Assembly: GCA_963755045.1 (NCBI GenBank)
Contig: CAVWIL010000001.1
Span: 55,484-119,483 of the forward strand
Direction: 5' to 3'
DNA from: Nitrospirota bacterium
Lineage (GTDB): Bacteria; Nitrospirota; UBA9217
Length of the DNA: 64,000 nt
Under the pieces are notes generated by a model that was not told the origin of the DNA, made no database searches, and saw only the letters and a list, made by a program, of their open reading frames with translations. Position 1 is the stretch's first letter. Every line of letters begins with the position of its first letter. The position numbers and the translations under genes are program-made. This document shows positions 1-64,000 of this stretch, piece by piece.

Positions 1-2057
1 ATACTGCCGTCAGATAGAACCGACACGTATCGGCCGATGGTCGGCCCGCGGTCCACTCGCTTTACCCATGCAGGAGAACCTGCAGCGGAATAGCGACGCG
101 AGCAGAATGTCCGTGTAGGGCGTGGTCATCACTGTCCCTCCGAGGTTCGCCGTAGTATAGACGGGTTCCCGCAACTGTTGCCGCGCGCAGCGGGGCCGGA
201 CGCCACTAGCACTCGGCACAAAGTCTCCACTGATCCCTGCCGCCCAACCCAGAGTTCCGTCGGCCGCATTGTACTGGGCAAGGAATGCGGTAGAACCGGT
301 AAGTATCGTCTGATGAAGCTCGCCTGCACCGAACGTTGTCGTGCCTCCAAGCGAACCGGTTACCACAAGACTGCTCGAGGCTGTCATGCAGATCCCGCTT
401 CCCACATCATCCACATCCGTGCTTTGCGCAGAACGCGCCCACTGTAGGTTACCAGTCGTCGATTCATAACTCGCAACGAACATGTCATACGACAATACTG
501 TAGTGAAACTGGATGTCAGTTGTGTTAGGATCGCCTCTCCCGGATTGAATGTTACTCTCCCCTGGAACCGCCCGGTGATCGCAGTTTTGTCTCCCGGCAG
601 AGCAGCAATGGACAGACCCTCTTCCACAAGAGCATCCACCGGCCCGGCGTGCCCATAATACTGCGCCATCCTTGTGTAACGTGCAACAAAGATATCAAAG
701 TCATTGGTGTGGCAGTTAATCAGGTCCGTGTTGAGCGTCACTGAGCCGGGATCGTCAGGATTGAAAGTGATATTCTTAAGAAAGAACCGGTCAGCACTAC
801 CGAGTCATCGGACAGCGCTGCAACTGAGCGCGCCTCGTTTCCCGAACCACGTAGCTATAACTGCCTACCACGGCGCGTTTTGCCCAGAACAAGGAGCCGT
901 TGCCTGCATATCGGGCAACGAACACATCCGAAAAGCTGGTACTGGCAAGCTGTTGTTTCATTTGTTTCACCTGGACCAAAGGTTGTGTTTCCCGCATACG
1001 AGCCGACGATGACTACCGATCCGTGCTGAAAGCACAGTCAGCCCTTTGGGCTCCCTGACCAAAGAATTCTGGGTCTGTCTTGCCCAAGCCAGCGAGCCAT
1101 CAGCATTGTAACGAGCCACGAACATTTCGTTTGGACCCCACGACTGGTGGAGCATGATGGTTGATTCAGCGTAGTCTGGTTGGCCTCGTCTGCCCCAAAT
1201 ATAACCGTGCATGAGAAGTTGCCCGTCACGTAGAAAGAGCCATCCGGGAGCGCTGCCATGGCCACGCCGAAACATTCCCGTTAACGCCGCGCTGCCAGGC
1301 GAAAGAGCTCATCCGATGCAAACCGCGTTATCGATGTCGAAAACGGCGGTGTTGCGGAAACCTCGGCGGATTCAATGCCTTCTGAGCCTATTCCAGGGTC
1401 TCGGTGATAACGTAATAGTATGTTGTTCCTCCAGTAAGGTTTTCGTGGAGATAGTTCTGACGCTAATTGGCCGAGAGCGATCTTGATTCCCGTTGTTCTT
1501 TGTAACACCGGGGCTTGTGCCCCAGTAAAGATTATAACTGATCGTAGTATCGGAGGCGAGGTTCCATGAAAGCGTTACCTTCCCGTCGCCCGGAACTGCA
1601 GTGAGACCTGTGGGCGGCGCAGGAGTAGGCCACGTCTCAGTAGTAAAAGTCCAGGTTAATTCGCTTGAAAGAGCATTCCCTGCCACATCTCTGACCCCTG
1701 TTGTGATCGTCGCAATATAGGTGGTGGAATAGGCGAGGCCCCCGAAAGGATGGAATATTGCCGTCTGCGATGTGGATTCAACGGTGCCGGATACGGGATA
1801 ACCGGAATTATACTTCAGCGTAAATGTCGATTGATGGACCGTTGAAGCATCCATCGGCTCACTGAATGTAACCGAGGGAGCGGAATTTATCGAGACACCC
1901 GCAGCACCATTCGCGGGAGAATTAAAGATTACAGTCGGCGGAGTGGTGTCTACCGTATTCCCGTTGCCGCCGCCTCCACCCCTCCACCACCGCTACAGGC
2001 TGCCAGTTGCAAAATGAATGCGAGATATAGAACGATAGATCGCGAAGTTATTTTCAT
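1..2057 (-). CDS. Large secreted lipoprotein with an SbsA-type Ig-like domain, an FN3 domain and SBBP-type beta-propeller repeats. The frame is broken at least 4 times and the 3' end may leave the window.
   Basis: The ATG at 2057 is preceded by GGAGGAG. The signal peptide ends in the lipobox LAAC followed by a Gly run. The Ig-like domain reads 'TPPTVIFNSPANGAAGV..TFSEPMDASTV' and the FN3 domain 'PTGLTAVPGDGKVTLSWN'. Units of the form 'FVARYxxxGxLxWA' recur in ORFs 967-1275, 797-997 and 10-741. Confidence 0.6.
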
Positions 2058-2379
2058 GATCTTCTCCTCCTCACCCGTTCCCAATAGAACGAATATGTTT
2101 ATTTCCAATAAATTTAGAGAAATTTTCATTTCAGAGACGAGGTCTCCTTTTCGCTAACTTCTCGGGGTGATAAGTAACTTACCGCTAGGACAATTTAATA
2201 TTAACAAAAATGGCACTTTGTGTCAAGATAGTGCCAACGGTAGAAGAAATCTATTAGTTTATGGATGCTTCTCAGAAAAATTTTGCTGCCCCCTTACGGG
2301 CATGTACCTGTAATAGCGGAAAATGCAGCGGCAGTGGCGGCGGTGGAGACAAACGCTAGTGCCGCTCCCACCAAACTCC

Positions 2380-3151
2380 CTACTTGATCGCTGCCCTCAG
2401 CGTCTCAAAGGTGCCGGGGAAGTAAGTGACATTGTGCCAGGGGATCTTGCTGAATGCGTCGGCGAGTGTGCGCGCTTGAGCAGAATCCCGTCCGAACAGC
2501 ACAATGCGTGTATTGAAATCGTCTCTTGGCAGGCGGGGCTTTCTGCAGCCCATCTGACGTGAGTTTGTCGGCCGGAACGTTATGCGCCCCCGGCAGACTA
2601 CCCTTCGCAAATTCCTCGGCGGATCGTGCATCGAAGAACACGGCCGTCTGGTCGACCTTGTAGATCCGGAGTATCCCTTCCAACTCGATCTCGGTCGGCC
2701 CGCCGAGCGCACGCCAAATCGGGATACCGAGCTGGTATCGCCGCACATTGGTGAACCCGGCGGCGACCAACTGCTCACCGAGTTGCCTGCTGGCTTGGCA
2801 GAACGGACCATTGCAGTAAAGTACCAGCGCCTTGTTCTTGTCCCCGCTCACCAAACGCTCAACTGCGGCGACAGACGCGGGCGGCGGAGCGTCAACGTTA
2901 CGTGCCTCCGGGATGTGGCCGGCCACGTATTCCGAGCGTTTCCGGGCATCCAGGACGATGGCGCTGCCGTCGGCCAGGATGCGCCGGACTTGCTCAGTAC
3001 TGACTTCCTGGGTTTTCTGGTTAGGCTCGGCCAGCGTTGCCTGGTATATGTTGCCGCCTTGCGCGCTCGCCATATCGATGACTGCCAGCGTCGCCATCAC
3101 CGCCAAACCGAGCGCCGCTATTCCCTTTCGTACGATCTTCGTAGCAATCAT
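2380..3151 (-). CDS. Secreted tandem-rhodanese (sulfurtransferase) domain protein with one frameshift near 2550.
   Basis: The ATG at 3151 follows AGGAGG and the protein has an N-terminal signal peptide. Two rhodanese units are present ('LDARKRSEYVAGHIPEARNV..LVLYCNGPFC', 'FFDARSAEEFAKGSLPGAHNV'). The C-terminus continues in the frame of ORF 2380-2811 ('RIVLFGRDSAQARTLADAF'). Confidence 0.75.
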
Positions 3152-3313
3152 TTGATGTCGCCTCCTTTCAGCGGGAAACGATTTTCCCTGCCTAACACAG
3201 AGTTCACCGGAAGCGTAGGCGATCCGGTGGAACACCGTGTTGGGCTGGCGAGTTTCGTCCTGCAGACCCTACCAGCCCCTCAAGATGGGCGGACAACACA
3301 AGCGGTGCTCATT

Positions 3314-3907
3314 CTACCAAGTTCCCATTGACCTTCCCAGTTTTCTGGCTTTTGCCAGCCAGCGTTCCCCGATGTGTGCGGGGTCCGGGGTCATCGGGAC
3401 GTTGATCTGTTCCCTGATGTCGAAGCCGGCCGCGTTCAGCACAGTCTTGACGGCGCGAAGTGCCCCGCGGCTTTGCGAGGGAAGTTGATTGAAGGGAAAC
3501 GGTGACAGGGAGGCGGTAACAATTGCCGCCTTCTTGCCCTTATGCTTCGGTTTTGGAAAGCGCCACGTATAGAGCTCATAGTACTCAAGGACAGGAACAT
3601 TCCGTTCAAACAGAATCTTCAACGGCCCGGGCATGTTGCCCCAATAGGTAGGGGTGCCCACCACCAAACCAGAGCATCTTTCTATCAGCTCTCCGATACG
3701 ATGCGCGTCGTCTCTCGGAAGAATACACTTTTTGTCGGGCCTGCATTTCAGGCACCCGATACATGGCCTTATTGAAAGATCATTGACGTCGACCCACTCC
3801 ACTTCGGCGCCGGCAGAGCGTGCTTCATCTGCAATTATCTTGAGGATCGTCGTTGTCACACCCTTCTTCCTGGGGCTGCCATTGAGTATGAGGATCATCC
3901 TCTTCAC
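3314..3907 (-). CDS. Iron-sulfur flavoprotein (Isf) / NADPH-dependent FMN reductase family protein.
   Basis: Intact 197 aa ORF with the flavodoxin-like start 'ILILNGSPRKKG' and the compact Cys motif CIGCLKCRPDKKC (CX2CX2CX5C) typical of Isf. Confidence 0.75.
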   Translation of the reverse strand: MKRMILILNGSPRKKGVTTTILKIIADEARSAGAEVEWVDVNDLSIRPCIGCLKCRPDKKCILPRDDAHRIGELIERCSGLVVGTPTYWGNMPGPLKILFERNVPVLEYYELYTWRFPKPKHKGKKAAIVTASLSPFPFNQLPSQSRGALRAVKTVLNAAGFDIREQINVPMTPDPAHIGERWLAKARKLGRSMGTW

Positions 3908-4144
3908 CTCCTTCGTCAGTCATTCTACTCGTCGTTGCCCAATGACTGAGCTGTTGGGCACAAGCCGCATAGCGGCGAAGCGTCCTAACGAGCGGTTTGT
4001 TAGTCCTATTTGCCACCTTTGGCCTCAAGGAGTTCAAATGAAGAAACGATTTCTTTAAAATCTTTTTGCTTTGAAAGATGATCGGGGTGCAATTCTGCTG
4101 GATCTAGTTAAGGGTTCTGGGTTATCAATCTCGATTATCCATTC

Positions 4145-4540
4145 CTACCTACCCTTCCCTTCTTCCTGTTTTCGTTTCACTGTCTCTATCTCATGCAACT
4201 CTTTATCGGTAAACCCGAAATAGTGTCCGATCTCGTGGATCACCGTATCCTGGACTATCTTTTCAATTTGTTCAGGAGATGCTGCAACACTCTCGATCGG
4301 GTGTTGGTAGATAACGATCCGATCCGGCAGCATATTGCCGTAATTCCATCCCCTCTCCGTGAGCGGGACTCCCTGGTAGAGGCCGAATAACGTCCCGGAC
4401 CGTATTCCCATATCGTTTAAAAGTTCCCGGGAAGGGAGGTCTTCTACTTCAACGGAAATATTGGCGAGTTTCTTTTTAAACTTTTTAGGAAGTTTTCGGA
4501 GGGAATTCTGAACGAGTATTTCGAATTCGGATCGGTCCAT
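4145..4540 (-). CDS. Zincin-like metallopeptidase family protein (DUF1025-like).
   Basis: Intact 131 aa ORF with the C-terminal 'HEIGHYFGFTDKEL' HExxH motif and the size typical of this family. Confidence 0.65.
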   Translation of the reverse strand: MDRSEFEILVQNSLRKLPKKFKKKLANISVEVEDLPSRELLNDMGIRSGTLFGLYQGVPLTERGWNYGNMLPDRIVIYQHPIESVAASPEQIEKIVQDTVIHEIGHYFGFTDKELHEIETVKRKQEEGKGR

Positions 4541-4565
4541 GATTATCGATGCAGAAAAGGCGTCT

Positions 4566-4662
4566 CTCGCAGAGCACGCGGAGAGCGCAGAGTTAAATCA
4601 AAACCCTTAAGCCTTTGTTATTAATATTAAGCCTTTCTCTGCGAACTCTGCGCCTCTGCGAG
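4566..4662. repeat. Intergenic inverted tandem-repeat hairpin with unit ~CTCTGCG.
   Basis: The left arm is ctcgcagagcacgcggagagcgcagag (4566-4592) and the right arm is tctctgcgaactctgcgcctctgcgag (4636-4662). They are separated by an AT-rich spacer. Confidence 0.75.
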
Positions 4663-4679
4663 AAAACTTTTTTTGAGTG

Positions 4680-5976
<1,297 letters not shown>

Positions 5977-6009
5977 CTAAAAGATATCATAAAATATAAA
6001 TATTAATCC

Positions 6010-6084
6010 GTCATTCCGGGCTTGACCCGGAATCCAAATAATTTTGAAAAACCTGGATTCCCGATAAAGGTATTCGGGAATGAC
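6010..6084. repeat. Pair of REP-like palindromic units (GGATTCCCGA..TCGGGAATGAC family).
   Basis: gtcattccgggcttgacccggaatcc (6010-6035) lies in inverted orientation to ctggattcccgataaaggtattcgggaatgac (6053-6084). The second unit is 28/32 identical to the copy at 25998-26029. Confidence 0.8.
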
Positions 6085-6113
6085 GAAAAAGTGTCGCTGG
6101 CGTTAATACCTCT

Positions 6114-7544
6114 TCACTGCCCTGATATGAACTTTTTCCCGGCTTCTATCAATTCTTTTATCTGTTCCTCTGAAGAGGACTCGACATACACCCGCACCAC
6201 CGGCTCCGTGCCTGACGCGCGCATCAAAACCCAGCTGTCATCCTCAAGCATGTACTTGGTCCCGTCCGCGGTGGTCTTCTTGCCTTTGACCCTGAGTCCG
6301 CCGAACTCGTTCAGGGGCTGACTGAGTCGCGCATACACTGCCGCGTGATTCGCTTCCGTAAGGCGTATATTGACCCGGTCGTTTAAAATGACGCCTACTT
6401 CTTTATAGAGCCTCTTCAGCATGTCTTTGAGCGTTTTTCGTTCGCTTGAAACCATTTCCGCGACCAGAAGGCAGGCAAGGATGCCATCCTTCTCCGGAAC
6501 GTGGTCCTTGATCGTCATCCCCGCGCTTTCCTCGCCGCCGAAGATGATCTTACCCTGCACCAGCAGGTCTCCGATGAACTTGAATCCTACTCCGGTTTCG
6601 TACACCTCAATGCCGTGTTTCTTGGCTACCGCGTCGATGAGATGGGTGGTGGCAATGGAGCGCGCAGCGCCGCCTTTCCAGCCCCGTGTGCGGCAAAGGT
6701 AATCCAGGACCAGGGCGAGGACCTGATTCGGATTAATGTATGTCCCGTCCGGGTCAATGATCCCGAAACGGTCAGCGTCGCCGTCGACTGCAAGGCCGAG
6801 GTCAAAGCGCCCCTTTTTCATCACCTCTGAAAGTTCCGCGAGGTTTTCCTCGGACGGTTCGGGAGAACGGCCGCCAAACAGGGGGTCGCGATGTCCATGC
6901 ACGATCGTAATCGCACAACCGGCGTCCCTGAGAGCGCTGTCCAGATAGTCCCTGCCCGTTCCATAAAGCAGGTCGATGGCGATCTTTAATTTTGCTTTCT
7001 TAATTGGTTCAAAATCGATCTTTTTTCTCAGGTCATCAAGATAGGCCTTGCGGAGATCAACGTCGTCCACCATCCCCTTTTGTTTTGCCTCAGCCAGCGA
7101 CAGGAGCGGGATGGAATTTTTATCAATAAGAGCGTTGGCACGCACTTCGATATCTTTCGTGGTTTCAGGCAGTGCCGGGCCGCCCCAGGCAGCGGAGAAT
7201 TTCAGGCCGTTGTATTCCGGAGGATTGTGACTTGCGGTGAAGTTGATGCCGCCCGCGGCCTTTCTGCGAATGATTTCGAAGGCGACGGCAGGAGTGGGAA
7301 CATCCCTGTTCGAGAGAAATGAGCGTATCCCGTTCGCCGCAAAAACCCTGACGGACTCTGCGGCAAACCGCTCGGACAAAAAGCGCGTATCATATCCAAT
7401 GACAACACCCTTGTCTTTCAACCCTTGTGCAACAAGGTGATCGGCGATCGCCTGGGTCACCGCCCGTACTCTGCTGAACGTAAAATCAGCCGCGATCACG
7501 CCGCGCCAACCCGAGGTACCGAACTTTATTTTTTCAATCGCCAT
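6114..7544 (-). CDS. Phosphoglucomutase/phosphomannomutase family protein.
   Basis: Intact ORF with 'GTSGWRG' and the active-site loop 'TASHNPPEYNGLK'. I prefer the ATG at 7544 over the TTG at 7553. Confidence 0.85.
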   Translation of the reverse strand: MAIEKIKFGTSGWRGVIAADFTFSRVRAVTQAIADHLVAQGLKDKGVVIGYDTRFLSERFAAESVRVFAANGIRSFLSNRDVPTPAVAFEIIRRKAAGGINFTASHNPPEYNGLKFSAAWGGPALPETTKDIEVRANALIDKNSIPLLSLAEAKQKGMVDDVDLRKAYLDDLRKKIDFEPIKKAKLKIAIDLLYGTGRDYLDSALRDAGCAITIVHGHRDPLFGGRSPEPSEENLAELSEVMKKGRFDLGLAVDGDADRFGIIDPDGTYINPNQVLALVLDYLCRTRGWKGGAARSIATTHLIDAVAKKHGIEVYETGVGFKFIGDLLVQGKIIFGGEESAGMTIKDHVPEKDGILACLLVAEMVSSERKTLKDMLKRLYKEVGVILNDRVNIRLTEANHAAVYARLSQPLNEFGGLRVKGKKTTADGTKYMLEDDSWVLMRASGTEPVVRVYVESSSEEQIKELIEAGKKFISGQ

Positions 7545-7632
7545 ATGAAACAAAAAATATCATAAATGATTCACCTTTGCAACTTAAAACAATAAAATCC
7601 GGATACCCACTACAATCAGATTAACAATGTTT

Positions 7633-7957
7633 GTCATCCCCGAATGATTTCATCGGGGAATATTATCTCCCTCCCCCACACCCTAGGTCCTCTCCACTCG
7701 TTGGGTAGAGGGATTGCAGACCTCCCTCGCCCCTTGAGGGCGAGGGTTGAGTGATGGGTCGAGTCCTGATATCAGGTGGAGGGCGATCGCATGCTAAGTG
7801 TGGATGCCCTTTTATGATTTTGTGACTATTCAGTACGGCTGAATCCAAAAGGGTGTTACACCGGACACAATCCATATTTTGACCTGAGTAATTACGTGAT
7901 TTTTTCCAATAGGACTAAGACTGGATTACCGATAGAGACCTTCGGAATGATCATTAC
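7633..7957. repeat. Cluster of intergenic palindromes: two REP-like units and a GC hairpin.
   Basis: gtcatccccgaatgatttcatcggggaat lies at 7633-7661. ccctcgccccttgagggcgaggg at 7724-7746 is a perfect 9-bp stem. ctggattaccgatagagaccttcggaatgatcattac lies at 7921-7957. Confidence 0.7.
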
Positions 7958-7986
7958 AGAAATAAGCGAATGGAATTCAGTCAATA

Positions 7987-8466
7987 TCAGATCCTGATGA
8001 TCTCAGCTTTCAGCTCATCTCCCACCTCAAGGAGGGCAACGGAATTATAAGGCGCATGTCGTTTGTCGGTCGGACTTCCCGGGTTCAGAAAATAGACGCC
8101 GTTCACCTTTCCCCAGAAGGGCGTGTGCGAATGCCCGTAGACGATCAGATCGACATCATCAAACTCTTTCCGGATCATTTCGCGCTGGACATCGATTTTA
8201 TATTTACCGTGAATAAGCCCTGCACGGTATTGAGCGAGGGGAATGATCTTTTTATAAGGAAGGTTCACATGGACCTCTAAGCCGTCCATGTTGCCGGCGA
8301 CTGCCTCGACGGGCGCAATGGTCCTGAGTTCATCGAGCACTGACATCTCGAGAATATCGCCTGCATGGAGGATGAGGTCGACACCTTGAAAGATGTCGAA
8401 GATAACAGCCGGCAGGGACCGTGCGATGGCTGGGACGTGGGTATCGGAAATAACGCCTACTCTCAT
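7987..8466 (-). CDS. YfcE/MJ0936-type metallophosphoesterase.
   Basis: Intact 159 aa ORF with 'ISDTHVP', 'HAGD' and 'GHSHTPF'. Its start overlaps the hisS stop (ATGA). Confidence 0.8.
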   Translation of the reverse strand: MRVGVISDTHVPAIARSLPAVIFDIFQGVDLILHAGDILEMSVLDELRTIAPVEAVAGNMDGLEVHVNLPYKKIIPLAQYRAGLIHGKYKIDVQREMIRKEFDDVDLIVYGHSHTPFWGKVNGVYFLNPGSPTDKRHAPYNSVALLEVGDELKAEIIRI

Positions 8467-9720
8467 GATGGGCGCATTGTTCTTTTCTTCAGTTCCTCTT
8501 CGATATTCTTCAGTGCGATCTCGGCCTGCTCCTTGGTCTGCATATTACGAAGGACGGCTATCCCGCTCTTCATTTCCTGTTCGCCGATGATCAGCGTATG
8601 ACCGGCGCCGGACTTGTCGGCTTTCTTCATCTGGCTCTTGAGACTCGCTCCCGTGTAATCCGTTTCAACGGGAATCCCCGACGATTTGAGGTGATGAACA
8701 AGCGGAAGCGCCAGCGCCACTGCGTCCGGTCCCAGCGCGGCAATGAAGAGCGCGGGCCGTGGAAATACCACGTTCCTGGTATCCATGAGCGATATCGCCC
8801 GTTCGACGCCGAGCGCAAAACCGATCCCCGGTGTTGCCGGGCCGCCGATCTCCTTGACCAGACCGTCGTACCTGCCTCCCGCGGCCACGGTGTTCTGCGC
8901 ACCCATATGCCCCATCACGAGTTCGAATGTCGTGCGGGTATAATAGTCGAGTCCGCGCACCAGACGCTTGTTGACCTCAAAAGGGATGCCGAGCGTTCGA
9001 AGACCTTGTTCCACGGTCTCGAAATGCGCCTTGCAGGGATCGCAGAGATAGTCGAGCATCACCGGCGAGTCCGTGAACTTGTCCGCATCCACCTTGCAAT
9101 CCAGAACGCGAAGCGGATTTGTCTCGTACCGTCGCTGGCAGTCCGCGCACAGAGTCGGGAGCTTTGCCGATAAATACTGTTTGAGCGCGTCCCGGTACGC
9201 GCCCCTGCACTCGTTGTCGCCGAGAGAATTGATCTGAAGGCTCAAGCCTGCAATGCCGAGTCTGGTGAAAAGTGTGTGCAGCATCGCCAGAACCTCGATA
9301 TCGACATGGGGATGGTCGAGTCCCGAGCGCCTCAACCCCGATCTGGTAGAACTGGCGATACCGGCCCTTCTGCGGGCGCTCATGACGGAACATGGGGCCG
9401 AGGTAATACAGCTTCGTAAGCTGGGCATCTGCATACAGTTTGTGTTCGATGAACGCGCGCACCACGCCGGCGGTCCCTTCCGGCCTGAGGGTGATCTTTC
9501 TGCCGTCGCGATCCTCAAAGGTGTACATCTCCTTTTCAACAATGTCCGTTGACGCGCCGATGCTCCGGGCGAACAATTCCGTATATTCGAACACCGGGAC
9601 CCGGATCTCGGCGAACCCATAGTTCTCAAACAGCTTGCGCGCTGTTGACTCGAGGTATTGCCACACCGGCATGTCCTGCGGCAGTATATCCTTCACGCCT
9701 TTGATTGCCTGGATCGACAT
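8463..9720 (-). CDS. hisS: Histidine--tRNA ligase with one frameshift near 9320.
   Basis: The N-terminal part is ORF 8977-9720 ('[42 protein letters not shown]'). The C-terminal part is in the frame of ORF 8463-9629 ('GGRYDGLV', anticodon-binding domain). Confidence 0.9.
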
Positions 9721-9776
9721 TCAGACTCCTTGTAGTGTTGATTTCAGATCAATAACCAATTGTGTAAGGAACACAT

Positions 9777-10250
9777 TCATCCACGGTTATTTAACCGTCT
9801 TGAGTGATACATGACATAGGCCAGATATGCGACAATACCAACGTTGACACTTAATAACGTTGCTCTTGGCCATGTTGTTTTGCGCAGCATTTCGAAGAGC
9901 TCGACCGGGATATACATCCCACCCGTCAGGACAGCAAACCATTCGGCCCACTGTTTCTGCAGCCAGAGGCCATACGCCTCGACAAAGCGGACCACCGAGT
10001 AGAGCAGCGCGGATAAAGCCATCACCCACAGCTGCCCGTCAGATACATGGTCGGCGAGATCGATAAAAATCCGCGGGTAGTGACTGGCCGGATTTAAATG
10101 CATATGCCGGACAAGCTGCTCGGCTGCGAGATGAACGTCCTGGTGAATGAACGCCAGCAGTCCGCATCCGGTAAGCAAAACAAGAATCCCTTTTGCTGCT
10201 TCAAAAACGGATACAACACGAAGACCGCCTTTTGAATGATCTCGAAACAT
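9777..10250 (-). CDS. DUF2127-family membrane protein.
   Basis: Intact 157 aa ORF with four predicted TM segments and 'VVRFVEAYGLW..WAEWFAV'. Confidence 0.6.
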   Translation of the reverse strand: MFRDHSKGGLRVVSVFEAAKGILVLLTGCGLLAFIHQDVHLAAEQLVRHMHLNPASHYPRIFIDLADHVSDGQLWVMALSALLYSVVRFVEAYGLWLQKQWAEWFAVLTGGMYIPVELFEMLRKTTWPRATLLSVNVGIVAYLAYVMYHSRRLNNRG

Positions 10251-10703
10251 GGCTGATTATGGCTTCAGTATAGAGCACGCGAAAAGCGTTTGTCAACGAC
10301 ATTGTTCGCGCACAATACGGTCAAGACACTGATAGTCGTGCCTTCGACGATCTCGCTCTCGATGTCAGTTGTATACTTATCGGTTAGGTACACGGCATTT
10401 TCAAGATATCTCACTTAGAATCATTGATTTCTTCTTGGATGTACGCCATGATAATAGCTTGAGCGCTTCAAAAATAAATAAGGCTCTTCTGACTTTAATG
10501 CGGGTCATGTAATTGCAAGAATCGCTATGTATTCTTCATTAACAATCTATATTGAAGGTTATCAGAGTTGGCATTCGTCCCACGTTTGCATTGTTTTTTT
10601 GGGCAGCTCATCACTCGGCCACGCAGCATGCCGGGAAGATGTGCAGTACCTCCACCCTGATATGCAGGACTCGCATCACTCCACCCTCGCCCTTTAAAAA
10701 AGG

Positions 10704-10977
10704 GCTCGGCCGTGTCTGCCTTGTCTTGTTCTCGTAACTATGATCTGTGCACCATTGCTACGCGTGTCTCTCGCGTCAGAGCTACCCGGCGCAGGGGAAC
10801 GGCAGAACTTAAAAGGCCTACCCCACTAAGTGGCGAATTAACCTCTACGGGGTTTGGGGAGAGACTCATATCTTTGCCTTTCCAGAAGCCCCTGCATCCC
10901 ATGAACAGGTTCGCGCACAAGCATGGTAAGGTAGAAAAGACCGATGCTGCCACAAAGCCAGGCAGACACGGCCGAGC
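10704..10977. repeat. An 18-bp perfect inverted repeat enclosing 238 bp. This is a candidate MITE or long-range RNA stem.
   Basis: gctcggccgtgtctgcct at 10704-10721 is the exact reverse complement of 10960-10977. It lies in an ORF-poor tract. Confidence 0.6.
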
Positions 10978-11254
10978 TCGGTTCTCCGGGCGAGGGGAAG
11001 TGCTGCGATGCTCGAAAAGGCCTGTTATCAGTACCGGCAGTCATGCCCTGCGCGGAGCTGTGAACTGGGGTGCAGAAAAAAAATAGGATCGTGACACGTG
11101 CTGAGTTAGGAACAGAGAAAAACGACCCACACAAAACCCGGAAGACCCATAAATAAAAACTATGGATTAATTTTTTCACGGGAATGACTGCTGAAGATAA
11201 AAGAAAGGACGTGTCCAATGAACAAAGACCTTCCGAACCAGATGCACGGTTTTA

Positions 11255-11296
11255 GAGGAACAGCTTCTTCGTTTGCGTAATGGCTTCCTTGAAATT
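11255..11296. repeat. Degenerate copy of the RBS and first 8 codons of the gene at 14394. It is a direct repeat of 14371-14412.
   Basis: 37 of 42 nt are identical to 14371-14412. The ATG is ACG here and codon 9 is a stop. Confidence 0.8.
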
Positions 11297-12269
11297 ATAG
11301 AACGAATTGCATGATATACTTAACAGCCAGAAACATGATAGCAATGCCAACAATCGACTTAATGACTTTCTGCGAGACAAATTTCTGGGTCTTCGCGCCA
11401 AGATACATGCCCACAAAACCACCGATACCGAACAGGATTCCTAGTGGCCAATCAGGCATGGGAGAAGCGCCATGCGACGCAGGTAGCACGCTGAAAAAAA
11501 GAGCCCCTGCAACCGAAGTGATGAACGTTCCCATGAGCGTTGCTCCGGCAATCGTATAGACCGGCAGCTGGAAAAAGGCCACGCAGAAGGGAGCGATAAT
11601 AGCTCCACCGCCAATGCCGTATGCTCCGCCAATTATGCCCACGATAAAGGCCAGGCTGAACATGCCTATCGTGTTGAAAGTGAACCTTTCACCCCAGAAT
11701 TCGTATTCTACCTTCTTCAACGAGACGCTGATCGTTTTCACGACTGCGTCTGACGGAAGGCCGGCTGCAATCTGCCCGCCCTGCTGTCTCCTGTGCTCCT
11801 CCGACTTTGCCTTGAATTTTTCTTCAAAAGCCTTCGCACTCGGTGATTGCGCTTTCTTTCCGAAGATCAGCTCTTTAAACAGTCGGATGCCGATATACAG
11901 CAGTACACATCCGACAAAGAGTTTGAAAACCCTGGGATCGGGAAGATACAGGACGCGAAGATAATACCCGATGAACACCCCGGGAAAGGTACCGACAATG
12001 ACGACCCAGGTGAGCGGCCATGCCATGCGGCCTTCTTTAATATAGCGGTACACGCCGCTGGGAATGGCGACGATGTTGAAGACGTGGTTCGTTCCGCTCA
12101 CAGACGGGGCCGTATAGTTGAGAACGCTCATCTGAAACGGGAGAAGAAGAAATGCGCCGGAAATGCCACCCATCGAGGTAAAGAACGAAATCACCATAGC
12201 AACGAGCGGAGGAAACAGGATATTGGTGGTTACTCCTGAAATGGGAAACGTCATGTTTAAGAAGTCCAT
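11295..12269 (-). CDS. TauE/SafE-family sulfite/anion exporter.
   Basis: Intact polytopic membrane ORF with two 4-TM halves separated by a charged loop and Gly-rich TM motifs. The ATG at 12269 lies 5 nt after AGGAG. Confidence 0.7.
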   Translation of the reverse strand: MDFLNMTFPISGVTTNILFPPLVAMVISFFTSMGGISGAFLLLPFQMSVLNYTAPSVSGTNHVFNIVAIPSGVYRYIKEGRMAWPLTWVVIVGTFPGVFIGYYLRVLYLPDPRVFKLFVGCVLLYIGIRLFKELIFGKKAQSPSAKAFEEKFKAKSEEHRRQQGGQIAAGLPSDAVVKTISVSLKKVEYEFWGERFTFNTIGMFSLAFIVGIIGGAYGIGGGAIIAPFCVAFFQLPVYTIAGATLMGTFITSVAGALFFSVLPASHGASPMPDWPLGILFGIGGFVGMYLGAKTQKFVSQKVIKSIVGIAIMFLAVKYIMQFVL

Positions 12270-12290
12270 CAACACTCCTTAGCAGAAAAC

Positions 12291-12332
12291 CATAATAAAT
12301 AAAAGCCCGACCCAAATGACCGAGTCGGGCTT
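12291..12332 (-). terminator. Rho-independent terminator downstream of the ALDC-like gene.
   Basis: On the minus strand the sequence reads AAGCCCGAC-N12-GTCGGGCTT followed by TTATTTATT. Confidence 0.6.
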
Positions 12333-12376
12333 GATTATATTCCCCTATAACTGACAAGTCAATAATGCGCGAAAGA

Positions 12377-13153
12377 CTACTGGTTCGGCAGGCGAAGCAC
12401 CATGCCTTCACCAAGGATGATATCATCGATATGTCCCGAAGCCTTGCTCGTCCTCGAGACAAGATGGATGTGGATCGCGTTCTCCATGCCTGACCCTTCC
12501 TTAATCACCGGCGTATATTGGGTGAGAAATACGCCGGCATGGTGTTCGGAATAGAAGCCGATGATATCAACTGGCTCGTTCTTCGTGACGAAGGGCTGTT
12601 TTGATTTGGCGAACGATTCTTTCGTAATGGGCTTGCCTTCCGTCCGATCGACGTTGATGTGCCATTTGATCTCCACCGGTGTGCCGGAGAGCAGGAAGGG
12701 AAACGGCTTCGTTACATCGAGCCCCGCTGCCAGTGCCTGCGCCTTGACGAACTTCTGCAGGTCCACATAACCCTTTATCGTCAAGGGAACAGGCACATCC
12801 TGCCACTTCGTCTGTTCCGTCCAAACGAGGAAGAATGCGCCATGCTTCCATGTGTTATCCATGACATAATCCGCACCGCGCACCTTGGTGATATAGGGCT
12901 TCGAATCGAAGATCGTGATCTCTCCGTCCAGCCCGTCTACGGGGCCCATCGCGTACAAGCCCTTGCGACCGGCCAGGTCTTCCAAAGACACGACGCTCAC
13001 AGCCTTGCCGCTCACGAAAACATCCTTCTGTGCCCCGACGTACTCAACGATTCCCTCTTTCTTCGCTCCGACGATGGCTGCATAGGCCGGACCCAGCACC
13101 ATCACGATGAATACCGCAATTCCCAAACCGGTGACAAGAGATCTTCTTTTCAT
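12377..13153 (-). CDS. Secreted alpha-acetolactate decarboxylase-family (PF03306-like) protein.
   Basis: Intact 258 aa ORF with a GGAGG RBS and the signal peptide 'LGIAVFIVMVLGPAYA'. It carries 'GPVDGLDGEITIFDSKPY' and 'IHIHLVSRTSKASGHIDD'. Confidence 0.65.
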   Translation of the reverse strand: MKRRSLVTGLGIAVFIVMVLGPAYAAIVGAKKEGIVEYVGAQKDVFVSGKAVSVVSLEDLAGRKGLYAMGPVDGLDGEITIFDSKPYITKVRGADYVMDNTWKHGAFFLVWTEQTKWQDVPVPLTIKGYVDLQKFVKAQALAAGLDVTKPFPFLLSGTPVEIKWHINVDRTEGKPITKESFAKSKQPFVTKNEPVDIIGFYSEHHAGVFLTQYTPVIKEGSGMENAIHIHLVSRTSKASGHIDDIILGEGMVLRLPNQ

Positions 13154-13208
13154 GTTGTCCTCCTCAGATCACATTCCGCGATCAGAAATCCGCATTCCAC
13201 ATTTTTCC

Positions 13209-13621
13209 TCAAAACATCGGTGTCGGAACTGTACCCCACCCGCTGCCGTGCGGAAGATCCTTGACCTCCAGCAGTTGCAGCGTATGCACTTCAACGTCGA
13301 CCATGAATTGCGGGACGCGCAGGGCATTTATCGAAAAGAGGTCCGCAGGACCGTTTACGGCAATGTCTTCTATAGACAAAAATATGAGCCGCCGGACAAT
13401 GCCGGTCACCATGCTGCTGGATTCGTGTTGCATGCCGCTGTGCATCGCATGGTGCCCTTCGCGAAGATGTCCGAAGGGATTGAAGATCCAGTCCGTGATC
13501 ATTGCCATGGAATGATGCTGGTTAAAGAGCTTCCAGTCCCCTCCCGTATCCGCGATCATTCCCTGCATGATGTAGTGCTGAGGAATGAAATAAACGAGAT
13601 ACTTTTTATTCTCCTGCAGCA
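13209..13621 (-). CDS. His-rich ~135 aa segment. It is probably the C-terminal continuation of the upstream methyltransferase-like protein (1-nt frame offset at ~13610-13625), or else a separate small ORF.
   Basis: The frame of ORF 13209-13793 reads 'VLQENKKYLVYFIPQHY..HHSMAM..HLREGHHAMHSGMQHE'. It begins exactly where the 13606-14394 frame stops, and there is no RBS of its own. Confidence 0.35.
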
Positions 13622-14394
13622 CGCTGCCGCACCTCCGGAAGCGCGAGGATATCCCCCATCCGATGGTCCATCTTGGACCCGTCTTCGGGAAGAATCGCGA
13701 TACCGGTAACGTTTTGCGCTTGTGTCCAGAGGGTGAGGTGGTTGATGCTGTACACGCGGAGCAGATATGCCGTTCCCATGACCATTGCTGCAAGGAGCAG
13801 CGCGAATGAGACCTTCCCGATGATTGACGACGGGGTCAGTGATTTTTCCAACCCCCTCGGCAAAAACATTCCTGTTTTATCCATGTACGCACGATAGGTC
13901 GCCTCATGTGCATTTACCATACGGCGTTCTTCATCTTTCGCAAGAACATAATATACCAACGCCATGACGATCCACAGTGCGATGGTCAAGAACCGGGGCC
14001 AGAGGATCGAAAGGCCGAGACCCGCGATCCCAAGCGCGAGGTACTGAGGGTGCCGGATGAAAGAATACAGGCCGCCGAGGACGGCACCCTTTTTGGTGAA
14101 CTTGGCATAGTATATCTGGCCCGCGCATACGATGAATATCGCCATCCCGACGACGAACAACACCGACCCCATAACGCGCACGAACAGCAGGAGCCAATCC
14201 TGCGGCAGAACCATGTGAGGAAGGTAAAAGGCGCTGAGCCACCGCGTTGAAGGGTTGCTGGCGAGCTTGAGCAGCACCGGATTAAAGACCGAGTAGAAGA
14301 ATCCGGCGAAGGGACTGATCATGATCAATACTTCAAAGGCAATGACGAAGTAAAGAACAAGCGAACTCCTGAGGAGCAGCTTCTTCGTTTGCAT
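13606..14394 (-). CDS. ICMT/PEMT-type membrane methyltransferase family protein.
   Basis: It starts at AAGGAGGtcattATG and is multi-TM. The family motif is 'GLYSFIRHPQYLALGIAGLG..ALVYYVLAKDEERRM'. Confidence 0.65.
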   Translation of the reverse strand: MQTKKLLLRSSLVLYFVIAFEVLIMISPFAGFFYSVFNPVLLKLASNPSTRWLSAFYLPHMVLPQDWLLLFVRVMGSVLFVVGMAIFIVCAGQIYYAKFTKKGAVLGGLYSFIRHPQYLALGIAGLGLSILWPRFLTIALWIVMALVYYVLAKDEERRMVNAHEATYRAYMDKTGMFLPRGLEKSLTPSSIIGKVSFALLLAAMVMGTAYLLRVYSINHLTLWTQAQNVTGIAILPEDGSKMDHRMGDILALPEVRQRAAGE

Positions 14395-14412
14395 AATGAC
14401 CTCCTTGAAATG
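14371..14412. repeat. Direct-repeat partner of 11255-11296. This copy is the functional RBS and 5' end of the methyltransferase-like gene.
   Basis: gaggagcagcttcttcgtttgcataatgacctccttgaaatg compared with gaggaacagcttcttcgtttgcgtaatggcttccttgaaatt. Confidence 0.8.
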
Positions 14413-14626
14413 TTAATTGCATTTTCCCCGCGATAAGCACGCAATGGTGATCAAGAAGCCGTTTCGTCAAAATAAAGAAACAAGCCTGGCTCCACCGGAA
14501 ACAGAGGGATCAAACGAAAAGATTTTGAATGTTGATTTCCTCAGCGCCCTCTGCGGACTCTCTAAGTGGCCGCTCTTCTTTCATATGCCATTGGGCGAGA
14601 AAAGATATTATTTTTGTAATGAGATA

Positions 14627-14950
14627 TTATGCTTGGGGAGGTCGGAAGAGTTGGGCCGGCAGGGCATCCCTGTAGCTGTCTGCAATGGCTTGCCTCGGGG
14701 TCTGGATCGGTTCAAGCCGGAATGTGTGGATCGTCTTCGGAAGGGAGAAAACATAGAGCGGGAAATGGACTCCGGATGAATCGGAGACAATACGCTCCTG
14801 TCCGTCTGCAGAAACGAGCTGGTTTTTATGCAAGGGACAGCGTTCACAGGATGCAGCCACGGTGGATTTCCCGGCTGAATTAAACGGGCAGGTGTTTTGT
14901 ATCAGGAGAGCAAAGGCAAGGAGCAACATGATCGGCCTTAACTTAAGCAT
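14627..14950 (-). CDS. Small secreted hypothetical protein.
   Basis: The ATG at 14950 opens the signal-like N-terminus 'MLKLRPIMLLLAFALLIQ'. Cysteines occur at CPF and CERCP. I do not recognise a family. Confidence 0.4.
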   Translation of the reverse strand: MLKLRPIMLLLAFALLIQNTCPFNSAGKSTVAASCERCPLHKNQLVSADGQERIVSDSSGVHFPLYVFSLPKTIHTFRLEPIQTPRQAIADSYRDALPAQLFRPPQA

Positions 14951-15044
14951 GAAATACAATAAGTCTTTTCTCAGCCCGTGTCAATTCCATTTTAAGAACA
15001 AGGAATTAAATTCTACTCAAAAGGGCAAGAAATTAAAAGCTTTA

Positions 15045-15136
15045 CACGAATGGCGCGAAGAAGACGAATTAACGAATAAAGGCAATCAGATATGTTGATT
15101 CTATTCGTGGCATTCGTATCATTCGTGAAATTCGTG
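15045..15136. repeat. Intergenic inverted tandem-repeat hairpin with unit ~ATTCGTG.
   Basis: The left arm is cacgaatggcgcgaagaagacgaattaacgaataaagg. The right arm is ctattcgtggcattcgtatcattcgtgaaattcgtg, about 26/35 complementary. Confidence 0.8.
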
Positions 15137-15151
15137 TTTGCATTTTGATTT

Positions 15152-15180
15152 TTTGGTCCCGGCTTGTCCGGGTTCGAAAC
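15152..15180. repeat. Short palindromic unit TTTGGTCCCGGCTTGTCCGGGTT, with a second copy at 63108-63136.
   Basis: The near-identical sequence tttgggttccggcttgtccgggtt lies at 63108. Both copies directly follow an inverted tandem-repeat element. Confidence 0.7.
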
Positions 15181-15185
15181 AAGGA

Positions 15186-16338
15186 TTACATCTTCTCCAC
15201 CATTGTTCTGAAATAGCGGCAGTTCTCAACAAGGTCCGGGCTGTGCTTGAACAATCCCCCGCCGATCAGAAATATCAGGTCCCGGCCGTAGGTCTCGAAC
15301 ATCTCCGGCACATTGTCGAGTCTCATGCCGCCTCCCGGTGCAGGAAAGATCGCTTTAAGATGACCCATCGGCGCCGAGGTTGCATCGGCGATCTCTTTGC
15401 ACTCGTCGCGACTGAACGAAAAGCGTCCGCCGAAATTCGGGAAGATCGTCGCATCGGCGCCCGCCAATCGCGCAAGCTGGCCGAAGATGACGCCGTGGGA
15501 GATGCCGCCCTTACCCGTGACGAAACTTCCCTGCAGTGCGGGATGTGTCATAACCGGCAATGCAATGCTGTTATCCTCGGCCAGTTCCCGCATCAGATCA
15601 AAGCCGATCAGCCCGGGCGCGACCATCAGACCGCCTGCCCCCGCATTCTTCGCGATCATGGCCCGTTTCACGACCGCGCTTTGCGGAGCAGTGATATTAG
15701 CGATATAGAGAGTGCGCTGGCCTGTTTCCCGGTTTCCTTTCTGCACTGCCTCGGCACATCGATATACCCGTTCCTCGAAAGGCGAGCAGCGTTGATCGGT
15801 CAGGCCGTGATCGTCCTTGATGATGTCCATGCCTCCGAGGGCAAACTGGTATGCAAGGTCCGCAAGTTCCTGCGACGAAAGCCCCATGGGTTTGAGCGCC
15901 GTGGAAAGAAGCGGCCGCTTGGGGGCATTCACGAGGCTGCGTAACCCCTCCCTGCCAAAGCGCGGCCCTTTGAAAAAGCGGAGAAGCGATTCCGGGAGAT
16001 CGAGATGTTCCACCCGGATGCCGGGCTTGATGCTGCTGTTGCCGAAAACAACATTCAGAAACTGGGTCAGTTCGCCTGCCGCGATCTCTACGGCATAGCT
16101 AATGACCGCCTTGAAGCTTTCAGCATCCCACGGCTTCGAATGATTCGATCCTTCCGAAGACATGGTCCCTGATGATCCCATCAGGCACTTCGTCGGCGGG
16201 AAATTCCACGGTCTGTTCAATGCAGATATCTTCAGCCTTGGCGCGGGCGTCTTTCTCACTGCCGAATAAACGGTAGGTGACGGAGAATCGTTCACCGGAG
16301 AAAAGAGATTCGGGTGTGCAGGTTTTTTGAATGATCAT
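15186..16338 (-). CDS. RuBisCO-like protein (form IV-type large-subunit homologue) with one frameshift near 16130-16290.
   Basis: 'LKPMGLS' replaces the RuBisCO motif KPKLGLS and 'GGMDIIKDDHGL' replaces GGxDFxKDDE. 'THPAL', 'FPNFGGRFSF' and 'PAPGGGM' are also present. The N-terminus is in ORF 16120-16338. Confidence 0.8.
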
Positions 16339-16672
16339 AGGAAAAGCTCCATCAAATTACTTGCTTGAATTGCAGCGAGGGTAGAGGTGGATGTGAGGTA
16401 TGGGGTTTGTGTTGTTTGTAGAGAAAGATGAGATGAATGATATGTGAATTTTTTTTGATGGAATGATAGGATATTAACAGCTGTTGAGAGACAGTATAAT
16501 AAATGCTGTAACTGATGTGGGAGGCTGAATTTTATCTACACTGATTTTAATGAAGTCTACAACTCAACAATCTTTTTAAAGTAATCTGAACCTCATCACA
16601 AGCGGTTGCTACTGTTTATAGTGATGCTGAAATTGCGCGCTCACGTTGGGCATGGGAAAGACGTTTGACTTT

Positions 16673-16944
16673 TTATTTTGAAGCTTTGGCGTATTGCAAG
16701 CGTAAAAGCTCTGGCGCCACGTTCAGTGTTTCCGCTGTGGTAATAACGTGACGTTTTTTGTTATATTTGGTCAGCACGCCGCAGAGCGCGGGACGGTGTC
16801 GGTTTGAAGCTCACCGATCACCACTTTGAATTGCAGCATCTTATGGTGCGCATGTGTTTGACTCAGGAAGCGCAGCCGTTCGACGATCCTTCGGTTAAGG
16901 TCAATCGGTTCATCCTCACTCAGCATGGTGATATCGATCTTCAT
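16673..16944 (-). pseudogene. Small conserved hypothetical gene (~90 aa) split by a frameshift.
   Basis: GGGAGG-N6-ATG at 16944 opens 'MKIDITMLSEDEPIDLNRRIVERLRFLSQTHAHHKMLQFKV..' and stops after 57 aa. A second frame continues 'VLTKYNKKRHVITTAETLNVAPELLRLQYAKASK*'. Confidence 0.45.
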
Positions 16945-17135
16945 CAACTACCTCCCAACCGGGGCCTGGGCAGCTGGTCTGCTTTTCTCCCGGGCAATGC
17001 TGTACGATTATAGTACACAGCCCTTTTTTGTCAAGGAGATTGAAGACGCATAGCGCGTAGCGCAGAGGGCATGGTGATTGATTTCTAACAGGTTGAATAC
17101 GAGTGGGTAATTTAAATCCATTCAACGGTAAACAT

Positions 17136-17390
17136 TTACTTAAGCAATTTATCGTACTCGGCATGCGTCCCGATCCAGAACCACAGCATGCCATCTTCAA
17201 CTTCGACAGCAAGCGCTCGATGTCTCATGCCGACTCGCACTGACCAGTACTTGCTTGTCTTTTTTATGTGGAGGGAGGGATGCTGCGGATTTTCCTTGAG
17301 GAGAACGAAATTCTTGTCAGCAAGTTCCTGGAGATGCGAGGGAAGTTTTTCGTAACATTCCCAGAACAACGGGCTGGCAAAATGCCTCAT
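17136..17390 (-). CDS. Type II toxin, RelE/ParE superfamily.
   Basis: Intact 84 aa ORF with 'LLKENPQHPSLHIKKTSKYWSVRVGMRHRALAVEVEDGMLWFWIGTHAEYD'. It overlaps the upstream antitoxin ORF by 4 nt. Confidence 0.75.
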   Translation of the reverse strand: MRHFASPLFWECYEKLPSHLQELADKNFVLLKENPQHPSLHIKKTSKYWSVRVGMRHRALAVEVEDGMLWFWIGTHAEYDKLLK

Positions 17391-17587
17391 AATGGTTTTG
17401 CTTTTCCTTTGCCATAATCCTTGATCGAATTCTCAGCAACCCGGTCAAGCTTCCCTGACTTCACATCTTCCTCAAACTGTTTGTCCCATTGCGCAGCATC
17501 GAACGACTCAAACCAAGCCCGAAATTCTGCGAGTTTGTCGGAGGGCAGATCAGTAACGGCTCTTTCCAGTTCTTTTACGGTAACCAT
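17387..17587 (-). CDS. Type II antitoxin, cognate to the 17136-17390 toxin.
   Basis: Intact acidic 66 aa ORF ('LPSDKLAEFRAWFESFDAAQWDKQFEEDVKSGKLD') with a GGAG RBS and translational coupling to the toxin. Confidence 0.7.
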   Translation of the reverse strand: MVTVKELERAVTDLPSDKLAEFRAWFESFDAAQWDKQFEEDVKSGKLDRVAENSIKDYGKGKAKPL

Positions 17588-17701
17588 GAGAGCACTCCAT
17601 CTTTTTTTTCAATTCGGTCAGATACATCCTCTTGGATGTTGAGTTGAATATAAAACAGACATAAGAATTTGTCAATCCGAAATCTGAAATCCACAATGTT
17701 T

Positions 17702-18766
17702 TTACAATGCTTCCGCCTTTGCCGCACTGTGCACTGCGGTGATGTGCGTCTTGGCAAGTTCATCTGCAGAGATGTTGAATTTCCTACCGACCATAGCCTC
17801 CACCTCACGGATCAATGAAAGCGCGTCCATCCTGTGTTCCTTCAGGAGATACTGTTTGCTCGCGCCATGGCTGAAGGTGTCCCGGAGACCGATCCTGACC
17901 AGCTTTTTCGCAACGCCGGATTCCGCCATCTTCTCGGCAACGATGCTTCCGAGGCCGCCGATGATCGTATGGTTCTCTATCGTAATCACACCAAAGCGCG
18001 ACCGGCTGATCGCATCCAGAACGGATCGATCATTGAACGGCTTCAACGTCGAAATATGCATGTGCTGAATTGAGAGCCCCCTCTTCCGGAGCACCTGCAC
18101 CGCCCGCATCGCTTCTTCGGTCATGATGCCGCTTGACAGGACCGTAACGTCGTCCCCTTCGGATAAAACGCGCGCCTTGTTGAATATCATTGGACTGCTG
18201 AAGAGCCGCGGGATCTCGCCGCGCAGCATGCGCACATACACCGGGCCGTTAATGTCCTGCATCAGATCGAGGACGGATTCCACTTCGGTCGCGTCCCCGC
18301 ACTCAAGCACGGTCATGTTCGGCAACGCGCGCATGATCGCTATGTCCTCGATCGCCTGATGGGTCGCCCCGCCCGGCGTGGTAATGCCGGGAAGGAATCC
18401 GATCATCCGCACCGGCAGGTTCGGATAGGCAACGGACATGGCGATCTGGTCGTACGCGCGGCGATAGATAAAGACCGCGAACGTATGCACAAAGGGGATG
18501 AAGCCTTCCCGCGCAAGGCCCGCGGCGAAGCTCAGCATGTTCTGTTCCGCAACGCCCATGGACAGAAAACGGTCGGGATAGGTGGACCTGAACAGATCGA
18601 TTTCCGTGGAACTCGTGAGATCGGCTGAGAGCACCAGCACTTCCGGTTTGTCAGCTGCCCATCGTACGAGGTTCTTTGCATGGACCCTGGTAACGATTTC
18701 GGGACCGACGGATGATTTCGCAGGCGCTGTTTCTTTTTTTGTTCGGGTGAATACTCCCTGCCGCAC
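17702..18766 (-). CDS. Transketolase, C-terminal (pyrimidine-binding) subunit of a split enzyme.
   Basis: Intact 354 aa ORF with a GTG start. It carries 'FLSMGVAEQNMLSFAAGLA', 'GATHQAIEDIAIMRALPNM' and the C-terminal domain. Confidence 0.85.
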   Translation of the reverse strand: MRQGVFTRTKKETAPAKSSVGPEIVTRVHAKNLVRWAADKPEVLVLSADLTSSTEIDLFRSTYPDRFLSMGVAEQNMLSFAAGLAREGFIPFVHTFAVFIYRRAYDQIAMSVAYPNLPVRMIGFLPGITTPGGATHQAIEDIAIMRALPNMTVLECGDATEVESVLDLMQDINGPVYVRMLRGEIPRLFSSPMIFNKARVLSEGDDVTVLSSGIMTEEAMRAVQVLRKRGLSIQHMHISTLKPFNDRSVLDAISRSRFGVITIENHTIIGGLGSIVAEKMAESGVAKKLVRIGLRDTFSHGASKQYLLKEHRMDALSLIREVEAMVGRKFNISADELAKTHITAVHSAAKAEAL

Positions 18767-19684
18767 AACTCCGCATACGCGGACAGATAGCGGCCCTTTT
18801 CCTCTTCGCCCGTGAAGCGGACATAGTGCATCTTCGGGGCCCGCGACTTAAGGACATCAATACCTCGCGCGGCATCGGTATCGCAGAGCACGACAACAGG
18901 CCGGCCATCAGGGTCATGCGATCCAGCATCCGCGAGACGCTTGACGTCGTGCCCATTGACCCTGAACACCCGCGCCCCGAAGGATTCGATCCGCTTGTCC
19001 AGCGGTTCAATATCCATGACCTCGCACATCTTGCCGTCGCACTGAAAACCGTTCACATCAACAAAGATGATCACGTTGTCGAGCCGGTGAAAGGAAAGTG
19101 ACTGGAGCGCCTCCCAGGTCTGGCCGATCTGGAATTCGCCGTCGGACATGAAGACGAACACCCTGCCCTTCTCTTTTTCTCTTTCTGGCCATGGCGATGC
19201 CTGCTGCCTGGCTGATGCCCTGGCCCAGAGAGCCGGTCATGGTCTCCATGCCCGGCGAATGCTCGGCGCCGATCATTTCGACCGAACTTCCATCCTTGTT
19301 GAACTGGAGAAGCCCCTCCTCCGCCATGCGGCCCGTCTCGATCAGGGTCGCGTAGAGCACCAGGGCGTATTGGGCCGGAGAAAGAAAAAAGCGGTCATGG
19401 TCCGGACCGGGGCCGTTAAAAGCAGCGCCGGTAAAATAGTCAGGGTTGTCCGGTCCAGGTACCCCCGGAAACGGTTGAGGGACAAGAGGGGTTTTGATCT
19501 TGCCGAGGTCCATGATCTTCACGTAGAGCGTTGCGAGGATCTCCGCTGAGGAACAGGCCTGGGAGAGATAACCCCCGTTGTTCTTGATCGTATGTTCCAG
19601 CACGCGTTTCCGGACGCCTGCAGCGACACGCTTCACATCGTCCTGCCAGATCACCGGTTCCTTTTTCTTATCTTTGGACCTCAT
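18745..19684 (-). CDS. Transketolase, N-terminal (TPP-binding) subunit. There is a frameshift near 19150 and the 3' boundary is unresolved (A-run at ~18727-18735).
   Basis: The ATG follows AGGAG. 'GGYLSQACSSAEILATLY' and 'GSLGQGISQAAGIA' lie in ORF 19058-19684. 'FVFMSDGEFQIGQTWEAL..DVNGFQCDG' lies in ORF 18532-19161. Confidence 0.75.
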
Positions 19685-19775
19685 AGTGCTCCTAAAATCA
19701 CCTTAGTGGTAATATAACTACTCATGTGCCGCAAAATAAATAAAATTAGAAATGAAATAGAACCAAGGACTTGAA

Positions 19776-19872
19776 CCGCAAAGGCGCGAAGCTCGCGAAG
19801 AAAATCTTGTACTTTATGATTCAATGCAAGATTTTTTATTTGATGTCCTTCGCGTTCTTTGCGCCTTCGCGG
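19776..19872. repeat. Intergenic inverted tandem-repeat hairpin with unit ~CTTCGCG.
   Basis: The left arm is ccgcaaaggcgcgaagctcgcgaagaaaatcttg and the right arm is caagattttttatttgatgtccttcgcgttctttgcgccttcgcgg. Confidence 0.8.
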
Positions 19873-19916
19873 TAAATGTCTTTTAGAAGTTTGACCTAAA
19901 AAGTTACTCCATTTTT

Positions 19917-20560
19917 TTATTTCTCCCCCCGGTGCTTCAATCCCGCTATTTCTGTCATCCGCAGCTCGGCCTCGTGGGTCTTTCCCTGCCGCATGAGATC
20001 GATCGCATCTGAGTCCACGATCGCCTGAAATACCGCCTGCCGTTTCTGTTCGTCGGGGACCTCTTCCCGCAGCCTTGCGGAGACCGACATCTTATCGAGG
20101 AAGCCCGTACTCGGGGCCATAGCGCTCCTCCATTTCCTGGCGGATCTTTTTCGAAAGGGCCGGGCTCGCGCCGCTCGTGGAGACGGCGATGAGGAGTTCC
20201 CCGCGCTCGTGCGTCGAGGGGACGATGAAGGTGCTTTCCTCCGGCGGCGACGCCACGTTCACCAGCATGTGCCGCTTCCTGCACGCCTGCGCCGCTCGCG
20301 TGTTCACCTCCGGCGAACCGGTGGCTGCGATCACCAGGAATTGGCCGGAAAGGTCTGCTTCTTCAAAATTCCTCTTTATATGGGTGATCTTGCCCGACAG
20401 GGAGAAGCTCGTGCAGTTTGCTGCTCAGCGAGGGACTTATGACCGTAACGTCGGCTCCTGCCTCGAGGAGGGAAAAAGTCTTGCGCTCGGCCACTGTGCC
20501 TCCGCCGATGACCAGGCAGGGCCTTTCGCGAAGGTCCAGGTAGGCGGGGTAGTATTTCAT
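19917..20560 (-). CDS. Precorrin-2 dehydrogenase/sirohydrochlorin ferrochelatase (SirC/CysG N-terminal type) with two frameshifts.
   Basis: Three consecutive ORF pieces read 'YPAYLDLRERPCLVIGGGTVAERK', 'LVIAATGSPEVN..LVNVASPPEESTFIVPS..LLIAVSTSGASPALSKKIR' and a C-terminal helical part. The start overlaps the bamD stop (ATGA). Confidence 0.8.
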
Positions 20561-21283
20561 GGATTTTCTAATTTATGGATGAGGGCCAGCGCAGTTTCCT
20601 TCATGGCGGGGTATTTCTGGGAAAGGGTCTCGAACCTGGCCCGGGCCTGGTCCTTTTCGCCCAGTTCCATGTACGAAAGGCCAGCATAGTAGAGCGCGTC
20701 CTTCTCGGCTGAGGACCCCGGATAGTCCTTGAGCAGTCTTTCGCACCTGCCAATCGCCGCCTTGTACGACTTCCTTTTTATAATAGAAGTGCGCGACATA
20801 GAGCTCATAGTCCGCGATCCAGTCCTGGCAGATGGCAATGTATTTCTCGCCTGTTCGTCGTAGCCGCTCTTCGGATACTTCTCGAGAAGCTTTCGCATCT
20901 CCCTTACCACATCGTGGGCGGGCGTGGGGTCCCGGTCAATGGTCGTGAGCTCTTGGTAGTAGCACATCGCGATCTGGTACTGGGCGTATGCCGCGTCCTT
21001 GTTCACGGGATGGTAGTTCAGAAATGCCTGGTACTCGACGAGCGCTTCACTGTATTTTTCCTCGCCGAAGTACGTGTCGGCTACGCGGAGCATCAGTACC
21101 GCGTCGTAGCTCTTGTCCGGAGACTTTTCCTGGATCTCCTGATATTCCTTGCGGGCCTTTTCGAACGCATCCGTTGCGCATGCTTTCTTCGGCTTCTTTG
21201 AAGAAGCCACAGCGTCGAAGGGCGGTTCCTTACCAGCGCACGCGGCGAGGGGCAAGGAACAGTATGATCAGTATTTTTTTCAT
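20557..21283 (-). CDS. bamD: Outer-membrane assembly lipoprotein BamD (TPR). There is a frameshift near 21250 and a pair of compensating shifts near 20760-20830.
   Basis: 'MKKILIILFLA' and the lipobox 'PLAAC' lie in two different frames. TPR helices are present. The expected 'IAICQDWIADYELYVAHFYYKK' is readable only in an alternative frame. Confidence 0.75.
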
Positions 21284-21381
21284 GAGAGAGGAAGTATGAA
21301 CGTATCCGAAGATCACGGAGACTTCACGGATGATCGTTAAATTTTTCTCTGCGGATAATGCAATACGTTCGGTCTTGGAAA

Positions 21382-21468
21382 TGGTGCCGAAGGGGGGACT
21401 CGAACCCCCACGGGATTGCTCCCACTGCGCCCTGAACGCAGCGCGTCTACCAGTTCCACCACTTCGGC
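21382..21468 (-). tRNA. tRNA-Leu (anticodon CAG), 87 nt with an encoded CCA.
   Basis: The sequence is GCCGAAGTGGTGGAACTGGTAGACGCGCTGCGTTCAGGGCGCAGTGGGAGCAATCCCGTGGGGGTTCGAGTCCCCCCTTCGGCACCA. It has a 7-bp acceptor stem, the anticodon loop UUCAGGG, a long variable arm and a GTTCGAG T-loop. Confidence 0.95.
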
Positions 21469-21478
21469 ACGAGTGCAT

Positions 21479-21507
21479 AATATAAAGAGAATATCCGTGA
21501 TTGTCAA
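21479..21507 (-). promoter_or_regulatory. Sigma70-type promoter for tRNA-Leu.
   Basis: The minus strand reads TTGACA-N17-TATATT, with the -10 ending about 10 nt before the tRNA 5' end. Confidence 0.5.
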
Positions 21508-21649
21508 GGAAGTTTTTAGCGCTTCATGATAAATGTGGCAGGCTTTGAGCACATATTTCAGTTCAGTCTGGGATTGTTTTCAGAGGATCATATTAAGAGA
21601 GCAGACCGCTCATAAATAACTTCCCCTGGCTGATATACGCCGCAAGATC

Positions 21650-22097
21650 TTAATCCTCCCGGGAGTCGAGGGAAATCGTCACCGGACCGTCATTCACGAG
21701 AGATACCTGCATCATCGCTGCGAACGTGCCTGTTTGGACCGGGACCCCGATATCGCGAAGCCGTTTGATGAAGAGCTCGTACATCCGCTTTGCCTGTTCC
21801 GGCTCCTCCGCATTGTCGAAAGAAGGCCGGTTTCCCTTTCGCGTTGAGGCCGCGAGCGTGAACTGCGAGACTACCAGCACTTCGCCTGTTGATTTCCATT
21901 ACGGAGCGGTTCATCTTTCCCCGCTCGTCTTCAAAGATCCTGAGCAATGATACCTTCCGGGCCACGTACTCGAGGTCCTTTTCAGTGTCCCCTTTGACTG
22001 CGCAGAGAAACACCAGGAGCCCTTTCCGGATGCCGCCGACCGTGGCTCCCGCGATCTCAACATGTGCGGACGTAGCACGCTGAATCAAGGCTTTCAT
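21650..22097 (-). CDS. dtd: D-aminoacyl-tRNA deacylase with one frameshift near 21885.
   Basis: '[28 protein letters not shown]' is in ORF 21690-22097 and '[31 protein letters not shown]' is in ORF 21650-21880. Confidence 0.85.
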
Positions 22098-22218
22098 GAC
22101 TAAATTTTTAGCATGTTCACAATGTGACTGTCAATTGATTTTGGCACAATCCGCTTGCATTGACAGTTCGTCCGGATTAATATCCATACAATAATAACGG
22201 CATAAGGACTGTCTCTTC

Positions 22219-23267
22219 ATGAATACGACCCCCGATACGATAACCGACCTTAAAGGTCTGACGCCCCGTGAGCTGGACCTGTTCTGCACGCGTACTCTGG
22301 GACAGCGGGCTGGACAGGGCACCCGGGTTGCTGTCCGGCTCTTTGGCAGGAAGATCGAGGATATCGATGCCATGGCCGATCTGAACAGGCCCTTTCGGGA
22401 GCAGCTGAAACGCTCCTGTATGATCTCCGCGCTCGCGATCGGACGGCGAACGACATCAGAGGACGGGACCGAGAAACTGTTGTATCGCCTGGATGATGGG
22501 AACTCGATCGAAGGCGTGGTCATACCAGGCCCGGGAGGACGGCTCACACTCTGCGTTTCGTCACAGGTCGGGTGCGCATCCGGCTGCGGCTTCTGCCTTA
22601 CCGGATCGGGCGGCCTGGTGCGAAATCTAACACGGCGGAACTCGTAAATCAGGTTTTCGCGGCGGGACAATCGTGGGGGGAAAAACGATCACGAACATCG
22701 TCCTTATGGGCACGGGCGAGCCGCTCGCCAACTATGCCGCGGTCAGATCGTTCATCGAGATCGCAACGGACCGGAACGGCATGGGGTTTTCGCCCAGAAA
22801 AGTGACTCTGTCCACCTGCGGGCTTGCCCCGATGATCGAGAAGCTCGCGAATGACGGGGTGGAAGTGAGCCTTGCGGTGTCGTTGAATGCCATAACGGAC
22901 GAGATGCGGAACAGATGATGCCGGTGAATAAAACGTATCCTCTCGCGCGGCTTGTACGGGCGGTGAACTATTACTGCAAGAAGACGGGCAGGACAGTGAC
23001 CATCGAATATGTGCTGTTCAAAGGGATAAATGATTCCTATGGTGACGTGAAGCGGATGATGGAGCTGCTGCAGGACCTGCCGTGCATGATAAATATCCTG
23101 CTCTTTAACCCCTTCCCCGGATCCTGTTTGAGCGACCCGATGAGCAGCGCGCCTTCGATTTCCGGGACATCCTCGTAAACAACGGCTACGTGGCCGTGGT
23201 CAGGAACAGCCGGGGCCGCGATATCCACGCCGCCTGCGGCCAGCTGCGGGCGGCCTCACGGGCTTGA
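22219..23267 (+). CDS. rlmN: Radical-SAM 23S rRNA/tRNA adenine-C2 methyltransferase RlmN with at least 3 frameshifts.
   Basis: 'LCVSSQVGCASGCGFCLTG', 'NIVLMGTGEPLANY', 'TLSTCG' and 'IEYVLFKGINDS' are spread over ORFs 22219-22647, 22673-22918 and 22915-23178. The tail 'VRNSRGRDIHAACGQL' is in a further frame. Confidence 0.85.
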
Positions 23268-23433
23268 TTCAGCCCAAATAACTAATTGATAAATCCGGGG
23301 CCAAGCAAATGATTGAGGCAAAGGAAAAGCTGGGAAAGTAAAGCTTGTGTTCTTGAATTAAAAAAATAATCTTATTTTATTGCCGTCTCTGCGGCCTTTG
23401 CGGCTTTGCGTGATCTAAGGCCTCCTTTATATT

Positions 23434-24435
23434 CTATAGGAACCTTCGCCTGGCAAATGCGTTTCTATAATAAATCTCAGGCGCCTTCTCATTCCGCTTC
23501 GTCTGCCTCAACTTCTCGATGATCTCCGCCATGTCGGCAGGCGGCGGCGCAATGAACGTCATGGGGTGGCCCGTTTCGGGATGAAGGAGGGAAAGTGATT
23601 CGGCATGCAGCATCTGGCGGGAGATGAGGCGCTCTCCGTACTTCGATGCTTTTGCCCCGCCGTACACGCGGTCGCCGAGCACCGGATGGCCGATGTGCGC
23701 CATATGTACGCGGATCTGGTGCGTTCGGCCGGTCTTGATCTCCACTTCGACGAGCGTCGCGTTCTGGTAGCGCTCCTTCACGATAAACGCGGTCATTGCC
23801 TCGCGCGCCTTGTGCGTATGCACGCTGATCTTCTTCCGTTCCTTGACGTGCCTGCCGAGGCCGACCTCAATGGTGCCCGAGCCTTTCTTGATCACTCCGG
23901 CAACGAGCGCCAGGTACCGTTTCTTGACGATGCGGTTCTTGAACTGGGTCGGACAGGGACCGGAGCGCTTCCTGGGTCCTGGCAACAACCATCACCCCCG
24001 AGGTGTCCTTATCGAGGCGGTGCACGATCCCGGCGCGCTCACGGCCGCTCCTTCTCCGCCCGAAGACGGCAGGCTCCCGTAATGATACAGGAGGGCATTC
24101 ACCAGCGTGCCGGTGTAGTTTCCCGGAGCGGGATGCACCACGAGGTCCGGAGGTTTGTTCAGCACGATGATGTGGGGGTCCTCATAGATGACGTTCAGGG
24201 GGATAGGTTCAGGCAGAACATCACGGACCGGCCTTTCCGGCAGCTCGAGGGAGACCTTCTCGCCGAGTTTCACCTTGTAGCCGGGCTTCTCCGGTTTCCC
24301 GTTCACGAGGGCCAGGCCCTCTCTGATCAGCGTCTGAATGCGGTTGCGGGAGATATGGGGCTCGTAGTGGGCGATGAAGATATCAAGGCGCTTGCTGACG
24401 TGCTTTTCCGTGACGATATGATCGGTGAGAGGCAT
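23434..24435 (-). CDS. rluD: RluA-family 23S rRNA pseudouridine synthase (RluD-like) with frameshifts near 23990-24080.
   Basis: The S4 domain '[26 protein letters not shown]' is followed by '[15 protein letters not shown]', then 'KRYLALVAG' and '[21 protein letters not shown]'. Confidence 0.8.
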
Positions 24436-24546
24436 AGGGATGATGATCCGAATTGACAAATTTTCACGAATTCAGGACAAAACAGTGAACGGGAAGTCGC
24501 TGCACGAGAGTCAGCTTACTGTGAAATTTACATTCTGAATAATTTG

Positions 24547-25355
24547 TTATTTATCCTTATGACTTACCGTTGTCTTCCCGAGCCTCCAGATCATGAACAG
24601 AGAGAAGAACATGCCGATCGCAATGATCTGGGACGTGGAGATGATACCGCCGAAGTACAGTCCCCGCACCGCATCGCCCCGGAAGAACTCGATGGATGAA
24701 ACGCATGACGGCGTACAGCAGCACATAAAGCCAGAACAGCTGGCCGTCGAACTTCTTCGTACGACGAAGCAGGAGCAGCGCTCCGAAGATGAGGAGACTG
24801 CCCGCGGATTCCATCAACTGGGTGGGGAAGAGCGGCACGCTCAAGGGTGCCAGAGAATGGGGATCGCTGAAGGTGATGCAGACCGGGCCGCTGCAGGGCG
24901 CGCCGAAGCAGCAGCCGGCAAAGAAACAGCCCAGCCTGCCGAAGGCCTGGCCGAGCGCGATCGAAGGCGCCATGATGTCGGCGGTCTTCCAGACCGGGAG
25001 GCCGTGCTTCCGCACGTACCAGATGCCGACGGGCACGGCCGCAAGCAGCCCGCCGTAGAACACAAGTCCGCCTTTCCAGAGCGCGAAGGCCTCCAGCGGG
25101 TTTGTCTGCAAACTCCTGCAGATTGGTCAGCACGAAGAGGAGCCGTGACCCCACGATCGCCGTCAGGAGCATGTACACGCCCAGGTCGAGGACGCGGTCC
25201 GGGTTGACGCCTTCCTTTTTCGCCTGCCGCGCCGCAAGGTAAATTCCGAGGAGAAACCCGAGGCCGATCATCAGGCCGTAAAGCCTGATGGGGATGGGGC
25301 CGATGACCCAGTTCAGGAATTCGATGCGGGGTATTTCGAATAAAATAGGATGCAT
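24547..25355 (-). CDS. lgt: Prolipoprotein diacylglyceryl transferase with at least 2 frameshifts.
   Basis: 'PIRLYGLMIGLGFLLG', 'GGLVFYGGLL' and 'GRLGCFFAGCCFG' are present. The true C-terminus 'IEFFRGDAVRGLYFGGIISTSQII' is readable in a third frame and ends with TAA at 24547. Confidence 0.85.
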
Positions 25356-25458
25356 GAATGCTTCCTTTCGGGCGAAATCCTGCACTTTCTCAAATTCTAA
25401 GCTTCAAACAATCTCGAAACTTTTGACGTTGGAACAATTCGGATTGCGAAATTTTATT

Positions 25459-25968
25459 TCAGGCATTCTGACTACGATTCTGTTGAGTTTTCTTCATGCC
25501 TGCTTTTTGGAACAGCATGTCGATCGCCAGCAGCGCGACGCCGATCGAGATGGCCGAATCCGCCACATTGAACGACGGCCAGTACCAGGACTTGACATAC
25601 CACTGGATGAAATCGACGACCTCGCCGTAGCGTACGCGGTCGATCAGGTTGCCCAGAGCGCCGCCCGCGATAAGCGAGAAGCGAGACAACGAGCAGGCGT
25701 TCCCGGGTCTTTTTGATGAACATGGCGATCACCGCGATGGCCACGAGCGACACCGTGATGAAAAACACGCTCCGGAACGCTCCGGCGCGCCGGAAAACAG
25801 GCTGAAAGCCGCGCCCTTGTTCCGCACGTGGGTGATGTTGAAAAAACCCGGGATGACCGTGATGATCTCGTACAGCCGGACGCGCGTCTCGATAACGTAT
25901 TTCGTGAGCTGGTCGAGGACCAGGACAATGCCGATGATGGATCCGACCCAGAGATATTTATTTTTCAA
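25459..25968 (-). CDS. lspA: Lipoprotein signal peptidase II with 2 frameshifts.
   Basis: The TTG start lies 6 nt after AAGGAG. 'LDQLTKYV', '[15 protein letters not shown]' and '[31 protein letters not shown]' are present. Confidence 0.85.
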
Positions 25969-25997
25969 TCATGACTCCTTGGTTGAGAGCAATATCA

Positions 25998-26072
25998 CTG
26001 GATTCCCGATAGAAACATTCGGGAATGACAGTTTTTGATTTCTCATTCCGCACTCCGCACTTCCGCACTTCA

Positions 26073-26073
<1 letters not shown>
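25998..26073. repeat. REP-like unit followed by a TCCGCAC tandem array.
   Basis: ctggattcccgatagaaacattcgggaatgac lies at 25998-26029. cattccgcactccgcacttccgcacttcac lies at 26044-26073 and abuts the ileS stop. Confidence 0.8.
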
Positions 26074-28860
<2,787 letters not shown>

Positions 28861-28951
28861 TCAAGCTGTCCCTTCCCGTGAAAGAGTCGGTCCTGCGGTT
28901 TTAATTCCGCACTGTGCCCAGCGTTTACGAGCCTGCACCCGGCGCTTATCG

Positions 28952-29023
28952 AGTGGAACCGCGAATGCGGGGTGTGGCACCGCGAGTGCAGGGTGCACTC
29001 GCACTCCGCAGTCCGCACTTGAC
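28952..29023. repeat. Intergenic inverted hairpin built from GTGCGG/CCGCAC-type units.
   Basis: The core stem is gcgagtgcagggtgcactcgc at 28983-29003. It is flanked by gcgaatgcggggtgtggcac on one side and cactccgcagtccgcacttg on the other. A solo attccgcactgtg lies at 28904. Confidence 0.65.
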
Positions 29024-31503
29024 CTAGTCCGTGATCTCGTCGGGGTTGATCTTCTTTACCGGCGCTTCCGCGGCATCACCCTGGTCCAGGTTGAAGAGGT
29101 TCGTCTGCGGCTTCTGCACGGTGTCGGCGAACTTCGTGGGCTCGGTGCCCCGGCGGAACACGTCGGTGATCGCATCCGCCGTTCCCTCCCTGGCCAGAAG
29201 GCCTGATTCGGGGTCGATCTTCACGGACACGATGTCGTCGGTCGGCGTAAAGTCCTCTGCGGGCTTGTCCGCGAGCGCCCTGGCCATGACCGATATCCAG
29301 ATCGGGAGCGAGGCGCGCGCGCCTGTCTCCTTGTCGCCGAGGGAGGCCTTGGGGTTGTCGTACCCGACCCAGACACCCGTGACGATGCTCGGCGTGTAAC
29401 CTACGAACCAGGCGTCAATATAATTGTTCGTGGTGCCGGTCTTTCCCGCAATGCGGCTTGCCAAGCGACTTCGCGCCCCTGCCGGTGCCTTCCTCGACGA
29501 CGCTCTTGAGGAGGCTCGTCACGAGAAAGGCCGTGGTCCGGTCGATCGATTCGACGGGCTGCGGCTCGTAGCTCTCGAGCGGGGTGCCGTTTCCGTTCAT
29601 GATGCTCTTGATCACGATGGGCTCGGTGCGGACCCCTCCGACGCGAAGGTCGCATAGGCCGAGGTAAGTTCCAGCGGCGTCACCGCCGACGAGCCCAGGG
29701 CCGTGGTGTAGTCGTAGTTGATCTGGCTCGTGATGCCCGCCTTGCGGGCGAAATCGATGGTCTTCTCGAGCCCGATCTTTTCGATCAGCCCCACGGTAAC
29801 GGCATTGCGGGAAAGCGCCAGGGCGGTCCGGAGCCGCATGGGGCCGAGGAACCGCTCGTCATAGTTGGTCGGTTTCCACCCCTTCTTCTCGTACTCGCTC
29901 TTTTCATGGATCACGGGAAGGTCCATGAGGATCGAAGCGGGCGTGAAGCCGCTCTCGAGCGCCGCGCCGTAGATGAACGGCTTGAACGATGATCCGGGCT
30001 GCCGGTGCGCGTCGGTGGCGTGGTTGAACCCGCCTTCGACGAAATCATATCCGCCGACCATGGCGCGAACGTACCCGGTATAAGGTTCGATGGACACCAC
30101 GGCGCCCTCGACGAGCGGTGTCTGATCCAGGACAAAGGACGCGATCTGCTTTTTCTTATCGTAATCCTTCAGGCGGACCTTGATGATATCGCCCGGCTGG
30201 ACAAGCTCCTGGGGCTTCTTGAACTCCTCGGGGTCGTCCTTCTTCCTTTTCGACTTGACGAGCGCCCAGGCCATGTCGTCGTGCATGATGAAGCCCATGA
30301 GGCCACGGCCCTTGACCGTGATGTAATTGTCTCCCACGGCAAGCACGTGCGCGTTGAAACCTTCTCCGGGTTTCACCGTCACGTGGACGGTGCCCCACTG
30401 GATCGGCGTGGACTTAACCTCTTTGAACCCAACGCGGCCGCGGAACCCCTGGCGTTTGTCGAGCGCGCGGAGGCCTTCTTTGAGCGCGGTGACCGCCTGG
30501 CGCTGCAGGTCGAGGTCGATGGTCGTATAGACCTTGAGCCCGCCCTGGTACAGCTTGTCGGACCCGTATTTCTTCTCGATATACTTGCGGATGTAGTCCA
30601 CCAGGTGCGGCGCAAGCTCTTCCTGGGGCCGCAGGTTCTCAAGGTTGAGCGGCTGGTCGTAGACCTTCTTGCTCTGCTCTTCGGTGAGATACCCCTCGGC
30701 AACCATCCTCTTGAGCACATGCCACTGGCGGGCCTTCGTCAGGTCGATATCGCTGTAGGGCGAGTAGGCCGCCGGAGACTTGGGAAGGCCGGCGAGGAGC
30801 GCGGCCTCGGCCTGGTTGACCTCCCAGATGTTCTTGCCGAAATAGGTCTTGGCAGCCATCTGGACGCCGTAAGCGCCGTGGCCGAAGTAGACCTTGTTCA
30901 GATAGAGCTCGAGGATCTCCTGCTTGGTCAACTCCTTCTCGATCCGGCGCGCAAGGATCACTTCCTTGATCTTCCGCTGGATGCTCCGCTCGGACGTGAG
31001 GAACACGACCTTCGTCAACTGCTGCGTGATGGTGCTGCCGCCCTGGGCCACCCGCACCTCGATGATGTTCTTGAGCGCGGCACGCATGATCCCGCGGTAG
31101 TCGATGCCCGTGTGCTGGAAAAAGCGCGGGTCCTCCGTGGCCAGGAGCGCGTTCACCATGTATTTCGGGATCCGCTGGAGCGGGACGTAGACGCCCTTCT
31201 CGATCCTGATATGGCCCAGCACGCGCCCGTCCTCGGCGAGGATCATCGTTCCCGGGCTCGGCTTGTAGTCCTTGAGCGATTCCACCGTGGGAAGGCCGAA
31301 GGAGAAGAATGAAGAACAGGAGGGCGACAAAGAGCACGCCGGCCACGAACGCGAGACCGGCAAGCATCAGCGCCTTTTTCGGCGTCAGGCCATGGAGCAA
31401 CGGCACGAGCGATCGTGAACCAGAAGACCTTGAACTTTTCCCAGGCAAAACGGGCGAACTTCTTGAGCAGTTCAATAATTGCTTGAAACCATTTCTTTAT
31501 CAT
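29024..31503 (-). CDS. mrcA: Class A penicillin-binding protein (PBP1A: transglycosylase/transpeptidase) with at least 3 frameshifts.
   Basis: An N-terminal TM segment is followed by the GT51 motifs 'ATEDPRFFQHTGID' and 'GGSTITQQLTK'. The transpeptidase motifs 'PGSSFKP' and 'GKTGTTNN' follow. The pieces are ORFs 31243-31503, 29612-31363 and 29024-29464. Confidence 0.85.
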
Positions 31504-31710
31504 ATGCGATTTTTAAGGATAACCTCGGGATATTCCGTCTGTTTTTGGGCGGTCTGAAAATAATAACATCACGGGGGGATAAAATCAAACGAAAAGTGTA
31601 TTTCCACACACGTTTCATTGACAAGGGCCCGCAGTTTGTCATTGTATCCCCTTTGATCAATATCCACCACTGTTTTCCCACCCGCTGAAGAGACGAAAGG
31701 CCTTTCCCCT

Positions 31711-33238
31711 ATGCCGTTAAGCCACAGGACGCTGGCACAGCGGTACGATTTGATGAGCACGTATGCGCACGACATCATTCTTCTCGTCCATCCGGAGGGA
31801 AACATCCTTGACGCCACCGAGCGTGCCTTGGCAGCCTACGGCTATTCACGCGAAGAACTGCTCCGGCTGACCATCAAGGACATCCGCGCTCCCGAAACCT
31901 AGCACGATATCCCAAACCAGATGTTTCAGGTGGAGGCGCTGAAGGGACTGGTCTTTGAGACCGTGCACAAGCGGAAAGACGGTTCGACATTCCCCGTTGA
32001 GGTCAGCTCGCGGCTGATCGAGCTCGATGGGACAAAGTTTCTTTTTGAGCATTGCCCGCGACATCACCGAGCGCAAACAGGAGGGGATCGCTTTAATCAG
32101 CGAAAAGAACAGGTCAGAGGCGATCATCGCCGCCATCGGTGACGGGATCAGCATCCAGGACCGGAATTTCAAGGTGATTTACCAGAACCAGGTCGACAAG
32201 GAAATTCATGACAATCATGTCGGTGTATATTGCTACAAAGCCTATGAGTATAAAAACGAGACCTAAGAAATCTACGAAGTGGAGGCAACCTTCAAAGACG
32301 GTATGATCCATACAACAGAGAGATCGGGTCCTGACCGATAATGGTTATGATCCATGTCGAAATAACATCCTCTCCGCTCAAGAACGAATCCGGGAAGATC
32401 GTGGCGGGGATCGAGGTGGTCAGGGACATTACCGCGCGAGGCCGTGGGTCAACTCGCAGGAGGGATAGCCCACGACTTGACCAATATTCTGACTACGATC
32501 ATCGGATACAGCCATCTGCTCTTGATGAAGATGGACAAAGGCAGTCGGGGCGTCAGTTTGCCGAGCAGATCATCACCTCATCCGAACGAGCCGCCCATCT
32601 GACACGTAGCCTTCTTGCCTTCAGCCGGAATCACGTCATGGACGTGAAGGCGATCGATCTGAACGTCATCATCAAACGGTCTGAACAGCTGCTCGGGCGG
32701 GTCATCGGCGAGGACATAGAGTTCAGGATCGAGCGGTCTGGAAACGAATTGTCGGTTTTGGCCGACGTAGTGCAGATCGAACAGGTCCTTATGAATCTTG
32801 CGGCCAATGCGCGGGATGCCATGACGGTCGCCGGGATCTTGCTGATAGAAACGGAAGAAGTAACGCTGGGAGAAGACTTTATCAGGGCCAATTCCTACGG
32901 AAGACCCGGGAAGTACGCATGTTTGTCGGTAACGGATACCGGCATCGGAATGGATGAAAACACCAGACTCAGGATCTTCGAGCCCTTCTTTACAACTAAG
33001 GAGGTCGGGAAAGGCACTGGACTCGGCCTCTCGATGGTATACGGCATCATAAAGCAGCACGACGGTTATATCAATGTATTCAGCGAACCTGGAAAAGGCA
33101 CGACATTTAAAATATACTTTCCCCTGATCGCCGCAGTAGCAGTCAAAACGGGAGCTCCTGCTCATACCGAGATCTCACGGGGAACGGAAACCGTGATTAT
33201 AGCAGAGGATGACAAAACTGTTCGCGACCTGACCAGAT
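31711..33238 (+). CDS. PAS-PAS hybrid sensor histidine kinase. It has several frameshifts and is truncated in its receiver domain by the poly-G run.
   Basis: PAS pieces read '[17 protein letters not shown]' and '[22 protein letters not shown]'. The HATPase motifs read '[14 protein letters not shown]', 'DTGIGMDE' and '[12 protein letters not shown]'. The receiver domain starts '[16 protein letters not shown]' and then runs into the G run. Confidence 0.8.
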
Positions 33239-33451
<213 letters not shown>

Positions 33452-33484
33452 GAATCCCAAATGACCTCATGATATAATATCGTT

Positions 33485-33537
33485 AGCTCCGAACTCCAAA
33501 CTACTGACTACGAACTGTATTTAATCACTCCGAACTG
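33485..33537. repeat. CTCCGAACT-unit array, copy 1 in forward orientation.
   Basis: The sequence is agctccgaactccaaactactgactacgaactgtatttaatcactccgaactg. It overlaps the last codons and stop of the hemerythrin gene. Confidence 0.8.
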
Positions 33538-33949
33538 ATTGCCCCGGACCCTTCCCGCTTCTCAGAAACTCCCCGTACTTCATGTCCAATTTCATGATAT
33601 GGTCGACGATCCAGTCCACCACCACCTGGTTCGTGGTTGCGGAAAGATGATACGAGCCGCCCTGCATCCGCGTCAGGCTGCTCCTTGAGGCCGCAAGCAT
33701 GGCAAGATATTTCTTGTGGTCCTTCCGCTGTTCCTCCAGCCCCCCATAATTCGAATCGCGCATATGTTTTTCCTCTTCAGAGAAGTGGATCCGCGCGTAA
33801 TCATCGAGGAACTGGATCGTCCCTTCAATCTCGGCATTGCAGCGGTGCTCTTTGATGGCAATGGCCAGGTTGTTGATCCGTTTGAAAAGCTCTTTGTGCT
33901 GGCTGTCGATCGTGGTGATGCCCGTCGCCAGCTTATTAACCCATTCCAT
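33521..33949 (-). CDS. Bacteriohemerythrin.
   Basis: GGGAGG-N7-ATG at 33949 opens the ORF. It carries 'WVNKLATGITTIDSQHKELF', 'HFSEEEKHM', 'HKKY' and 'WIVDHIMKLDMKY'. Confidence 0.85.
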   Translation of the reverse strand: MEWVNKLATGITTIDSQHKELFKRINNLAIAIKEHRCNAEIEGTIQFLDDYARIHFSEEEKHMRDSNYGGLEEQRKDHKKYLAMLAASRSSLTRMQGGSYHLSATTNQVVVDWIVDHIMKLDMKYGEFLRSGKGPGQSVRSD

Positions 33950-34076
33950 AAAAAAGCCTCCCGGTGCGCACCATGGATAACGGATAATACCAAGGAGAAC
34001 ATGGCTAGTCAAGAGACGGAGGGATGTATGATCCAGGTCATTTGACAGGGGGGCCAAAAGGCAGTAATATATCTCC

Positions 34077-34863
34077 ATGAAGACTGCCGTCGAGCTCTAC
34101 AGGCTTTTACCGAGGACCAATTGCGGCAAGTGCGGTCTCCCAAGCTGCTTTGGCTTCGCTGCGAAGCTTGCTACACGCCAGGCGCGTCCGGCTGATTGTC
34201 CCGAAATGGCCGATGCTGCGCGTGAATCCTTCGCGAGGCCGGTGGCGGAACAGCATGGCTCGCCGGCACCGTATATGAGCAGGCCCTCGCATTCTTGCAG
34301 CCTAAAGATTCGAGCATTGGATTTTGAGAAGGTAGCGACTCTTTACGCCGTGACATCAGTGGGCACGACGAGCTTAAGATCGGATTTCTGAACGAGAATT
34401 ATATCGTCACCAAGAGAGGATTATGGATCCGGCGGTAAGGAACCCGGCCCTGGATATCATCCTCATCTACAACCATCTCTGCATTCCCGATCCGCCTCCG
34501 CATTCGGGAGAATGGATAACCTTCGGCTCGGTGCCTGCATCTCACGCAAAGGACAAGGCCTGGGCCGGCCACGTGGAGGAAGTGATCGCGAAGCATTTTA
34601 CCGGAAAGGTGGATGCGCTCAAGGCCGCCTGCGAGCGGCTCGGGGGAGTTACCGCGAACGCTCAGGGGAACCACGACGCAGCCTATGCATTCCGCTTCTT
34701 CCCTAACTATCCCGCGCTGCTGCTGTTCTATGATGCCGTTCCTGGTGAAGATTTTCCCGCGCAATGCAGACTGCTTCTGGACAAGACCGCGCCGCGTTAT
34801 CTGGACATCGAATCGATCGTCGTACTGGGGGAGGAGTTTGCTATGCGGCTTACAGCCGCGTAG
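34077..34863 (+). CDS. Fe-S-domain / DUF3786 protein with frameshifts near 34280-34420.
   Basis: The N-terminal Fe-S domain reads 'LPRTNCGKCGLPSCFGFAAKLA..ADCPEM'. The C-terminal part in ORF 34423-34863 is DUF3786-like ('FRFFPNYPALLLFYDAVPGEDFPAQCRLLLD'). Confidence 0.6.
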
Positions 34864-34906
34864 TTCGGAGTTGTGTGTTCGGAGTTTTGATTTCGTAGTT
34901 CGGAGC
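34861..34906. repeat. CTCCGAACT-unit array, copy 2 in reverse orientation.
   Basis: The sequence is tagttcggagttgtgtgttcggagttttgatttcgtagttcggagc, with three AGTTCGGAG units. Confidence 0.85.
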
Positions 34907-34927
34907 TAGATGACTTCATAAGCCCGC

Positions 34928-35262
34928 TCAGCATCTTCGATATTTCCGTACAAAACAATCTCGATTGTTTTTTCGTTTCTTCATAAAATAGGATTGCCTA
35001 TAAGATATCTCACTGATCGCAAAGCATTCCCTGGCAGATCTTCGAGATATTTTTACATATTGATTGAACTCTGGTTTTGTCCCGCCGCTGCCTTCCGCGA
35101 TGTTCAAGCATATAGAGGTCGCCGCTCTTTTGAATTGATCGGTCAAGAGCAAACAGCTCTTCTTTTGGAAATGTTTAGTAACTCTGATAAACAAAATCAA
35201 CATATTCCAACGCTCGTTGATAAACCTTCAGATTTTCAAAATCAAATGCAGCTTCGCACCAT
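34928..35262 (-). CDS. Four-helix-bundle protein (23S rRNA intervening-sequence protein family, PF05635-like) with 2-3 indels.
   Basis: 'FDFENLKVYQRALEYVDFVYQ' lies in one frame and 'VTKHF..LTDQFKRAATSICLNIAEGSGGTKPEFNQYVKISRRSARE' in another. The size, about 111 aa, fits the family. Confidence 0.75.
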
Positions 35263-35274
35263 AATACTCGTCTG

Positions 35275-35336
35275 CGAACTCCGAACTCATTACTCCGAAC
35301 TCTATTTTAACGCTCCGAACTCTTAACTCCGAACTA
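35275..35336. repeat. CTCCGAACT-unit array, copy 3 in forward orientation.
   Basis: The sequence is cgaactccgaactcattactccgaactctattttaacgctccgaactcttaactccgaact, with five units. It is inverted relative to 34861-34906. Confidence 0.85.
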
Positions 35337-35340
35337 TTAC

Positions 35341-36087
35341 TTATTCATGCCTGACCGCGTGAATAAGAAATTCCACGTTCCCGTCCTGGCCCTGAATCGG
35401 TGAAGGGATGACACCCTTTACGTCAAGGCCGATGCTCCGGATGAAATCCGAGATTGTCTTGACTGCCGCGGCCCGCGCTGTCTCATCCCGCACGATCCCG
35501 CCCTTGCCCACCTGTGCCCTCCCGACTTCGAACTGAGGCTTGATGAGCGCGATCAATTCCGATCCGGGCCCGAGAAACTGCATGATCGAAGGGATTACCT
35601 TTTCAAGAGAGATGAACGAAGCATCGATCACCACGATAGCGACAGGCCCGGGGATGAGAGAAGGTTCTATGGTGCGAATGTTGGTGCGTTCGATGACAAC
35701 CACGCGAGGATCCTGCCGGAGCTTCCACGCCATCTGGCCGTAGCCCACGTCCACGGCATAGACTTTTTCGCACCCATGCTGGAGCAGGCAGTCGGTAAAG
35801 CCGCCGGTTGATGCTCCAACATCGAGGGCAGTCTTACCCGCAACAGACACCTCGAATTCTTTTAATGCTGACTCAAGCTTCAGTCCACCCCGGCTTACGT
35901 AGGGAAGCTGCTCGCCAAGGATGCGGATCTCTGCGTCTTCGGGAACAAGCGAGCCGGACTTGTTCTGTTTCTGCTCGTTCACGAGCACCTGGCCGGCAAT
36001 GATCAGTGCCTGAGCACGCTCGCGGCTTTCCACCAGGCCTCGTTCAACAAGCAGACGGTCGAGGCGTATTTTGCCGATCTTTTTATT
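35341..36087 (-). CDS. tlyA: TlyA-type rRNA 2'-O-methyltransferase (hemolysin A family). The start codon is unresolved.
   Basis: The S4-like N-terminus reads 'KIGKIRLDRLLVERGLVESRERAQALI'. 'YVSRGGLKLESAL' and 'LDVGASTGGFTDCLLQHG' follow. An in-frame TAA at 36088-36090 limits the ORF, and no ATG, GTG or TTG lies upstream of the S4 motif. Confidence 0.8.
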   Translation of the reverse strand, partial: NKKIGKIRLDRLLVERGLVESRERAQALIIAGQVLVNEQKQNKSGSLVPEDAEIRILGEQLPYVSRGGLKLESALKEFEVSVAGKTALDVGASTGGFTDCLLQHGCEKVYAVDVGYGQMAWKLRQDPRVVVIERTNIRTIEPSLIPGPVAIVVIDASFISLEKVIPSIMQFLGPGSELIALIKPQFEVGRAQVGKGGIVRDETARAAAVKTISDFIRSIGLDVKGVIPSPIQGQDGNVEFLIHAVRHE

Positions 36088-36282
36088 TTACGTGCTTGCC
36101 CATCGGTGGAAAAATAAGTTCGCAACATTGTTGATATTCGCAACATGAGCCTACAGAAGCGGTTGAGGCTGTCAACGTGACAACCGTTGCGTAATCTGTT
36201 TTTTTATTGATGTTTTTTCCGGATTGAATTAAACTAGTATTCGATGCAGATGTCATCAGAGCTGCGCGTGGAGGCTGTGCAT

Positions 36283-36625
36283 ATGAGAAAAACATACGTA
36301 TATTCTTTCTGCTCTTTTTGTCCTGATGCTTACACTTCTTTGGCTTGACGCCTATGCCGATTCTTTCAGCTGCAAAGGCGGAATCATTTCGACCGACGAC
36401 AGAAAAGCCGATGTCGTGTCAAAATGCGGTGAGCCCGACTTTCGTGATTCACATCAGGAGGACGTGACCCAGAGACTCGGTACGGCCACCCATCAACGAG
36501 TATACATAACGGTCGAAGAATGGACGTACAATCTCGGGCCGAGCCAGTTTATGCGAATCGTTGTCCTGCAAAACGGCAGGGTCACGGAAATTCGGACCGG
36601 GAACTATGGATATTTAAAACCGTAG
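36283..36625 (+). CDS. DUF2845-like small secreted protein with a frameshift in the signal peptide.
   Basis: GGAGG-N9-ATG at 36283 opens the ORF. 'CKGGIISTDDRKADVVSKCGEP..EEWTYNLGPSQFMRIVVLQNGRVTEI' follows. Confidence 0.55.
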
Positions 36626-36754
36626 AGGTCTTAACAAACGATTCCCGCAATACCTTCGCCGTAAAACTGAGCATGTACGGAGCAATGGCGCGGGGTAATT
36701 CTTCGTGCTTCTGCTCAGGCGTGGGTGGTGGTTATTCCCAAATCCGCCTTTGCG

Positions 36755-38678
36755 TCACACGTCCTTTGTCCGTAGCGGCGTAACAAGGGAAACGACCTTG
36801 GGGCGGGACTTTTCGACGAACTCCCTGACGGAAGAATAAATGCCGTTCGCATCAAGGCCGTATTTCTGCCGGAGAACTGCCTGCGGGCCGTGTTCAATAT
36901 ACATGTCCGGCAATCCGATGCGGTGGGTCTTGATCCCCGTCACCCCTTGTGCATCCAGACATTCGAGCACGGCGCTGCCAAAACCGCCCATGAGCGCGTG
37001 TTCCTCCACCGTCACGATCCATCCCGTTTTCTTCGCCACGGAAAGAATCATCTCTTCATCAAGCGGTTTTACGAACCGCGCATTTATCACCGCCACGGAG
37101 ATCCCCTCTTCGGAGAGTCTCTCGGCCGCTTCGACCGATGGAGTGACCATCGTGCCGATGGCGATGATCGCGACATCGCGCCCGTCCCTGATCAGTTCCG
37201 CCTTGCCAATGGAAAGGGTCTTGAGCTCCTGGTCCATGGGAACGCCGAGGCCGATGCCGCGCGGATACCGGATTGCCGTGGGGCCTTCGTATTCAACCGC
37301 GGTCTTGATCATGTGCTGCAGTTCGTTCTCATCCTTCGGCGCCATCACGATGATATTGGGGATATGGCGAAGATACGCAATGTCAAACACGCCGTGGTGC
37401 GTCGGTCCATCCTCTCCGACGAGACCGGCCCGGTCAAGCGCGAGCGTCACCGGCAGGTTCTGGAGACAGAGGTCGTGCACCACCTGGTCGTAGGCTCGCT
37501 GCATAAACGTGGAATAGATCGCGGCGACCGGATGCATCCCCTCCACCGCAAGGCCGCACGCAAACGTAACGCCGTGCGATTCTGCGATGCCCACGTCGAA
37601 AAACCGGTCGGGAAACTCTTCGGCAAACAGGTCGAGCCCGGTGCCCTCGGACATGGCCGCCGAGATGGCGACGATCTTGTCGTTGTCCTCGGCGAGTTTG
37701 ATCATGGTCTGACCGAACACCTCGGTGTAGCTCATAATGGGCTGTTTCTTTGACACGACTTTGCCCGTCGCCGGATCAAAGGGTGGTGTGCCGTGATACT
37801 GTGACGGATTGCATTCCGCGAATTCGCAGCCCTTGCCTTTTCGGGTGATCACATGGACCAGCACCGGCCACGGATAATCCTTGATGTTCTCAAATGCCTG
37901 AAGGAGCTGGTCGATATTGTGCCCGTCCAGGGGGCCCAGGTACTGGAAGCCGAGATCTTCAAACAACATGCCCGGCACCATCAGACCCTTGAGGGAATCC
38001 TCCGCCTTCTTGGCCAGGTTGAACATGGATTCACCGACCCGGGGGATGCCCTGCAGAAAGTGCTTGGCGTCCTGGCGCAGCTTTGTATAGAAATGTCCGG
38101 TCATCTTCCTGCTGAGATATGATGAGAGGGCGCCCACATTCGGCGAGATGGACATCTCGTTGTCGTTCAGGATGACGATCAGGTTCTTTTTCAGGTGACC
38201 CGCCTGGTTCATTCCCTCGAATGCCAAACCGGCAGAGATGGACCCGTCGCCGATCACGGCGATCACCCGGAAGTCCTCACCCTTGATGTCCCTGGCCGAG
38301 ATCATCCCGGTGCCGGCGGATATGGATGTGCTTGCATGTCCCACATCGAAATGGTCGCAGAGGCTTTCCTCCCGTTTGGGGAATCCGCTGATCCCGCCGT
38401 ACTGACGGAGCGTGGAAAACCGGGCTGCGTCTTCCTGTCAGGATCTTGTGGGCGTACGCCTGGTGCCCCACATCCCAGACAATCCGGTCGTTCGGCGTAT
38501 CAAAGGCGTAATGCAGGGCGATGGTCAGGTCCACGACCCCGAGGCTCGAGGCCAGGTGTCCGCCGGTCTTCGACACTACCGCGATGATCTCCTGACGAAG
38601 TTCCTCGGCCAGCGTCGGCAGTTCCGCCTGGGGAAGCGACCTCAGTTCTTGAACATTGTTCACTTTATCGAGTATCAT
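36755..38678 (-). CDS. dxs: 1-deoxy-D-xylulose-5-phosphate synthase with one frameshift near 38300-38350.
   Basis: '[42 protein letters not shown]' is in ORF 38277-38774. '[18 protein letters not shown]' and the transketolase-like C-terminus are in ORF 36755-38344. Confidence 0.9.
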
Positions 38679-38795
38679 GGTTACCTCTCGGTTGATGCGG
38701 TCACGGCAACGATGCCCGTGTTGGTAGCGTCTTTCGTTATTTCGCAATGTTACGACAGACGTTACCGACGACATCGGGCCTCGTCACCAATCTTT

Positions 38796-39686
38796 TTAAT
38801 TCACTCTATTCACAATATACTTCGCCAACTCCCTGAGCGGGTCCGCCCTGCGGTCAAAGTCCCGCAGGGCATCAATCGCCTTGTCCCCAACCTCATTGGC
38901 CCTCAGGCGCGATCCTTCAAGACCGAAAAAGCTCGGGAAGGTCCTCTTTCCTTTTTTCAGGTCGCTGCCGATGTTCTTGCCGATCTCCTCCCGCTTGCCC
39001 GTAATGTCGAGGATATCATCAGCGATCTGAAAAGAGAGGCCGGCCAGTTCGCCATACCGGGTCAGTGCCTTGAGCCGCTTGTCACTCGCCTTCGCATAGA
39101 GTGCGCCGACACGCACCGAGGCCCGTATGAGCGCTCCGGTCTTATGCGTATGGATGTATTCAAGCGTCGGAAAATCAATCTCCCTGCCCTCGGACTCCAT
39201 ATCAACCACCTGCCCTCCCACCATACCGAGGACGCCGGATGCAGCGCTGATCTCCCTGATGATGGCAAGAAGCCTGTTCGCGGGTACTGCTTCGGTCCGG
39301 CGGGGATCGGACAGCACTTCGAATGCCCTGTTCAATAGCCCGTCCCCCGCAAGGATGGCAACGGCCTCGCCATATACCTTGTGGCAGGTCGGCCGCCCTC
39401 GCCTGAAATCATCATCGTCCATGGCGGGAAGATCGTCATGGATCAGCGAGTACGTGTGAATGAGTTCCAGTGCCCCAGCCAGGGGAAGCAGGCCGGAGGA
39501 CCTTGCGCCCAGCGCCTCGGCAGCGGCAATGGCCAGAATGGGCCGCACCCGCTTGCCGCCGGCAAAAAGGCTGTAGCGCATGGCCTCATGGACAGAGGTC
39601 GGGAACATCTTTGCAGGTGGAACGAGTTTGTCGAGCGCCTTGTCAACAACGCCTTTTTTTTTGGAAAGGTATGATGTTATATCCAT
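38796..39686 (-). CDS. ispA: Farnesyl-diphosphate synthase (polyprenyl synthetase).
   Basis: Intact 296 aa ORF with 'GGKRVRP', 'LIHDDLPAMDDDDFRRG' and 'FQIADDILD'. Confidence 0.9.
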   Translation of the reverse strand: MDITSYLSKKKGVVDKALDKLVPPAKMFPTSVHEAMRYSLFAGGKRVRPILAIAAAEALGARSSGLLPLAGALELIHTYSLIHDDLPAMDDDDFRRGRPTCHKVYGEAVAILAGDGLLNRAFEVLSDPRRTEAVPANRLLAIIREISAASGVLGMVGGQVVDMESEGREIDFPTLEYIHTHKTGALIRASVRVGALYAKASDKRLKALTRYGELAGLSFQIADDILDITGKREEIGKNIGSDLKKGKRTFPSFFGLEGSRLRANEVGDKAIDALRDFDRRADPLRELAKYIVNRVN

Positions 39687-39691
39687 GATGT

Positions 39692-39826
39692 AAAATCAAG
39701 CACAAATAACAAGCATCAAATTTCAAATAAGATTCCAAGCACCCATAATCATAACGTCCAAACGTTTGGAAATTGGTATTTTGGGTATTGGTGCTTATTT
39801 GAAATTTGGTAGCTTGGCGATTTTGA
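39692..39826. repeat. A ~135-bp imperfect palindrome with unit ~AAGCACC, centred on ccaaacgtttgg.
   Basis: The centre is at 39758-39769. It contains the perfect 15-bp stem caaatttcaaataag / cttatttgaaatttg. The right half is read as the last ~26 codons of xseB. Confidence 0.85.
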
Positions 39827-40072
39827 GTATGCGTTCCCCTCACGTTCTTCCTCTTCTTCAAACGGTTTCGCAATCATATTGCCGGCCTTATCCTTGAGCA
39901 GGATCTCCACCTTTCGCTCGGCCTCTTCCAGCCGGGTATTGCAGATGCGCGAAAGCCTGATCCCTTCCTCGAACAATTTCAGCGACTGCTCCAGCGGGAG
40001 GTCTCCCTGTTCAAGCTTCTGGACGATCTCCTCGAGCCGCGCCATCGCCGTCTCAAATTTTTTTTCCGCCAT
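39749..40072 (-). CDS. xseB: Exodeoxyribonuclease VII small subunit with a repeat-derived C-terminal extension.
   Basis: 'FETAMARLEEIVQKLEQGDLPLEQSLKLFEEGIRLSRICNTRLEEAERKVEIL' is the XseB core. The tail 'NAYSKSPSYQISNKHQYPKYQFPNVWTL' is encoded by the palindrome. Confidence 0.85.
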   Translation of the reverse strand: MAEKKFETAMARLEEIVQKLEQGDLPLEQSLKLFEEGIRLSRICNTRLEEAERKVEILLKDKAGNMIAKPFEEEEEREGNAYSKSPSYQISNKHQYPKYQFPNVWTL

Positions 40073-40226
40073 ATGATATGCCCCGTCATGTCGGGCCAAA
40101 AAAGACAAGCGCGACGGAATAATTATATCCGCAACGGATGGGCAAAATCAAGGATAAATACAAGGAAGAGATTCCAGGGATGCTCACCGGGAACGGTTAG
40201 CAGCAGTGGTTTGCAGCCGGTGCCTC

Positions 40227-41659
40227 TTATCCGAGATATTGTTTTATATCGATTTTGGTGGTGTTCGGATCAATGGTGCCGACCGGGGAGCGCCGATAAT
40301 GCCCTCCTGCGGTCTCCAGAAGACTTATGTCCTGGGTCTCCTTTTCCGATCCGTCGAAGCGGGTCAAAATCAGAACGCGGGGACGCATCAAATCGCGCGT
40401 TTGATGCATGACAAGACCGATCTCACCCGTATCCAGTTTAAGAAGGGTCCCGATGGGGAAAATGCCGACCATGTTGATAAACGCCTTGAGAAGGACGGGG
40501 TCGCTGGTGATGCCCCGGTTCTTGATCAAGATCCGGATGGACTGGTCCGGGGGCATCTGGGAGCTGTAATATACCCGCGCCGCCGTGAGCGCTTCATAGG
40601 CATCGGCGAGGGCCACGATCTGAGAAAAGGGATGCCGCTCATGTTGAATGCTCACCTGCGGATAGCCCCGGGCTCCTCCGTGTTGGTGGTGCTCAAAAGC
40701 CGCCACCATGGCCAGCTTGGACACGCCCGGATTGTCGACGAGAACCAGCGCACCTTCGACGGGATGCCGTTTCATCTGCATTCCACTCTTCATCCGTGAG
40801 TTTGCCGGGTTTATTGATGATCTCGAGGGGGACCGTCGTTTTGCCGATATCATGCATCAGCCCCGCCATACCCAGGAGTGGCGATCTTCGGCTTGTCAAA
40901 TGAGAGAAAGGTCCCGAGGGAGGCCGCGAGGATCGAGGTGTTCACGGAGTGGGCGAAGGTGTATTCATCGTACATCTTGAGGCCGGTCAAGCCCATGAGG
41001 GCGTCCCGGTTATCCAGGATATTGTCAACCATGGTTTGTACGACCGAATTCACTTTTCGCGCACTGGATAACTGGCCAAGATGCATTGCCTGGACCATCT
41101 CCTGCACCGTGTCGACTGCGTCCTTGAATACCTCGGAGGCCCTCTTCTTTCCCGCCTTGAGGTCAATACCCGTCTTCTTTTCGACAAGGACCACGTTGTG
41201 AAGCACGATGTGCGGGATTCCCTCTTTCACGATTACGGTATGGATTCCGCCCTGTCCGGTAAGATACGCGGGTTCTTTGTTCATGAGACCGGCAAACCGG
41301 ATCAATTCCCCAGAGGTAAGTCCCGGTGTGAAGACAACCCCGCCCACGTCCCTCGTGGTGAATTGTTCCAGCAGCAGGGAAAGCACCTGATCGATCGGAA
41401 CGGATATCTTCTCAAAAAACAGCTCACCGCCGACAAGATAAGAAAGCCACTTCCTTCCGTTCCACGAGCAGTTCTTCGATCTTGCCGCGGAATTTGTCCG
41501 CTGCTGTAAGCAGATACGGATGCGCTTCCGGATACAGGGTCGCGTTTTTCAGGATGGCGGCAAGCTGCTGGAATGCGGTCCGCGCCGAGTCGATTAAAAG
41601 TTGTTTCGCGTAAAAGGACTGCCTCGCCTCTCCCCGGCTATCTCCCTGTTCGTCCGCCA
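40227..41659 (-). CDS. HD-GYP domain c-di-GMP phosphodiesterase-type protein with an N-terminal sensor-like domain and about 2 frameshifts.
   Basis: 'GLMHDIGKTTVP', 'HPVEGA' and 'EHHQHGGARGYP' are present. The N-terminal pieces are in ORFs 41424-41687 and 40850-41386. Confidence 0.75.
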
Positions 41660-43737
41660 TCGCCCTGTCTCCTCTTGATCTCTTCACCCGCCCGCTCCGA
41701 CGCTGCTTTGAGCTCCTTCTGAAGTTTCCGGGGTTTCCACCACCGGATGACTGAATATCTTTTCAGAAATTCCATTGCCTCCCGTCCGCCGATTTTTCCC
41801 AGCGCCTTAATCGCCTCTATCGTCAGTTCCTGTTCTTTCTTTCTCAGGGGCCGGCCCTCCAGGAACTCAATCAGCGGTCTTGATTCCTCGGCACCGATGC
41901 CGGGAAAATCCCCATAGGCATGGATAGCCGTCACCTGGACGCCGGCATCTTTGTCCCGAAGCAGCTTCGCCAGAATACTGGCCGCCTTCTTCCCGCCGAC
42001 GGTGAGCAGACCCTTGATGACCTCCTGCCGGATACGGGCATTCTCGTGGTCTGCCGCCTTTCGAAGAAATGCAAGTGCCTGGTCCGTCTTGCTTTCTCCC
42101 AGAACGCTCACGATATTGCGCACGAAATACCAGCGCCCGTCTGTAAGCAGTTCCCCGAGCAGTGCGATCTGGTTCCTGCCGACATCCTTCAGGAGATCGA
42201 GATAGAAGATCCGCGCCAGTCGGTCCTGTTCCTCCGCCATGAGCTCCAGAAGGATTTCTGTTGCTTCCCGTTCGATTTTTGAAATATAGGAATAGGCCGC
42301 CTGGTATTCTCGAGAACCCTTGTGGATGCTTTCTCAGTTCGCCAATCGCCGACATAACGACGGATTTGGATGATGTCTTTTTGAGGGCCTCCTTTAGCCT
42401 CGGCTGGAATGCCGTGTCCACAGGCATGTGAAATGCTTGGATAACGCCCAAGGCACCGTCATAATCCTTTTCCTTCAAAAAATAGTTCAGCATGTCCTCA
42501 AGCTGGTGGACTATGTTGGAAAACCGGGTGAATTCCTTCTCTTCCGGTAGGGCATGCCGAGGATTTTTGGCGAGAGGCAGCAAACAGATGTAGGTGCGCA
42601 TCGCTGCCTGCAATATATCGGATTCCGTGCCGGCTTCCTCGATAACTTTGAGTCGTTCCAACTCTTCCGGACTGTACTCAGCCATTTCCTTGGCAATCAC
42701 GGGGAGGTCCTGGGATAGGGGCGCGGCTTCCACGGCAGCGGGAGGCACCGGAGGTGTAGGTGGAAGGGCTTTTTTTGATGTTGATTTTTTCAGGAGTGTC
42801 GACACCTGCTGCACGGTCCAGGCATGGGAAAAACGCCCTGCCTGGACCTCATGAATCGCGGAAGGCAGGAGCTGTTCAGCGTCGGCCGGCTGTTCAGCCG
42901 CCATTTCCGTATCCAGGTCTTTATAAAATTTGCCGGTCACGAGCGCGTCGCGAAAGTTAGGTTCGAGAGAAAGAACGGACTTGCCCAGGCTCTCGAACAT
43001 GGCGTCACCCTGTCCGGCATGCTCAGCTTCAATCTTTTGTCCCGCTTCCTGGTACAGGGCATACAGCCGGTCCTCCACGCTTTCATCTTCAGCGTGTGTC
43101 CGCTTTGCAAGTTCAAGCATGCTGAATGCGAACCCCGAGGGATCGCTGATAAGCTCGCCGAGGACCAGTGTACGCCCAAAAAATACTTTTTCCTCCCTGG
43201 CTTTGGACTGCTCTGAACTTGCCGTTGTTGCAGTGGTCCCCGATGCGGTCTTATCCATCAAACCCATGGACATCTTCGTGGTTATGATCTCATCAAGACC
43301 CGCCTCGGCCACCTTGATATGCGCTGCTCCCTTTTCCCAGAGGATCGAAGAGATGCCGTTCCTCAGCGCCATGTCTTCCGATGACAGGGCGAGGGCACGA
43401 CAGAGCTCCAGCAGCTCCGCCTCGGTCACCCGGCGCTGAAGACAATCTCACGGATCCCTTTTGCGAACAGGTCCTGTGCAATGGCCCTGTTCAGCTGCGC
43501 CTCTTTCCCGACAGGCGTGCGCCGGTAGGTGAAATTGGTTTTTTGCACGCCGATGGTGTAGTCCTGCGCCGTGGTCAGAAAACGGTCCAGCAGTTCAAAA
43601 GATTTTTTTATTGACTGGGAATAAACGGGATTATTGGGAGGATAAATCTTAACCGTCCTGAACGCCGAAACGAGGGCGCGCATGACATCTTGCACTTCAG
43701 GGGTAAGCAGTTCTTCCTGTTCGATATCTTTCTGCAT
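41638..43737 (-). CDS. HEAT-repeat protein (~700 aa) with about 2 frameshifts.
   Basis: The C-terminal HEAT/PBS-lyase-like repeats read 'RWYFVRNIVSVLGE..ARIRQEVIKGL..DAGVQVTAIHAYG'. The N-terminal domain resembles that of the downstream HD-GYP protein. Confidence 0.6.
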
Positions 43738-43861
43738 AGCTTGTACTGTAGCACAAGTGTGATCGGGTGTCAAAAGAAGAGCGGAACATGCGCCCCGCTC
43801 CGGCAATCGCTGGCAGGCGCTCTGTCCTGGTCAAAAAGAACAGAGAGGTTCTTGGCAACGA

Positions 43862-45064
43862 TCACGTATCCGCAGCGTCATGCCTCTCCACCCGGGACAA
43901 AACTTCGCCCTCATGGAACCGGGTGCTGATCAGATCGCCGGCCATGACCGCCGCGGCATCTTTGAGGATCACCCCGTCAGGCATTTTCCTTGTGATGCTA
44001 TATCCGCGTGAAAGGATACCGAGCGGATTTAAGTGATCGAGACCCGCGGTCAACGAAGTGAGCGTTGCCCGGTCCCTGCGCACATGCTGTCGAAGTCCCA
44101 ACGCCAACCGGCGGACCAGTTCATCCACTCGTTGCACGACCTGCTCGAGCCTCCGTCCCGGATCTCCCAGAAGACGGATGTTCTCGCGGAGCGATGCGCG
44201 CGCCGTCTCAATCATCTGTTCCATGCGGCTGACAAGTCTGACCTCGAGAGAATGAACGGCGTCCCGAAAACGCTCCTCACTTTTCACCACCATCTCCGCC
44301 GCGGCAGAAGGCGTTGGAGCGCGTAGATCAGCGACAAAATCCGAGATTGTATAATCCGTTTCGTGACCGACCGCGGAAATGAGCGGGATCTTCGATGCAG
44401 CGATTGCCCGCGCCACCGATTCCTCGTTGAAGGCCCAAAGGTCTTCGAGAGATCCGCCGCCGCGGCCCATGATCATAACATCGACGCTCTTCTCCCTGTT
44501 GAAAAAGTCTATTGCCTCAACAAGCGCGGGGGCGGCATCGATGCCCTGCACCGGCACGGGATAGAGAAGAATATGCATCCTGGGATGGCGTCGCTTGATC
44601 ACGCGCAGCACATCACGGATCGCGGCGCCGGTCGGTGAAGTGATGATTCCGATGCGGCGCGGAAGGAGCGGGAGCGGCTTCTTGCGGCCAAGCTCGAAGA
44701 GCCCTTCCTTATCGAGCCGCGCCTTGAGCTGCTCAAAGGCAAGCTGGAGTGCGCCCACGCCCTTGGGTTCTATGTAATCGAGAATGAGCTGGTACTCACC
44801 GCGCGGCTCATAGACACTGACCCTGCCGCGGCACAGCACCTGTATGCCGTGCTGGAGCGTGAACTTGAGGAATCGAAGGGATGAGCGGAACATGACCGCG
44901 CGAACCTGGGCCTGTTCGTCCTTGAGTGTGAAATATGCATGACCGGACTGGGGAATGCTGAGATTCGAGAGCTCACCTTCCACCCAGACCTCGGGAAACG
45001 ACCCTTCGAGGAGGTTTTTTATCTGAGCGGTAAGCTGAGTGACGGTAAGGATGTGGGTCTTCAT
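43862..45064 (-). CDS. xseA: Exodeoxyribonuclease VII large subunit.
   Basis: Intact ORF with the OB-fold N-terminus 'LTVTQLTAQIKNLLEGSFPEVWVEGELSN', 'IGIITSPTGAAIRD' and 'RGGGSLEDLWAFN'. Confidence 0.9.
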   Translation of the reverse strand: MKTHILTVTQLTAQIKNLLEGSFPEVWVEGELSNLSIPQSGHAYFTLKDEQAQVRAVMFRSSLRFLKFTLQHGIQVLCRGRVSVYEPRGEYQLILDYIEPKGVGALQLAFEQLKARLDKEGLFELGRKKPLPLLPRRIGIITSPTGAAIRDVLRVIKRRHPRMHILLYPVPVQGIDAAPALVEAIDFFNREKSVDVMIMGRGGGSLEDLWAFNEESVARAIAASKIPLISAVGHETDYTISDFVADLRAPTPSAAAEMVVKSEERFRDAVHSLEVRLVSRMEQMIETARASLRENIRLLGDPGRRLEQVVQRVDELVRRLALGLRQHVRRDRATLTSLTAGLDHLNPLGILSRGYSITRKMPDGVILKDAAAVMAGDLISTRFHEGEVLSRVERHDAADT

Positions 45065-45068
45065 AGGA

Positions 45069-45205
45069 CAAGCACCAAATCCATGCACGCAAAATACAAA
45101 TTAAGCACCAAAAATCAAGCACCAATTTCAGACGTTCGGTTATTGCAAATTTTGGTGATTGGGACATTATGTAGGATTTGTAATTTGAAGCTTTCGAGCT
45201 TCAGG
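45069..45205. repeat. Intergenic inverted tandem-repeat element with unit ~AAGCACC, followed by a perfect small hairpin.
   Basis: ttaagcaccaaaaatcaagcaccaatttcag opposes ttgcaaattttggtgattggg..ggatttgtaatttg. The hairpin gaagctttcgagcttc at 45187-45202 straddles the ymdB stop. Confidence 0.7.
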
Positions 45206-45980
45206 ATTTCACATGTATTCGTTCTATGGCGTTCGCCTTCCCCGTCTTACCATCGACATCGATGATGACCGCGCAGAGATGCACCGGTCCCTTGGGTATC
45301 TCGAACCGGTGCGGGGTCTGGGTGAGGAACCGGGCGATTGCCTGCTCCTTCTTCACACCAATAACCGAATCCGTGGGCCCTGTCATGCCCGCATCAGTAA
45401 TAAAAGCCGTCCCGCCCGGAAGGATGCGTTCGTCGGCTGTCTGAACATGGGTATGGGTCCCGATCACCGCGCTCGCTTTGCCGTCCAGGTGCCAGGCGAG
45501 TGCGATTTTCTCGGACGTAGCCTCGGCGTGAAAGTCGATGATCACGATCGGCGTTTCTTTTTTCAGCTTCTCGATCTCCTGTTCGGCAACACGGAACGGG
45601 TCTGTCAGGTTGGACATGAAGACCCTCCCTTCGAGGTTCAGGACCGCGGCCTTGCCCGCGTTCTCGGTGGAAATGATCACACTGCCGTAACCGGGATTGC
45701 CTTCGGGATAGTTTGCCGGCCTGATGAGCCGGTCCTGCTTGGCCAGATAGGGTTCGATCTCCTTCTTGTCCCAGACGTGGTTTCCCGACGTCAGCACATC
45801 GATACCGAGAAAAAACAACTCATCGGCTATCTCGGACGTGATCCCGAACCCTCCCGCCGAGTTCTCTCCATTCGCGATCACGAGATCGGGATGGTGCATG
45901 TCCCGGAGGCCGCGCAATTGCTGCCGCACCATCTTCCTGCCCGGCTCGCCGATGATGTCGCCGATGAAAAGAACCTTCAA
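45201..45980 (-). CDS. ymdB: YmdB-family metallophosphoesterase (2',3'-cyclic-nucleotide phosphodiesterase, TIGR00282-like).
   Basis: The TTG start at 45980 lies 5 nt after GGAGG. 'KVLFIGDIIGEPGR', 'VIANGENSAGG' and 'DFHAEATSEK' are present. Confidence 0.85.
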   Translation of the reverse strand: MKVLFIGDIIGEPGRKMVRQQLRGLRDMHHPDLVIANGENSAGGFGITSEIADELFFLGIDVLTSGNHVWDKKEIEPYLAKQDRLIRPANYPEGNPGYGSVIISTENAGKAAVLNLEGRVFMSNLTDPFRVAEQEIEKLKKETPIVIIDFHAEATSEKIALAWHLDGKASAVIGTHTHVQTADERILPGGTAFITDAGMTGPTDSVIGVKKEQAIARFLTQTPHRFEIPKGPVHLCAVIIDVDGKTGKANAIERIHVKS

Positions 45981-46004
45981 TAAAACCTCCGATATCCTCG
46001 CAAA

Positions 46005-46059
46005 GCGCATAGAGCAGAGCGCATGGGGCATTTTATTTAAACGCTATGCGCTATGCGCC
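46005..46059. repeat. Intergenic inverted tandem-repeat hairpin with unit ~CTATGCG.
   Basis: gcgcatagagcagagcgcatgg opposes cgctatgcgctatgcgcc, with the spacer ggcattttatttaaa. Confidence 0.8.
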
Positions 46060-46069
46060 AAGCACCATG

Positions 46070-47627
46070 CTACTTCGCGTACTCCACATACCTGCTCTCG
46101 CGTACCACCGTGACCTTGATCTGGCCAGGATAGGACATCTCGGTTTCGATCTTTTTGGCGATATCGCGCGACAGCTGGGCAGAGTGTGCATCGGAGAGAT
46201 CTTCCGGCTTGACGATGATGCGGATCTCCCGGCCTGCCTGGATTGCATAGGATTTCTCGACTCCCTTGAAGGAATTCGCTGCAGTCTCGAGCTGCTCAAG
46301 CCGCTTGAGGTAGCTCTCGAGCGTCTCGCGCCGCACACCCGGCCTTCCCGCCGAAAGTGCGTCCGCAGCAGCAACCAGAACGGACTCAACACAGTTCGGT
46401 TCACCGTCTCCGTGGTGGGTCATGATCGCATTGATCACCTTGGGGTTCTCACCGTACTTCTTGGCCAGGTCGCCGCCGATCTGCGGATGGGTCCCCTCCA
46501 CTTCATGGTCTACGGCCTTGCCCAAATCATGCAGCAGACCGGCGCGGCGCGCCAGTTTCTGGTCAACACCGCACTCTGCGGCCATGACGCCGGCGAAATA
46601 GGCGACCTCGCGCGAGTGCATCAGCACGTTCTGTCCGTAGCTGGTCCTGAACCTGAGCCTCCCGAGCAGCTTGATGATCTCGGGGTGAATATTGTGGAGG
46701 CCGAGGTCGAAGGCGGCTTTTTCTCCCTCCTCCTTCATAGTGATATCGAGGTCTTTCCTGACCTTCTCGGCGATCTCCTCGATACGGGCAGGATGGATGC
46801 GTCCGTCATGGATCAGGCGCTCGATCGTAAGCTTCGCGATCTCTCTCCGAAGCGGATCGTAACACGACAGGATCACCGCTTCCGGCGTATCGTCGATGAT
46901 CAGGTCGATGCCCGTTGCCGCCTCGAGTGCCCTGATGTTCCTGCCCTCGCGCCCGATGATCCTGCCCTTCATTTCATCATTGGGAAGATTGACCACCGAG
47001 ACCGTGGCCTCCGCCACGTAATCGCTGGCATACCGCTGGATGGCCAGGCTCATGATGTTCTTCGATTTTTTGTCCGCCTCTTCCTTGGCCTCGTCCTCGA
47101 TCCGCTTGATGGTCTTGGCCGCCTCATACTTGGCCTCGTCTTCCATAGCAGACCATGAGCTGGCGCTTGGCCTCCTCGGCGGTCATGTTCGCGATCTTCT
47201 CGAGCATCTGCCGCTGCTCGACGATTCCCTTTTCGAAGCGCTCTTCCTTTTCCTGCGTGACCTTTTCCTTCGCCGTCAACTCCCGCTCGCGCCGCGCTGC
47301 ATCGGATTCCCGCTTGTCGATAAGGTCGGTTTTCTTGTCAAGGCTCTCTTCCTTCTGGGTGAGCCGCCGTTCCTGGTTCTGCATCTCCTGGCGTTTTTCC
47401 CGGGTCTCCTTCTCGAAATCAGACCGCGCCTGATAGAATTTGTCCTTGGACTCGAGAACCGCCTCCTTACGCTTGGTCTCCGCCTCGCGTTCGGCATTGG
47501 CAATGATCCTCGCCGCTTCCGTTTCCGCTTCCTTGATCTTGCCCGCGGCGGACTTTCCCTTGATCAACAGGCCTGCGCCCAATCCCATGGCAAGCCCTAC
47601 AATCAACAGCACAATATACTCAATCAT
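46070..47627 (-). CDS. rny: Ribonuclease Y with one frameshift near 47140.
   Basis: A TM segment and coiled-coil N-terminus are in ORF 47124-47627. The KH domain '[26 protein letters not shown]' and the HD domain 'GLLHDLGKA' are in ORF 46070-47146. Confidence 0.9.
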
Positions 47628-48966
47628 GTTTTTTTTCCTCCTGGTATCTCTTCTTCAGCCCGGCAAGGCGTTCCTTGATCCTTTTTTCTTCGCCTTGCTC
47701 CGAGGGCCGGTAATACTCCCGCTTCTGCGGGAGGTAGTCCTGGGCCGTATAGTGGCCCGGAAAATCATGCGGATATTTGTAGCCCTTGCCCCTGCCGAGA
47801 CGGCTGGCGCCCTTGTAGTGGGCATCCTTCAGGTGGTCCGGTACCGGCATGAGCTGTCCTTCCTCAATGTCCTTCATCGCCTCTTTGATACCGAGGTACG
47901 ACGCGTTGCTCTTCGGCGCAGAGGCAACATATACAGCCGCCTGTGAGAGCGGCAGCGCGCCCTCGGGCATGCCGATGCGCTCCACTGCCTGGTATGCGGA
48001 AACGGCCACAAAGAGCGCCCGCGGATCCGCGTTCCCGACATCCTCGCTCGCGGCGATCACGATCCTGCGTGCGATGAACAACGGGTCTTCGCCGGCCTTG
48101 ATCATTTTTGCCATCCAATAGAGCGTCGCATCAGGGTCGCTCCCGCGCATGCTTTTAATGAACGCGGAGATCGTGTCGTAATGTTCGTCTTCATCGTACA
48201 CCAGCGCCTTCTGCTGAATGGACTCCTCTGCCACAGTGAGATCATAGAGGATGACGCCGTCATGACCCGGGGCTGTCGAGAGAACGCCGAGTTCAAGAGC
48301 ATTCAGCGCACGCCGCGCATCGCCATTGGCTTTCGCGATAATGAGGCCGAGGGCATCCGGTGTCAGGGTCACGGCCAGATTCCCGAGCCCCCGGTCTTTA
48401 TCGGCAAGCGCGCGAAGGATGAGCGCCTTTAGGTCTTCAGTTTTGAGCGGTTTAAACTCGAAGATCTGCGAGCGTGAGGAGAGCGCTGGAATAATGGCAA
48501 AGAAGGGATTTTGCGTCGAGGCTCCGATCAGCGTGATATTCCCCTGCTCCACATCGGGCAGGAGAGCATCCTGCTGTACCCGTGTAAAGCGGTGGATCTC
48601 ATCGATAAAAAGGAGGGTCCTTTTATTGCTCTGTGCTCGTTCCTGCATCGCCTCGTGCGTCACCTTCCGGATGTCGGCTACCCCGGCGGTGACGGCATTG
48701 AGCGAGACGAAGTATGCGCTGCTTCGCTCGGCGATCAGGTGAGCCAGCGCTGTCTTACCAACACCGGGCGGACCATACAGAATGAGCGACATGAACCGAT
48801 CGGTTTCGATTGCCCTGCGCAGAAGTTTTCCCAGACCGAGGATATGCTCCTGACCGACGAACTCGGACAGGTCGCGGGGACGCATTCTCCAAGCCAGCGG
48901 CGGACGAGAGGGCTCGACGGACAGTGACTCTGCCTGCGTAGGTTTATTGAGATTTTTTAGAACCAA
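47620..48966 (-). CDS. rarA: Replication-associated recombination protein A (AAA+ ATPase).
   Basis: Intact 448 aa ORF with 'LILYGPPGVGKTALA', 'LFIDEIHRF' and the MgsA C-terminal domain 'HYDTISAFIKSMRGSDPDA'. Confidence 0.9.
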   Translation of the reverse strand: MVLKNLNKPTQAESLSVEPSRPPLAWRMRPRDLSEFVGQEHILGLGKLLRRAIETDRFMSLILYGPPGVGKTALAHLIAERSSAYFVSLNAVTAGVADIRKVTHEAMQERAQSNKRTLLFIDEIHRFTRVQQDALLPDVEQGNITLIGASTQNPFFAIIPALSSRSQIFEFKPLKTEDLKALILRALADKDRGLGNLAVTLTPDALGLIIAKANGDARRALNALELGVLSTAPGHDGVILYDLTVAEESIQQKALVYDEDEHYDTISAFIKSMRGSDPDATLYWMAKMIKAGEDPLFIARRIVIAASEDVGNADPRALFVAVSAYQAVERIGMPEGALPLSQAAVYVASAPKSNASYLGIKEAMKDIEEGQLMPVPDHLKDAHYKGASRLGRGKGYKYPHDFPGHYTAQDYLPQKREYYRPSEQGEEKRIKERLAGLKKRYQEEKKHD

Positions 48967-49775
48967 CGTTATTAACTGCGGGAGGGCTTACACGGGACTT
49001 GTAATAGTGAAGGGGCCGGATTGATCCAGATCAGGATAACACAGGACCGGGGGATTGAGCGGATGCCGGGAAAGTTGTCGATTTTCCACGGGAGATTGCG
49101 TAAAACGGATCTGGCGAACGGGATTCGCGCGCAATCTCTCCGGAACATCTGTTCCCGGTGATTCCTCTCGACAAATATATGTATACATTAAAATCCCCAT
49201 AGTCTCGTTATGTTACGTGCTGGCAAAAACAACCTGGTCGCGGAACTGAGAAAACACCCATTCTAAAGATTCGTGTCGGTTAACTGCCTCAGTGAACCGC
49301 TGTTTCTTGAACACTATCACAAGCGCCCGGGGTCTGAGCTTCCCGCCCCTTTCGGATTCGCGCTGATCACACGTTACAATTATTAATTATGAAACCGTCC
49401 TACTCGAACTATTTAAATCCCCCGCTTTTGCCGTGTGGATAAACTTGATTCCTGGTATTAACCAGGTGGGTGCCGTGTAGAAAAGTTTAGGCTTCCCAGT
49501 CCTATCTGGGCATGCACACCCTTTCCAGGAACAGCTCCCGTTAATTTTTTGTTCACGAGGAACAAGTTACATCATCACGGGCAAAGCAGGGGACATTTTT
49601 CTATCGCTACTAGTATATACCAGAACCAGCTGAAAATGGCAAGAGGAAAAATAGATGGCATTCTCTTATTGGGGAGCATTAAATTTATTGCATTTCAACA
49701 TGATACGCTAATGATACGTTGCGCTTTCTTTCCCAAAAGAGAATCGGAACAGACTGATGTTTTGCAGCTTGTTGC

Positions 49776-50039
49776 TTAGGGGTTCTCAGTAAGCTCAAGC
49801 AGTCGACTGGCTGCGCTCTCAGATGTTTGTTCCAGGATGCCATATCGCTCACGCAAACGGTAAAGCTCATCGGTAATCGTAAGTGCCATCAGGATGGCAA
49901 CCCGGTGAGGGTCCACCGTGCCGGTGCCTTTCTGCACTTCCTTCATCTTAGCATCAATGAACGCAGCAAGTTCGCGGATATAGGCGGGATCATCCTTGCC
50001 CTTGAGGCTGTAAACCTGACCGAATATCTCGACCTGCAC
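49776..50039 (-). CDS. zapA: Cell-division protein ZapA. The start is uncertain: the ORF extends to 50093 through a repeat arm.
   Basis: 'VQVEIFGQVYSLKGKDDPAYIRELAAFIDAKMKEV..VAILMALTITDELYRLRE' is present. I prefer the GTG at 50039, which lies after GGAG. Confidence 0.7.
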   Translation of the reverse strand: MQVEIFGQVYSLKGKDDPAYIRELAAFIDAKMKEVQKGTGTVDPHRVAILMALTITDELYRLRERYGILEQTSESAASRLLELTENP

Positions 50040-50067
50040 GCGTCTCCATGGTACTCCGGTTCGAACC

Positions 50068-50156
50068 GCATAGAGCATAAGTGCAGAGCGCAATAGATGT
50101 TTAACTGCTCTATGCTCTATGCTCTATGCTCTATGCTCATGCTCTGCTCATGCTCA
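50068..50156. repeat. Intergenic inverted tandem-repeat hairpin with unit CTATGCTC (4 tandem copies).
   Basis: gcatagagcataagtgcagagcgcaatagatg opposes ctgctctatgctctatgctctatgctctatgctcatgctctgctcatgctc. The right arm reaches the ftsY stop. Confidence 0.85.
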
Positions 50157-51059
50157 CAACAGCGCATCCACGAACTCTCTCGGATCAAAGTCTCTCAAGT
50201 CTTCAATTGCCTCGCCGATACCCACAAACTTTACCGGGATCGATAGTTCCTTGTAAATGGCGAAGACGATGCCGCCCTTGGATGTACCGTCAAGCTTCGT
50301 GAGCACGATGCCGGTGATGCCAACCGCCTCATGAAACATCTTCGTCTGCACCAGCGCGTTCTGGCCGGTATTCCCATCGAGGACGAGCAGGGTTTCATGC
50401 GGCGCGCCGGGAAGTTCGCGTGAGAGAATGCGGCGCACTTTTTTGAGCTCTTCCATGAGGTTCGATTTTGTGTGCAGCCTGCCGGCGGTATCCACGATGA
50501 GCACATCGACTGCCCGGGCTTTTGCCGCCAAAACAGCGTCGAATACCACTGCGCTGGGGTCGGCGCCCTCCTTGTGTTTGATCACCGGTATTCCCGCGCG
50601 CTCCCCCCAGATCGAAAGCTGTTCCGACGCCGCTGCGCGGAAGGTATCTCCCGCGGCAAGCATCACCTTCTTACCCTCCGACTGGAGCCGGTTCGCCAGC
50701 TTGCCGATGGTCGTGGTCTTGCCCGTGCCGTTCACACCAACAACGAGTACCACCGACGGAGACGCGGTCAGGGAAAATACCGACGACCGTGCCGAGAGGA
50801 TTTCAAACAGTAGTTGCCTGAGCCGGTCCTTCACCTGTGCGGGAGAGGACAGTTCATTGCGTTTAAACCGCTCCTTCAGGTCCTTGAGAACGAACGACGC
50901 AGTCTCGACGCCGACATCCGACGCGATAAGCGCCTCCTCGAGTTCATCGAGGAACCCTTCGTCGATCTTGTCGCCAAGGACCAGGGAACCTACCTTGTCC
51001 GAAAAGTTTTTTCTGGTCTTTGCCAGCCCGTCACGCAGACTGCGGAGAACACCGAACAT
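50154..51059 (-). CDS. ftsY: Signal-recognition-particle receptor FtsY (short form).
   Basis: Intact ORF. The ATG at 51059 lies 7 nt after GAGG. 'GVNGTGKTTTIGKLA', 'DTAGRL' and 'LTKLDGTSKGG' are present. Confidence 0.9.
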   Translation of the reverse strand: MFGVLRSLRDGLAKTRKNFSDKVGSLVLGDKIDEGFLDELEEALIASDVGVETASFVLKDLKERFKRNELSSPAQVKDRLRQLLFEILSARSSVFSLTASPSVVLVVGVNGTGKTTTIGKLANRLQSEGKKVMLAAGDTFRAAASEQLSIWGERAGIPVIKHKEGADPSAVVFDAVLAAKARAVDVLIVDTAGRLHTKSNLMEELKKVRRILSRELPGAPHETLLVLDGNTGQNALVQTKMFHEAVGITGIVLTKLDGTSKGGIVFAIYKELSIPVKFVGIGEAIEDLRDFDPREFVDALL

Positions 51060-51074
51060 GGAGTACCTCAAATG

Positions 51075-51199
51075 AATTGGAAATTGGAAACTGAAAATTG
51101 GAAATTTGAGATTGATAAAAAGACTACGACCAGTTCCCTTTAATTTAAAATTTCCAATTTACAATCTTCAATTTCCAATTCGACATACGCAGTATGTCG
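51075..51199. repeat. Intergenic inverted tandem-repeat hairpin with unit ~AATTGGAAA, plus a small hairpin.
   Basis: aattggaaattggaaactgaaaattggaaattt opposes aaaatttccaatttacaatcttcaatttccaatt. The hairpin cgacatacgcagtatgtcg lies at 51181-51199. Confidence 0.85.
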
Positions 51200-52264
51200 T
51201 CATATATCCAGCGGCAGTTTGCCGGACGCCTCAGCATCCCTGCCAGGGACAGCCTTCCTGCCCATGTGCCTTTTTGTTTCTTCGGCGTCTTCCGGCCCTA
51301 CCGCCGGAGCGGGACAAACCAGACTCCTGGCGCGGTACAGATACCGGTCGTGCATTTTACTGTAGTTCGTCCATGACCCCTCGGCTACGTTCTCCTTTTT
51401 GATCGTTGCCTGGAAGTTGTTGATCTTGGCCTCGAGGTCATCCAGGTAGTTGATGATGATCGCCTCCTGGATCTTAGGTCGCTTCGGAGAACCGAACTCG
51501 TACTCGCCATGATGCGAGAGCATGATGTGCTTCAGCAGCAGGGCCAGTTCTGCTGGGAAAGACGGGATTGCGTTTACCTTTTCGACGATCATCTCGTACC
51601 CCAACGAGATGTGCCCGATGAGCCTTCCTTCGGTCGTGTATTCGATCGATTTTCTGACCGCAAGTTCTTTCACCTTGCCGATGTCATGCAGGAATGCGCC
51701 AACGGTCAGCAGGTCCAGGTCGATTGAGGGAAAGTGCTTTGCCACATCGCGGGAAAGCGCAACAAGCTCAACGCTGTGCTCAAGCAAGCCGCCGATATAA
51801 TTGTGATGCAGCGTCTTTGCGGCGGGTGTTCGTTTGAATGATGCCATAAAGGAAGTATCGTCAAGAAAGGCATTCATGAGCTGCTGAAGATAGCCGTTGG
51901 AGAGGGCGGCTGCAACGGTCCGCAGCTCCTTCACCATTTCATCGACGTTTCGCGGTGACGTTTCGAGAAAGTTGGCGACATCCACCCTGGAGTCATCCAC
52001 CCTTTCGAGTGTCTTCATCTTGATCTGCATCGAGCCTTGATATACTGACGCCATCCCCTTGATGCGGACAAAATCCTCACGCTCGAACTTTCCGGAAACT
52101 TCATCGGCGTTGTCCCACAGCCTGCCGTCGATCTCGCCGGTCTTGTCCGCGAGCTTCAGCGACAGATAGGTCACGCCGTTCTTTGCCGTCGAGACCTGTT
52201 TCGAGGTAACAAGGTAGATTTCCTCGACCCAGTCGCCTTCTTTTAACGCTGCTATGGTCTGCAC
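51200..52264 (-). CDS. YhaM-like 3'-5' exoribonuclease (OB-fold plus HD domain).
   Basis: Intact 354 aa ORF with a GTG start. The OB N-terminus reads 'YLSLKLADKTGEIDGRLWD'. The HD domain reads 'HHNYIGGLLEHS..FLHDIGK'. Confidence 0.75.
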   Translation of the reverse strand: MQTIAALKEGDWVEEIYLVTSKQVSTAKNGVTYLSLKLADKTGEIDGRLWDNADEVSGKFEREDFVRIKGMASVYQGSMQIKMKTLERVDDSRVDVANFLETSPRNVDEMVKELRTVAAALSNGYLQQLMNAFLDDTSFMASFKRTPAAKTLHHNYIGGLLEHSVELVALSRDVAKHFPSIDLDLLTVGAFLHDIGKVKELAVRKSIEYTTEGRLIGHISLGYEMIVEKVNAIPSFPAELALLLKHIMLSHHGEYEFGSPKRPKIQEAIIINYLDDLEAKINNFQATIKKENVAEGSWTNYSKMHDRYLYRARSLVCPAPAVGPEDAEETKRHMGRKAVPGRDAEASGKLPLDI

Positions 52265-52362
52265 AAAAATAGCCCCTTCCGTTCAGCGTTTTGATAATAA
52301 ACTATCATACCGGCATTGTCAAACGGAAAGCAGGGTGCAGAGGGTGCATGGACAGGGGAACG

Positions 52363-53402
52363 TTATTGCGCGGTTTTGCCCGGGACAGGTTCTCTTACAT
52401 ACACGGTGCGCGTGGGGAAGGGGATCTCGATGCCCTCTTGTTTGAACCGTTGGAAGATGCGCTTGTGGAGTTCATGCTGCACCGGCTGCTGGTCGACAAC
52501 TTCACGCACGTGGCAGATAAGCGTAAAATCAAGAGATGAAGCGCCGAAACCGGGAATGAACCGGACCTCGGGCGCGGGCTCGCTCAGCAGTCCGGGCACT
52601 TCTCCGGCAGCCCTTTTCATTTCGTCGGTCAGCGCCCGCTCAACCGCCTCGGGGTCCGCATCATAGCTCACGCTCACGGGCATTGTGATCGCCATGCGCC
52701 GTTCAGGCAGGTAATAGTTCGTGACCACGCTTTGAGAGAGCTTGCTGTTCGGAACAATGACCATGTTGTTCTGCAAGAGCCGGATCCGCGTGGTGCGCCA
52801 GCCGATATCGACAACGTGCCCTCCTGGCCGTTCTCGAGCCGGATGTAATCTCCGACCCGGATGGTGTGCTCGGCGAGAATATGGATCCCGGCAAAAAGAT
52901 TCGAGAGGGTGTCCTGGAGCGCCAGGGCCATGGCGAGACCGCCCACGCCGAGGGCGGTAATGATGGGGGTTATCGAAATCCCGACGAAGTTCAGCATGAT
53001 CAGAACGCCGATGGCGTAGACGATCGCCTTGGCCACCGCATTGAGCAGGCTGGACACCGAAATCGGGAGATCGACCTTTTTCAGGAAATACGCCAACAGG
53101 CGGCCGCTCGTGTTCGCAAGCCCCATGGTCACGGTGAGGATCAGCGACAGATACATTCCCTTGACCGCATAGACCATGTAGGTTTCGGGGAGTTCGGACA
53201 GGCGGATGCTGATGTACAGAGCGAGCGCTATGATCAGGAGCGCGGAAGGCCCTTCCAGACCTTCGAGCAGGAGATCATCGATCACGTTGTCAGTCTTCTG
53301 CGCGAGACGATGAAGTACACGAAAAATAAACTTGCGCATCAGGAGAAGCGCTGCCGCTATTGCAACAACAATAAGGAGGGAGATGGCAAATTGATAGTTC
53401 AC
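52363..53402 (-). CDS. MscS-family mechanosensitive channel with one frameshift near 52780.
   Basis: TM helices and 'ALGVGGLAMALALQDTLSNLFAG' are in ORF 52674-53402. The beta-domain 'NNMVIVPNSKLSQSVVTNY' and the C-terminus are in ORF 52363-52776. Confidence 0.8.
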
Positions 53403-53445
53403 GATTGTCCGTCTGAATTGAAAAGCATGTTAAAAAGAATGGAGA

Positions 53446-53688
53446 CTACTTCTTCCGGACATATACCCGGTATTCCCCGTTTTCCTTGACCTGTCCGATA
53501 TACTCGTTGCCGGTCATATCGCACCAGGCAGGCATGTCCATCTCAATGCCGTCGTCATCGGATTGCACCTCAAGCACCTGCCCCTGTTTCATCTCTTTGA
53601 TCTTGATCGATGTCTTCAAGATCGGCATAGGACAGGACAGTCCGACACAATCCAGTATTTCATCTGGTTTAATGTCTTTAATATCCAT
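53446..53688 (-). CDS. tusA: TusA/SirA-family sulfur carrier protein.
   Basis: Intact 80 aa ORF with 'LDCVGLSCPMPILK' (CPxP motif) and a GAGGG RBS. Confidence 0.8.
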   Translation of the reverse strand: MDIKDIKPDEILDCVGLSCPMPILKTSIKIKEMKQGQVLEVQSDDDGIEMDMPAWCDMTGNEYIGQVKENGEYRVYVRKK

Positions 53689-53715
53689 AGTGACACCCTC
53701 TGAGACGCAGATTCA

Positions 53716-53800
53716 CACGGATGAACACAAGCTTAAGCCGGTATTTCATTCCGCAATCCGCACTCCGAAATCGAATCACTCCATCTCGTGTTCATGTCCT
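53716..53800. repeat. Intergenic hairpin whose interior carries a TCCGCA-unit array.
   Basis: The outer stem pairs cacggatgaacac with gtgttcatgtcct. The interior reads cattccgcaatccgcactccgaaatcgaatcactcc. Confidence 0.6.
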
Positions 53801-53816
53801 GCATCGGGGGATATCT

Positions 53817-54203
53817 TCACGGGCGAGGTTTTCCCTGCTTCTTATAATAATCGTCGAGTGCGGACTTCAGCGCCTCTTCCGCCAGCACCGAGCAATGCAT
53901 TTTAACTTTCGGCAGACCGCCGAGCGCTTCGGCCACGGCTGCATTGGATATTTTGAGCGCTTCGTCGATGCTTTTTCCCTTCACCAGGTCGGTCACCATG
54001 CTGCTCGTGGCGATTGCCGCGCCGCACCCGAAGGTCTTGAACTTGGCGTCCGTAATGATGTTGTTCTCTACCTTGATGTAAAGACGCATCACGTCGCCGC
54101 ATACCGGGTTGCCCACGGTGCCAACGCCGTCCGCGTTCTCGATCTCGCCCACGTTATGCGGCTGGGCGAAATGCTCCATCACTTTTGAGCTGTACTGTTC
54201 CAT
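53817..54203 (-). CDS. iscU: Fe-S cluster scaffold protein (IscU/NifU N-terminal type).
   Basis: Intact 128 aa ORF with 'GNPVCGDVMRLYI', 'FKTFGCGAAIATSS' and 'KMHCSVLAEEAL'. Confidence 0.9.
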   Translation of the reverse strand: MEQYSSKVMEHFAQPHNVGEIENADGVGTVGNPVCGDVMRLYIKVENNIITDAKFKTFGCGAAIATSSMVTDLVKGKSIDEALKISNAAVAEALGGLPKVKMHCSVLAEEALKSALDDYYKKQGKPRP

Positions 54204-54213
54204 AGTGTCCTCC

Positions 54214-55398
54214 TTATTTTCCTTTCTCTTTTTTTATCATATCCTCATAGAGCGGCGACATCTCCCGCAGGCGCTGCACAATGGGGGGAAGGGTCTCTAT
54301 CACGTAGTCGATATCCTCTGCGGTGTTTCCCATCCCGAGCGACATCAGCAGCGTCCCGTTCGCCACGGCAGCGTCCGTGCCGATACAGGTGAGCACATGC
54401 GACGACTTGAGCGACCGGGAGGTGCAGGCCGACCCGCTCGATACCGAGATTCCCTGCATGTTCAGGAACAGGAGCATGGACTCGCCTTCCACATACCACA
54501 AGGAGATGTTCAGGTTGTTCGGCAGCCTTTTCGTAGGATGGCCGTTGATCACCAGGTGGTCTATCTTTTCACTGAGGCCCTTCTGGAGCCGGTCCCTGAG
54601 CGGGGCGAGGTAACTCATCCGGTTGGTGATTTCTGCCGCCGCGAGCTCCGCCGCCTTGCCCAGACCCACGATGGCAGGCACATTCTCGGTGCCCGCACGC
54701 CTCCCGTCCTCCTGAATGCCGCCTTCGATCTGTGGTTTGATCCTGACTCCCTTGCGAACAAAGAGCCCGGCCGCTCCCTTGGGGCCGTAGAACTGATGGC
54801 CCGAGAACGAAAGGGCATCCACGCCCAGAGTCCTTACATCCACGGGGATCCATCCTGTGGTCGCAACCGCATCCGTATGGAACAGTACGCCCCGTTCCTT
54901 GGTGATCCTGCTGATCTCTTCGATCGGTTCTATGGTGCCGATCTCATTGTTCGCGTGCATGATCGAAACGAGAACCGTCTCCTTGGTGATCGCCCTGGCG
55001 ACATCTTCGGGGTTCACCAGCCCCTGTTTGTCCGTCGGCAGATAGGTGACCGTGAAACCTGATTTCTCGAGCGTTTTCACCGGATGAAGCACGGAAAAAT
55101 GTTCTACTTGCGATACAATAATATGTTTACCCTTCTGACTGTTCGCCTGGGCTATGCCCTTGATCGCAAAATTGTTCGACTCTGCACCGCTGGCGGTAAA
55201 GAATATTTCATCGGCCCTTGCACCGATGAGCGTTCCCGTTTTGCCCCTCGCTTCTTCGACCGCATTCTTTGCCTCCCGCCCGATATCATGCAGGTTGGAA
55301 GGATTGCCGAACTTTACCGAAAAATAGGGAAGCATGGCCTCCAGGACTTTCGGGTGCACCGGCGTTGTAGCCGTGTGATCAAGGTATACATTTCTCAT
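54214..55398 (-). CDS. nifS: Cysteine desulfurase (NifS/IscS class I).
   Basis: Intact 394 aa ORF with 'YLDHTATTP', 'HTDAVATTG', 'SFSGHQFYGPKG' (PLP-binding Lys replaced by Gln in this read) and 'SSGSACTS'. Confidence 0.9.
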   Translation of the reverse strand: MRNVYLDHTATTPVHPKVLEAMLPYFSVKFGNPSNLHDIGREAKNAVEEARGKTGTLIGARADEIFFTASGAESNNFAIKGIAQANSQKGKHIIVSQVEHFSVLHPVKTLEKSGFTVTYLPTDKQGLVNPEDVARAITKETVLVSIMHANNEIGTIEPIEEISRITKERGVLFHTDAVATTGWIPVDVRTLGVDALSFSGHQFYGPKGAAGLFVRKGVRIKPQIEGGIQEDGRRAGTENVPAIVGLGKAAELAAAEITNRMSYLAPLRDRLQKGLSEKIDHLVINGHPTKRLPNNLNISLWYVEGESMLLFLNMQGISVSSGSACTSRSLKSSHVLTCIGTDAAVANGTLLMSLGMGNTAEDIDYVIETLPPIVQRLREMSPLYEDMIKKEKGK

Positions 55399-55399
55399 A

Positions 55400-55873
55400 T
55401 CAACATGCCCCCTTTCCCGCCAAAACCGCTTTTTTCCTCGGCTTCAGGAGAAGCGGTTCTTTCTGATGCTGCTGCAAGAGATCATGGAAACTGATACTGT
55501 CAAGCGCTTCCTCAATTTTTGCGCCAACTTTTGCCCAGACCATCCTGGCCACGCAGTCGTCGGTCTGGTAGCAATCAGCCGACTCGCCCGGCTCCAGACA
55601 ATGGGACAGCGCTATCGGCCCCTCAAGTGCGCGCACAATGTCGCCTATCGTCAGCTCCGACGGTTTCCGCGCGAGTAAATATCCGCCTGCGGGACCGCGT
55701 ACGCTCTCGATCAATCCGGCCTTGCCGAGCTTATGCAGGATCTGCTCAAGGTAGGAAAAGGAAATCCCCTGCCGTTCCGTTATCTCCTTGATAGAGATAG
55801 GTCCCTTGCCGTAGTGCTTTGCAATCTCGAATACAGCCCGGACGCCGTATTTTCCTTTTGTGGATAGCTTCAT
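55400..55873 (-). CDS. iscR: Rrf2-family transcriptional regulator (IscR-like).
   Basis: Intact 157 aa ORF with 'MKLSTKGKYGVRAVFEIA', the wHTH 'ISIKEITERQGISFSYLEQILHKL' and a Cys cluster 'CLEPGESADCYQTDDC'. Confidence 0.85.
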   Translation of the reverse strand: MKLSTKGKYGVRAVFEIAKHYGKGPISIKEITERQGISFSYLEQILHKLGKAGLIESVRGPAGGYLLARKPSELTIGDIVRALEGPIALSHCLEPGESADCYQTDDCVARMVWAKVGAKIEEALDSISFHDLLQQHQKEPLLLKPRKKAVLAGKGAC

Positions 55874-55912
55874 ACGTTATGCCTGCCGGTGAAGGCCGAT
55901 CCCTATTCAAAC

Positions 55913-55929
55913 AGGACTGATATAGTCCT
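55913..55929. promoter_or_regulatory. Candidate IscR/Rrf2 operator.
   Basis: The palindrome AGGACTGATATAGTCCT has a core GACT-N5-AGTC that fits the IscR type-1 core GACTRWWWYAGTC. It lies between the putative -10 and the iscR start. Confidence 0.45.
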
Positions 55930-55945
55930 CACTATTCCTTACTGA

Positions 55946-55974
55946 AACATAACAAACTTGACTAATTTTGTCAA
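55946..55974 (-). promoter_or_regulatory. Sigma70-type promoter of the iscR-nifS-iscU-tusA operon.
   Basis: The minus strand reads TTGACA-N17-TATGTT. The -35 is embedded in the palindrome cttgactaattttgtcaag. Confidence 0.45.
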
Positions 55975-56079
55975 GTATATTTTTTTCTTGTTTTTCGCTG
56001 TCATTTGCACTACGTTTAACCGGTGTATGGCACGAAGCTGGGATGATAAAAAATGATCAATAACGAAACAACCCAAACA

Positions 56080-56192
56080 GTTACCACGGGAAAAGCCACA
56101 GAATATCACGGACAAGATAAACGGATAGCTCTATATATGAAGTCTTTGGCTTGTCTATATCCTTGTGCCTCCGGTGAAAATCCGTGCTAAGC
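56080..56192. repeat. Intergenic inverted tandem-repeat element with unit ~CACGGA.
   Basis: The left arm carries ccacggg, tcacgga and aacgga about 11-20 nt apart. The right arm carries ccttgtg, ccggtg and tccgtgc in inverted order. Confidence 0.6.
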
Positions 56193-56220
56193 AATTTTAA
56201 TTAAGCGTTGGAGGAAAGCC

Positions 56221-56493
56221 GTGCCTTACGATGAATATGAAATATCCCTGTCCCGGGAACTGAACGTATGCAAAAATACCATCCAGCGGATCCAAAAGTC
56301 CCTTGGCATTCTGGAGCGGAAGCACAACAAGACCACCGAGGCCTTTATTCAAGAGCTCCAGAACAATAAATTGACGGGCAATCCGGAATATAAGGAAGAT
56401 TATGATGCCTGGCAGAGCAGCTACGAATCGCTCAAGAGATGGGAGGAACTGGAGCGACAATACGAGGAAGCATTTCGGAAGATGAAGATCTAA
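56221..56493 (+). CDS. Hypothetical small helical protein (90 aa).
   Basis: The GTG start lies 6 nt after GGAGGA. The protein is charged and coiled-coil-like. I do not recognise a family. Confidence 0.45.
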   Translation: MPYDEYEISLSRELNVCKNTIQRIQKSLGILERKHNKTTEAFIQELQNNKLTGNPEYKEDYDAWQSSYESLKRWEELERQYEEAFRKMKI

Positions 56494-56756
56494 CGACAAC
56501 TGCCATTGTTGGGAAAACAAGAAAGAGAACCTTTGACATACCCTGCACTCGTTTATGGCCGCGTCTTCGCGAGAGCAGGCTGCGCATACGCACTCGTAAG
56601 CGCTAGGACAGGCGGATAAAGGCGGATTGAATTATGAAGAACCTATGATAATGCTTTAATTTATCCGCTGTTATCATAGCCTTCATCCGATTTTCCCGTG
56701 TCAAAGATTTTATCTTTGGTTGTGGCTATAGGCCGACCTGTGTTATACTCCCTTCC

Positions 56757-57575
56757 ATGCAGCATTCCAGCCCTTATAATCCGATCACGAGCAAAGACAA
56801 CAGCTTCATAAAACACCTGCGCGCCCTTTCCGATCCAAAACACCGGAAAAAGGAACAGGTCTTTTTAATCGAAGGCGTTAAAATGGTCGAGGAAGCCCTC
56901 CGGGACAAGGCTGGCGTTACCATGGTCATAGCCTCACCCTCTCTCGTACAACATCACGGCAAGGGTGTGATCAAGCTGGCGGAAACAAGATCAATCGACA
57001 TTCTCTGGATCTCGGATAAACTGATGGATGCACTATCGGAGAGCAAAACACCTCAGCCGGTGATAGCAGTTGTTACGATGAAGGAGCATAGCGAAGATGA
57101 ACTCTTGGCTCATGGCTCAAAGCTCATCGTTATCTGCCACCAGCTCCAGGACCCTGGCAATCTCGGTACCATCATCAGAACAGTCGAGGCTGTTGGCGCG
57201 GCCGGTGTAGCGATCACATCAAACACGGTTGATCCTTTTAGCGCCAAGGCCGTACGGGCGTCAATGGGCAGCATACTCCGGCTTCCCGTGGTGCGCATCG
57301 GGGACAGTAAGGCATTCATGAGGCTTAGCAGGCAGAAGGGTTATCAGACCGTCGCAACTGTCGTGACCGGAGAAAAGGCCCACTTTGATATCGACCTCAA
57401 AAAACCGACTGTCATTATTTTAGGACAGGAGGGCGCCGGTCTGCCACATGATATCGTGGAAGAAGTCGACCTCCGCGTTCGCATTCCCATGGCCGATACG
57501 ATCGACTCATTGAATGTTGCAACCTCCTCTGCAGTGGTCCTGTACGAAGCAATGAGACAGAGAATGCCAAGGTAG
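56757..57575 (+). CDS. TrmH/SpoU-family RNA 2'-O-methyltransferase.
   Basis: Intact 272 aa ORF with a substrate-binding N-terminal domain, 'LQDPGNLGTIIRT', 'ILGQEGAGL' and 'SLNVATSSAVVLYE'. Confidence 0.85.
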   Translation: MQHSSPYNPITSKDNSFIKHLRALSDPKHRKKEQVFLIEGVKMVEEALRDKAGVTMVIASPSLVQHHGKGVIKLAETRSIDILWISDKLMDALSESKTPQPVIAVVTMKEHSEDELLAHGSKLIVICHQLQDPGNLGTIIRTVEAVGAAGVAITSNTVDPFSAKAVRASMGSILRLPVVRIGDSKAFMRLSRQKGYQTVATVVTGEKAHFDIDLKKPTVIILGQEGAGLPHDIVEEVDLRVRIPMADTIDSLNVATSSAVVLYEAMRQRMPR

Positions 57576-57667
57576 CTTCAAAACATCGCGAACACACTCC
57601 CCGGACTCGCACAATAGAGTGAAATTCTCCCCACACCTCTACCCTCCCCTCGATGGTAAGCTTCATA

Positions 57668-57697
57668 TTGACAAACGGCCTGGCAAACTCGTATAAT
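57668..57697 (+). promoter_or_regulatory. Sigma70-type promoter upstream of the YkgJ-family gene.
   Basis: TTGACA-N18-TATAAT lies 33 nt upstream of the ATG at 57730. Confidence 0.5.
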
Positions 57698-57729
57698 TCA
57701 CACCGCTCTCAATAGAAAGGTCTTGTGAA

Positions 57730-58342
57730 ATGAACCGGATAATCAAAAAATATGCGCAGTTCCTCGATCGATCAAACAAGGTTTTTTCCAACGCCGCTTC
57801 AAAACACGGCGTCGGATGCAAACAAGGGTGCCATGAGTGCTGTTCTGTCGGATTCTTCGACATCACATTGCTCGACGCGATCTATCTGCGTAATGCCCTG
57901 AAACAGGTCCCTGCTCCTGTCAGGGAACGGGTCATCGCAAGGGCCAATCGAGCAGATTGATATCCTGGAAAAGAAAAAAGCCTTTTCCCGCAAAGATCCG
58001 CTGCTCAAAACGCTGCCCGCCATCGACTCGATCTCACGCAGATCGGCAAAGATGTCCTGCCCGGCGCTCGAGAACGGCGCATGCATGATCTATAACCAGC
58101 GGCCGCACATCTGCCGCATCTTCGGCCCGACCATCCGCGGCCCGCGTCGCGCCGTGCAGCTCGCTGGCTGCGGGCTTTTTACAAAAGACATCCCCGAAGC
58201 CGATTTTCCCATCTTCGACCACTATAAGGAAGAAAAGAAATTGCAGAAAGCCATGTTTGTAAAAGCCGGCCGAAAACGGCTCCGCGAAGTTGACACCATC
58301 ATTCCCGCGGCGTTGACGCTGGATTTGAAGAAATGGCTGTGA
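57730..58342 (+). CDS. YkgJ-family cysteine-cluster (CxxCxxCC) protein with frameshifts near 57955-58050.
   Basis: 'CKQGCHECCS' is in ORF 57730-57960. 'CPALENGACMIYNQRPHICRIFG' is in ORF 58052-58342. Confidence 0.7.
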
Positions 58343-58344
58343 AG

Positions 58345-58446
58345 CTCCAGAAGACAGAAGCCAGGAGCCGGAATCCAGCATGTTGGTTCAGAATCCTTTA
58401 TGCCGGCTACTTACTCCAGACTACTGACTCCTGACTCCTGTCCTCA
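58345..58446. repeat. Intergenic inverted tandem-repeat hairpin with unit ~CTGACTCC.
   Basis: The left arm is ctccagaagacagaagccaggagccggaatccag and the right arm is ctacttactccagactactgactcctgactcctgtcctc. The core is 15/19 complementary. Confidence 0.7.
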
Positions 58447-58449
58447 CCT

Positions 58450-58998
58450 ATGGAAATCATCAGCAAAAAAACCGTCTGGCAGGGTAATTTTATGAGCGCG
58501 GTGGAGATCACCTATCGGGACGCCCGGGGAACGGTGCGCACCTGGGAGGCCCTCGAGCGCGTCGGCGTCAGCGGCATCGTAGTGATGGTCGCCGTCACGC
58601 CTACCCGCAACGTCATTCTTGAAAAGCAGTTCCGGCCGCCGATGGGCCGGGACGTCATCGAACTCCCCGCGGGACTGGTGGATCCAGGCGAATCAATGGA
58701 AGCTGCAGCGAATCGTGAATTGATCGAAGAAACAGGCTGGTCAGCGGGGAACATTGAATTTCTCGCCGAAGGACCGATCTCGACGGGCGCCTCGACCGAA
58801 GCGCTCCGCGCCTATCTGTGCACGGAGCTTGTCCATGTGGGCAAGAACGGCGGAGATGACAACGAGATCATTGAAGTGACCGAGGTCCCGATCCAGAAGG
58901 TCCAGGATTATCTCCGCGCCGCGCAGATGAGCGGCACGCTCGTTGACTTGAAGGTATTTGGATTGGTGGAGCTGGCAAGAAAGGCATTAAAGCTTTAA
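58450..58998 (+). CDS. NUDIX hydrolase (ADP-ribose pyrophosphatase-like).
   Basis: Intact 182 aa ORF with the Nudix box 'GLVDPGESMEAAANRELIEETGW'. Confidence 0.85.
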   Translation: MEIISKKTVWQGNFMSAVEITYRDARGTVRTWEALERVGVSGIVVMVAVTPTRNVILEKQFRPPMGRDVIELPAGLVDPGESMEAAANRELIEETGWSAGNIEFLAEGPISTGASTEALRAYLCTELVHVGKNGGDDNEIIEVTEVPIQKVQDYLRAAQMSGTLVDLKVFGLVELARKALKL

Positions 58999-59042
58999 TC
59001 TGGAAATCCCCTCACCCTGACCCTCTAAATCGGAACTAAAAC

Positions 59043-59143
59043 GTTAGCACGAATTGCACAAATAATCCGAATGTCACGAATTAGAAAATACAAGCTTCCG
59101 GTCTTATTAGTGTAATTCGTCCTCTTCGTGTCATTCGTGATAC
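59043..59143. repeat. Intergenic inverted tandem-repeat hairpin with unit ~ATTCGTG, the same unit as at 15045-15136.
   Basis: gttagcacgaattgcacaaataatccgaatgtcacgaattag opposes cttattagtgtaattcgtcctcttcgtgtcattcgtgatac. Confidence 0.8.
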
Positions 59144-59147
59144 AGTC

Positions 59148-59759
59148 TCATTCTAAATCGATGAAATTCCTGATCTGCCGTCTGTACTCGTCTATTCCCG
59201 TAAAATGGATTGTCTGGAGCCCCTGCCCCTGTGCCCGTTTGATGTGATTGAGATTGTCATCGACAAAAAGAGTTTCTCCCGTCTGAACGCCGAGCGCTGC
59301 GCATACATCCTTGAACACGGATGCATCGCGTTTGCTTTTGTGAAGCCGGAAGGAGTTGAATATTGTATCGAAGTGCAGGAACAGTCCTGTTTGTCGATCT
59401 ATTATATCGAGCCAATTCGTCTGATCGCTCAACATTGCAACTGTGAACCCCTTTGACCTCAGAAGGTCCACTGATGCTATCATGTCCTGTCTGAGCACGA
59501 AGCGCTTCAGGACCTCGTTCGTGAGTTCGGCATCAGTGCCACGAATATTGGTCTTGCTCCTGACCGCGTTCCAGAACAATGCTTCATCCGCCTTGCCGAT
59601 AAGATACCCGGTCTCATAAATGAGCGCGTCAACCGTCTTGAAAAATGCATCAGGATCGAGCCCGTTTTCCTTCCCGATGGCCTGAAGTCCTTTCCAAAAC
59701 CCCTCTTCCGCGATCACACCGCCGAAATCAAAGAGGATTGCCTTGATCACATTCTGCAT
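59148..59759 (-). CDS. HAD-superfamily hydrolase.
   Basis: Intact 203 aa ORF with 'ILFDFGGV' (motif I), 'MLSDQTN' and 'LFVDDNLNHI'. Confidence 0.8.
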   Translation of the reverse strand: MQNVIKAILFDFGGVIAEEGFWKGLQAIGKENGLDPDAFFKTVDALIYETGYLIGKADEALFWNAVRSKTNIRGTDAELTNEVLKRFVLRQDMIASVDLLRSKGFTVAMLSDQTNWLDIIDRQTGLFLHFDTIFNSFRLHKSKRDASVFKDVCAALGVQTGETLFVDDNLNHIKRAQGQGLQTIHFTGIDEYRRQIRNFIDLE

Positions 59760-59947
59760 ATGATGACTTTGATACCCCTCTTGTCCATTAGCGGGAGACG
59801 CTGATTTATTCCAGATTGAAATAAAAACACCTACTGCTGCGCACTTTTAGATAATCGAGAGAGCTGAGAAATACAGGTTGATACATACGTAAGATGGAGT
59901 TCATCGGGAACGTAGGAGCGGACGGCAATGGCGCATCTATTGGGCAC

Positions 59948-60823
59948 TCAGTCTTTGACAGCAGCATTCTTCGCAAACTGTTCCGCGGTGCGTCCGTTTT
60001 GGCTGCCGGCCTCAAGCGCCCAGCGAATTGCCATCCGTTCTAGCTGCTCCCCGGTTGCAGGAACTCCGTACTCCGCTGCATAGAAGGCGACGATCTCCAG
60101 GTATGTCTCTTCAGAAAAATGATAAAATCCGAAACTGAGTCCGAAGCGGTCCGCTAGTGATATTTTTTCCTCAACAGTATCTGAAGGTCTGATTTCGTCG
60201 TTGGTGTTGTCGGAAAATCGGGTCGGGATCAGGTGTTTCCTGTTCGAGGTCGCATAAAACAATATATTATCCGGAATATCCTCGATCCCGCCGTCCATTA
60301 TCGTTTTCATTTCTTTATAATCTGTCTGACTTTCCTCGAAAGAAAGGTCGTCGATGAACAATATAAAACGATAGGTCCGATGGCCGGCGATCATATCGTA
60401 CAGGGAAGTGATTGACAGGATGTCATGTCGGTAGACCTGGATCATCCGGAGAGGAGTTTTGTTGAAGGCGGTCAGCAATGACTTTATAAGAGACGACTTG
60501 CCCGTGCCCCTCTCTCCCCACAGCAGGATATTGTTTGCTTTTCCGCCATGAACAAAACTTCTCGTGTTCCGAAGAACCTCATGCTTAATAGCATCGATAC
60601 CGAGCAAGTGGTTCGGATGAATATGCACCGGTCGTGAAATCGGCATAAGCATCCTGCGCGCGCCATCCCAACGCAATGCTCGATGTCTCGCAAAGTTCGT
60701 CACATCAGTACCGTCCGCCAGGTAGCGGTCAAGCACCCGGTCAACCTTGGCAAGCAGCTGGTCAATTTTCGTTTTCATGGGAGTGATTATAACAAGTTCC
60801 GGGTGAGATGTAAAATGATCCAC
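59948..60823 (-). CDS. DUF815-family AAA-type ATPase. The start may be the ATG at 60778.
   Basis: Intact ORF with 'NNILLWGERGTGKSSLIKS' (Walker A) and 'FILFIDDLSFE' (Walker B). Confidence 0.75.
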   Translation of the reverse strand: MDHFTSHPELVIITPMKTKIDQLLAKVDRVLDRYLADGTDVTNFARHRALRWDGARRMLMPISRPVHIHPNHLLGIDAIKHEVLRNTRSFVHGGKANNILLWGERGTGKSSLIKSLLTAFNKTPLRMIQVYRHDILSITSLYDMIAGHRTYRFILFIDDLSFEESQTDYKEMKTIMDGGIEDIPDNILFYATSNRKHLIPTRFSDNTNDEIRPSDTVEEKISLADRFGLSFGFYHFSEETYLEIVAFYAAEYGVPATGEQLERMAIRWALEAGSQNGRTAEQFAKNAAVKD

Positions 60824-61121
60824 CGCTTACAATTCCAACAGTTCAGAAAATAATCCTCGCCCCGAAAATATATCACAATAAATTAATTTCATAAAGTAAT
60901 TTTCAACTTATTCTCACTCTCACATCGTTCATATCTGTGCAGATATGGTTCCGTCGGGACCAAATCGCAATAACAGACAATAAATCCTTAATTCAATCAG
61001 TCTGCAAGATAATTTTTTTCAATCATCGCAGCATGCTCTGGATGCGCTGTTTTCTCCGCGCCGGCATGCTGTAAAATCGAATATTACGATATCACAATTG
61101 AGAACCGTCCAAAAAAATTTC

Positions 61122-61149
61122 TTGACTATCTTCCCCGAGACTGTATAAT
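61122..61149 (+). promoter_or_regulatory. Sigma70-type promoter upstream of dprA.
   Basis: TTGACT-N16-TATAAT lies 43 nt upstream of the ATG at 61192. Confidence 0.45.
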
Positions 61150-61191
61150 TCCTAACCTTGAGCACGGAACGAGCCCAACACGGACGGCTTC

Positions 61192-62313
61192 ATGCAAACA
61201 AATTCTGATCCGGTCTACACTTGGATAGGACTCAGCAGCATTCCGGGAGTCGGACGAATCACCTTCAGAAAACTCGTCGACCTTTTCGGTTCACCTGAGC
61301 GGGTGCTCTCCGTTTCGCATGAGGAGCTCAGGAAAATCGGCATGCTTTCCGACAAGATCGCTGCGGCGATCGCATCGTTCCCCTGGCAGGAGCATGCGGA
61401 GCGGGAAATCGCGAAGGCGGCTGAAGCGAACGTTACGATCGTGACCGCCGACAGCCCCGTGTATCCCGAAAACCTCAGGAATACACCCGATCCCCCGCCT
61501 TATCTGTACGTGAAAGGCGACCTGCGGGCCGAAGACAGGAACGCCATGGCGATCGTCGGCACTCGGAAGCCCACACACTACGGGATGACCGTAACGCGCC
61601 GGATCGCATCGGAACTTTCTGCGGCTGGTTTTACCATCGTCAGCGGCATGGCGAGAGGGATCGACACCCAGGCGCATCGTGGTGCGCTCACGGCAAAAGG
61701 GCGAACTATAGCGGTGCTCGGGTGCGGCATCGATGTTGTGTATCCTCCCGAGAACAGGGGCCTGATGGAAGAGATCAGCAGCACGGGGTGCGGAGCCGTG
61801 GTGACTGAGAACCCGTTTGGTACGCAACCCGAATCGGGCTACTTCCCGGCGAGGAACCGGATCATCAGCGGGCTGTCACAGGGAACCGTGATCATCGAGG
61901 CTGCCGAGGACAGCGGCTCCCTGATCACCGCGAAGTACACGCTCGAACAGGGCCGCAAACTCTATGCCGTACCGGGGAACATCGGCTCGTTGACCAGCAA
62001 AGGCACGAACAGTCTGATCAAGCAGGGCGCGATCCTGGTGGAAGGCGTGGAAGATATCCTGCGTAACCTTGGTGTGCAAAAGCAGGACAAGGGACCGGCA
62101 GCACCGGCCCGCCCCCTGCCCGCGCTCACCCGGGAAGAAACAACCGTGCTCTGCTGCATTACGAATGAGCCGAAGCACATTGATATCATCATGAATGAAA
62201 GTCGCGCCACTGCCGGGAAGCTGAGCGGGGTCCTCATAAACCTGGAACTGAAAGGACTCGCAAAACAGCTCCCGGGGAAGTATTTTGTACGGAAAGAATT
62301 GAGACATTCGTAA
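61192..62313 (+). CDS. dprA: DNA-processing protein DprA (Smf).
   Basis: Intact 373 aa ORF with 'AIVGTRKPTHYG', 'SGMARGIDTQAHRGAL' and 'LITAKYTLEQGRKLYAVPG'. Confidence 0.9.
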   Translation: MQTNSDPVYTWIGLSSIPGVGRITFRKLVDLFGSPERVLSVSHEELRKIGMLSDKIAAAIASFPWQEHAEREIAKAAEANVTIVTADSPVYPENLRNTPDPPPYLYVKGDLRAEDRNAMAIVGTRKPTHYGMTVTRRIASELSAAGFTIVSGMARGIDTQAHRGALTAKGRTIAVLGCGIDVVYPPENRGLMEEISSTGCGAVVTENPFGTQPESGYFPARNRIISGLSQGTVIIEAAEDSGSLITAKYTLEQGRKLYAVPGNIGSLTSKGTNSLIKQGAILVEGVEDILRNLGVQKQDKGPAAPARPLPALTREETTVLCCITNEPKHIDIIMNESRATAGKLSGVLINLELKGLAKQLPGKYFVRKELRHS

Positions 62314-62327
62314 AAAGTCATAGCGTC

Positions 62328-62443
62328 TATCGCAGAGACGCTGAGGACGCGGAGAAATGCATCTTTTGAAATAATAATTGATTTTCTCTGTGCTCTCTGC
62401 CTGCACACATGCGCTTACGAGTATTAACGTGAGTGCAAGTGTG
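62328..62443. repeat. Two adjacent intergenic imperfect hairpins with unit ~CTCTGCG, as at 4566-4662.
   Basis: tatcgcagagacgctgaggacgcggagaaatgc opposes attttctctgtgctctctgcctgc. After that, cacacatgcgcttacg opposes cgtgagtgcaagtgtg. Confidence 0.7.
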
Positions 62444-62472
62444 CCTCCGCGGTAAAAACATCGGAGATTTTT

Positions 62473-62949
62473 TTGGACGAACAAATGATGGACCTGTTCT
62501 CGATTATCGCGGACCAGGTACGGAATAAGCAGGAGTTGTTCGACAACGAAGGCAAGATCATGCAGGCCCTGCTGAACAGCGGCTTCCGGCTCACTGAGGC
62601 GGACGCCGCGCTCACCCTGATGCAGACCCTCGTACAGAACCAATCAGAGAGCTTGATCACGCGGGAGCCGAAGGCATCTTCCGTCCGGATGAGGGCGATG
62701 AACCGGGAAGAGCGGGAGCGGTTCACCGTTGACGCTTTTGGTTTTGTCTCAAAGCTCACCCACCTCGGCATCATCTCCGAGGACCAGCGGGAAGAACTGC
62801 TGGAAAAGGCCATGACGGCATACACCGAACGGATAGAGCTTGACCATATCAAGAACCTTATTGCTTTTATCTTCTTCGTGTCCCCCCATGAACGGGAGCA
62901 CAGCTCGTCCGCGAATCTCCGGCGGATAAAAGATACGGCGTGGAACTAG
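62473..62949 (+). CDS. smg: Smg (DUF494) protein.
   Basis: Intact 158 aa ORF that sits in the classical dprA-smg-topA position. It carries 'LLNSGFRLTEADAAL' and 'RMRAMNREERERFTVDAFGFV'. Confidence 0.75.
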   Translation: MDEQMMDLFSIIADQVRNKQELFDNEGKIMQALLNSGFRLTEADAALTLMQTLVQNQSESLITREPKASSVRMRAMNREERERFTVDAFGFVSKLTHLGIISEDQREELLEKAMTAYTERIELDHIKNLIAFIFFVSPHEREHSSSANLRRIKDTAWN

Positions 62950-62969
62950 GAAGTGTATAATAAAAATAT

Positions 62970-63097
62970 TTTGCCACGGATTAACACGGATTTTCACGGA
63001 TTGATAAATCCTAAGAATTAATTATTAATCCTTTTCCGTGTTCTTCAGCCTATGCCCGCGTTTTGGCAACAGCAGGGTATGTGCATCCGTGGTAAAT
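62970..63097. repeat. Intergenic inverted tandem-repeat element with unit CACGGATT (3 tandem copies, period 10).
   Basis: The left arm is ttgccacggattaacacggattttcacggattgataaatcc. The right arm is aatccttttccgtgttc...gcatccgtggtaa and is interrupted by about 35 nt. Confidence 0.7.
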
Positions 63098-63107
63098 AGA
63101 ATTTAAT

Positions 63108-63136
63108 TTGGGTTCCGGCTTGTCCGGGTTAGGTAC
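63108..63136. repeat. Second copy of the TTTGG(G)TYCCGGCTTGTCCGGGTT palindromic unit.
   Basis: tttgggttccggcttgtccgggttaggtac ends 5 nt before the topA ATG. Compare 15152-15180. Confidence 0.7.
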
Positions 63137-63140
63137 AAAT

Positions 63141-64000
63141 ATGAAATCACTCGTCATAGTCGAATCTCCGGCCAAGGCCAAGACCATCGCCAAGTACCTG
63201 GGCAAGAACTTTACGGTCAAGGCGTCCGTAGGCCACATCATGGACCTGCCCAAAAGCAAGCTCGGGGTGGATATTGAAAAGGATTTCGAACCCAAGTACA
63301 TCGTTATCAAGGGCAAGGCCCCGGTCGTAAAGGAACTCAAAGCCGCTGCAAAGAAAGCCGACCGCATCCTGCTCGCAACCGACCCTGACCGGGAAGGAGA
63401 GGCCATAGCCGCCCATGTCGCGGAGGCCATATCCGGCAGCATCAAGCATGAAGAAGTCTACCGGGTGCTGTTCAATGAGATCACGAAAAAGGCCATCCTG
63501 CTGGCCATCGAACACCCGGGCAAGGTCGATGTGAACAAGGTCGACGCCCAGCAGGCCCGGCGCATCCTCGACCGTCTGGTGGGCTACCAGATCAGCCCCA
63601 TACTCTGGAAAAAGGTGCGGCGCGGTCTTTCAGCGGGGCGCGTGCAATCCGTGGCGCTTCGCCTCATCTGCGAGCGCGAAGAGGAGATCAAGGCCTTCAT
63701 CCCCGAGGAGTTCTGGTCCCTCACCGCGCTCCTCGAGGGAAAGATCCCCCCGCAGTTCGAAGCAAAACTTCTCAAACGGGACGAAGACAAGCTCAGGGTC
63801 AAGAACAATGAAGAGGTGCAAACAATCCTCGCTGACCTCAAAGGCAAGCCCTACTCCGTCACCAAGGTTGACAAGAAAGAGCGCCGGCGCAATCCTGTCC
63901 CCCCCTTCACCACGAGCAAACTCCAGCAGGAAGCGGGCCGCAAACTCGGATTCACCTCCAAAAGGACCATGGGAATTGCCCAGGGGCTCTATGAAGGCAT
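63141..64000 (+). CDS. topA: DNA topoisomerase I (5' part; it continues beyond the window).
   Basis: The frame is open from the ATG at 63141 to the window end. It carries 'LVIVESPAKAKTIAKYLG', 'ATDPDREGEAIA' (Toprim) and 'RLVGYQISPILWKK..GLSAGRVQSVALRL'. It is absent from the ORF track only because no stop is reached. Confidence 0.9.
   Translation, partial: MKSLVIVESPAKAKTIAKYLGKNFTVKASVGHIMDLPKSKLGVDIEKDFEPKYIVIKGKAPVVKELKAAAKKADRILLATDPDREGEAIAAHVAEAISGSIKHEEVYRVLFNEITKKAILLAIEHPGKVDVNKVDAQQARRILDRLVGYQISPILWKKVRRGLSAGRVQSVALRLICEREEEIKAFIPEEFWSLTALLEGKIPPQFEAKLLKRDEDKLRVKNNEEVQTILADLKGKPYSVTKVDKKERRRNPVPPFTTSKLQQEAGRKLGFTSKRTMGIAQGLYEG

Follow-up and report, generated by a model that had tools for sequence, protein, structure and literature searches.

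Proteins of the PF05635 family rank with the most abundant small proteins of bacterial genomes that are still uncharacterised, and they are known only from rRNA intervening sequences (IVSs) and, as Avd, from diversity-generating retroelements (DGRs). What, then, is a gene of this family doing between two protein-coding genes of a Nitrospirota bacterium, with inverted arrays of a short repeat on either side? The locus lies within a 64,000-nucleotide stretch of DNA (hereafter the window, whose numbering is used throughout). The original prediction, made from sequence alone, had placed three repeat units to the left and five to the right of a gene at 34928-35262, assigned the product to the IVS four-helix-bundle (4HB) family, likened the geometry between DUF3786 and tlyA to that of an rRNA IVS, and proposed a mobile or processing module.

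The predicted arrays were confirmed, and the gene coordinates held in part. Comparison with intact orthologues sets the ends of the 4HB gene at 34906..35262 on the reverse strand (ATG at 35262, TAG at 34908-34906); the stop at 34928 belongs to a frameshifted frame, and the true end is 34906. In gene sense, a AGTTCGGAG-type array lies upstream and a CTCCGAACT-type array downstream. The upstream arm (35272..35336, reverse strand) separates the stop of tlyA from the start of the 4HB gene and consists of five AGTTCGGAG-type units, four exact and one degenerate, in roughly 7-nt phase; read on the forward strand, these are CTCCGAACT at 35279, 35293, 35313 and 35327 and CTGCGAACT at 35272, with spacings of 7, 14, 20 and 14 nt. 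The downstream arm (34861..34906, reverse strand) extends from the 4HB stop codon, whose TAG abuts the first array unit, to the stop of the convergent DUF3786 gene, and contains three CTCCGAAC(T) units spaced by 21 and 14 nt (forward strand: AGTTCGGAG at 34862 and 34897, and a one-mismatch unit at 34876). The two arms are 83-88% complementary over 24-29 nt. The exact 9-mer CTCCGAACT or its complement occurs eight times in the 64-kb window against about 0.5 expected for a 9-mer on both strands, and all eight occurrences are grouped in three clusters. A third array of the same unit, absent from the original prediction, stands alone at 33484..33536 (forward strand; CTCCGAA CTCCAAA CTACTGA CTACGAA ... 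CTCCGAA, spaced by 7, 14 and 20 nt) at the convergent junction of the hemerythrin and histidine-kinase genes, and the orthologous site in L001 is a full cargo-less hairpin.

The cassette follows tlyA and converges on DUF3786. The co-directional host gene tlyA (S4 plus FtsJ methyltransferase; 35341..~36100, reverse strand) has a frameshift near its 5′ end, and the convergent FeS/DUF3786 gene (34077..34863, forward strand) is split by frameshifts in the assembly. The sole promoter-like site is upstream of tlyA, with none between tlyA and the 4HB gene. A hairpin at the 3′ end of tlyA (35336..35371, reverse strand; ATTTCTTATTCAYGC / GCRTGAATAAGAAAT) is an inverted copy of the last ~15 coding nucleotides of that gene and directly precedes the first arm unit; it is kept in cassette-bearing orthologues and missing from L103 and L099. 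No rRNA match was found in 33400-36200, and the window cassette is thus not inside a 23S rRNA gene. An Rfam scan of the locus returned no family, only a single chance lncRNA match (E=0.39).

The family assignment held, with scores above the cut-offs of both models. The repaired window protein scores 98.8 bits against PF05635 (cut-off 33.8) and 91.6 bits against TIGR02436 (cut-off 24), the unrepaired 91-aa ORF (34928-35203) still reaches 61.9 bits against PF05635 (same cut-off), and the match is to PF05635 only, not to PF22296. The 118-aa orthologue P0001, 91% identical to the repaired window product, matches the structures 2GSC (E=1.5e-14) and 2RLD (E=1.9e-4), both with 5 chains. Gene callers translate the arms as false N-terminal extensions, for example in the 130-aa P0002, which begins MSSEFG.

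The window copy is likely to be decaying, with assembly error contributing: compared with L002 it shows five or more indels, through which an in-frame TAA has arisen as well, and it is without the G-rich Shine-Dalgarno sequence found in all orthologues. A pseudogene call on frameshifts alone was rejected, because the dxs, penicillin-binding protein, kinase, HD and HEAT genes of the window assembly are frameshifted too; since essential neighbours such as dxs are affected, sequencing error and true decay cannot be separated for this copy. Decay of the 4HB gene does happen, however, as the lost Shine-Dalgarno sequence and a clear pseudogene with a ~100-nt deletion in the Illumina MAG L024 indicate.

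Throughout a Nitrospirota clade, the junction of tlyA and DUF3786 retains the module of gene plus arms. In syntenic relatives the 4HB gene is intact, encodes 118 aa and has the same arms as in the window, and the neighbours xseB, ispA, dxs, DUF2845, tlyA, DUF3786 and hemerythrin are found in the window and at least 12 syntenic loci. An exact look-up with a window protein returned nothing; the nearest sequences in the collections come from metagenome contigs (88-92% nucleotide identity) and from the Nitrospirota MAG L012 (80-89%). The upstream array is common to the orthologous loci L001, L002, L012, L024, L092, L095 and L101, the downstream arm of orthologues comprises 3-8 CTCCNAA heptamers, and the number of arm units differs among them. 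Within the clade the cassette has been inherited vertically with repeated secondary losses, so that recent mobility is not shown. At the tlyA site, L103 represents an unoccupied allele, L099 carries a GIY-YIG gene as cargo in place of the 4HB gene, and L101 has a GIY-YIG fragment and a 464-aa gene between retained arms, the 4HB gene being gone; the arms remain without the 4HB gene in both L099 and L101. Instead of heptamer arms, the GIY-YIG gene has a distinct 30-nt inverted repeat of its own.

The module with the window-type unit is also present at unrelated loci in other phyla. The AGTTCGGAG/CTCCGAACT arms flank ~70% identical 4HB genes, in L096 after a PAS kinase gene and in L097 in the gap between lexA and the gene that follows it, such that one arm unit accompanies ~70% identical genes in three phyla at unrelated loci. 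The arms belong to the 4HB gene and not to the host locus. The exact 9-mer persists in multiple copies despite saturation at four-fold degenerate sites, where identity is down to 7/24 to 11/31. A relative whose LexA is 87% identical (L229) has no cassette at the lexA junction, only a short spacer holding two TGCGGAG-like heptamers and a small hairpin; the two heptamers leave it ambiguous whether the cassette was gained or lost there, and this site could not decide if arms are brought in by the gene. No homologue was found in the phage collection searched.

Association of gene and arms extends to the family as a whole. Among 79 distant PF05635 members from at least 8 phyla, scored for flank complementarity of 12 or more, 58 (73%) had complementary flanks, compared with 8 of 1248 shifted controls (0.6%). 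Lag-7 autocorrelation of the flanks was 0.39 versus 0.26, indicative of 7-nt periodicity, and where clean arrays were present on both sides the heptamer units were reverse-complementary at 39 of 40 loci. Typically 3-5 units make up an array. The unit tracks the protein tree, clade by clade, and two 4HB paralogues on one contig have different units. Carriers include Nostoc punctiforme (plasmid pNPUN02, NPUN_RS35280) and a Mucilaginibacter whose cassette lies between purK and purE. Approximately three-quarters of sampled members and a true 23S rRNA IVS share the same anatomy with clade-specific units, clear arms being absent in the remaining 27% of the sample. As a rule, members sit in sense between genes that run the same way: among 74, the upstream gene shares the direction of the 4HB gene in 63, and both neighbours do so in 54. 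The idea of an ACT core common to all units has only partial support, with 10 of the 22 unit families showing one (p=4.5e-5, uncorrected for the 64 trinucleotides). No paper on the family-wide association of gene and arms was found in the open literature searched, subscription journals being outside our reach. The original prediction was to be given up if the ORF did not match the family, if other members lacked flanking inverted arrays, or if the arrays were kept in relatives without the gene, with no positional association; on all three counts the outcome favoured an IVS-like cassette, the second through the survey figures and the third through the shared unit beside ~70% identical genes at unrelated loci.

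The converse link, from arms to gene, is weak. Strict heptamer arrays number 9 in the window against 0.1 in shuffles, and several form hairpins without cargo: at 58347..58445 (CCAGAAG.. / CTACTGA CTCCTGA CTCCTGT), whose unit agrees with MTYCTGA of Geobacter class 3 and with the arms (CTCCTGA) of a 4HB gene in Nostoc punctiforme; at 51074..51181 ((AATTGGA)n / (TCCAATT)n with a 28-nt loop); and at 50068..50156 (right arm (TGCTCTA)5-6). A short hairpin of CGCTATG units lies at 46005..46063. Most arrays of the window unit have no cargo: no 4HB gene adjoins 77 of the 80 metagenomic loci that carry this unit, and ~35 short-loop cargo-less hairpins of it were found in metagenomes. The gene-to-arms link is thus strong and the arms-to-gene link weak. 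Geobacter metallireducens likewise has dozens of paired sites without genes. It could be argued from this that heptamer hairpins are autonomous host elements (insulators, terminators, global-regulator sites or MITE-like repeats), that the 4HB gene is one of several small genes to have landed or survived in their loops, and that the arms are not part of a module. The preponderance of cargo-less or solitary arrays, in metagenomes, window and Geobacter alike, speaks for this explanation, as does the other cargo at the orthologous tlyA site in L099 and L101. Against it stand the excess of flanked 4HB genes over controls, the co-divergence of unit and protein clade, the single unit kept beside related genes in three phyla although neutral sites are saturated, the two units of the two paralogues on one contig, and the separate inverted repeat of the GIY-YIG gene. 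We consider it unlikely. The predicted identity of the cargo-less hairpins as footprints, empty relatives or ligands of the protein remains plausible, with no direct evidence.

What the arms do can at present only be inferred. In the minimum free energy (MFE) and centroid folds of the window RNA the arms pair around the ORF, and the same is found for L002, L097 and the true IVS (L228); the long-range stem has z = -3.9, -3.3 and -6.1, and the true IVS in Azospirillum 23S rRNA, which has inverted heptamer arms, reaches z = -10.9. RNase III cuts the 28-bp terminal stem of the Coxiella IVS, which contains tandem heptamers at the 5′ end (PMC4990558). On balance we lean, without great confidence, towards the window locus being a copy of a widespread portable cassette of IVS type that is embedded in operons and can be processed by RNase III, the processing being argued by analogy with no RNA data at the locus. 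In this view the cassette comprises a PF05635 gene and two inverted arrays phased at 7 nt, whose unit in gene sense is TTCGGAG on the upstream side and CTCCGAA on the downstream side, and it would be transcribed by read-through from tlyA; the arms would pair in the RNA into a 25-45-bp duplex around the RBS and ORF, and RNase III, by analogy with the Coxiella IVS, would cut this duplex and free the cassette RNA from the host transcript. Such release would account for the tolerance of insertions within operons and within rRNA. The persistence of the exact 9-mer despite saturated synonymous sites, together with a separate unit for each protein clade or paralogue, implies, as a weaker inference, a sequence-specific partner. 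The simplest candidate may be the encoded Avd-like pentameric protein, a weak inference in the absence of binding data, and the cargo-less hairpins may, again on weak grounds, be non-autonomous copies in a relation like that of REPINs to RAYTs. Of the mobile or processing module originally proposed, portability across loci is supported and processing is inferred only. Arm mismatches showed no excess of G.U (74) over A.C (85), which leaves selection specifically for an RNA stem of the sense strand undemonstrated and a role at the DNA level open.

One such role would be that of a DNA transposon-like element, with the arrays as terminal inverted repeats for a transposase or recombinase supplied in trans, the 4HB gene as passenger or accessory, and RNA pairing as incidental. 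The inverted-terminal-repeat geometry, the occupied and unoccupied alleles at two loci (L103 at tlyA, L229 at lexA), the lack of G.U bias, the abundant MITE-like short cargo-less versions and the IS110-family insertions that adjoin class-1 paired sites in Geobacter are all in its favour. However, no target-site duplication is visible when the L097 and L229 junctions are compared, no mobility enzyme was identified, with no transposase near any examined copy, and the arms are tandem arrays of varying length and not fixed ends. Different clades, and different hairpins within a single genome, also have different units, so that many cognate enzymes would be needed, and the strong sense-orientation bias within operons points to a constraint at the transcript level. 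This explanation, too, appears improbable. A further alternative is that the arrays are operators or binding sites through which the 4HB protein regulates itself or its neighbours, with neither mobility nor RNA excision. It is consistent with the co-variation of unit and protein, with 3-5 units per array beside the five chains in which solved family members crystallise (2GSC, 2RLD), and with the fact that Avd, the DGR relative, acts in a protein-nucleic acid complex. Yet the 4HB family is not known to contain a DNA-binding motif, an operator would be meaningless inside 23S rRNA, where this anatomy is also found, repeated decay of the gene has left the arms in place (L024, L101, Coxiella), and the host contexts of the cassettes are mutually unrelated; we regard it as very unlikely.

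Beyond the IVS-type cassette that we prefer, a bolder reading makes partners of 4HB genes and heptamer hairpins across bacteria, in a REPIN/RAYT-like or retro-mobile relation. Each pentameric protein would recognise its own 7-nt unit in about five copies and would drive, or be needed for, both spread and maintenance of the hairpins built from that unit. We think this unlikely; if true, STRR, TAACTGA, the Geobacter paired sites and the ORF-bearing rRNA IVSs would be products of one system related to DGR Avd-RT.

Like REPIN-RAYT, the cassette combines a single small gene flanked by inverted copies of a repeat with dispersal of that repeat as cargo-less hairpins, and each gene lineage has a repeat sequence of its own. 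RAYTs, however, are transposases of the HUH Y1 type (PF01797) with known DNA-cleaving chemistry, whereas the 4HB protein is without a catalytic motif (it matches PF05635 only), and REPs are single palindromes, whereas the 4HB arms are tandem heptamer arrays. The Correia/NEMIS elements of Neisseria are also short inverted repeats that are co-transcribed, form hairpins and are cut by RNase III. They differ in being defined sequences of ~150 bp with a target-site duplication, no ORF and no heptamer arrays. Also comparable to the window arrays are the paired heptamer arrays catalogued in Geobacter metallireducens as 'global regulator sites' of classes 2-3 (PMC2700814), the TAACTGA heptamer repeats of Beggiatoaceae, Cyanobacteria and Bacteroidetes (PMC4679880) and the cyanobacterial STRR, all of which are intergenic tandem 7-nt units, often in opposed pairs at variable distance. 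The window 4HB arms use CTCCGAA, unlike the MTYCTGA, TAACTGA and STRR units, and those repeats were described without an associated gene or mechanism and assigned speculative regulatory roles. Avd of the DGRs (bAvd, PDB 4DWL) has a homologous pentameric four-helix-bundle fold, and PF05635 is the commonest Pfam family near DGR reverse transcriptases (PMC10053308, which also notes the Avd homology); unlike DGRs, the window gene and its orthologues have no nearby reverse transcriptase and no template/variable repeat pair.

The cassette is also close to the ORF-bearing 23S rRNA IVSs of Coxiella, Leptospira and Azospirillum, which have a sense PF05635 ORF between complementary tandem-heptamer ends. 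In the Coxiella burnetii S23p IVS, GACAGAT is present two to three times at the 5′ end in variable copy number (PMC4990558), and the arms of the Azospirillum lipoferum 4B AZO_p2 IVS read CAGAGGA CGGATGA... / TCCGTCC TCTGTCT... The predicted IVS-like geometry between DUF3786 and tlyA is upheld. The host transcript at the window locus is an mRNA (the tlyA 3′ region) and not helix 45 of rRNA, and cleavage by RNase III is documented only in rRNA IVSs, that of Coxiella among them (PMC4990558), and not for the window-type cassette. In both, the ORF is prone to decay while the arms stay. The gene and its inverted heptamer arms are one module in operons, cyanobacterial plasmids and 23S rRNA, which links three literatures that have been separate.

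The 9-mer CTCCGAACT or its complement is found in eight exact copies in the window, all of which fall within three clusters: 33487-33536, 34861-34906 (three units in the AGTTCGGAG orientation) and 35272-35336 (five units, one of which is degenerate). The units are spaced 7, 14, 20 or 21 nt apart, and the arrays are therefore in roughly 7-nt phase. The second and third arrays, which are 83-88% complementary over 24-29 nt, form the arms of a cassette enclosing a minus-strand four-helix-bundle (4HB) gene between FeS/DUF3786 (plus strand) and tlyA (minus strand). The unrepaired 91-aa open reading frame (ORF) scores 61.9 bits against PF05635 (cut-off 33.8), whilst the frame-repaired product scores 98.8 bits, and 91.6 bits against TIGR02436 (cut-off 24). 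The original prediction, made from sequence alone, had claimed inverted arrays around a gene of this family, adjoined by DUF3786 and tlyA; each part held, the arrays being real and both profiles exceeding their cut-offs.

Alignment with intact orthologues places the true span of the gene from an ATG at 35262 to a TAG at 34908-34906, which adjoins the first downstream unit. It also reveals that these 357 nt contain eight gap events, of which five or more are frame-shifting, and shows the apparent in-frame TAA to be the product of a +1/-1 indel pair. Conserved, essential genes are frameshifted across 30600-43800: relative to intact orthologues this applies to tlyA and DUF3786 and, in comparison with loci L001 and L002, to the genes for a penicillin-binding protein (30635-31618) and a histidine kinase (31711-33240, from which residues 249-543 of the orthologue are missing), dxs (36755-38680), and the HD (40230-41660) and HEAT (41677-43737) genes. 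ORF-based gene calls in so indel-rich an assembly are therefore unreliable. A related genome of the same assembly type (L012) carries a frameshifted 4HB copy too and, given the widespread frameshifts in the window, sequencing error suffices to explain the indels. Real decay is nevertheless still indicated by the replacement in the window copy of the G-rich Shine-Dalgarno sequence of every orthologue, and by an Illumina-assembled relative (L024) in which the gene is unambiguously a pseudogene, having lost ~100 nt internally and acquired a frameshift; the downstream array of this relative is expanded to about 115 nt. Nearby, a pure-G run of 212 nt (33239-33450) stands in place of ~309 nt at the 3' end of the gene for the PAS histidine kinase/response regulator, such that L002 7923-8231 has no window counterpart; this run appears to be an assembly or sequencing artefact and not biology.

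At E≤1e-5, 841 homologues of the repaired protein were found, the nearest of which are intact 118-aa proteins (91% identity) encoded in the same gene order as in the window, xseB-ispA-dxs-DUF2845-tlyA-4HB-(DUF3786)-hemerythrin-kinase. The junction position is kept in more distant Nitrospirota (80% and 72% protein identity). In all these loci the stretch from the tlyA stop to the ribosome-binding site (RBS) holds AGTTCGGAG units, and CTCCNAA heptamers run from the stop codon or just past it, with unit counts that vary among genomes. The public call of one orthologue (P0002, L002 6001-6393) is 130 aa long and translates the upstream repeat as MSSEFGDKLGGEM... (MSSEFG...); the conserved start, with its Shine-Dalgarno sequence, is 36 nt downstream of the called one. 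Other genomes differ at the tlyA site: L103 has a 53-nt spacer only, without a cassette; in L099 the downstream arm is retained, and there is a GIY-YIG gene bearing an inverted repeat (30 nt) of its own; in L101 both arms survive, and enclose a 464-aa gene together with a fragment of a GIY-YIG gene; and L104 has an unrelated gene without arms. In trees of the flanking genes the cassette-bearing L094 is the outgroup, which makes the cassette the ancestral state of this site and the variants secondary losses or replacements. The GIY-YIG gene (104 aa; L099 3833-4147, also L100, and at ~5560-5700 in L101 as the fragment) has a perfect inverted repeat of ~30 nt (CTGTCATTCTGAGCAACGCGAAGAATCTCG) at its flanks and is a second type of small gene with inverted flanks at the tlyA/DUF3786 junction. 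It was also observed that the final ~15 nt of the tlyA coding sequence have an inverted copy just past the stop, forming a hairpin (35336-35371) that directly precedes the first arm unit; it is kept in all cassette-bearing orthologues and L101, and missing in L103 and L099, where the upstream arm is absent.

It is the 4HB gene, and not the host locus, that the arms accompany. Two homologues of ~70% identity occupy unrelated loci: in the Thermodesulfobacteriota MAG L096 one comes after a gene for a PAS kinase, and in L097, a metagenome contig of deltaproteobacterial origin, the other separates lexA from the gene that follows it, both flanked by AGTTCGGAG/CTCCGAACT units as in Nitrospirota. Several copies of the exact 9-mer are present per locus despite saturation of four-fold degenerate sites relative to the Nitrospirota genes (7/24 to 11/31 identical), which means that the unit itself is under constraint or undergoes continual homogenisation, and that it is inherited along with the gene. 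The lexA junction of a relative (LexA 87% identical) has a short spacer without a cassette; this spacer contains two TGCGGAG-like heptamers, so that gain cannot be told from loss there. Directly 3' of the L096 cassette (4424-4470), an HTH_17 gene is annotated with a start that crosses four tandem TCCGAAA heptamers; the start may have been miscalled, or else the array is translated.

A protein-based scan using one genome per species gave 80 loci, two from Nitrospirota relatives and the others from distant members (37-62% identity), and covered Bacteroidota, Firmicutes, Verrucomicrobiota, Planctomycetota, Acidobacteriota, Spirochaetota, Nitrospirota, a CPR lineage and Proteobacteria. The upstream and downstream flanks of each gene, 150 nt apiece, were scored for complementarity to each other, with windows shifted within the same loci as controls; a cross-locus null was also run. 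A score of ≥12 was reached at 58/79 loci versus 8/1248 shifted windows (Mann-Whitney p=9e-39), and flank autocorrelation had peaks of 0.39 at lag 7 and 0.35 at lag 14, against 0.26 in controls. Clean heptamer arrays were found on both sides at 40/84 loci, of which 39 have upstream and downstream consensus units that are reverse complements of each other. The expectation that other family members would be flanked by inverted arms was thus met in distant loci. Units vary by lineage (AGATGCC, GTTCATG, GTCGTAA, AGTTTCT, GGGGAGT, GAGAGTT, TGGTTCC, CTAGCTA and CGAGGGA) and track the protein tree. Two PF05635 paralogues on one 12-kb contig (L172; 3730-4083 and 11636-11992) have different units, one with CTCCGAA-type arms and the other with a complete hairpin of unit TAGCGNN/NNCGCTA on each side. 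Members mostly sit in sense orientation, co-directional with the upstream gene in 63/74 cases and with both neighbours in 54/74; examples include apparent insertions, as read from flanking sequence, that separate sucC from sucD and purK from purE. When downstream arms are read on the coding strand, 10 of the 22 unit families from L012-L097 contain ACT (about 2.4 expected) and eight contain AAC; the form CTNNNNA fits many of them, as it does TAACTGA after rotation. STRR units, rotated, also fit this pattern.

From array to gene the link is weak. Of 80 metagenome loci recovered by a search for two AGTTCGGAG units, only three have an adjacent 4HB gene; ~35 are short-loop cargo-less hairpins and the rest solitary arrays. 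The original prediction was to be refuted by arrays conserved, without positional association, in relatives lacking the gene. Most arrays of this unit are cargo-less, and L099 and L101 retain one or both arms without 4HB; the arrays are nevertheless positionally tied to the gene, and the prediction stands on this point. The cargo-less hairpins that it noted elsewhere in the window do exist: under a strict criterion there are nine heptamer arrays, compared with 0.1 in shuffles. The third array of the focal unit (33484-33536) has a full cargo-less hairpin as its L001 counterpart, and L092 has a hairpin of a one-base-different unit at this site. Further cargo-less hairpins lie at 46005-46063, 50068-50156, 51074-51181 and 58347-58445, and solitary arrays at 25666-25687, 53747-53767 and 57106-57126; units of such elements include CGCTATG, TGCTCTA, AATTGGA and CCAGAAG/CTCCTGA, one per element. 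Non-coding stretches of L148 (120-620) and L105 (2180-2670) are dense with differing arrays and nested hairpins (GTGCGGA, CAGATTA/ATCTGCG, GACCTGT, GGCCTGG, CTGCAGA), and this suggests that some genomes pile up many unit families in one spacer.

Sense-strand folding gives a long-range arm-arm stem enclosing RBS and ORF in the window, L002 and L097 (z = -3.9, -3.3 and -6.1, respectively). No promoter-like site was found between tlyA and the 4HB gene, and no intrinsic terminator. The best reading is that the cassette would be transcribed by read-through from host transcription and that RNase III may cut it out of host RNA at the arm duplex, a step inferred by analogy with Coxiella; this is preferred because of the folds, the lack of a separating promoter or terminator, the sense orientation within operons and what is reported for Coxiella. 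Selection on the RNA stem finds no support in the arm mismatches (74 G.U-type versus 85 A.C-type), and with no G.U-type excess DNA-level roles are still possible. Clade- and paralogue-specific units are kept past neutral saturation, which implies a sequence-specific partner; the obvious candidate, for which there are no binding data, could be the encoded Avd-like pentamer (2GSC, 2RLD; Avd homology).

The PF05635 family, its occurrence in rRNA intervening sequences (IVSs) and its relation to the DGR accessory protein Avd are already known, as are heptamer arrays, opposed pairs in Geobacter included. A family-wide rule of gene plus inverted heptamer arms, co-divergence of arm and protein, and a single module across operons, plasmids and rRNA were not found in the open-access literature searched (subscription journals were outside its scope), and all three are apparently new.

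The likeness to an rRNA IVS, as originally proposed, held for anatomy; excision at the window locus is only inferred. In Azospirillum lipoferum 4B, AZO_p2 carries a homologue (PF05635, 115 bits) within a 23S rRNA gene (Rfam LSU match), and this gene, like that of the window, is enclosed by inverted heptamer arms (CAGAGGA CGGATGA CAGAGGA... / TCCGTCC TCTGTCT TCTGTCA...), which fold into a long stem (z=-10.9). The Coxiella IVS is similar in having tandem heptamers upstream of the ORF start: two or three copies of GACAGAT, strain-variable in number, precede S23p, within an element that has a 28-bp terminal stem, cleaved by RNase III, and a decaying ORF (PMC4990558). A plasmid search for 4HB homologues gave 18 records, 17 of them cyanobacterial. 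The arms of the Calothrix copy are (GGGTGTA)/(CTACACC), whilst in Nostoc punctiforme the plasmid gene stands between (TCAGGAG)5 and (CTCCTGA)4, a unit shared both with the window hairpin at 58347-58445 and with the 'class 3 global regulator sites' of Geobacter metallireducens (MTYCTGA, eight opposed pairs).
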